The notes under the pieces: generated by a model
What the model was told of the DNA's origin: nothing
Seen by the model: the letters and a program-made list of their open reading frames with translations, nothing else
Databases searched by the model: none
NCBI GenBank assembly: GCA_900088475.1
Contig: FLMG01002866.1
Span: 1-46,820 of the forward strand
DNA length: 46,820 nucleotides
From: Hyphochytrium catenoides
Lineage: Eukaryota; Protista; Hyphochytriomycota
Direction of reading: 5' to 3'
Shown here: one piece after another, positions 1 to 46,820 of the stretch
How the letters are laid out: each line of letters starts with the position of its first letter
Numbering within the stretch: the stretch's first letter is position 1
Program-made: the position numbers and the translations under genes

Positions 1-47
1 CCAAATATCAAGCCATACCTCTGTAATACTATTATATACCCAACAGG

Positions 48-942
48 TTTGTCAACTCAACGCTGTCATCGTCCGCTTCCTCTTCGCCCACCAACCCCAC
101 AGCATTCTCCGACGTGTAGATCTATTGTTCGAAACCCTGCACCGCTGGTCGACAGTGTTAAAGAAGGACATTCTTTTCTCCCATCTCCGTCCTCTCCTTC
201 TTCTTGCCATACCCAACCACCGCTTCCTTCTTTTCCTCCTGCTGCTTCGTCTTTTACACATTCTCCTACCTCTCCTCGTCCAGAGAGGCTGACAAAGAGC
301 AATGGTTCATGGGCAAAAGATCTAAGGACGAGAACAAGCCGAGTGATAAATATGAGGAGGGAGCTATCTCGTCGTTAGAGGCGGGGTTGGGGCCCATTAT
401 ATAACACAAATAAGGGTGTCAAAAAGACGGAAACCACCAGCAGTGTCCCTCTTTTACTTTTCTGTCTCACAACCCTTTGCTCTTTCTTCATTTTAGGGGT
501 TATCACTAGCTAGTACTGCTTCCAGAATACCATCATATGGATAAGAGTTCTGATGACTACTTCCCAACGTCTATCCCATTACTTGCCTGTTTTCAGTTGT
601 GCTTTCTACCTCCGCTATCCATGCGTTAACCAATAATTAGTCTCAAGACCTCTTTCCATACCTGCTTCTCTTTTTATTTGTTGAACAGAGTCTATCATAA
701 ATTACCTGTCTTCTGTTGTGCCTTCTATCTCCGCAATCCATGCGCTGCCAAGTCTTCTACCCTGTCTGCTGCTCTTTCAAATGTTGAATTCGCTCAGAAG
801 CAGCTCCCGTCTGTGCCAATCCTGCTGGTCTCTTGGACTCTATCTCTTGATCCACACCACCAACTTCTATATATAGGGCATCGCTATTCTGGTTTACTTC
901 TTCCTCCTACCAAGGTCGGGTTATTGCCTGATGGGCGCAGAG
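48..942 (+). repeat. ~895-bp direct repeat, copy 1 (copy 2 at 12645-13538)
   Basis: Colinear match from TTTGTCA to GATGGRCGCAGAG, roughly 95% identity by eye. Contains an internal ~60-bp duplication (~572-632 vs ~691-751) that is present in both copies. Confidence 0.95.
49..404 (+). pseudogene. Frameshifted copy of the C-terminal ~118 codons of the 11569-13002 ORF
   Basis: Same peptide (PTPQHSPTCRSIV...LEAGLG) split over ORFs 49..378 and 204..404 by a 1-nt deletion (AATGGTTC at ~301 vs AATGGGTTC at ~12898). Preceded by a possible splice acceptor (CCCAACAG, ending at 46). Confidence 0.55.
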
Positions 943-1641
943 TGATGAGATGGCAGAGTTGGTTGGAAAGCTCTTCTTCGTTGCGGTGCAAATAGCAGAA
1001 TGAGATTGATGAAGATTATGAGCTCGAGCAGAGCTCAATGAACTAATGATCCCTAAGTTCTATAAAGCCTATGTATGCAAAGCTTATGAGAATGACATGC
1101 AAGAGGGAAAGCAGAGAGGAATGCTCTTAGCAGCGGGAGAGAGTAGAGAATGTTTGGAAATGATCGAATGGTCACCAATGGATCCATCGTCTCAGACAAG
1201 GGAATCGGCAATAAATTGGTGGCCAGAAGGAAGGGAAGAAGTAAAGTCGGAAAGAGAAAAATATTCAGGAAGCAAGAACAAATTTCTAGATAATTCATGA
1301 GAAAGAAAGTAGGACAAGCAATCAAGAAGAAGAATATTCCTTGCTATAGAGACCCCAGAAGAAAAGGGTTCTCAACAGCTCCTCTATCTACTTCACTGAG
1401 TCCTGTTCTCATTGTCTATCTACTGTTGTTTCTCTTTATGCGTCTCCCTCTCTCTCTCTCTGGGGGGGTCCCCGGTCTCTCGTTTTCCTTTCTGCGCTCA
1501 ACAAGTGACTGCTGAAGCGGAGACGAAGAAAGAGGAAGCTCCAGTTTTCCGCCACAGTCTCTCCGCTAGAGAGGTACTCCTGAGTAAAGGAAGTAAATGA
1601 GATGTAGGACTATGGTGCTTATCAAGCAAGGTAGAAGAAAA

Positions 1642-1796
1642 AGAGTAGAGAGAGATGGAGAGAGAGAGAGAGAGGAGGAGAGAGAGAGAGACCTAGAAGA
1701 GAGAGAGACAGTGAGAGAGAGAGACAGTGAGAGAGAAAGAGATAGAGAGACGGAGAGAGAGGAGAGAGCCAGAAATAGAAAGAGAGAGAGAGAGAG
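1642..1796 (+). repeat. Imperfect (GA)n microsatellite
   Basis: Directly visible. It explains the spurious ER-rich and SL-rich ORFs here. Confidence 0.95.
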
Positions 1797-4155
1797 CCCA
1801 TCGTCAAGTTCTCTCTCTGACTGTGTTGTTCTTTCGCTTTTCGGTTCCTGCAGCAAAGAGAAATCGTCGCTTCGGCATTGCCTGTCATATTGATATAGGG
1901 GTTTAGGGGAAGAAGAAATTAAGACACCAAGGAACAGACCAAGGAGCGTGAACATAGAGATATAGATAGAGGTAATAAGAGAGAGAGGCAGTACAATATC
2001 TCTTCGGTGATTGTCGGAAGAGCAAGAGGTGCCTCATCCTTCCGAGAAAGAGGAGGTGACGATATCTTCTCTTGTTGAGGAGAAATTTAAACACTCTCCT
2101 GGACTTTGTCTTTGTTAAAAGGAAAGAGATTCTGACTTCTCTCTTGTTAGGGTCTCGATCTGCCCTCCCTGGGCCCGACAACTTCATCGACAGAACAGAC
2201 TTCTTTCCGCCTCCCTGATATCAGCTTACAGCAAATCTCCGGCGCTCCTTTTTCTGCAGAACTAACTCTGATCCTCATTCCTTTCGTCCCTCACCTCACT
2301 ACCTAATGAGACCTATCTGCTCTGATTACTCTCAATATCCCTTAACTTCTCGTCAGCAGCCTCTGAGGCTAGAAAGTCGGTCACATGATGTGATGGCTCT
2401 GTCCCAAATACAGGCGTGACGCTACTGACGGAGCATCTTCTATGGTACGGATTGATTAGTAGTCTAGTTAGATCATGAAGGCGTCAGAGACAACGCTGGC
2501 CAATTGTTGGCACGGGAGGAGGAGCAGCTAGTTCGATCTATCGGCTGATCAAATACTGGTTGTTCGTTGATCTACCACCATACATATCTGTGCTCCTTAC
2601 TGCGCTGCATCGCATGATGCTAATCGGTACAAATTTCGCAGCATCTGTTGGTCTTTAGAGTCTCCCTCGTCTACAGTTTAATTCATTCACTTGTACTGTT
2701 CTTATCCTCATGCCAAGCCGCATAGCTCCGTTCAGTCTATTAATTTATTCCCCTGACGAGAATGGAGTCAAGCATAAAGAAGGAGGAGACAACAGCTTTG
2801 AGGTGGGTTTCTGCGAAAGGCGTTAGCAAAAGAAGCTTGTGGCCTTGTGTTCCAAGTGTCCTCCCATGCCCCTCTGCTCTTCTGCTTGTGAAGTGCTCCT
2901 ACACGTAGTAGCAGCGTTTCATCCCAGTCCTGGATCTCTATTTTTCTCTCTGGATTCCCCGTTGCACAGAGTTCTGCCCGGCACCTCACCTAAATCATCA
3001 TCAGAGTGCCGCTAATGATCAGAAGGACATGATGACTGTCAACAATGAACTTTGAACGAAGAGACAAAGAGATAGCATAATAGGAAGGACTGCTGGACAT
3101 TAATTAGTTATTGAAACGTATACACGAGACATGAGAGAGAAACAGTGCTATGGAAGAGAAAGCCGATAGGACAAAGAGAAGCAATGAGGTGATAGAGAAT
3201 CGCTGGAATTAGTTAAACGCTGAGGCTCAGGCCAAAAGGAGAAGGAAAGCTGCTACTTAGAAATCGGTTAACAGACACTTGCTGGAAAAAGCAGAGGGAG
3301 AGAACAGGCAGTAGGAAGCTGAAGTCTTGGCGTTGTAAGGTATATTAAGAAGATAGAGAGAAAATTAACAAGGAGAAGAAAAGACAGAGAGATAGTGAGG
3401 GAGGACTTGGAAGATAGAAAGGGGGAGGTGGAAAACGGTTAGAGCAGATGCGAGAAGATGAACAGCCCCGGGTATTGCCACAGAGAGAGTAGTAGAAAAG
3501 AGAGAGAGTGAGACTGATGGAGGGAAGAGGCCGAATAAAGCAGAAGCAACCGGGAGCGGCGGTGGCAACAACTAGGTATCAATTAATGAACCAATTCGTA
3601 AAACGGCGACCGTCGCAAGAAGGAAAGAAGGATGGGGGGCCGAGAAGCCTGTCAGGAATATGGGAGAGAAAGAGATATCCTAGCCCCTAAGGCAACAGAG
3701 ACACACGAAAAAGAGGGCAACAAGGAAAGGAAAATGTAGACGTGGAGGCAATGTGAGAGAGCGTTAGAGGAAGAGCTAATCAGAGGAAGAGCTAATTAAA
3801 AAGCACTGAAACAGTAGTGTGGGGGCGTCCCAAGAAAGCGCGAACAATAAGGAGCCTTTAAAGCGCTAACTCGAAAAGAGAGCAAGAGGACCGCCGCTTT
3901 AAACTCGGCTAGGAGAATAGATAGAAGAGTGGGCAAGAAGGAGACAGACAGATGCCGGATGGAATGGAGAATTTTTACTGTTTGCTGGTTGTGTCAGTCC
4001 AATACACGAGAGGAAAGTATTGCAGGAAAAGGAGGGAACTTCGGGAGAAAGTCTGGAGGACGGCCAAGATGCCGTACTAATGAGCTCTTTATACCTAAAA
4101 GTGAATGATGCAAAAGGCAGAGAGATTAAGAGGACAGAGGGGTTACCGGACAGGA

Positions 4156-4179
4156 AGAGAGAGAGAGAGAGAGAGAGAG
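4156..4179 (+). repeat. (GA)n microsatellite within a purine-rich tract
   Basis: Directly visible. Confidence 0.85.
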
Positions 4180-5415
4180 CAGCGGAAGTAGGCAAAAGTT
4201 TGACCAAAGAAAATAGCAGGAACAGGACGACGGGAGAACAGAAAATGGTGGAGAATATGCAAAAGGACCGAGCGAGGGAGAAGGGGAGAGCTACCTGCAG
4301 AAAATTGAAGACAAACAAAAAGAGAGAAAGAGCGAGGGAGAGCCAGCCTGAAACAAAGGATCTGAAGGAGATGCTGAATTCGAGAGAAATACGGCAAAGT
4401 GAGGAAAGGAAAGAGAAAGACAATAGAGACTGGCCAAACAAGAGCAATCGATAATAGGATGCTGCGTTAAGACGGCCATCCTGGACAGCTTACTGTTAGA
4501 AATTAGAGTCGTCTAAGGCTATATTGACTCCCGGCATTTGTTTCCTCTAGAATGTGATGCTCGTTACAGCGTCGACGGCAGGAGGCAGGACGAAACGCGT
4601 CAGATGGTAATCAAACAGAAGAGAGAGAATGTACATTCACCAGAGATGAAATTTGGGGTGCAGGCTAGAAGAGGAGAGACAACAAGAACACGGGCGGAAG
4701 GCTATCCCGTGACAGGTTTATTGAGGCTGCTTCTTAGACGGGAAGAGGGAGAATGCAGAAGATGTAGTGGGCTTCAGGGCTGATGCGGCGGTGCTTCCGA
4801 AAGGGATAAGTGAGCCAGTTTTGAAGAAAACTCTGATGGCTGAGCTACGCGTTTCTTATGTGTGCTGCTGCACAGTAGCTCCATCTCTATGGAAACCAGA
4901 CTAGCCGGACATTCAGCAATAGAGTACTACGCAGAGGAGAGCGTAGAAAGCAAGCAACAAGAAGCCTCAGAAGAAGAAGAGGTGGACCTCGATAACAATA
5001 CGTACGAGGTCAGAGGGAAGAAAAGAAAGAGGAAGAATAGGGGAGGACATAAATTGGCTGTAACGCCGCCGGTCTTAGAACCACCGCAGCACCAGAAGTT
5101 CGCCCTTTTGAAAAAGGACTGCTTCATCTCGCCTTATTGCTCCTAAGTAACCGCCACCCGTTACTGCCCGGTCCACCATCAAGAGATAACAGGCTAAAAG
5201 AACTAAATTTGTGTCTCTTCTCCTCATTTCCCCTCAGTCCCATCTTGCTAAGTCATCTTCTTTTCTCGCCGCCCTCACCAGTTCTTCATCTTTCTTCTCT
5301 TCTCTATCGTTCTCTCTCCTCTCTGATACTGTCTCACACGCTCCTGCTTCTCTCTTTTTTCTCGCACTTCTCTCCCTCTCTCCCTCTTACCTGTTGTCCT
5401 ACCCTAGTAAGAGGG

Positions 5416-5793
5416 CTACTGTTCGTCGCACCAATAGCAGCGCCATCGGCAGCAGCTGTAGCCGTGAATTCGAGGCCGAGGCTCTGAATTTCCACCCACA
5501 GTCTTTACACAGACAGTCAGACAGCTCTTAGCATGGCGTTGAAGGCTGCCGCCTACTGAATAGTCAGCAGCACACCGCAAACACTGAAACATTTCCGTAA
5601 GTGGGTCTCGGACTATGTACGTGCCTTTGCTGCTGTCTTTCATCTCTTCCGCTGGTGCTCCTCCGTCCAGACGAGGGTACTCGACGTATGTATCAGGCTG
5701 ATGGGCTTGCTTATAATGAGTCTTCTTCGCGGATCTGGATAAAAATGTTCTTGGACAATACCCGCATTTGAACGACTGTTCCAACTCATATTC
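5416..5793 (-). pseudogene. C2H2/C2HC zinc-finger gene fragment (orphan exon or pseudogene)
   Basis: FKCGYCPRTFLSRSAKKTHYKQAH is a canonical C2H2 finger, followed by FQCLRCAADYSVGGSLQRHAKSC. There is no in-frame ATG before the first finger, and an in-frame TGA lies at 5796-5794. Confidence 0.65.
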
Positions 5794-6331
5794 TCAACAA
5801 TATCTGCGTTCCCATGGTGATGGGCATTTGTATCGCTGGCAGAAGTGTTGTTCGGTGGGGCGGAGGAAGATGACGAAGAAAGGCTCGTAATCGCAGCAGC
5901 AGCCGCGGGTTAGCATTTGATTCATCGATCGAATGACGGGTGGAATTAGGAGGGTGCGGTACTGCATCAGGTCGGGCAGAGTTTGTCATAGCAAAGTGAA
6001 GAAGTCGGCCTCCTTCTCCATGATCCATTCTACTATGTAAGAGCTGTTGAGGCAATAATTGTTTCAGTAGAAGGCGATAATCCCAGCCTTCTGCAGGCCA
6101 GCTGCTGACTTCGTATCCTTGTTGACCTTCGGATGACTACTAAACTACTTTCTGCAGATGGAGAAAGGGAGGGTGGAGAACCCCCGAGGCTTGCGGTACC
6201 TTCTCTCTCCCACCCATCCACCCTCCCAAACTTCCCTGTTCTTATTTATTACCTTTTCCTCAGTCGTCTTCACTGGCGCAGGTTTGACCTTCTCACTCAT
6301 GCAACTCCGTCAGAGAATAGTGTAATATAGA

Positions 6332-6441
6332 TGCCTTTATCTACAATAAAAGCAAGACTGTTATGACACAATTAGAACCCTTCGTGGCAGCTCTGTTGCT
6401 GGGTTGTCTGAGCCTTGTTGAACGCGTTGGCAGGCGCACTT
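6332..6441 (+). repeat. ~110-bp diverged direct repeat, copy A (copy B at 11340-11449)
   Basis: TGCCTTTATCTAC...GCGTTG..GGC.CACTT aligns with 11340-11449 at about 83% identity, with two compensating 1-nt indels. Confidence 0.9.
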
Positions 6442-6509
6442 ATATTATCCTTTTATAACATTAACCAATGGCACTTGTAAATACTGTGAAGGGAAACAAC
6501 TACTGTGTC

Positions 6510-7025
6510 TTTTATTTACTTATTTACTAGTTGGGGAAGCCTAATAATTGGAGTACTTGAACTACTGCTTTTATTGACCAGTTTTGAGAATTAAGGAAGT
6601 ACTACAAATCTCTACACTACCATCCTAGGAATAAACCTACCACTAGTTCTTACGCTTTCTTGAAGCCGATTACAACTATACTAAGTCTCCTCCGTCTGCT
6701 GCTCCTCCTCTCCTTCTTCGCCGCACCCTCTGCTGCTATTGGTGCTGCTGTAGATGATCCTCACGGATTGCCCGTGGCAAGGGAAGGCGACTGCGTACCA
6801 TCTGGGCGTTGCACCGCTGGATATGGGTAGATATCCTCTCGTAGATGGTACTGAAGAGAGAGGATGAAGACATACCCCCTCCTGCACATCTGTCGAGGAC
6901 TGCTCGAATCCAGTGGCGGAGAGTTTCGTGGACCTCCGCTGTAGCTCCACCGAAGGTTTCCCAGACCAAGGGGACGAATCCATAGCCTGCTGCCGTACAT
7001 CCCTCCGCGTAGTGGGCTAGACTTT
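6510..7025 (-). mobile_element. 5'-truncated non-LTR retrotransposon relic, CRE-like (C-terminus of restriction-like endonuclease region)
   Basis: Minus frame 7020-6736 reads LAHYAEGCTAAGYGFVPLVWETFGG...LFSTIYERISTHIQRCNAQMVRSRLP. This matches the Y...C...G..FxP...ETFG ... RISxxxQRxNA end of CRE-clade ORFs. It is followed by a 3' UTR and an A-rich tail TAAATAAGTAAATAAAA (~6526-6510). Confidence 0.75.
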
Positions 7026-7135
7026 ATGCAGGTAACATAGACTTACCACTTCTGTCTACTACCACTACAGAAGACCTCCTGCAACAGCACCTGGAAGCTG
7101 ACCCAGGACCACATTCTCGATGTGCGCAGGTAGGG

Positions 7136-7215
7136 TAGTGTTGGGACACGGGTCCGATTCTCGACCCACGGGTTGACGTGGGTCGAAGGCCTTGACCCAT
7201 GGGTCGACCTGGGTC
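7136..7215 (+). repeat. hAT left TIR and subterminal GACCC/GGGTC motifs
   Basis: TIR at 7136-7154; GACCCACGGGTT, palindromic GACCCATGGGTC (7194-7205) and GACCTGGGTC (7206-7215). Confidence 0.9.
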
Positions 7216-7521
7216 CAGCTCTAATATTAACTATGGGATAGAGTTGGTCCCAGGTTGTCTAATATTAACTATATGTATTGGACTTTGCTAATATTATGTA
7301 TGGGGTTGTCATGCAATGTATTATCTTAGGCTTAAAGTTTCCCTAATGTTAACTATGGTAGTAAGTAAGCACGGATGATCTTATGGATCTTATCTTCCCT
7401 CACCACCAGGCAGGAGGTCCATGGCAGGAAGACACACCAGGCCCCACCACCGCATATAATCATCGACAATCCATAGTCAACAGCCCGCGCCGCTGCTTCT
7501 TCTATCAAAGCTCGGCCACGA

Positions 7522-10500
7522 ATGACTCAACAATCGTCCGGAGGAGCGAGGTCGTCGAAGCTGCAGCAGCAGGAAGATGAAGCGGGAGGAAAATATGATG
7601 ATGATGAGGAGCGATTATATAGTAGAAAAGTTCCTGCCGCTGGTAGTGGTGGGAATGCAGCAGCAGCACAACAGCAGCAGCAGAGAGAGAGAGTAACAGA
7701 CGAGGACAACATAAACTTCCAGAACCCATCGCCTGGTCGTGCTGCTTCGAGTTGTAATAGTACCAGCCAGCAAGGTCTCCTCCCTTCTTCCACACCACAC
7801 GACGATACAGCAGAAGGTTGTAACGGCCAACAAGAAGACACCAAAGTGATGACTGAAGAAGAGTCCTACATCGCGGATTTGTTTGAAAAAAAAAGCAGCA
7901 GAACAGCCGCCTTCTCTCTTCTCAGTCAGTGGCGGTACTACTGCCTCCTCGTTGTTGGCCTCTTCCATGCCTTCTTCCTCCTCTCTTTCTTCGTCTTCCA
8001 GTGACCATGAAGAAGAGGCGGAGTCTTCCCTGTCGTTATCATCTTTTGCTTCTTCAGGAGGAAGATCGTCAAGCAGTGTGAGGAGGGTGAAAGGCAAAAG
8101 GAAGAACAAGCCTAACAAGCGTTCGCTTGGCAAACGCAAGCGGTTGGATCAAAATAGTGCTGGGAACGACAAGATCAAGACCAACCCGTCTTCTTTCTCA
8201 GCCACCACCACCTCCTCCAGCCTCCAAGGAAAGGCTGCCGACGCTCATCCTCCCCTCCGCGGCTTCTCTACCTTAGACAGCTATGTCAGTGTTGCCTGCT
8301 CTTCTAAGGCAGCGGCCTTCTCTACTATGGATCGTCCTCATTCTACCGGCCAAGGCAGCTCCTCTGGAGTCCCGGCGCCTGGTCCTGCTAACCCATCGTC
8401 GGCAGCTGTCACAGGCGTTGCTAGACTAAAGCCGGTGCAGAAGGTCAATGGACCACCCAGAAGCTCACCTATCTGGAATTATTTTGCCGTTGTAGAGAAC
8501 GACAGGGATCTCAAGAAACAGCCAAAACGGATACAAGACGCTTGCAAAGTGAAAGGTCAAGAGCGTCCTCTGGCTGTCTGTACTAAATGCTTCAAGATCT
8601 ACAGAATGTCTAGTGGTACGGGAGTACTATCTAGGCACTTGGAAACCAAGCATCAGATCACCGAAAAGAATCGTGTCAGTCCGCCTCAGCTGGTAAAAGA
8701 GCAGGGAAGCCGACAGATTACTATCGACGACTCGCTGAGCCGGGTTACCCCCTATTCCTTGTCGCAGAACAAGAAGCATATGGACAATTTCATCAGATTT
8801 GTGGTGCTGGACTTAGAGCCTATGTCGGTATGCGAATCGGCACCTCTACGGAGGTTTATCAGTGCACTGAACCCAAGGTACCGGCATCCAGGGCGTAAGC
8901 AAGTGCGTGACGCCATCAGCAGGTTGGCTATAGAAAAGCGAGAGAGGATCCGAGAGGTTCTATCTTCTGTCGATTCTGTCCATTTTACAATTGACTTCTG
9001 GACTTCCATAGCCAACAAGCCATTTCTGGGGGTTACAATGCACTGGGTAGACCCCGAGCTCTTCACAATGGACTGGATAGAGGTCAGGACCAAACAGCTC
9101 CCATATCCTCACACCGCTGACCATATCGTGGAAGCGGTGAGGGCCATAGTGGAAGAGGAAGATCTCAAAGGGAAGGTTTCATTTATCACCACAGACAACG
9201 CCTCTAATATGGTTAATGCCATGGAGACTGCACCTGAGTTCAACCACATCCGCTGTGCTGCGCACTCTCTACAGCTTGTCATTCAGGCTGGGCTCAAGCA
9301 TCCAGAAATGGCCAAGGCTCTGGAGAAAGTGAAGATCATTAATGGCATCTTATCCCGCCCAAAGCAAGAGCAGCTTCTGCGCGAGGCCCAGGAGAAATGT
9401 GGGGCTAATCGAGCTGCGACTGTGGCGGTCGTGAAGGACGTCGATACCAGGTACTAGTGGGGCCTTTACGGATTAGGGCAAACCTCCCTCATTGACGTTT
9501 CTTGTTTGTGGGCAGATGGAACTCCACGTTTGGCATGCTTGAGAGGTATACTCGTTTGAGGACAGCGATTAGCTGTTACATCAATGATAGGGAGACAGAG
9601 CTTGCGAAGAAACGAGAATTGTACAAGGTGTACAAAGAGACCAGCAGAGGCTTTGCCAAGCGTCCCGATGCCGACCTTATGAAGCTCGTTGGAGACCTAC
9701 AGAAGGCTCGCCCGTCAGAACAGGACTGGAGAGTGAACGAGGCGTTAATAGAGCTTTTGGAGCCCTTCAAGGAGGCCACAACATGGTTAGGTGGGTCTGA
9801 CTATCCAACCCTTTCCGTCTTAATACCTCTTCGGGACCGCATCAAGCAGCACCTGGTGGACGCCATCACGGATGTCGAAACGCTACCTCCCATTAGAGCT
9901 ATCGCTGAGGCAATGAAAAAAGTCTTTGATGAGAAGTGGAAGGTACCCGGTACCAACGCTTTCATTGCTTCTTTCCTGGACCCTAGATTTCGAGACCGGG
10001 TCCCACAAATCGACCCGTACCTTGTCAACAGAGCCAAGGAGCAGCTCCACTCGGATCTAGCAGAATTAGAGCAAGAACTCCTAACCAAACAAAGCCTAGA
10101 GGAGGGTACCAGTACGACACAGCAGCATGGCAAGGACGGCCACTTGAGCAGTGACGAGGAATCAGGACGCCGGTTGAAGAAGAAAAGAGGTGGAAAGAGT
10201 ATGTTTGACAGCATCCTACTCTCTGTGCAAGCCGCAGAAGAGGAAAGAGAAGAGCTGGCTGCTGCTAATAGGGGTGAGGCTTTAGAGCATGAGGAGCTGC
10301 AGCGGTATCGTAAGGCTCCTTTGCTTATCAAGAATCTGTTTCAGAATGGAGAGAGCTTCATGGCCTTCGATGTTCTGAAGTGGTGGCAGACTCATAGAGC
10401 TGACTTCCCTCTTTTGAGCAAGCTAGCCATGCGCTACTTAGGTGTGCCTGCAACCTCTGTACCCTCTGAACGCCATTTTTCGGCAGCAGGTAGCCTGATA

Positions 10501-10605
10501 TCGAAGAAGAGAAGCCGCCTCGGTGACGACATTGTAGATGATACCCTCTTCTGTCGTAGCTCCATGCTGAGGGAGGGCAGGAAGGCCCAAAAGGTAAGAC
10601 GCTAA
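7522..10605 (+). CDS. hAT transposase with BED zinc finger (intron 9451-9515; frame break at A9 run 7886-7894, alternative start ATG 7967)
   Basis: BED finger SPIWNYF...CTKC...LSRHLETKH. DDE motifs FTIDFWTS, ITTDNASNM and PATSVPSERHFS; CxxH motif RCAAH; dimerization domain VLKWWQ...FPLLSKLAMRYL. Removing the 65-nt GT-AG intron restores the conserved DTR/WNST motif. Confidence 0.93.
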
Positions 10606-11122
10606 TTTTCGGGAGTAACCTTGATAGTAGCAGCCTATCTTTAAGCGATAGCTAAAGAAATATTGAACTTCAGTAGCCCAAATTCGCCGGACTCCTTTCT
10701 CCTTTCCCTCCTCATTCCTTTTCTCCCGTTGATCGGCTGTTCCTTCTTTCTTCTTTCCCTATTCCCCTCCTTATTTTCCTTTTAAAATCTGCATTTTATT
10801 CTACCGGGCCAGCCTTGTAACTCATCAATATATACTTTACGTATCTCCTCTTAACTGCGAGTGATGATGCCGAAGCTTCTCATTACTTGTTATATTTCTT
10901 CTCTGGACGCAGCGAAACTCCAATCTATCTTTATTGCTAACATAGAGCATACTTCGTTTTCTTCCACATGTTCCATATCAAGAGTCACTACTCAGAGTAC
11001 TCTGTTCAATCTTAGCTTTTTGTCCTCACGTGAAGCGAGATAATAATGATGAAAGCTCATGCGACAACAAGAAAAGCAAGGTTTCTCATGAGCGGTTGCA
11101 GGTTCCCTGGAAGAGGTGTTTG

Positions 11123-11213
11123 GACCCGGGTCGGAGAAAAGTGACTTAGGTCGGGTTGAGGGCTGCTTGACCCGGGTCGGACCCGGGTCGAAACGACCCG
11201 TGGCACAACACTA
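11123..11213 (-). repeat. hAT right subterminal GACCCGGGTC palindromes and right TIR
   Basis: GACCCGGGTC at 11123-11132, 11169-11178 and 11180-11189; TIR at 11195-11213. Confidence 0.9.
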
Positions 11214-11339
11214 AGGTAGGGGCATGCGATGGAAGACCATCTTTGCATTACAACGCTGTTCGTAATAGGACAGATAACTGTACTGTAGAACAACCTCTAC
11301 GGAGCAGTACAGTGATTGATATGTCTGTATAATATGCAT

Positions 11340-11449
11340 TGCCTTTATCTACGATAAAAGCCATGACTATTATGACACCATAAAATCCTTCGCGGAAGCT
11401 CTGCTGCCGGGTTATCTGAACTTTGTTGAATGCGTTGCCGGGCTCACTT
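11340..11449 (+). repeat. ~110-bp diverged direct repeat, copy B
   Basis: Aligns with 6332-6441. Confidence 0.9.
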
Positions 11450-11487
11450 TCCTCACGAAATAGTAGCGTCATCAGAGCTCCACAACA

Positions 11488-11494
11488 TATATAA
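11488..11494 (+). promoter_or_regulatory. Possible TATA box for the 11569 ORF
   Basis: TATATAA about 75 nt upstream of ATG 11569. Position is the only support. Confidence 0.3.
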
Positions 11495-11568
11495 CCGGGG
11501 GGCCAGCAGTTCATAAATAGTTGGCTCCACAGCAAATCCAACGCAGCAAACAGCGGAACTGGGGAGTA

Positions 11569-13002
11569 ATGTCACAGAAGAGAAAGTGCTCAACGAGACG
11601 GGGGGCAACCGCGACGACGGAAGGGAAAAAAAAGCGAAAAGTTTACCCCTGTGCGATCCGCTCGTGCAAAAAGAATGTCTATCTGCAGTCGCTGTGCTTT
11701 TCCCACCTCAGAGAGTTTAAGAAGGAATGTATTGCATGTCAGGTACCAGGTTGTGGAGCGACTAAACGATCGAAGTCTCCTTTCTGTTGGGTACATGGCA
11801 AGCCGCCACCTCGAGCATCTCAAGAAGAAGAAGAAGACGACCATGTACCAAAGCAGCAGCCCAAAACTTCTCCAGAGCAAGTAGCAGAGCAGCCACTGCC
11901 AGCCTCCCAACAACAAGAGCAAGCACTACTAAAAAGTCAGCATCCACTAGCTTCTCAAGAGCAGACACCACCAGCTCTTCATAAAAATCAGCTCCCGCTT
12001 CAGCACTCATCAGATCTTCAGAAAGAGCGTTCAACAAATCAGCTAAGGGGTCAAGACGCACCATCAGCATACCGAGCACTTCATCATGAACCGCACGACG
12101 ATCGGCTCAACAACGGGCTTTCAGTGGAGGGGGAGAGGTGCTCCATACTAGGCTGTCCGAGCCGAGCACACTACAACTGCAAATTAGCCGGATGCGATGA
12201 TGGCAAGGTTAGCCGGCACGGCCTCTGCTCCCGTCATTGGCGAGAGAAACAGCGTACCGGGACACCCCTGGAACCATTAAGAGACCTTCGGCGGCCAAAT
12301 GCGAGGGAGTCCCCTTGTGAGTTGCCGGAATGTAGCAGGGCGCTGAGCTTCTTATATCAGAGGTATGAGCAGCTTAAAGAACAGCTGGAATGTGCGCTCA
12401 TGGACTGTGCTAGCTTGGAGGGTCAGCTTTTCCTTAAGGATACAGAGCTACAGACTCTTCGGACCCCAGAAGTGAGAAGGACTGATCCAGATGAGGGACC
12501 AAGTACCAGGACGAATTGTTATAGTGGTGGCGATAAACAAGATAATACTGGAGATGCCTCTCTTCCGGACGGTAACCCTAAGCAGGCTGCAAGATACAAA
12601 CGTCATTTGGCATTGGAGGTTCAGGCAGAGAGCGATCGGTTCGATTTGTCAGCTCAACGCCGTCATCGTCCTCTTTCTCGTCGCCTACCAACCCCACAGC
12701 ATTCTCCGACGTGTAGATCTATTGTTCCAATGCCTGCACCACTGGTAGACAGTGATAAAGAAGGACGTTCTTTTCTCCCATCTCCGTCCTCTCCTTCTTC
12801 TTGCCATACCCAACCACCGCTTCCTTCTTTTCCTCCTGCTGCTTCGTCTTTTACACATTCTCCTACCTCTCCTCGTCCAGAGAAGCTGACAAAGAGCAAT
12901 GGGTTCATGGGCAAAAGATCTAAGGATGAGAACAAGCCGAGTGATAAATATGAGAAGCGAGCTATCTCGTCGTTAGAGGCGGGGTTGGGGCTCATTATAT
13001 AA
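11569..13002 (+). CDS. Intronless 477-aa protein with C-x4-C-x8/9-C-x2-H zinc-finger repeats (WRKY19-like type), basic NLS, Q/P-rich linker and coiled coil
   Basis: Long uninterrupted ORF from ATG 11569 (MSQKRK). Motifs: GKKKRKV; CAIRSC..LCFSH; CQVPGC..FCWVH; CKLAGC..LCSRH; heptads LYQRYEQLKEQLECALMDCASLEGQL. Confidence 0.7.
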   Translation: MSQKRKCSTRRGATATTEGKKKRKVYPCAIRSCKKNVYLQSLCFSHLREFKKECIACQVPGCGATKRSKSPFCWVHGKPPPRASQEEEEDDHVPKQQPKTSPEQVAEQPLPASQQQEQALLKSQHPLASQEQTPPALHKNQLPLQHSSDLQKERSTNQLRGQDAPSAYRALHHEPHDDRLNNGLSVEGERCSILGCPSRAHYNCKLAGCDDGKVSRHGLCSRHWREKQRTGTPLEPLRDLRRPNARESPCELPECSRALSFLYQRYEQLKEQLECALMDCASLEGQLFLKDTELQTLRTPEVRRTDPDEGPSTRTNCYSGGDKQDNTGDASLPDGNPKQAARYKRHLALEVQAESDRFDLSAQRRHRPLSRRLPTPQHSPTCRSIVPMPAPLVDSDKEGRSFLPSPSSPSSCHTQPPLPSFPPAASSFTHSPTSPRPEKLTKSNGFMGKRSKDENKPSDKYEKRAISSLEAGLGLII

Positions 13003-13538
13003 CACAAATAAGGGTGTCAAAAGGACGGAAACCACCAGCAGTGTCCCTCTTTTACTTTTCTGTCTCACAACCCTTTGCTCTTTCTTCATTTTGGGGGTTA
13101 TCACTAGCTAGTACTGCTTCCAGAATACCATCATTATGGATAAGAGTTCTGATGACTACTTCCCAACCTCTATCCCATTACTTGCATGTCTCCAGTTGTG
13201 CTTTCTACCTCCGCTATCCATGCGCTGCCAATAATTAGTCTCAAGACCTCTTTCCCTACCTGCTTCTCTTTTATTTGTTGAGCAGAGTCTATCATAACTT
13301 ACCTGTCTTCTGTTGTGCTTCTATCTCCGCAATCCATGCGCTGCCAAGTCTTCTACCCTGTCTGCTGCTCTTTCAAATGTTGAATCCGTTCAGAAGCAGC
13401 TCTTGTCTGTGCCAATCCTGCTGGTCTCTTGGACTCTATCTCTTGATCCACACCACCAACTCTTATATATAGGGCATCGCTATTCCGGTTTACTTCTTCC
13501 TCCTACAAAGGTCGGGTTATTGCCTGATGGACGCAGAG
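12645..13538 (+). repeat. ~894-bp direct repeat, copy 2
   Basis: Colinear with 48-942. Confidence 0.95.
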
Positions 13539-14554
13539 ACCCACTATTTCGTTCTAAGGATTAACGACGAGCACGGTTACGGGTAGCGCCGGCAGACAAT
13601 GCAGAGACAGCGCCAGGGTTAGAGGAAGTATACAAACTTGGGCGGGCGGCTAAAACGACCAGATCGGGAGAGGATCTCATTGACGCTTCATCGACGCTTA
13701 GGAGGTTGGGGTAGACTCTTCCATGCCCTGTCAGAGCAGGCTGTCTGCTCGAAGCGGTGCATTCGGCTTCAGGCCGACACGGCTCTTATTTATGCGCCTG
13801 AGGCGGAGAGCCTTTTTACGCTACATACCATCTCCCAGGCTAGGGTAGTAGTAATGTCAGGCGCCACTTGAATTCCCTATTCTCAGCCTTATACATCCTC
13901 TCTTCTAGCTGGCTTCTTCCTTCCTACAGTCTCGGGTTTCTCACTTCACCCACTAATCCGCCGCATCGCCTAGATGTGGTATATGGGGTTCTTCTATTCT
14001 CCTCTCATCCTCTATATCTTCCTTCTCTCTCTCTTCTTAACTCTCTCCGTCTTTTGTATCTCTATCCTATCTGCCTCTCTCTCTGTGACTCTCTCTCTTC
14101 CTCACTCTCTACCATTTTTTCCTCTTACTCTCCCTCACTATCATATACTCTTAGTCCTCTCATCCAAACCTTCCCTCCTGGCTTCGCCATCTACCGATCT
14201 CTCTTCTTAACTCATTCGTACCATTCTTCCTTGATTAGCTCTAATCTAATCCCTATCCTTCACAAGCACTATCGTCTCTCCGTAGTATCGTGGTGGTTCC
14301 CATACCCCGTGAGCCAATGCCAGTTGGCGCTAGTTTGCTCTCGTCTCTCTGCTCATCGTTATTTCTCTCTTCGGGCCTCGTCCTGTAGCTGTAGGAGCCC
14401 CTGCATTGAGACTTGAGGTGGGCAGTATTTAAAAACTCCGTAGGTGGTGAGGTTTGAAGTGAGCTCTTAGAAGAGTGTCATCTTTATAATGTGGACGAGT
14501 ACCATCAACTCTTCGTCTATGACTCCTTCGCATCCCTCTTTCTCTTCTGTCGTC

Positions 14555-14795
14555 TTCTCTCTTTCTTCTCTCTCTCTTTCTCTCTGTCTCTCTCTTTCTC
14601 TCTGTCTCTCTCTTTCTTCTCTCTCTCTCTCTCTCTGTTTACTCTTTCTCTCTGTCTCTCTCTTTCTGTCTGTGTCTCTCTTTCTCTCTGTCTCTCTCTT
14701 TCTTCTCTCTCTCACCTCTCCATTTTCTCTTTCTCTCTGTGTCTCTCTTTCTCTCTGTCTCTCTCTTTCTCTCTGTCTCTCTCTTTCTCTCTGTC
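14555..14795 (+). repeat. (CT)n microsatellite with 18-bp higher-order unit CTCTCTTTCTCTCTGTCT
   Basis: Directly visible. Confidence 0.95.
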
Positions 14796-17700
14796 GTTCG
14801 TCTACCTACTCTACGTCCTATTTTATCTACCTCCTTCCTTCTTCGTCCATGCGGTCTTTTAGTCTAGCTGATTTGATTTCTATCGCCCGTCCCACAGTCT
14901 AGCTTTTGTTTCTGCCTTCCGTAGGTGGTCAGCCCTCCCTCTTCCTCTTTTCCTCTTTCCCTTATTATTATATTGCCGTTATATCCTGTCTCTCGCTCGC
15001 ATTGGTTCCCTGCTTCGTCCCGTTCCCTTCTATCCACACTACTCCTCTAAAATATCTTCAATCCTCCGGCGGCATGCCCCCTCGAGTAACTATCTCCTAT
15101 TTCTGCTTGTTCCTTTGAGAACGAGGGCTGCACTGCAACGTACTCTGCCTTCTTAGGGTAAGTGAAGTATGGCATGACAAGGCTGTCTCCCTTCTTCTTG
15201 CTGTCTCTTGTCGTGGACTTGCCTCTTCCGTGCACTCTTTCTCTTCGCCACGCTCCTTCTCAAGTGCATCATTTGCATTGATCTCCTTGCCCTCAGCTTT
15301 TGCGCTGCTCTTTCTCGCTGTCCTGTTCTACTCTTCTTTGTTCCTAAAGCCCTACAAGTCCCAGCGTAGGGTCTTTTCACCGTGACGGCGATCGCTAACG
15401 TTATTTGCTTTCTATCGACCTCTAGATGCCTTCGTCGTTCTTTATTAAATGCCAACAACGCCTCTCTCTATTGAACAGGGTTCAAGTCTCTTTTTCTCTG
15501 CGCATCCTTCTCTTAGCTGTTCATGTAAGCACTTTTCTCTTCTCGTCTAATGTCCCTTACTATCTTAATCAGCCTTCCTTTTTTTCTGTACATCTCGCCT
15601 TGCCTCTTGATCTCCAGCATTCATTCAGCGTTCACTATGGGTAAGGTCTCTCTCTTCTCTCTCTTCTCCTAGCTCTGCTAGGTTTCTTAGAGCGTTTCGC
15701 TATGATGTTATGATGAACAGAGAACGCATAATCGTTGATGATGAAGGAGGCAGAGATGTGTGAGAGAGAGAGAGAGGAAAGAAAGATGTTGGGCGGAGGA
15801 ACACTATAAAAACGAACTTGTTGGGGATTGATGAAGCGAGAAGAAGCAGCTAAAAAGCGTGAGGAAGTACCTTGATTCCCAATAGAGACCAGTCAATTGA
15901 TCTTCTTGCGCAACTGCTGTTCTGTTCTCAAACCCACCAACCAGTGGCCCCGACAGATGGCACGTTTGTAGAGCTCTAGACGAATTGTTCATATGATGAT
16001 GGCGGTAGTAACACGGGCAACTCTGGTCATTTGCTACCTTGGAGCAGAGCCTGACCACTGTTGGGGTGACTCAGAGAGGCGATGGCTCCTGGTCAACAGG
16101 CATTAGTCAAGACTACTCTGCTTGGCGTATCTTACTCTTTACTATCGGCCAACCATGCAGGTGCAGGCTATCTCACATAGAGCTGCTAATCGGTCAGCCC
16201 AGCGTCCGCCAAAGATGAAGATGTATACGCCGAAGCGGAACAGAAATTGGTGGATAGCTCAGCTAGTTCTAATCACCACGAAGTACTAAGCACTAGCTGA
16301 CCACCATCTCGCCTTTGTCTCTCTCTCATTGTTTCTTTTAACATAATCTTCTTCCTCCTCTCTCTTTTCGTCAGAGTGAGAGGGTCTCTCTTGCTCCTCG
16401 CTCTCTGTCTCCCTCTGTCCTTTTCTAAGCTTGAGGAAGCATAAGAGATACAGCGAGAAGGAGGAGAGAGACCCTCACAGTTGGAGAGAAAAGGAAGGGG
16501 GGCATAGTCGTAAGATGATAGTTTGGCTCGCTATTCATCATGAAGTCGTGCATCAATCCTGACCCTTACAGCGCGGACACGACGAGCAACGAGAGGAGGT
16601 TCTTCCACTAAGGAAAGATAACTTCATAACCTGACCGCCCAGTCAGGGGATGTAATCATCACAATCTTCGCACGCGGGCATTCTGACGCATACCAAGGCT
16701 ACCAACCTATTAACCTGTTCAGACCGACGAGGACATGGTGGCCAGGATGATAGGAAGTAAGCGGTTGGCCGGACGCTCTTGGACCATCCATTCTTGGAGT
16801 GGGCACAACAAAGTGCTACGACCACTTGCTCTTGATAGTCCAGCTAGCAGAATGTAAGGAAAGCTTCAAGGATTAGCACTGTTAGGCGCCAGTATGACCC
16901 CCAGCCATAGGCCTAGGCTTATGTCCTTGTGCGCTTGTCACCACATCGGGAGAAGCAGAAGGATAGGTAACAGCTTCCGACGATACTTCCTCACGCGGCG
17001 GTCAGAGGATAGGGCTGACGACCTTGCTCACGGTTAGCCTTGCTCGGTCAGCCTCAGCCTCTGCCGTGTGCTCAAACCTGAGGAGAAGGGCAGCGGGAGG
17101 AAGAGACACAGCTGACTTGTCCTATAAAATGCCGCAGAACAGTCAAACGCCCGAACTACCACCCTCACCCCCGTTCCCGTTCGCTGCCGTTGGATCATAT
17201 AGACTTAGACCATAGCTACTTCTTTATTGAGCTTGGTTTAGATACTAGGAGCACAGCTATTTGCTTATTTCGCCTAAGGCTAAGACCCTCCTTCTGCTTG
17301 ATCCAGGGAGGCGGCAAGGAAGGGCTTTTTGCCTGGTAATGTGTCGTCCAGCGCCAGTGTTATGCCCCAGGCAGACTTATAGATCTTGTGCTCTGTCACA
17401 ACATCGTAAGATGAAGCAGAAGGAGTGCCGCTACGCTCATGATCGGAGGTGAATTAAAGGAGGGGTATGAATCTATGGACCCAAAGGACAACACACACCC
17501 CGCCCGGCAAGAATGACTGCGGCTTTTGAAAAAATAATGTACTTTCCTCTTTCAGTAAGGGCACGAAGAAGTGCTCATTAGGAGGGCGATTGTGACCTAA
17601 GTAGCCTTCGATTGAAGCGTCTTCCATTAGGAGACAACGATGTGTGCTTGAGCTGGGCCCAGGAAGGGCTATTGGTAAGAGGCTAGAAAGAGTAGTGCAG

Positions 17701-18514
17701 CTCGCTGCACTTGGCGAAAAAGCTTCTTCGTGTTATATCAATCGTAACCTCTCAACCAAGCTGTATTATTGACGGCAACCTCTCGTTGCATTCTCTCTTA
17801 GTGCCCGTGAGGCACTGGCAGCGGCCCTTAGATACCGCCGCTCCATTCAACAAAGAGACGAAACAACGCATAACCAACATTGTTTCTAAGAAGAGTACCA
17901 TTCTTAACCCTTAACTCTACGCCACAAGGGAGAAAGCGTCTTGGTAGTAGAAGCCTCATGATCTGAAAGCAGTAAGAAAGGAGTCATAGTCAATCTTCAA
18001 GTGGCCAGCATTGAACAGTCTGCGACGAAGACAACCTCAGGCTTAAGGCGAAATGGGAAACCCTCTCTTTAGCTGCAGCTCTAAAAGAAACATTGGAGCT
18101 AAAGTGGTGGCGTTATCCACTACTAGGAGTCTAGCCTCTGAACCAATGGAATGATAGACCCCCGACTACTTTGCTTGGCCCACGACCCATCCTTGAAGTC
18201 AGAGAAGCTTATAAGGCGCTATGGAGGCGGGTCAGCATATCTGAAAAAGGAATCTTCCCGCAGGAATTGCTGTTAGGCGGAACGACAGAAGACAGAGCCT
18301 CCTTCCGTAGGAGGCCGCGCTAAGGGGCATGTTGCAGACATGACATTACTGCGCCACCTCTGCACAGCAGCATGGTACCTCAGCCTGGCTGGCCCTCTGC
18401 GCGAAGAAAGAAGGGCCGCGATGGTTTCTGGGATGCCCGTCATCTTCTTCTGGGTTGCTGGCTGCTGGTTGCATTGAAGACGACGAGACCTCCAAGTCAC
18501 CAGGCTTCCCGATC

Positions 18515-19243
18515 CTATTGTTTGTGACCGCTTTTTGCAGGAGACTGACACTGGTGGAGAGAGAATTTCTCCCATGCCAGAGGTGCTTTACATCGTTGAC
18601 ACCTAACAGTCCTCTTATTGCATCGCTCAAGCATGTGAGAGCGCATATGCTGGAGTCTGACCAGAAGACCACATCGTACACAAGTGCTATAAGACCTTTG
18701 CGTGGGCTTGGCTTGGGCCTGTACTTGCGACTTTGTTGCTTCTGCCTTTGTTTTCTGTTGCTTCAATGGTTGTGCCATTGGTGGTTGCTTTGGTTGTGCT
18801 TTAGGCAACGGCTTCTTCTGTCCTGCTGATGACAAATTGGTACCCGTCGAGCTGCACAGAACGCGTATGGCGTCGTATAAACTGTTCTTCTTTCTCAGAT
18901 AGATATGGTAGATGACAGCTTCCATGGCCGTCGAGAGCTCTTTCCTTTGAAACCCAATGCCATTCGTAGGTGGCTTGAGAATGTGGTCTAGACGCAGCTT
19001 CCTTGCCCAGCTAGCAAGCACTTCATCTTTGATGTTCTCTTGGACAACATTATGTAGGATCTCCTTCGACCTGCGACAGTTTGGGTACGTAGCATAAGCA
19101 TACTCGGCGGCCTTGAGCTTCAAAAGCGCGTCACCGAAGAAGGCGTCGATATCGGCCTTCTCTCCACCGCCCGCGCTCTTCAAGACAATTGCCCCTCGAA
19201 TGTAGTCTGGTCCAACCCCGTAGAATTCAAGAAACCGCGCCAT
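18515..19243 (-). CDS. RNase III-domain protein (Mini-III-like active-site motifs) fused to C-terminal TRAF-type zinc fingers, 242 aa
   Basis: True ATG at 19243. DAFFGDALLKL resembles the RNase III signature; LHNVVQENIKDEVLASWARKLRLDHIL resembles the central helices; KELSTAMEAVIYHIYL resembles the second catalytic motif. The C-terminus CVRC-x11-H-x4-C..RTVRCQRC-x11-H-x-C has TRAF-finger spacing. Confidence 0.8.
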   Translation of the reverse strand: MARFLEFYGVGPDYIRGAIVLKSAGGGEKADIDAFFGDALLKLKAAEYAYATYPNCRRSKEILHNVVQENIKDEVLASWARKLRLDHILKPPTNGIGFQRKELSTAMEAVIYHIYLRKKNSLYDAIRVLCSSTGTNLSSAGQKKPLPKAQPKQPPMAQPLKQQKTKAEATKSQVQAQAKPTQRSYSTCVRCGLLVRLQHMRSHMLERCNKRTVRCQRCKAPLAWEKFSLHQCQSPAKSGHKQ

Positions 19244-21049
19244 TAATATTGGTGCAACGATCCGCCACTGCTATATCTTGAGAAGGCGCTTCTTCTTCGC
19301 GACTCAGTTGGCGATAGTAATGATCCTCCACAAATGGGCCCTCTGGTAGTTGTCGCCCAGCAGCAGCAGCAGCAACACCAAGCAGTAGTAGGGAACAGAA
19401 GGATCTCAACTCAGGCCTACTAACCACCTTCCTTACTTCCACCCAGCCTGGCGCCGCAACAAAGAGGGAACAACGCGCCGGCTGGACTGCTGGTGGTTCG
19501 GTACATTGTTGTGGGGTCTCTAACATTTCTCCAAAGCAGGCCCAAAGCTGGCCAAAACCCGGGACACGAGCAGCTGAGCTTACAAGGCATTGCGTTATAA
19601 TCATAGCTCACCGCATAGGGACTCTGTAAACTCACTCTTCTTCTCCTTTTAGTTCTTTTAGGTCGTACAAGGGCAGTACTCGTAGGAAGACAACAGCTGC
19701 ACCTGCCGTGGGTGGTGGTGGTGGTCAACGACCAAGAAAGGCAGTTGTTCCCATGCTAGCGGTGCTCATCAACCTTTCCTTCCCTAAGTCCCTTGACGAC
19801 GCCAAACAATCATCCATCATAAGGCCGACGATGGACCCACAGTGACACCGCGCTCACAAGAGTAATGCCTTTCCGGTTGGCTGCTGGTATAAGGCGGAGG
19901 CAGCAGCGGCGCGAGGATGAATGTTCAGTAGTAGCCACGGTGATGATGAACTGATGATGATGAGGGTGCGGGTGATGAAGAACCAAATAAACCAGCAAGC
20001 ACGGATCATCATCCGCCACGAGCAAAAGTAGAAAGCCCTTTCTCCTGCTGTTGCTGATAATCTTGGAGCCCAGCGGCAGCATTGCTCCTTTTGTCATCAT
20101 CGTTGTTAGTCACATCCACGAGTCATTTCTTCCTCCTTCTCCATCAACAAACCGCCGGGATCTCGGTGCTGCTATGAGTAACAACCATTTCTCCCAGGTC
20201 ATCTCGCCACGCATTCCTATCAGCCTCAGTGGTCCAGCAGTAGTAGAGAATAACGACGTGGATATATGGTGTATATCCCGCCGTGCGGGTAAACTGGGAG
20301 GACCTGCTCCTTCTTCTTCCACTGAGTGAGCTGGCGCTCGAAGCTAATCGTCTCCTCATACTTGCACCCCAACCAGCTTTCATGTGGCTTGTCTGCTCAA
20401 CTATTTGGTCTTATTTGCTATCACGTGATGATCAAAGGTAGGAAGGTTGTTGATCTATGTACACCTATGACCTGCTGCTTGCTCGGGCTATGATCTGTGG
20501 GTTGACTCTGCTTTCTCTTCTTTGTCCTGCGAGTGTGTTTGCCGCCAGAAAATTCTCATTCACAGATCTTAGAAACGCACTTGACCGTAGAATTCCTGCT
20601 GGCGGGAGAGCTCGCTGTGATCATCCCCAACCACCGTCATTACGAGGATGGTTTTGCTTGTCGAGGACAGAACGACCAGAGTTTGTGCCGAGAGAGAGTG
20701 CCTGTTCTTTCGCAGCACTATTTACTGTGAGGCTGCAGACCGCCACAATACCGGCGACACGAGCACTTCCCGAGGTGTAGCTAATGACGAAATGTTCTCG
20801 GAGGACACTAGGTTCACTCGATACCTTCTCTATCTGGCTTTTATAGATGGCTGTATGGGCGGTGAGGCATCCATTGAGGTTGCATGGACACCGCCCGCCG
20901 TTGGGGAGCTCAACCTATGAGTAAGGAAGAGGACGATTTATTGAAAGGATTTGCACCAGGTCTCTGGCAGCTAAGCCACGGTTTCCAAACGAATATCCTG
21001 TTCCGTCAATGGCCTTACAAAGGAACCCTTCGCGAACGAGAGCTCATCT

Positions 21050-24000
21050 CTACGCTTTAGTTTGCTGTTGTGCGACCGCGGTCGGCAGCTTGCTAACTCT
21101 TTTGTACTTTGAGAGGTCTAAGTGCTCTAGCCTGAAGGTCCCAATGACTTTTTCGGGAAGCTCTCCATCTGTTTGTGCCTCTATCATCCACGCAATGTCG
21201 ATAACCAGCTGTTTGATAGCGCCACGGACTAGCCCTACTACTTGATTAGCAATCCTGCATGGCAAACCAGAGTGGCAAGGTCAGGGTATCAAGCTTAAGG
21301 CTTTGGAAAAGAATAGGAGATTATGTGAAGAACGTCATAGCACATAAAATTGTCATCAAGCAGCTACAATGCGGTAGCAGTGTTGACGTCACGCAAGTAT
21401 GAACTCGTCTGGCCGAGAGAAAGTGAGAAAGGTTCTTGGGTCCAAATATTGCGGAAAGAACTTTCGAGCAGCAGAAAGGCTAGGGTGGGCTCTGTGGTAC
21501 CTATCCGAGGCAATGTCAAGGTCAACCTCAAAGTAATTCTCTCCTCGGAAGTATGGAATCCGTAATCCCTTGTTGCCAATGATCGCTGGCTTGGCTCCGA
21601 CGGCCTGTTTGATAATAAACGGACCTACCACCACGTTGGGGATGAGCTTGAATCGGTTGTTCCGAAAGGTGTCGTCTCCATCGATGAAGTCCAAGAAGAG
21701 CTCTGAGAAAGGTGACTGGGAACACAGAGGACTCCATTAATTCAACATCAGAGCAAGGCCTGTCCTATGCCATCATGATACAGAGCTTGAGGTGAGAAGA
21801 ATATAGGAAATTGATACAATGAATTAGCTGCCTGGGACGCTGGCAATGGAAAGCGAAGTCAAGGGAACAGATTGTATCATTTGCGCGGAGCTCTCATCTA
21901 CTCTAAGCGAGGGTGATACCTTACCTTCTGCTCCATAAACTTAGGGTTCTTGGGGTGGTAATAGGCCACAAGACTTAGATTCTCCGGACAGGGGACGATG
22001 ATGTTGACAACAAAGGTATATGGAGCGTCACTGGCTGTCTCATTGAGCTGGCTGACGACATTGTCAGGGCGACCAGCCACATTGTATCTGTCTTGTGGAT
22101 CTTCAAAGGACAAGAGGTCACAGCCAACAAGGTGGAAGGCGCTGCTGCCCGCGGATACCTATTTGAAGAAGCACGTATAAGGAACACGGCGGTTGGAATA
22201 GCGTACTCTCTGTCTTTGGGCGTGCTGAGAAAGGTTAGGCCGTCAACTCTTATGCTATGAGCCAGGAAGATAGGCCTCAGAATGTGCTAGATGTCAAGAC
22301 TTGAGAAAAGGAAAGACAGTTATGTATTCGAGGACACAGGATCCCAGGATGACCTTCTTCTTGTCTTGAAGGTATGTGGGCCCCCGCACGTTAAACTTGC
22401 TCGCATCAAACTCTTTGTAAAACTGTTCTGGGCAGGATGTCGGAAGTCTCCTCGCTTCTCCGTACCGAGGCGTAGGGAGGTGGAGATGTCAGAGGAAAGA
22501 GAGGGTTCGGTGTGAAGTTAGCTGCAAGAGTCCTCATTCCCTCATAGATTGCGTAAGAGAACAAACGGACCAAGTGATATTAAGCTACAACTAGGTCGTA
22601 CACTCTCGCTCGCCCTTACCAGTGGTTTCTTCCTTGTTGTCCTCTTTCTCCTTGCCATGTGAAGGGGTGGTTGGCGTAGTCGACGAGGTTACAGTCAAGG
22701 TAGGTTCGATGAAGTCCATAGGGTAGAACTCGTCTCGAACGCCCACCACTGACCAGAGAAGCGGAAGTGCAAAGTCCACGCTTCGTCCATATTTTAGCCA
22801 CCAGGAGGCACCACCGCTGGGGTCATACCTGTAGCCAGTAGAGTTTAGAAGGGTTTGACAGTGGCAGAGGTACCGGCGATGGCTCATATATGCAACATTT
22901 CACGGCAGAAGCAATCTCTAAGGCCAATCAAATGCTAGAGCACAACCTCACTCGAGAGATGAAGACAAAGAGAAAGGACTTAAGCTAGAGAAGAGTTTAG
23001 CTCAACCACACGTCCAAACAATTTCTATTTTGAGCACTTCCACGCCAGAAGAAATTAACATTGACCAGACCCATCTTGACTTCCCTAACTCATTACTATG
23101 AAGACGCCAGTAGAAGCATGGGATTGACCCGGCGTACCTCATGACGTAAGTAAGAAGAGATGCACTCGCATTGCTACCCTTCGAATGGGCGACTTCAGGC
23201 CGTAGCGGAGCAATGATCAAAGCTCCTGCGTCCAACTTCGCGCGCACCACACCGGGGCGTGGCCTGCACTCAGGGTGTTCTGTACTCTGGTAGAGAACTA
23301 TATAGCTACCGTCCTACAAACGCAGTTTCCGTGTGAGCAAGAATATAGACCAAGATGGTGGGAAGAGATCCTAGTGGCAAGTGCACAAGAGCATAATAAG
23401 GAGAAAGTCACGTTCGTTCTCTCGTCGCCTCAGTGAGCTCGCGTAAGGTCAAGACCCAGCTTTAGCTATCAATCTACGACCTACCTCCTCTACTCTCCAA
23501 TACCTAATAAGACATAAATCTCGTGGACGCGTCCAAAACGCCCAAATCCAAGTTGGCCGAAGAACAATATGGAGAACGTCTGAATGGTCATCCAGCTTCT
23601 GGATCACTTTGACGTGAGAAGCTGCAGACAACCATCGCTGCCACTGTCCACATAGCAGCAAGGCAACCGTCAGATGTCCTAGTCTTGTGACATTGATTTA
23701 CCCAGAACTTCAAGTCCACTGAAGTAGAACCTAAGCCGCTCTCCGCCAATTATAGCGCAAACAGTCCACCACCGCTCCATCGATATGCCTAACTTCCGTT
23801 CGGCCCTTCTTCGTCGATTGATTGCTGACTTCTTACCTTGTTTGGGTCCATGATTAGGTTGAAAATGGCCTGAGGGCTTGCCCTAACAATGTCCTGAACT
23901 TTAAGGGATGGGATGTACGGCGAGCCTGGGCGAGATGCGACCTGCAATATTATCACGGGCCGTACCCCTTTAGCTAGGAGGGGTAACATGCACTTCCAGG

Positions 24001-26532
24001 AACACGAAAGACCTGACACGGCGCTGTCAACTCAGTATCACGTCAACCAAATGCCGCCTTCAATTAACTTAACTCAAGTGAAGCCATGAAGGAGTCGATA
24101 TGCTCACCAGCACTTACTCTCATATAAAAGCAACCCGCTCCCAATGTGACACTGGCCACAACTGAGAACATTCCAGACATCCCCAGATATGGTAAGAGAC
24201 TAGAGGCGAAAAGGGAGAGAATTACAGCGAGCATCCAGTCTTGATTATTCCTGTTTGCCATATCGGTATCGTACGCCGCTGCACCATAATCGAGGATGAA
24301 TGTGAGCGGTCGTTCAAGGGAAAGAAAGGTTCTGGGATGAGATGGTATTGCTCAACGGACCAAATAGAGTTTCCCTAGGAGTAGGTATGGCCTTAGTTTG
24401 AAAAGAAGTATCTGACCGTAAGTGTCCAAGTGGCCTCTGATCTCTTCCATAACGCGTAGGCCTGCAGCTATCGTTAGAATTCTCCAATGTGTCTGTTGGC
24501 TATCTCCCTGCTCGAAAAGAGCCGAAGAGGTAGGGACTTTTAGAACCCCTGAGCAAAGGTTAGGGAACAGAGTGCTTGTCACAGAGCTACCTCATGGTTG
24601 GCTGTATCCTCTTGACCAACAGATCTCCCAGAACGGTATCCAGCACGAAGAATGCCTCTGCCGTAGTCCTCCTTGAGCACTGCCTCCATGGTTGCAGGAA
24701 CCGTACCTAACTGACTCTTACGAAAGAGGCCCTGATGCAATACGAAGCAGCGAGGTCATAAGGTGTGGATACTGAAAAGCGCTGTAGCTCCCGTCAGCGT
24801 TGGTTCCAAAAGGCCCAGCAGCTAAAAAGATAACAATAGCCATACTAGCGCCACCGAAGGAAGACCCCGCATGCGAGGATGGGGTATCCAACCCTAAAGG
24901 AAGACCCACGACGACAGGAGAACGGTAGTCGAAGGGAGCACCTTTGCCTTATATTCAACTTGCCGAAACTTCGACTGCACACAGTGAAGGGGAATGGTGG
25001 TTAAGGCTCTGCAAAGGCTAGATAGAGGCCCTAGAATTTAACACCCAGCCTGAAGTCAGGAGAAAGGACAGTAGAACTGAAGTGGGCACTGCTTGTGCTC
25101 GTAATGCAATTGCAAATTAGATGCATATGCTAAAAGTAGATTTCTTACTCTCTGTATCGCTTGTGCTAAGCAATTCCTCCATTCTTGCGCACTCTCCCTT
25201 GACTTTGCCCCGAGCTCGACATAGCGCTCTCTGAGCGTAAGCGTGAAAGTGGTGCCATGGGGAAGTTCCAACGGGAACTTTATCTTGAATACCCAGAAGG
25301 TCTCTACATAAGATTGATGAGATGCAAAGTCCATGTCAGCAATCTCTAAAATAGCCTCAGATATGGATGATGAAAGCAGATACAAAAGGTCGCTTCCTAG
25401 CTGTACCGATATTGGGACTAAGAAGGGACCTGAAGTGATGAGACTGCATTAAAGAGGGAAAATGCAAAGACTCCTTGAGGAGACAGCCGTAAGGAGAGAT
25501 CCGAGATCGTAAGTTCTGCAAGGCTGCATGGCTTTGGAGTGAAGAGCAAAAAGAGCGATTTTACTTGAAAGTAGATCTCTGCAGCCGAGTGAGTTTGAAA
25601 GATAGAAGTGCAGTTGCAAGCAGATGACCTTTGTTCCAATCATGGGTCTCCACGACATCGCTCACAGTGCAATCCGGGGTCAAAGTATAGGTGTTGCGAG
25701 GCGTCTAGATGAGGCCATGAGGTCAGATGCACAAGTATGGGGCTCATCAGACATCACGCAAAACCAGCAAGGACAAGAGATGAGGCGCGAGCCACCCGCT
25801 ATGAGAATAAAGAAAGACAGCGACTGAATAGCAAGATGCATGATGGAATAGAAGACTGTTGGCTGGCTACAGTGTGAAGGGCTGAGGAGCTGGACATACC
25901 GGATCGCCACGCTTGTTGAACAGACACAGCTTAGTGTCTTCTAGGATAAAGTAGCGTTCATCTGAGGGCGGCGCACAGTCAGGAGGTGGTATCGAGAATC
26001 AAACTCTAGCAAGTATGGAGAATATAGGGAACAGATAGAGAGCAGGAAGACCGCCTGTCTGTTTTGGGAAGGCAATGCTGGGCGACCATGGTAAGCAGCC
26101 ACTTAGCGGATGACTTGCGTACGGAAGTACTTTCTCAGAGCCAGTCATTAGACGTACTGAAGATTATATTAAGATGGTCCCGTTTGCGCAGCCGGTTCCT
26201 CTTCACCAGCCAGCCTTCCATGGTGACAAAACCCCCAAGCGGTTGACTGCACAAATTAACCCTAAGTGACAAGATGGTCCGGCTGCCTCAAGTTTGCCTT
26301 GACTTACCGTTCAAACCTCCAGGCTTGAGGCAGGGCCTCTGCAAGGAGTTCTGTCTCCTTTTTGTCTGCAAGCTCGAGTGCTTTCTGCGAAGACCAGGAC
26401 GGCGGAGTCAGAGGTCTGGCTGTCAGATGATCCCAGGACTGAGTGACCGATAGCGTGACAGGCGGTCGATAGGATCACCTCCTTATACCGATAGCGCCGA
26501 TAGATTATCATCGCAAGCCCAAGTGCCAGCAT
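21050..26532 (-). CDS. EDR2-like PH-START-DUF1336 lipid-binding protein (multi-exon)
   Basis: Spliced exons give PH (MEGWLVKR...NERYFILED...SAQEWRNCLAQAI) and START (DIVRASPQAIFNLIMD/WQRW...RPRDLCLIRYWR). They also give DUF1336 (FNVRGPTYLQDKKK, DGDDTFRNNRFKLIP, YFRGENYFEVDLDI, IEAQTDGELPEKVIGTFRL). Stop at 21050; first exons 26532-26479 and 26384-26308 inferred from GT-AG joins. Confidence 0.92.
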
Positions 26533-27358
26533 ATGTGTACAGCACTGTACTCATCTAACATCTACAACTCTTGTCGATGACAATGTGACGCTTCACCTGC
26601 CTCATTTATTTACAGTCATACGCACTTTATAAACAGCGGCAGCAGTGGTCGCTAACGGCTTGGTATGAGGGAGGGTTTGTGCTGACCGTTAGCGGTAGGC
26701 TAGGAAGTGTAACCACCACCCTCTCTCCTTCCCTTTCGATGGGCCATGGTCTGCATGTTCCAGTGTCGGGTCCATCTCTCTGGCATTCTGTCTCGTTCCT
26801 ATATTGCTTTATCCTCACACTTTCCCTTTATATCTCTCTGGCTCTTTCACGCGGATGGCGTCTCTTACAATGCTCTCTGTCTTTGGTTTTCGTCTCTTTA
26901 TCAACTGCCAGTTCGCGGAACATCTGGGTCGGCGCACTTGTCTCGACCTCGAACTGGGTAAAAAGCGCTGGAAGACGGCCTTCTTGATCTTGGTCTCTTG
27001 CTCTCTTTGCCGACGTTATCTCAAAGAAACAAGACCTCTTACCAGCGACCTCAAGCCATTGATCTTCGTCTCAAATTGCTTTGCCAAAAGCTTCGAAGAT
27101 TCGTAACGCCGAGACACATAATAAATGACTGTAGAGGAGTAAGGAGTCGACTGAGCTACGTGTCACCTTTGCGTCCTCCGCCCTTCGCCTGGTTTCGCAG
27201 CCGTGCGACCGGAGAAGAAGATCAGGGATGTCGACCAAAGCAATAGGAAGCACAGCGAAGCTCTCGGTAATCGCCCTACTATCCTGCTATCCCATTGAGA
27301 CATTTCTCGGTCAAATCCTGCGCCATGACCATGCCATTACATTCCACATCCATTTGAC

Positions 27359-27407
27359 NNNNNNNNNNNNNNNNNNNNNNNNNNNNNNNNNNNNNNNNNN
27401 NNNNNNN
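27359..27407. other. Assembly gap (49 N)
   Basis: Run of N. Confidence 1.
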
Positions 27408-27409
27408 TA

Positions 27410-29898
27410 ATGAACTCAACAATGAAGGCGGCGAAGCGTGCCGAGCTGATGGCCCTTAAAAACAAGGAAGATGAGAAAGGAGACCGGCGCTTGCTTCTTC
27501 AGCGAGCCCTTGTTGAGAAGCTCACAGGGAAATATGCCCGAGGAAGTGAAGAGGCGGAACGCGTCATCAAGGCTACGGTGCGTGATGTCATGGGGAAGAA
27601 GGTGAAGCTGACAGAAGACGATATCAGAGGGCTGGAGAAGACCGTGAAAGAGCTCTGCGCCACCTTCCCCGCCGTCAACAGACCTAGGGTAAGACAACAT
27701 GCTTGTTCACGTGCTTTCAACTTTCTTATCAGAGGCATCAAGAAGTCATACGCCTGTGTTTATGCTGCCAACATAGTTCTTTCTATCGTTCTAAGCTTGG
27801 CTACCAGTTCCATGGCTCGTGTGGCAACAGAGCAAAGTCTTGTCTTACTCCTACGTGCTCCTAGTCCCAAAGCAGCACTAAGGACTCGATGAAGGAAGAT
27901 ACGGCACGTGCAGTAGAGGCAGTGGATAGCCCACACAGGCTTAACTCTGGGAGCCCGTCAGGTCCGAGAGAAGCACCAAAGGCGTCTGAATGTCTTTACT
28001 GATTAGTCGGTCTGTGTGCTTTTCTGTATGCAGCAACTTCTCCCATCGGCAAGGTGGACGAGTGGACTCTGATCAATGAGTATAACAGGTACATTGCTAA
28101 CCGCTCTTGCAGCCACATAAATTGCCCCTTCCCTTAACTAGCGCTCCCCATCATTCTCCTCGGTCGATCGTCAGTCTCCAGCACGAGCAGGAACTGTCAG
28201 CCAAGAAGAAGAAGGCAAAAGACGACAAGCTAGTCCAGCGGATGATCCTGGACAAGCAGCGGCAGGAAAAGCTGGATAAGCAAAGGAAGCAGAAGAGGGA
28301 CGAGTTGGAGTACTATAAGCGCACATGTAAGGATCAATGCCTTTTTGCCATTCATTGCAACTACGGGCTCCGTTTTTCTGGTCTTTTCTGTTTTTTTCTG
28401 GACCATGTGGAAATTTTTTTTTCTGTGCCTTGACTGGCCTCCTGCTGTCTCCTACCCTTTCCACTACGCTCTTGTTCTGCAGTGGACGACGTCGAACGGT
28501 GGAAGGCAGAAGAGCAGAAGAAGAAGATCGACCTTAAGGATCAGATCAAAGAAATCAAGCAGGATCGCGAAAGACAAATTAAGGAGATCCAAGTGCTGAG
28601 AGACAGGATAAAACAAGCCAAGCTGAAGGATGAGCTAGCACTGCTTGAACGCTGTGACAACGTAAGAGGAGCACTGCTTTAGGATCAAGATGAATTTCCT
28701 GAGTTAGCGCCCACCACTCTCGCTGACCTTCGTCCTCACATTTGACTGGTGTAGCTCATCAAGAAAGAAGTGGAAGCGATCGTTGAGAAGAGGAAGGAGG
28801 AAAAGGAGAGGATGCTGGTGGTACAACTGGAGAATAAGAAAAATGAAGTGATCCGAGAGGAAAGACGGAAAAAGGAAGCCGATGAAGACATCAGACTGAT
28901 GCAGGAATATGCAGCCAAGTTGGACAAGGTCGGAGACTCTGCTTGATTTAACCTTAGCTAGGACCTGTAAGGGTCGCGATAGCCTCTCACATGCCGCCTC
29001 GTTGTTCTGGATGATCATCACAGGAAGAAGCCGACCGAGAGTACGCCTTGAAAGCCAAGTTGCGCACCCAGGAAGATTTCTCTGCTCTGACTGCCAAGAT
29101 GTTGGAGAAGAAGCGACAGAAGGAGCTAGAGTTTGAAAGACAAGTGGAGGTCTGTGCAAAGTTAAAGGAAGAGGCGGACCAGCTCCGGGAAAAGGTACGG
29201 CAACAGTGACAAACTGCCTTCTCTCTGTCTGACAGAACTAGTGGAGATTTTTGCCGTCCGCACCGACCGCTTGTACGTGCCACGGTGTATTAGTCAGTAT
29301 CTCTGACGCGCTGCCAATATCTTTATTTTCCATCGCGGCGTTTGTTCCTCATGCAGAGAGACAAAGCGAAAATCAAGGAAGATACCATAGCTTGCAAGGT
29401 CACCCTGAAAGATCAACAAGCTCAGAAGGAGAAGACCCAGAAGGAGCAGGTGAGATGGCCATGATAGTAGTACCGAGGGTTTATACATGCGGCTGCTGAT
29501 CTGATATCTTACATAATTGTTGGTATCTACAGGAGCTGCTTGATGCAGAGTATGCCAGACGCTTCAGAGAAGAAGGAGAAAAAGCTCAGAAAGACCAAAT
29601 ATTGAATAAGAGGTGCGCACTGCTGGCTCTGTCGGTTGTCATCCAGTTCTTAACTCTCTCTCTTTTTTAAAGGCATCTGCAAGATAAAGCCAAAGCCCAT
29701 CAGAAGATGCTTTTGGAGCAGATGAAAGCCAAGGCTCAATTGGAAGAGTCGGCTGCCCAGTCCATGGACGACAAGGAGAGGAAGCTCAATAAGAAGGCAC
29801 TCGAAAAGATTGAGTCACCAGAAGTACTGGCAGAGATCTCAAGGCGGCTCTCTCCTCTAAAGACCAAGGCGAACCATCATAGCCGCCCACTCTGGTGA
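27410..29898 (+). CDS. Multi-exon E/K/Q/R-rich coiled-coil protein, trichohyalin-plectin-homology-like (probable cilium/basal-body protein)
   Basis: GT-AG-bounded exons (first 27410-27688) encode VDEWTLINEYN, QRMILDKQRQEK, WKAEEQKKK, LMQEYAAKLDK and LLEQMKAK, ending SRPLW*. The start is adjacent to the gap, so the 5' end is uncertain. Product is inferred from composition. Confidence 0.75.
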
Positions 29899-30502
29899 AA
29901 AGGGAAAAGCAGTACAGGCAGGAGAAGGAAAGATGAAGCTTCTTCTCCCTTAGTGTGATCCCCGTGGGACCTGATGAGGTTGATGCGACTATCGTAGCTC
30001 TCATATCTGAGGCAGTGGCGGGCAGCTATGGAAGCGAAGGAGAAGGAAAGGCACTGAAGCTGTGTCCATTTACAGGAGGCTGGCTAAGGCAGACACTTAA
30101 CTTGGGATAGGATAGTGAGCGCTAAGGACGCGGGAGGAGTCCTGCCGCTGTCATTAGAGCACTAACTAGGGGCCACGATTCCGTCCTAAGCTGCCTAACC
30201 AAGCGGTGTTCATAGAGCTTTCTTTTCTAGATGCTTATCTCGCCACATGAGGTCCAAGAGCGCTGGTATCCTACCTTTCCCCGCTTTTCGCCTCCGCGCC
30301 CATCCCTTCTGTGCCCTAGCCTTGAAATGTTTGATCGTTGCCATGGTGGAAGAGCAACTTTTGTCTCTACCTGTCGCAGTTGTCTGCTTGCCCCGGGCCA
30401 GCTGTCTCCAGAGGCCCTTCTCCTCCGCTTACACGTCTCAATCTCATTCATCAAACCATTGAGACTGTTTCTCCAAAGTAGAAGGGACGCCCATAGTGTA
30501 AC

Positions 30503-31031
30503 CTAGTTTCTCTGCTGCGTTCTCCGCGAAGAAGCTTGAGGCAGCCTCAACGCTTGAAGCTGACGGACGTCTGCTCTCTGTTTCTCATTGATCTCGACAG
30601 CAGCATCGTACAGTCGCCTCATATTCCTCTCTAGAACGTCATTTTCAGCCTGAACACATAAGATTGCCCCTGTCAGAAAGAGGTTCGGAGGCCTAGATAC
30701 GCGGAAGAAGGAATGAAGCAGGAGAAGCCTGCGAACGATGGGGATAGAAGACAGCTCAATAGGTGGAAGAGAGATAACAAGAGCATATCGCCACTCATAG
30801 CGTGGTAAATAGTAGACTGCTATTAAAAGATGAGCCGCCGCCTTCCCCGCCGCCGAGAGCGATGGTTCGCGCCATTACCTGAACGGCAGAGTTCACCTCC
30901 TTCAGTTTGGCAAGAACCAGAGACAACTCAGCTTTCCTTCCGTTCAGAAGCTGGATCTCGTCTTCAAGGGCGTCCGTCGCGGATTCTAGAGAAGGAAGCC
31001 CAGCTCTAGTCTCCGTTGATCTCTTTTCCAT
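30503..31031 (-). CDS. Small two-exon coiled-coil protein (~99 aa), similar to the FLASH/CASP8AP2 N-terminal coil
   Basis: Exons 31031-30879 (donor GTAATG) and 30649-30503 (acceptor TTCAG) join in frame to give ...LKEVNSAVQ/AENDVLERNMRRLYDAAVEINEKQRADVRQL. Further upstream exons are possible. Confidence 0.6.
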
Positions 31032-31829
31032 GTTGAGAAGTCAGATCTGCTTATTTCTCGCCAGCTTTCTAGTCTTGGTACATTGGCACGTAGGACCCCT
31101 AACTTGAGCTCGAGTGGGTCAGTCAGCCTCCGCTAGCTGCAACGCTAGCTGTCTTCTTCCTCATAGTGTCTCCTGGACCACGTAGCCACTGCCACGACCT
31201 GTGCTGAGCGATCTGTCAGGGTCCCGGAAATCCTTTATGCTTTCTCATTCAGGTCCTTCGGTCCTCCCGATCATCAGCATCATCAGCAGAGCTCAGCAGA
31301 CTGAGAGAATAAGATGCGGATCAGTGAAGTCTGGAACGATTGTCAGGAGGAACTTCACTGCTAAGTTAGCCGTGGGACCCTCCTTGAATGCGGTTAGCGG
31401 TCCTGTTGACCTTCCTTGACATACACAGTGCAATGACCTTTCGAACGATCTCCAATCCGCCTTTCCTCTTCCAAGCTCCTTCACCTCCGTCAGGCCCGCC
31501 GAAGCAGCGGGCAGTCGAGCCACCGCGTTCTCTGATGAGTGATGAGCCTTGTCGCTTCTCATCTACAACTCTTACTCCTCTTTGCCTGTCCTCGACCTTG
31601 CTAAGAACTAGCATTGTCCGGATGGAGAAACCTCTGTGACTCACCAGGCTCACTTCTAGCAGCCATGTAGGGAAGGTCCAAGGGTGAGAGAAGCAACGAT
31701 GATGCTGCCCATAGAGTGCTCTGGCGCCATTGTTCATTCAGAGCTATGGTCATTGGTCTTGCAGCCGGAAGGAGAAGCGAGGAATGCCTTGAGACGTCCT
31801 TTTCTTCGCTTTCTTCACACTTAGCCGCG

Positions 31830-34800
31830 ATGGAGAGCACTTCTCCTCCGCAAGGGGAAAGCAAGAACGGGCAAGAGGTTCCTGAGGCAGCGAGCAAGAA
31901 GGTAAGAGAAATTTGTCACTCGTCAGAGAACCCACACTGCCAGCAACCTCTAGTCAACCCACCAGCTCACAGCGCTTGCCCATGGTGGCTACTCCTCGTG
32001 GCCTTATGCCAACTAGGGCGTGCCCTATTTATCGCTTCCAGAGACTTCCAAGCAGCACGAACGTCGAATCCTTTGGCGAACACTCTCCAAGAGCTCTTCT
32101 CAGAGTAGTCTGGAGGAAGAAGACGATGATTCTGAGGAAGAAGGAGAAAGAGATGCCAGCGATCACAGGCAGAAGAGCTTCAATGCTTTCCTTCTCGATG
32201 TCTCGCGGCATAACCTGGAGTTAGAGGACAAAGGAGTCATAGAAGATAGCGGAAAAGGCCATGGTAGGGACGCCAAGGTCATTGGTAGGATGCGGACTGG
32301 ACTTTCAGGAGAAAGCGAAGAAGAGCTAGGAGCAGAGCAATCAGAGGAACGCCTCTTCGGGTGAGGACGTAACCTATTGTCCTCCGTTTCCAACAATCCG
32401 CGTGCTCACTAACAATTACTGTTTATTCCTTCAGAGATCAAGCTTCTGGCATACTTCGGGAAGCTGGTGGGGCGCTGTACGCTCCTCTCCTCCTCCTGTC
32501 CTCTCTGCTTCATCTCGACATCTTCTCATTCTTCTACTTTTTGAGCTTTCTCTTGGATGCAGTCATTACAAAGCGTAGGTCCTTCTTTGCCATTGCAATC
32601 TCTGGTAAGTTTCCGAACGATCTCTTCTCCTGATCTCGGACTCGTTCTTAAGCCGCTTAGAGTATGCCTGATCCCACCCAGGAAGCTCTAGAGAGCGGTC
32701 GATCATCTTGGCGTATCGGGTCTTCATAAGAGTCTTTCCTCAGTGTCTGACCATCCTGCTCCCGCCCTTTGGCGACTACTTCTGCGTTGTGCCTCCCTGC
32801 TTTATTTATCGCTGTACATACTGACCTACTCCACTGTGCTCCCTCCATCATGGATATACTAGTCGTGGCCGGCACAACCTTCATTATCCAGGTAGCATTC
32901 CTAATCCTGCACTATGTTCAACCCACTCTGGTGGTTCCTGGACCGGCCAGAATGTGGCGGTGGCTAGGACTCGATAAGCATGATGCAGCTCTCGGGTTGG
33001 CCGGAGACGTGGTTGCTTTCTTGGCGTCCTCATTCTTTCTCTTTTCTAACCGGCCCAAAGCCTCTCGCGTCCAAGGCGTGAACGATAGAACTATTGAGGC
33101 TGAACCTGAGACTCCCAGCGAAGCAACGGTAAGAGGATCTTGGGTTGCAGAGTGGAGGGTATAGATTTGTACGCTAATCTGCGTCTGCTGCTCTCAGACA
33201 CTCCGGCACAACTACCTCCTCCGGACGGAACAAGCGAGGAGGATCGTCCCCTGGGCACATGCTTTAGTCTTTCTCTCTCTCATAAGCATGGCTTGTCTAG
33301 ACGCCATGCTCCTACAAACACCATATGCTGCCGTGCTTCTCTATACACTCGGCCGCCCTTTTCTCCAGCTCTTCAAAGGAACAGATGCTATAAAGCTCTT
33401 CTTGCCTGATGGATCTTTCTTACCCGGTGCGCTCTTCACGGCCGTCATTCTGCTTATCATGTAAGGAAAACCTATCTTTTGCGTCATTTGATCCCAGGTT
33501 TTTCCTCCGCCTCAGTCCACCGAAGCGGCCTCACTTCCTCAATCTGATCTGATAATGGGTTTTCTCTGTATCTTCCCGTCCGTATCCCACAGTCATGGCG
33601 TTTCAATTGTGCGAGCAGACCTCCCAATGACGGTTTTTCCTTCTATAATCCAAGCCATCTTTGAGGCCACGTCGGTAAGCATATATGGCAACACGTCGAT
33701 ATATGCCATCCATTTCCGTTCATTGTTCTCGTTAACCGACTGACTCGAGTATGTCTTTGACGGGACTAGCTGTGGGAGACCTATGCCTTCCTGCTCATCG
33801 GAGTCTGCCTTTTTGAATGCTCCCTCTTTCTGGCTTCAACCCGACATATCCTCAAGGTAAGCTACCCGCTACGGTGTGCTAAGCACATAGCCGCTCCGCC
33901 TTCCTTTTTACTGGGCTTGACTTTGACCATGCACGTACAAATTTGACAAAGTGCCAGGCGCAGCTGCGTCAACTCCAGCTGCGCGTCATCGTTTACTGCT
34001 CTCTGCCATATCTTCTGGCCATCACTAAGACTTAAATGAATAAGTGTTGCCAGGGGCACTGAGCTCGCTAGACTGCAGTTGTCGCCATCGTTGTTCACGT
34101 GCCCTGAACTATTGTACGTTTCTCATGTTTGACGTACGGCGTTGTCCGAACCATGCCCATCCATCTCGCGAAATCCAGTCCACGACTGAGGATGAAGGAA
34201 CCCCAGGCAGCACCACTCGAGGAAGGGTCGAAGGAGTCAGTTTTCTGAAAGGTAAGACAAACACTTCGGCTTTGTCTCTGTTAATGGAGATCACGCTTGC
34301 CCCATCGTCCGCTGCTCAGTAACACCTTTGTTGATAACCGCCCGCAGAAGATGGCAGAGTTCCTGACATAGAAGAAGAACACGAGGGACCTCACCATAAC
34401 TCCGGGGAAGGAGCTCAGGAACGAGATAGCGAGGGATCCTTAGAAAGACAGCAGGGGCTGGGGGAGCTGCATCCGGTACCCTTTACAGTGGCAACCATCC
34501 GGGAGGATCTCTACCTGTTACCTCGCGCGATACGCTTTCTTCTAAATAAGACAGGACGATTCTGCCTCAGGTAAGGGGCATCGAGAAGAGCGTGACCTAA
34601 GAAAGCGTGAAACGAGTCGAGCAAAGGGCAAGCAAAAAGCGGAAGCGTACGAGTGTGTCCAAGGGAGAAGCTCTTAGATTTCTCTCCGTAAGATCGTTTG
34701 GGGTCCTCCTTTCCTGCGATAGCTACCAGGCCTCTAATGACAGCAAAGGGTTTTCTAATCAACCCCTCTCTTTCTGCGGTGGCAGTGTGCTAGGGTTAGT

Positions 34801-37800
34801 CTGGGCCACGGTGTTTCCCTCGTTTTTGGGCATCCTCATGTTTGCTTCCTCCTTCATGCTGCTCGTTACCATCAACTCCACTCCCGGACGCGTAGTCCTT
34901 TGGCTTCTCCCAGTGTATTGTGCACTGTCCTTCATCGTCCACTGTGTAGCTACCTTCCTGAAGGTGAGATAAGGGCTGATTCTTTGCCCAATTTATACCG
35001 TAAATCTTGGTGTCCGCTGTCTTTCCGATAGACAAATGTCTTCCACTAGCATCTGCGCCTCCAATGGCTGCCTCGCTATCTTCTCATTGCTGGGTTCTTA
35101 TCAGATATCTCTCTCTCAAATGCTGCGTTAAGATTGCGTTCTGATATAACTACCCAGTGATAGCTTTTTGGCTGTATACCTGCTTGCAATCCTCCTCTCC
35201 GACCGCTAACAAATGCTCCGCGCTGTTTGGCTTGCTAACCGATTGCTCTCCCACAAAGGTGGAGAGAGGAGAGACCTCCTTCAGTCTTCCAATTGAGTTC
35301 TTCGCTGTTTGTATGGCCTCGTCAGCTTTACTGGTACAGGCGACTCTTCTGGTCCTGGTGTCCATCGTCTCTGTCGTCAACCTCTTCTACTTTCCCATGG
35401 TGCAGAGTCTATACCTGAACGACGAACAGGTAGCTGTGACACACTGGCTGTCTCTAATCAAACTTGGCTGCCACCATGTTCCTTATGTTGAATTTTGCCT
35501 GGGTCAAAACTCTTAATACGTGGTCATGGCCTTTCTGGTATTGTCGACGGCTACGACGGTTCCACCCTCTCCGACGATGGAAGTCAACTAACACGGAGCA
35601 ATCCTCTCCTTCGGCCAGAGTACGCACTCACTTGCTCTCTTCTGCTGCTATTCTCAGTGTCTCAGGCAAGGGTTTCCAGATGTACTTCCGCAGGGACAAG
35701 AAAAGGGAAGTCCTCGGGGCTTCCATGAGCGGTCTTGGCATAAAGCCTCCCAACCTCAGCCTCGCTCTTTATTCGCGCCGATGTCCGGTCTAGCGTCCTC
35801 TGCTTCGAATGCTTTTAGAAGCTGGGCTCGCGATGCAAGCAGAGTGTGGGGAGACTTTCGGGAGAGCTTCATCTTGCTTCTAGTTTTCGTGACAGCTCTC
35901 CTTTACTCTCGCCCCTCTGGAATTCAGGCCACATTCTTCTTTTTCTCTTTGGTACTTTCTTTTCTTCCTTCTCGGCTACGCGCGACAGGTGAGGAACTAC
36001 CAAAAAGGTCTATGGCAGGATGGAGGCCATGAGGGAAGAGGGAAGGGAAGCCTCCACCTCTTCATGCTAATTGCTTCTGTTGCCTAGAGAGTGAAGTAGG
36101 ACACCCATGGGAACCGCTTTTCCTTAAACTGCGTGAATAGCCAATCTATGAATCTCACCTTTCCCTATGTAATGCCACACGCAGGCTGGAACGCTTTCCT
36201 CATCTTCGGTCTTGTGGAGATGGTTGCCCTCTATGTTTGGAATGTCATCTGTCCTCCGTCCTCTGCCTGGAGCGATGCGATTGGTCTCCACTGCCTAGCG
36301 CCGCAAGCATCTGCGGGCAACGCTGATATAGGACTTGCCTCTTCATCGTCACAATCTTCCTTGGCATCCGAAGAAGATGGAACAGAAATAGAGTTGTCCA
36401 TCGGTGACCTTTCCGGGAAGCTCCTGTTTACGACGTTCTCTCTACATCTGGTCATCATGTTATTGGTGAGAAATAGACATTGACGAGCTCACTCCCTATT
36501 TGCCGCCACGTGTATCGTCTTCACCTCCTTTTCCTGTACATCTTCCTCTGCCTCTCACTATTTGTTGCTTGGTGCTCAGAGGCTGCGTTTGGGACGTGCA
36601 GTACAATAGAGGCAGCAAGGCTCAATATGTGGTCGCATTGTCTTCTGTCAAGCTACTTCGAGCCCATCACATCTTTCTAGTCTTCACCCTATCCTCACTT
36701 CGTCTCCTCTCTCCCCATGAAGATGGTCGTGCAGGTTATCGCAGACAAGAAAAAGCTTCTACTGAGAAGAATTAAAGCTCATGAGGCAGAGGGGAGTTCT
36801 AATAGAAGTGCTCAAGTGGACCCAGAAGCTTCGTGGCTTTCCTGGGCTTACCTCAGTCGCTGGCGCGATCTATCTCGCACTGCGATTAGCAGACTAGAGT
36901 ACCTTATCCTGATCGCCTCTCTTCTGCTGATGAGTCTCCATTACGAGCTATTGTACATGGAGACCGTGACCGTCATTGGCGTTATCCGTCTCCTTTTGCT
37001 CTCTTGCCTTTTTCTCTCTAACATATCAAAGCCCTCGGCCATGCGTCATTGGTCCCTGACACAACGAATGTGGCTGCGCTCCCTCTATATTTTCGAAGGC
37101 TTTGTGCTGCTGATCAGGTACATCTATCAGGTAAGCTGAGATCTTGCTTAGGTCTGTGCGTCTATTACCTTTTTTTCTGGTGGAGATATAGCTTGCCATG
37201 TGGTCTGAGATCTGACTCTCTGCCTCTTGCACAATCTTCTCTAGTTCCCTGCGGCGGCATCAGTGCTGCAGTCCCTATGGCCTTGGGACTTTCTCTCTTT
37301 GACCGAGTTCGGGCTGGTGACGTATCCAGCTTCTTCTTCACTCCTGAGGACACTTCTCCCTATGGTTCTGGTAAGCTGCTACCTTGTTCTATCTCCTAAT
37401 CTCTATCTTGCTTCCCAGGATGGCTAGTTCATGTGCTTCTAAGACGGATCCCATTAATGAGGAATAGTTCCCTAACGCTGATCCTCTCAAATCGCAGCTG
37501 GTCACCCTGCTTCGCGATATACTGGCCAACACAAAGCCAGATTCCCCCCGAAAGCACAAAGTTCGAGCTGTAAACAAAACAGAAGACAGTGGACGAGTGA
37601 GAAAAATCCAAGTTTTCCTAGAGGAAATCGTGAAATTCCTATGGCTGAACTTTCAAAGGATCGCTGTCTATAATGCCCATACGACTGTCTTAGTCGTCGA
37701 CTTCTTCGTGGGCTTTGACTCTCCCACCGCCATTGGAACCGTGTATATCCTGTATGCCTCTCTTTGCTCGCTTTCGTCTTCGTGGCGAGGTGTCTGGTGG

Positions 37801-40800
37801 TGCTCTTGTTTATATTCCTTGGCGGTCTTGGTTGTGAAGTACGCCCATCAGCTATCGTACTTCCAGAAAGAAGAGGAAAAGTACAAGCTGACAGCCACAG
37901 GTAAGTCAAGGAAACCATCTGTTTCCTCTTTATGGCTTTTCCCACATGTGCGTCTTTCTTGGGCTTCCTGATTGCCCTCAGGGCCTGACCCTTTCTACCT
38001 TCAACAGCGAGGGTCGATGTGCTGTGCCAGGTCCTGCAATCCAAACTAATATCCTCTCCATTAATCGACAGGGCAATGGCTGGGACTTAAAGTTGTGCCT
38101 ATGACACCTCCCGCTCTGCTGAGGTATCTCAGTGGCCAGATTCTACTTCTTCTAGTCATAGCTGCACAGAGAAAGTAAGTGTCCGGGCGATACCCCGTAA
38201 AATGCTTCCTTCGCCGTTAGAGCACATCGTTGCTTGCTTGTTTGTCAGCACTGCGCACTGCGTTCGAACATGGCAGACTTCCGTTTTCTGTGCACTGACA
38301 CCTCCATTTTGTCTAAGCGTCGATAGCTGGTGGGAGGATGCCGTCGTAGCTGCGGACTCCATGCAGCTGAGGAGAGCTCTACGGCTCGAAACGACACGCC
38401 AGCTTCTTAGCAGTAAAGACAAAGGGCAGCTAGACCCAACGGTGGCATCTGCTTCTGCTCCATTGAGATCTGCCTCGTTATCAGAAGTGGAGATGGGAAG
38501 GAGTGAGAGAAAGGATGAGAAGAGCCATCAGCCTGAAGGTACGCAGTCTTCTAAGACTCGAACATTCTGACACAGCAGCAATAGAGTCTTAGCCTTCGCT
38601 TTTCAAAATGTGGTCTTTCCGCAGTGCTTCCACACTTGCGAGCCTGGTTCTTCTCTTCTGAGCTTTATTCATTCTTCGTTGCTGCCTACACGTATGTCCT
38701 TTGTTCTATGCCGTATAGGTTATCTGTCGAATGGCTTTACCGATCTCTTACATCCCTCGTCGGTTTTCATCCGCCACTCGCTTCTATCTTTCGTTCTGCT
38801 ATTCTTCGCTTTCTCAACAGAACGGATTCGGTATCTTCACACCCTGAGTAGCTCTGATGCTGCCGTGGAGTCCAACACGCGGCCCCGATCCTTCTCTCTC
38901 CAGTTGCTGGACTGCTACGACGCAGCTATTCTCTACCTCTTTCGTTACTCTGTATCAAACTCTCTCTTTCTTTTCCATATCTGCCTCCTTCTTGCGGCCC
39001 TGACACATGGAAACGTCTTCTCTCTTCTCTACTTCTCTATACTCTTGCTGGCTTCATTTAAGCCTCAGCAATGGCTAGAGGAAAACACGATCAAAGTCAA
39101 GTTGGTCCTTATTGTTTCTATACTTCTCCAGTACTTCCCTTTCTTGGGGTTTCCCCCGTTCATAGAGGGCTGGAGTCCGCTTCCTTGGGCCGACGAGCTA
39201 GCTCCGGAATACCTCTACTGGCTTGGCATCGGTAACTGCTTCCTTTCTCGCTGTTCTGCCGTACATGACCTTGGACCGCTATTACCGAGCTAATCGGCCT
39301 AACGTTCCGCTTCGGAGTTCTTGCTCTTCTTCAGCTTAATCTTTTGTCGACGGCCTGCGTTATGTCAAGAACATCGTGCTAAAGCTCTGCCGCCCTCCTG
39401 CTAAAGTCGCTCTCTCACCCATCGTTGCCATGGCTTCTTTCTTCTACTCTAGGTGGCAGGGACTTCGGTAGGCCTGTGCTTCTTTTAACCGATGTTATGG
39501 CGTTGATAAGTTTAGGACTGATCGCTCGAGGTCTGGATGCTCGGAGGCACATTCAGATATTAGGTACACCTAATCTTTCTTCACCTCAAAGGGTTCCCGG
39601 CAGAATTCTGGACTTATTTTTCTGTTCACGTTCTGACCAATCTTAGCGACAAACCACTCGAGAGCTTCTTCCTACGCGATTAATAGTTGCCTCTTCTCCC
39701 ACCTATAAACCAGCTCAGGAGGTGTGGCAGGAGCTAATGACAGCTTCAACGCAAGATGACAGCGGGCAAGCTGGTAGAGTACAAGCGCCAAATCCAGATA
39801 TAACAAAGACATCAGCGTTGCCTATCGCTTCGAAAGCAGTGGGCTTTAGTACGGGAAAGCAGAGTCGGAAATTAAAGACGAATCAGTCTCTCAAGACAAT
39901 AAAGGAGGAAACCTCATCTGCAGGTAAGAGCCTTCCGTGTAGCTGTGTCATCGTGCTTCTATTCTGCCATTCATGGTGCCTTGGTGATCCGTAGTACTCT
40001 GTCCGTCTTAACTCTGGCCCCTCTGAAGCTTTACAATTTGGCAGTTCTGCTTCTCGTGTCTCTCACTATGGCACAATATTCTAGTTAATAGGTTGAGCGC
40101 TACGATTTCGGCATTGCCAGGCGTCCATTCTTCAATTGTGCTTTTATCTTCTCTTGGAACTGACCGCTATTTCAACTGCACTTGCATACAGAGCCTGAGC
40201 TAGAGGGTCCAACGAAAATACCTGCGGTGCCCGGTGATCTTGAGGATTTCACGATGCCCAACCACCGTAGCCTGCGCGATTGGGTTACCTTTCTCATCTA
40301 CTCATATTCCTCCTTCGTTCTCCGTCTTCTCGCGTTCCTCATTGCCACAACGGGAATTGATCTAATCTCAATCGGCTTCTTGGTCCTTGCGATTTTAATG
40401 GCCCAGCATCGAGAGCCACCGACAAAGGTTTGCCTTGTATATGGCCCAATCTTGCCTCTTCTCATTCGCCCTTGTCACGGAAACCTCGCGTGTTGTAGCT
40501 GTTTCTTCTAGATGTGCTTGGCTGAGCTAGCCCGTGTCACCGGCTACTTCTCTTGTCGATCTTTCTTCTTGAATGAATAGCTATTCATTCTCTCTGCTTG
40601 GTTGCTTCTGCTAACTCTCTTGCTTTGTCTCTCTATTTTCCAGACAAAAGGCAGGAGGATGTTGCGGAGTAAGCTCTTCCGCGCGCTGAAGTATCTGAAC
40701 TACGCCGACTTTGGCTTGCTCTTTCTTTTCCAGATCCCCTTCTTCCCCTACTATCCCTGCTCGGGTTCTTCCGCTCTATCGCCTTACTCGACATGTCTTT

Positions 40801-43800
40801 CTTATAACTCTATCATCGGACTGGCAAAGATTCCGGTCTCCTACCCTGGAGGTAAGATAACGTGTCTTTCCTTATCCGAGACGCTTGCACTTCCATATAT
40901 CTCTTTTTTAGCCTGTTCATAGTTCTCTCACTAAAGTTCCAGCTTCAAAAGTCTACCTTCCTCTCGACGTTGGCGATGCTCATTCTCAGCTAATTCTTGA
41001 CTTCACGGCCACAGCCCCAGTGTATGATACGACTTCGCGCTGGGCCTCGTTCCTCTTGTTCTGCGCCGTTCTAATCCAGACTGAAATATATAAGAGTAAG
41101 AGCGAGCTCTAGGATCGTCCGCCTAAACCCCTTACTCACCCTAGAGTCGCGTCTTTCTGCTTTCTCTTTCCAAAAGACTCACTTCAGCATTCCTCCGAGT
41201 CATCACTCCCCTTACAAGGTCCCTGTCTAAGCTTTCTTTTGGCCTAGGCGAGTGCTTCGTCTACATTACCGCTTATCGCAAACGCCAGGTTGATCGTCGC
41301 TCATACTATCGAGCCCAGATCGACAGAGAGCTGGCGCTACAGAGGGTCTGCTCCTGGGCTGACATGTTTCGAGAGAGAAACCACACGCTACACAGATTGC
41401 AGGACATCATTCACACGACGGCCATGAGCACTACGGAGCTTCTCGACGTAGCCACCGGTAAGTGACCTAGATTGCATTAGAAATGGCTCCCTAAGCCCTT
41501 ATGAGTGCTAGAGTGAAGCATCAGAACGTAGATGTCGTCGTTGTGGATCAGGTGAATGCAGAAGGAGAGGAAGAAAGAGGCGAGAATCAAATGACTCGAG
41601 AGATCATATACTTCCTCTTCGTTTTGAATATCATAGTAAGCGAGCGCGCGAGCCAGTGTCCCCCACTCCATGCTAAGTGTTAGGTCTGCTATCTCTGGAG
41701 GCATGCTCAATTCTCTGCTCCGTGCTACCATGTAGGGCTGATGAAGTCATTGCCGCCACTTGCATCAAGAAGGCTTCAGTGTGTGAGGGCCACGCCCAAC
41801 AGTGTTGACCTGGAATGGGAATCTCCGCCAGCTCTACGTTCTAAAGAAGAAGTAGAAGGCCCGCCTCGGATCCTTGCCTACCGAATTCTTCAGCAGCTCT
41901 ATCCCTCTTTCAACCTTATGGGAGACTTCAACTATGTCTTCGAGGTAGGCTGCAGCTTCCACCGGGCTTACGCTTTTACAAAATCACTATAGGTCCATGG
42001 AATATCTGTGCATCATAAGCAAAAGCGACCCTAAGGCTTACTTCTGGAATTTGTTTTGGTCTAGGTATCGGGTGATTGCACCAGCTTCACGGTCACAGGG
42101 CTACTGCCTGACAGACAATATGCCTTCAAAGTGTGTGCCACAAATAGTAATGGAGAGGTATGGTCTTAGCTCGCCTTATGCGCCCTCTTCAAGTGTTTCT
42201 TGCAGTTCTTAGTATTGCTGCCCGTCCATTTTAGGGTCCTCCCAGCGCTATGGTCCTGGGTCGTACACTTCCAATAGAGTTTGGTCATCAGTGTACAGCG
42301 GGCTGGCTCGGAGTCATTGACTCGCACACCTCGAAAGCCAAAGACAAGCTTCTCAGGCTCCTCAAAAGTACTCACCAAGAGGTCTGTATCGCGCTGCCTT
42401 GTGTCTGATGCCTCCTTTTCCTGTCAGTCTCCGCTGTCTGCTTGGACCAGCAGAAGTAGAAGTACTACACGTGCATAGAATGGTGGGGGATAAGACATAG
42501 CTAATCTCTTGGGGTCTCTTCTAGGGGACAACCCTTGCAAGGTTTGCAGTGATGGATCGAGAAGCTCTTCGCCTTTATAAAGACGAGCATAAAGCTGTTC
42601 GTCATCGGTTGCAAGGCAGACGAACTAGATGTGAGACGTTACGCCTGCAGAGCATATCGGTGAGCGAGAGAAGAGACCTAGTTCGTGACGTCCGGCTAAG
42701 AAGCAATGTACTCTTTCTTTTGAAGCTGTCCAGAGTGCACTCTAGGCGGTATTTCTTTTGAGTTATGTGCTACTGAGGTGGCATGCCCATTTTAGTTTGC
42801 TCGTCTCTTCTATGTCAGGGGGAAAACCCTGCCAAGCATCGTCTATTCCCTAGTTCCTTCTCGCCTTTTGGTGTCGGGGTTGTTACTCATGGGCGTGACT
42901 AACCTAACCTGCCACAGAGAGTGACCCTGGATTGGTGGGAGAGACAAATTGATGAAAGTCCTCCAGTACTTCCCTCCTTCCAGCTCGACGTTATTACGGA
43001 CGATGGTGTTGCCAGGACCTACAGCTTGCGGCCAGGTGAGGTTTCAGCCTTCGTTTACCATGTAGCGCCTTGTGCTTGTTAGATCCAAGAAGGCAGTCCA
43101 AGCCTAACGCCCATTTGTATTCTCGCTACACTCATCCTCATCCTTCCCCTTCGCCTTTCGTTTGACAGAAACAGAGTCTGACACAGAGAAGTGGACGAAT
43201 GCCTTTCAAGAGTTCCTACCCCCTAATGTCTTCAACGCGTCCTCGCCATTGCCCTCAGAAGGGAAGGCCCTTGCAAAGGTACGGCCCCTGTCGCTGCTGT
43301 TGGAAAGATTTTTAGTTTTAGATATCCATCATCGCGCAAACTGCAGATAAAAAAGTAAGAGACGTGCAAAGGGACAGAGGACTACAATGAAGTACATAGA
43401 GACAGCCAGGAACGTCAGCAAACGATTCAGAGATAGCTAGCAGTCATTTTGGCTGAGAGACAATCTAGAACGTCAGTGGAAGTGCCTGATCACTGCTTTT
43501 GCACAGGGACCAAAACATCCGGAAAGCTCTCTCCTTTCCTTTGGCCGTCTTAGTAGCCAGGAGAACTCCAACGTCAAGCTAGATCTTGAGAAATCTAGGA
43601 GAAAGGCACTAGGGGTGCAGGCCTACCAAGCCATATGGGTAATGGAGTCTTTATTATGCTTCTCAACCCACAAAATTCCCTGTCTCGCGTAACGGGCAAT
43701 AACTTGCTACAATGAGGCCATAGGGACAGTCAAGCCGATGTTACCGACTAACTCTTCGCCTCAGTCCCTGCAGAATGTCATTTTCCGTAAGCGCAGTCCG

Positions 43801-46800
43801 TCACCCGACGAAGTGGTCTCGTTTCCTTGGTCTAAGCTCCTGGAGTTAACGATAAACACTGTGCGGAGTCTCACTGCGGAGCTCGTGTATCTTATCGTCA
43901 CCTTTACCTTTTGCGCACAGGTGAGACATCTATTTCGTTACATAGGTCTGCAGCGGCTATTTACCCTCTCTTATTGCTTCACCTGCAGGGGGATGTCATG
44001 TCTCTTGTGCCGCTAGTGTACAGTTACGCCTATCTCATGCTAGAGAACCCGCATCCCAGTCGAAATCAGTGGACTATTCTGTCTCGCTACGTACGCCAGA
44101 GCTTCTTGATGAGCCGTCTTTCTGTCACCTCCCCTCCGTTTTCATGCTTGTTGCTAACCATGTGTATCTTGTGTGCTATAAAGGTCCGTCTATTAACTTT
44201 CTTTCTCTCTAATAGACGGTGGCGGTAATGGCAGTGAAGTATCTCTTCCAGCTCCCATTCTTTTGTCAGAGACTTACGGCCGATGGACTCTATGTCTACC
44301 CGAGGTAAGCATATCCAAGGGACCCTAGGAACTTAATGTCTTCGCCATGCTCTTGTTCGGCATTAGCTGCAGCGTATAGTGGGCTAACGCTCTCGATCTT
44401 TTGGCTCCCACAACATTTGGCGGTTCCTGATATGCCTGGCTCAGCGTTGCACCGTATTGCGAAGAGCAGACGGCGCAGCAGACTGGCGAATGGGGCTTAG
44501 CACCTCTGCAGCCCATGATCATTCTTGGAATATACAAGTTTGATGGAACTTTGACCTCCACCTCTTCGCCGTTGGGTGGAGTCATGGGACATTTCTTCAC
44601 ATTGATTGCCCTTGTGGCTCATAGTAGGGAGCTACGAGCGAGAGGGCTGTGGGAGGAACTCCCCAAGGAGCAAGAAATTGAGCTAAGGCGGAAGGCGGAG
44701 CAGGAGATAGATGCGGATATAGCTCGAATCAACCCCTCCTGCCGACGTGAGAAGGATGATGAAGGTAAAGAACTTGATAGTCCCAGGGAAAGACAAGCAT
44801 GGATGGACAACGTTGGGCAAGGAGGAGGAAGAGATGCCGTCCATACAGTGGAAGAGATCGAGAACTCCAAGCGTTCAGGGCTCCCTGAATGGCTGTCCCA
44901 CCTGGTACGACCCACGCCTTAATGAGTTCTAGCTCCTTCTTTCCATAGCGCAAGCAATACCCTTGTAATGGAAGTGAGACCGTCCTAATATCCCAGATAT
45001 CCTCGCCCCTACCCTATACAGTCCGTTATATAAAACCATGATGGTCTCCACCGCGCTTTCTACGGCGATTCGTTATTCATGAAAGTTCAGCCACGCCTAG
45101 CATCTCACATCTCTCTCCTGTCAGCTTCCCTCGACATTGTACCGCTACTACGAGAGGATCAATCCTGCAATACCGGCAGGGTGGTATCGGGATCTACGCG
45201 TCGCAGTGGTAGGCCTGAAGCCCGGCCGATCCTTCAGAAGCTCAGGCTTTGGGCTACACGTAGCCATTGTGCTCTTCACCTTAGTCTTTCAGCGATCGTT
45301 CTCCTCCAGCCCATCCACGACGTCGTCCCTAGCACTGCTCACCCGAGGTGTCCAGCTGACAGTGTTCTCAACAGCAGCAGTGGAACTTATAACTCTGCAG
45401 GTTGTTCTTCATAAATTATGTTGCTCTATCGATAGATCCTAGCCGATGCTTCTGCACATCTGGTCTAAGCATGAGCTAGGAATCGTCCCAAACTGTCCTG
45501 GAATGTAGCGCCTCAATGCCTAGTGTCTTCTGCTTCTCTTCTTGATGCGATCAGTCAAGTCAACGTTGTGTCTTCTGAAGTCGCAAGCTTTTGACTGTGT
45601 ACACCAGCCTTCAGTTTGCCCATCTAACGCTCCTTCATTGCCCCAGATAACATTTCTCTTGCTGGACGAAGTGGCCTATCTCCGATCCAGCTTGAGGCTC
45701 AAGATTTTGTTATTTTACCTCTACGTTATCACCTTGCATGCTGTCTTCCTTCTGGGCTTAGGGTCGCAAGTTGGCCTGTTCACTGCACGACCCTCCCTCG
45801 TGTTTATCTACTGTTTACATGCGATGTACATGGCGGTCACGGCATTGCAGGTATTGGCAATCTAGGCATAGTAACCTCACGGGTGCTCTTCTATTTCTCG
45901 TTCAACTCGTTTTCTCGTGCTCGTCTCTAGGCCCTTTTGAGCTGTCCCTCTCTTCTCCGTAGGTGACGTGGTACTAACAGACTCCTTGCGTTGTCATACG
46001 CCCTTGTTTGTTCCATATCACACATTGTTCTTTCCCACCTTCCCATCAGTAAGCTGTCGCCTTCTTACTCGCCTTGCCTCCCAGATCAGATATGGATTTC
46101 CAGCGTTCCAGGGCTTCTCCGAGCTACCCCGGGAACAGGGTTACGGATCCTTCGCCTACCTGAGGCACTACTGCTTCATGCTGCTTCCCTTTGCTTTCGA
46201 GCTTAAGAGTATTATTGGTACGAGAATATTGTGGACATCCACTACAAGGCTTGCATACGTTGGCTTCCCGTGGTCTTGACTGACGCTGAACCGTCAGGTT
46301 GGGCCTGTGCCACTACCTCGATGCCCCGGGAGTTATATTTCTTTTTGGAGGAGGTAAAGACATCCTGATTCTCTCCGCCCTTCTCCGATAACGTTAGGTT
46401 GTTCTTCTTGTTAGCCGAGCACCTTCTAGCTGCAAGGGCTCTGCTGCTATGCTTCTCTTAGCTTGTCTTTCTGTCTGGTCTCCTTTAGCACTTCCTGATT
46501 ATGTATGGCGTCTCGCGTTCCCAAAGAAGACGTCTGACTATAGCTTGAGGCAAAGTATTAGGCTTACATAGTACTTCGGGTTTTCTTTGCAGGTGTACAG
46601 CTCTATGTACCTGACTAAGTGTCAGATGGTGGCGAGGATGCGTGATAGCGCCATCCAAGGAAAGCGAAGACAAGCGTTGAGAGGCAGATGCGTACAAGGT
46701 ATGTGGAGGAGGAGCCAACTAGGGATCTAGGCTACCTGCTCGGTCCTAGCACCTGTCTAGCCATGAGGAAGCACCAGAGAAGAAGCCTACTTCATCTTCC

Positions 46801-46820
46801 TGTCTAACACCTTCCCGTAC
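31830..46820 (+). CDS. PIEZO: Piezo-family mechanosensitive channel (multi-exon, 3' end beyond window) with internal FN3 and PH domains
   Basis: N-terminal TM unit (LYAPLLLLSSLLHLDIFSFFYFLSFLL) and many 4-TM units. Motifs HGNVFSLLYF, LLQYF...GFPP, LIQTEIYKSECF plus a beam-like helix, YAYLMLENPHPSRNQW, VKYLFQ and SRELRARGLW. Anchor region ALQ/IRYGFP...PFAFELKSIIG/WACATTS..FFLEE/VYSSMYLTKC contains the PF-x2-E-x6-W motif across intron 46218-46297. Confidence 0.93.
41736..43220 (+). other. FN3 + PH domain-coding exons inside the Piezo gene
   Basis: FN3: LQCVRATPNSVDLEWESP...ILAYRI.../VSGDCTSFTVTGLLPDRQYAFKVCATNSNGE/GPPS. PH: AGWLGV...RFAVMDREALRLYKD...FQLDV...RTYSLRP/ETESDTEKWTNAFQ. Confidence 0.85.

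Follow-up and report, generated by a model that had tools for sequence, protein, structure and literature searches.

Towards its 3' end, the window (the whole stretch of 46,820 nucleotides from Hyphochytrium catenoides that was analyzed) most likely carries a single, intron-rich Piezo gene on the + strand, in which six constitutive exons encode a cassette of about 270 residues, an FN3 domain followed by a PH-type domain, located in the loop between the beam and THU8 (Table 1). Concatenating the exons in a script yielded a 19-exon model (40206-46698, +) of 1,101 codons with zero stops, whose 18 introns are all bounded by GT-AG and measure 68 to 334 nt. The cassette sits in the middle of this model and is in phase at both ends. 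Because the window stops at 46820, still within the anchor, the gene runs off its end and the pore module lies outside it. The window is draft sequence; it contains transposon copies as well as a stretch of N around 27.4 kb.

Table 1. Features of the Piezo gene and of the FN3 + PH-type cassette (window coordinates)
Feature	Coordinates	Strand	Basis or remark
Piezo transmembrane helical unit upstream of the model (stop-free stretch)	38694..39236	+	Atlas, Piezo THU / Piezo_TM1-24 clusters, score 0.96
THU7 exon encoding two hydrophobic helices (start position uncertain)	40206..40427	+	Hand-built model; weak PF15917 Piezo_TM25-28, E 0.3
THU7 exon	40644..40851	+	KYL..FQIPFF and IGLAK motifs typical of Piezo repeat, by eye
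THU7 last-helix exon	40943..41095	+	In frame; acceptor alternatively 40937 or 40952
Beam-like helix exon	41248..41457	+	AlphaFold2: one helix, residues 2-68 of 69, mean pLDDT 95.2
Cassette exon 1, FN3 strands A to C' (SVDLEW, AYRI)	41736..41944	+	In phase with beam exon
Cassette exon 2, FN3 strands E-F	42065..42157 (31 aa)	+	Pfam fn3 PF00041
Cassette exon 3, FN3 G strand (GPPS...), linker, putative PH beta1 (AGWLGVI)	42235..42381	+	Motifs by eye
Cassette exon 4, putative PH beta2-beta4 (ARFAVM, LRLYKD)	42525..42659	+	Motifs by eye
Cassette exon 5, putative PH beta5-beta7 (FQLDVIT, RTYSLRP)	42918..43035	+	Motifs, in-frame model
Cassette exon 6, putative PH C-terminal helix with conserved Trp (ETESDTEKWTNAFQ), short tail	43169..43278	+	
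Linker exon, 44 aa, without TM segment	43507..43638	+	Phase 0 to phase 0
Helix preceding THU8, then the first THU8 helix	43765..43920	+	Acceptor alternatively 43774
THU8 exon	43989..44090	+	PF23188 THU_Piezo1 positions 21-52, E 7.6e-4
THU8 exon (KYLFQLPFF)	44216..44304	+	43-52% identity to metagenomic Piezos; in frame
THU8 last helix and acidic THU8-THU9 loop	44445..44904	+	PF23188 positions 80-121, weak, E 0.26
THU9 first half	45125..45400	+	In-frame model
THU9 second half	45647..45850	+	PF24874 Piezo_THU9_anchor positions 56-123, E 3.4e-6, 27.1 bits
Anchor exon, PFAFELK motif	46085..46258	+	PF24874 positions 124-166, 16.1 bits; 3' limit uncertain
Further anchor exon (VYSSMYLTKC...)	46593..46698	+	Motif by eye only

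Piezo identity of the gene and position of the cassette

The Piezo sequence is very divergent, with single exons scoring 16 to 27 bits against the Pfam models, and the THU matches are individually below the cut-off because the exons are short. The two PF23188 matches are collinear, as in the THUs of the Piezo family, and the two PF24874 matches fall on consecutive exons and are exactly continuous across the junction, from profile position 123 to 124. Both THU9 and the anchor were thus recognized. The anchor motif PFAFELK is a variant of PF..ELR with a lysine in place of the arginine, and the DW that follows is not conserved. The exon at 44445-44904 also matched Piezos by tblastn, and the stop-free stretch upstream of the model showed 28 to 31% identity to metagenomic and red-algal Piezos.

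Directly after the exon encoding the last hydrophobic helix of THU7 lies an exon that AlphaFold2 predicts to form one long helix (41250-41456), as would a Piezo beam; its placement after THU7 relies on the weak PF15917 match (E 0.3) together with motifs. Given the THU8, THU9 and anchor matches downstream, the Piezo cluster match upstream and the beam helix, we place the cassette in the cytosolic loop between the beam and THU8. No hydrophobic segments were found in the cassette exons. This position is the one proposed in the initial annotation, between the beam and the last transmembrane repeats, and it is borne out by the 67-residue predicted helix before the cassette and the THU8, THU9 and anchor exons after it.

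Exon structure and domains of the cassette

All six exons originally described, together with the peptides quoted from them, are present on the + strand. Their joining in frame through GT-AG introns (77 to 278 nt) also holds, except that exon 5 had been extended by one base: it ends at 43035 and not at 43036, the GT occupying 43036-43037. The last exon, initially left open-ended, extends to the GT at 43279-43280, which brings the cassette to 812 nt. At its upstream border, the last base of the beam exon and the 2 nt that open exon 1 form a glycine codon (G+GG), while the single nucleotide left over from exon 5 is completed by the start of exon 6 to a glutamate codon (G+AA), reading ...LRPETESD....

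Splice sites were scored with a PWM built from the remaining introns (held-out scoring), which is a crude measure. Among 158 GTs, the donor GTAAGT at 41458 ranked 4th and the donor at 43279 ranked 7th. The acceptor at 43506 ranked 13th of 220, with 6.2 bits, and the acceptor at 41735 was weak (rank 49 of 220). Alternative acceptors are available for two exons of the model (40937/40943/40952 and 43765/43774) and are all in phase. The gaps bridging the cassette to the neighboring Piezo exons, 278 and 228 nt, are of ordinary intron size for this gene. From these sequence features we infer that a single mRNA would join the cassette exons with the Piezo transmembrane exons.

The FN3 domain reported earlier gained statistical support from exon 2 alone, which matched Pfam fn3 (PF00041) with an E value of 1.3e-5 and 25.7 bits (cut-off 25), over positions 44 to 74 of the 84 in the profile. 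Exon 1 alone gave no match in Pfam. Four of its five PDB matches were titin or fibronectin FN3 domains with strands A-B-C in register, at E values of 0.5 to 9, which are not significant, and AlphaFold2 modeled this exon alone with low confidence (mean pLDDT of 63.5). In SVDLEW and AYRI, the conserved FN3 tryptophan (strand B) and tyrosine (strand C) are intact.

For the PH domain, the order and spacing of the motifs put forward in the initial annotation (GWL; RFAV..LRLYKD; RTYSLRPETESDTEKW) stood up to inspection by eye, but an exon-by-exon search gave no statistical support, exons 3 to 6 singly having no match in Pfam, PDB or Atlas. Over about 120 residues we read by eye, in this order, AGWLGVI, ARFAVM, LRLYKD, TLRLQSIS, FQLDVIT and RTYSLRP, and then ETESDTEKWTNAFQ. 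Compared by eye with the family consensus, this corresponds to the PH pattern of seven strands and a C-terminal helix with its near-invariant tryptophan, GWL being in beta1. Judging from this pattern, the second domain of the cassette probably has a PH fold. The junction between the FN3 and PH-like parts lies inside exon 3, which also encodes a short linker and the basic beta1-beta2 loop. Both this loop and the beta3-beta4 loop are strongly basic, and exon 4 has a net charge of +6.

The classical signature of high-affinity phosphoinositide binding, K-Xn-(K/R)-X-R in beta1/beta2, defines a lipid-specific subset of PH domains and not the fold. By eye, beta1 (GWLGV) is devoid of lysine and beta2 (LARF) has the last arginine only, so that, of the three basic signature residues, only the arginine preceding the aromatic residue of beta2 is kept. 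The cassette is not predicted to be a specific phosphoinositide switch of high affinity.

Skipping the whole block would break the Piezo frame, because 812 nt is not a multiple of three (2 nt are left over). We also considered that the Piezo frame might strictly require the cassette and rejected this, since acceptors for in-frame skipping exist, though poor ones. The broken frame argues against an optional or differently bounded cassette, produced by alternative splicing or by details in which the true model differs (micro-exons within 41458-41735, or other acceptors). The intron upstream of exon 1 does contain a stop-free stretch (41495-41680), along with two GTs, at 41684 and 41732, that strongly resemble donors, and several acceptors of the model are ambiguous yet in phase; however, the simple model is already a continuous ORF in which the FN3 and PH motifs are domain-complete, and we consider such a cassette unlikely.

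It is quite unlikely that the exons belong to an independent FN3-PH gene on the same strand, nested in a Piezo intron of 2.0 to 2.3 kb, with Piezo itself spliced from 41457 to about 43460-43730. Exon 1 has an ATG in frame at 41741, three residues ahead of the FN3 start, and read-through of exon 6 reaches a stop near 43348, which makes a free-standing FN3-PH ORF formally possible. Acceptors that restore the frame after skipping are found at 43460, 43469, 43724, 43730 and 43814, and the weakness of the acceptor at 41735 would fit such an arrangement as well. Nevertheless, the skipping acceptors score only -1.5 to -12.7 bits on the PWM, compared to 6.2 for 43506, whereas both ends of the cassette have canonical splice sites in the right phase. 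The promoter and terminator of a nested gene would have to fit into flanks of 278 and about 160 to 228 nt, and the bridging gaps would seem to leave little space for them. Furthermore, at 2 kb the host intron would exceed even the longest of the other introns in the model sixfold. Least probable of all, and in our view very improbable, is a relic or chance origin of the cassette, either as an exonised insertion in decay or as an artefact of the assembly, without function. Nothing specific speaks for it apart from the draft state of the window, with the N run and transposon copies mentioned above, while six exons run over 812 nt without stop or frameshift, the FN3 match is at the Pfam threshold, and the FN3 tryptophan and tyrosine as well as the PH C-terminal tryptophan are intact. 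In addition, no repeats or gaps were found within 40-46.8 kb.

Distribution, possible role and comparison with known channels

Scanning metagenomes for a degenerate motif of the Piezo anchor provided 120 true Piezo loci. Three of these (L117, L023 and L047), which were covered by the ORF and tblastn passes only, harbor vertebrate-type Piezo1/2 motifs and are possibly human or other vertebrate contamination. The cassette was not found in these 120 loci by exon-wise tblastn or by domain scans of sampled ORFs. The six cassette exons gave five weak, scattered tblastn matches (E values of 0.03 to 0.9), and exons 1, 2 and 6 gave none. Pfam scans of the whole ORF and of the 750 residues before THU8 detected no fn3 or PH match, and no FN3 + PH cassette, in 11 intron-free metagenomic Piezos (L021, L077, L084, L108, L019, L078, L038, L076, L009, L098 and L107) and six red-algal ones, the only exception being a sub-threshold fn3 match (20.9 bits) in the red-alga-like L107. 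The earlier statement that animal and land-plant Piezos have neither domain in this region holds for the animal-like and plant-like ORFs scanned. The six red-algal-type Piezos (P0001-P0006, including Pyropia) were all that a word search with L107 recovered. A full-library phmmer search with the anchor stretch gave 0 matches, neither the FN3 stretch of exon 1 nor a 240-aa THU stretch recovered anything by word search, and a literature search found no description of a Piezo with an FN3 or PH domain.

The metagenomic protist, algal and plant Piezos and the red-algal ones share with the gene described here the THU8/THU9/anchor core, at 26 to 52% identity to its single exons. They differ in the loop, which by eye is of low complexity in L021, L077 and L107; the animal-like ORF L098 has only Piezo_TM25-28 in the corresponding region. 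Oomycete genes are intron-poor, whereas this Piezo gene has at least 18 introns in 6.5 kb. The Piezos of P. infestans (XP_002909616.1, 2774 aa) and S. diclina (XP_008608165.1, 2824 aa) appear in the supplement of PMC4820453, and the paper and its supplement list oomycete Piezos without mention of PH or fibronectin domains. It seems rather unlikely to us that the FN3-PH cassette is an invention of the whole hyphochytrid-oomycete clade, with gating that depends directly on anionic lipids of the inner leaflet or on a partner, cytoskeletal or a small GTPase, docked at the beam's outer end. If this were so, force-from-lipid and tethered gating would form a natural hybrid, replacing the mammalian latch/clasp, and if oomycetes share the cassette, it would represent a lineage-specific channel feature in important plant and fish pathogens.

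For a single Piezo gene carrying the cassette, the likeliest role, which we suggest only tentatively and hold to be less probable than not, is that of a rigid, built-in "clasp" beneath the proximal blade. The long post-beam loop, which is disordered in part in the animal Piezos and the further protist ones examined, would here hold a folded cassette. The PH-like domain could lie with its basic loops against the acidic inner leaflet, while FN3 could act as a spacer or provide a surface for docking; in this way the lever's distal end would be linked to the charge of the nearby membrane or to a protein partner. The hard-wired lipid or small-GTPase sensor with distinct gating that was initially proposed is, in our view, speculation. 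How force passes from the Piezo beam and post-beam loop to the pore, and in what way the cytoskeleton and phosphoinositides modulate its activity, are open questions in the field, and a natural Piezo with a folded module for lipid or partner binding at that spot would be a ready-made construct for testing such ideas.

Cryo-EM structures of mammalian PIEZO1 and PIEZO2 comprise nine 4-helix THUs, a beam, a latch/clasp, an anchor and a pore module. The Hyphochytrium gene resembles them in its succession of a repeat, a beam helix, a cytosolic loop, two further repeats separated by a long charged loop, and an anchor. It also has the PF..EL(R/K) anchor motif, and the Pfam Piezo models are collinear on it. 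The mammalian post-beam loop is largely disordered with a small latch/clasp, whereas here an FN3 and a PH-like domain fill the loop. By analogy only, NOMPC/TRPN is similar in being a force-gated channel whose folded cytosolic module, on the same chain, provides coupling beyond the bilayer core. A tether role for the cassette is conjecture, and NOMPC/TRPN, a channel of unrelated family and fold, differs in having a built-in tether of ankyrin repeats.

Gene model and Piezo context of the cassette

According to the initial annotation, six GT-AG exons lie within the Piezo gene and join in frame into a fibronectin-III (FN3)-pleckstrin homology (PH) cassette. We re-read positions 41100-43600 with an all-frame translation and found all six on the forward strand, each preceded by AG and followed by GT, with matching peptides. 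The ends of two exons were revised: cassette exon 5 ends at 43035 and not at 43036, the donor GT occupying 43036-37, and cassette exon 6, left open-ended before, ends at 43278. One codon is split between the last base of the preceding exon (41248-41457) and the first two bases of cassette exon 1, and the one leftover base of exon 5 joins exon 6 to give ...RPETESDTEKW..., the peptide already annotated. The cassette comprises 812 nt, or about 270 residues.

The downstream exons were modeled by hand from the sequence, and every exon was checked against Pfam (see table). Because the profile coordinates continue from exon to exon, the predicted junctions and the Piezo identity are well evidenced. 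The exon directly before the cassette (41250-41456) was predicted by AlphaFold2 to form one unbroken helix (residues 2-68, mean pLDDT 95), a model that matches a beam. The parts are thus ordered as transmembrane helical unit (THU) 7, beam, FN3-PH, a 44-residue linker, THU8, an acidic loop, THU9 and anchor; the window stops ahead of the Piezo pore module. This is in good agreement with the location initially proposed, between a beam-like helix and the last transmembrane repeats. At the level of the gene model, we consider this architecture well supported. In Piezo channels, every four-helix unit begins and ends in the cytosol, and the cassette is therefore predicted to be cytoplasmic; it harbors no hydrophobic segment.

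Features of the window
Feature	Position	Strand	Evidence
Direct repeat (~0.9 kb)	48-942 and 12645-13538	+	95-97% identity, 12.6 kb apart
CT/GA microsatellites	~1.6-2.0, 3.9-4.5 and 14-15 kb		Long tracts
hAT transposase parts	7883-10605	+	Two neighboring ORFs; Pfam BED zinc finger (E 8.6e-5), hAT-like RNase-H fold, hAT dimerisation domain (E 3e-19)
493-aa ORF	11521-13002		No Pfam match
Ribonuclease III ORF	18515-19243	-	Intronless, 242 aa; Ribonuclease III domain (E 2e-8), C-terminal CEP104_ZnF zinc finger (E 5e-4)
START-EDR2_C gene	~20600-25500	-	Multi-exon; START exon (E 1.2e-4), EDR2_C/DUF1336 exons (E 1.7e-21, 8.4e-11)
PH-like stretch of that gene	25059-25448	-	Resembles C-terminal half of EDR2-type PH by eye; no Pfam match
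Assembly gap (run of N), deduced	about 27390-27440		X runs in translations of 27135-27407 and 27329-27889
Upstream Piezo stretch	38694-39236	+	Assigned to Piezo THU clusters by the Atlas feature search (score 0.96)
Repeat (THU7)	40206-41095	+	KYL..FQIPFF and IGLAK motifs, usual for a Piezo repeat
Open stretch, intron before cassette exon 1	41495-41680	+	62 codons without stop
Donor-like GTs, same intron	41684 and 41732		Strong
Cassette exons 1-6	41736-41944, 42065-42157, 42235-42381, 42525-42659, 42918-43035, 43169-43278	+	FN3 and PH-like
THU8 exon	43989-44090	+	Pfam THU_Piezo1 positions 21-52
THU8 exon and loop	44446-44904	+	THU_Piezo1 positions 80-121
THU9 exon	45647-45850	+	Pfam Piezo_THU9_anchor positions 56-123, E 3.4e-6
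Anchor exon	46085-46258	+	Piezo_THU9_anchor positions 124-166, with PFAFELK

Elsewhere in the window, the direct repeat flanks both the 493-aa ORF and the hAT ORFs, which probably represent one transposase interrupted by an intron or a stop codon. The two repeat copies could be the termini of a large mobile element, or they could stem from a segmental duplication.

Identity and possible role of the two domains

Domain searches were run on the cassette exons one at a time. Cassette exon 2 by itself (31 residues) matched Pfam fn3 with 25.7 bits (E 1.3e-5), barely above the curated cut-off of 25 bits; the match covers positions 44-74 of the 84 in the profile. Exon 1 alone had no Pfam match; against the PDB, four of its five matches were titin or fibronectin FN3 domains with the A-B-C strands aligned around SVDLEW, at non-significant E values of 0.5-9. 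Furthermore, the GPPS... at the start of exon 3 provides the expected G strand. On this basis, we regard the FN3 domain as established, as originally proposed.

The PH domain claimed to follow it was recovered by eye but not by searches: exons 3-6, taken singly, had no match in Pfam, the PDB or the Atlas. Compared by eye with the PH consensus, the strand-like motifs AGWLGVI, ARFAVM, LRLYKD, TLRLQSIS, FQLDVIT and RTYSLRP occur in PH order and spacing. They are followed by an amphipathic helix, ETESDTEKWTNAFQ, holding the near-invariant tryptophan of the family, the whole pattern covering about 120 residues. We thus consider a PH fold likely. Since the two domains meet inside exon 3, they would form one cassette and not two shuffled exons. 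The window contains another PH-like stretch, in a gene combining START and EDR2_C/DUF1336, the lipid-transfer architecture of plant EDR2; the lack of a Pfam match for this stretch shows that single exons detect PH domains poorly.

In mammalian Piezo1, the loop after the beam contains the latch and the clasp, and mammalian Piezo activity depends on phosphoinositides and the cytoskeleton. Cassette exon 4 has a net charge of +6, and the PH beta1-beta2 and beta3-beta4 loops are very basic. A rigid FN3 domain might act as a spacer, with the basic PH loops resting on the acidic inner leaflet or docking a partner; either contact could load or stabilize the outer end of the lever. The classical signature for high-affinity phosphoinositide binding has three basic residues, and by eye the PH domain retains only one of them; electrostatic membrane or protein binding would therefore be expected rather than a specific PIP switch.

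One transcript or a nested gene

Formally, the six exons could be a nested FN3-PH gene, since read-through past cassette exon 6 meets a stop near 43348; an in-frame ATG at 41741 in exon 1 and the weak acceptor at 41735, rank 49 on a crude splice-site matrix, would also fit this reading. However, a 19-exon model (40206-46698) runs through the cassette for 1,101 codons with zero stops, and all 18 introns are GT-AG (68-334 nt). The matrix was trained on the remaining twelve introns and scored over 41.3-43.9 kb. The donors bridging Piezo and cassette, 41458 (GTAAGT) and 43279, ranked 4th and 7th of 158 GTs, and acceptor 43506 ranked 13th of 220. If all six exons were skipped together, the frame would shift, and acceptors able to correct this score poorly (-1.5 to -12.7 bits). 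Taken together, it is quite probable that the Piezo transmembrane exons and the cassette share one transcript. The intron before cassette exon 1 contains a stretch without stop and strong donor-like GTs, and may thus include a further short exon or a different splice junction.

Comparison with other Piezos

This Piezo gene is very divergent; a full-library phmmer search with the anchor stretch gave zero matches, and two word searches with stretches of the gene found nothing. For comparison, we scanned a metagenome collection with the degenerate pattern PF..ELR...DW..T.T.L. All 120 loci fetched were true Piezos, 14 of them with long intron-free ORFs. No PH domain was found when seven complete ORFs, and the 750 residues upstream of THU8 in ten (11 distinct ORFs together), were scanned with Pfam. 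The sole fn3 match was sub-threshold (20.9 bits; residues 1199-1231 of the ORF at L107:6214-14091, reverse strand), in a loop about 370 residues before THU8, and PH-like sequence was not found after it. Locus L107 is GC-rich and red-alga-like, its relatives including a Pyropia protein; fn3 and PH were absent from the precomputed Pfam list for all six relatives. This match may be due to chance in low-complexity sequence or may be the vestige of an FN3 domain in the same position. By eye, the post-beam loops of L107 and two further loci (L021, L077) are low-complexity. Three contigs (L117, L023, L047) carry vertebrate-type Piezo1/2 anchor motifs; they were set aside as possible contamination from human or another vertebrate.

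In the full-text literature we searched, including a family-wide Piezo repeat analysis (PMC11283329) and an oomycete calcium-signalling review (PMC4820453), FN3 or PH domains were not described for any Piezo. The supplement of the review lists Piezos of 2774 (P. infestans) and 2824 (S. diclina) residues, without domain notes.

Two compost-metagenome contigs (L017:852-4493 and L014:5183-8884, forward strand; GC ~0.4) encode compact, nearly intron-free Piezos in which the part ahead of the anchor is only some 1,200 residues long. They lack the cassette but are the best matches to the THU8 exons of this gene (40-52% identity). Overall, the metagenomic Piezos share 26-52% identity with its THU8/THU9 exons, whereas matches to the cassette exons in these loci were limited to five, all weak and scattered (E 0.03-0.9), with none for exons 1, 2 and 6. 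The gene represents a variant, not described in the literature searched, of a known channel family.
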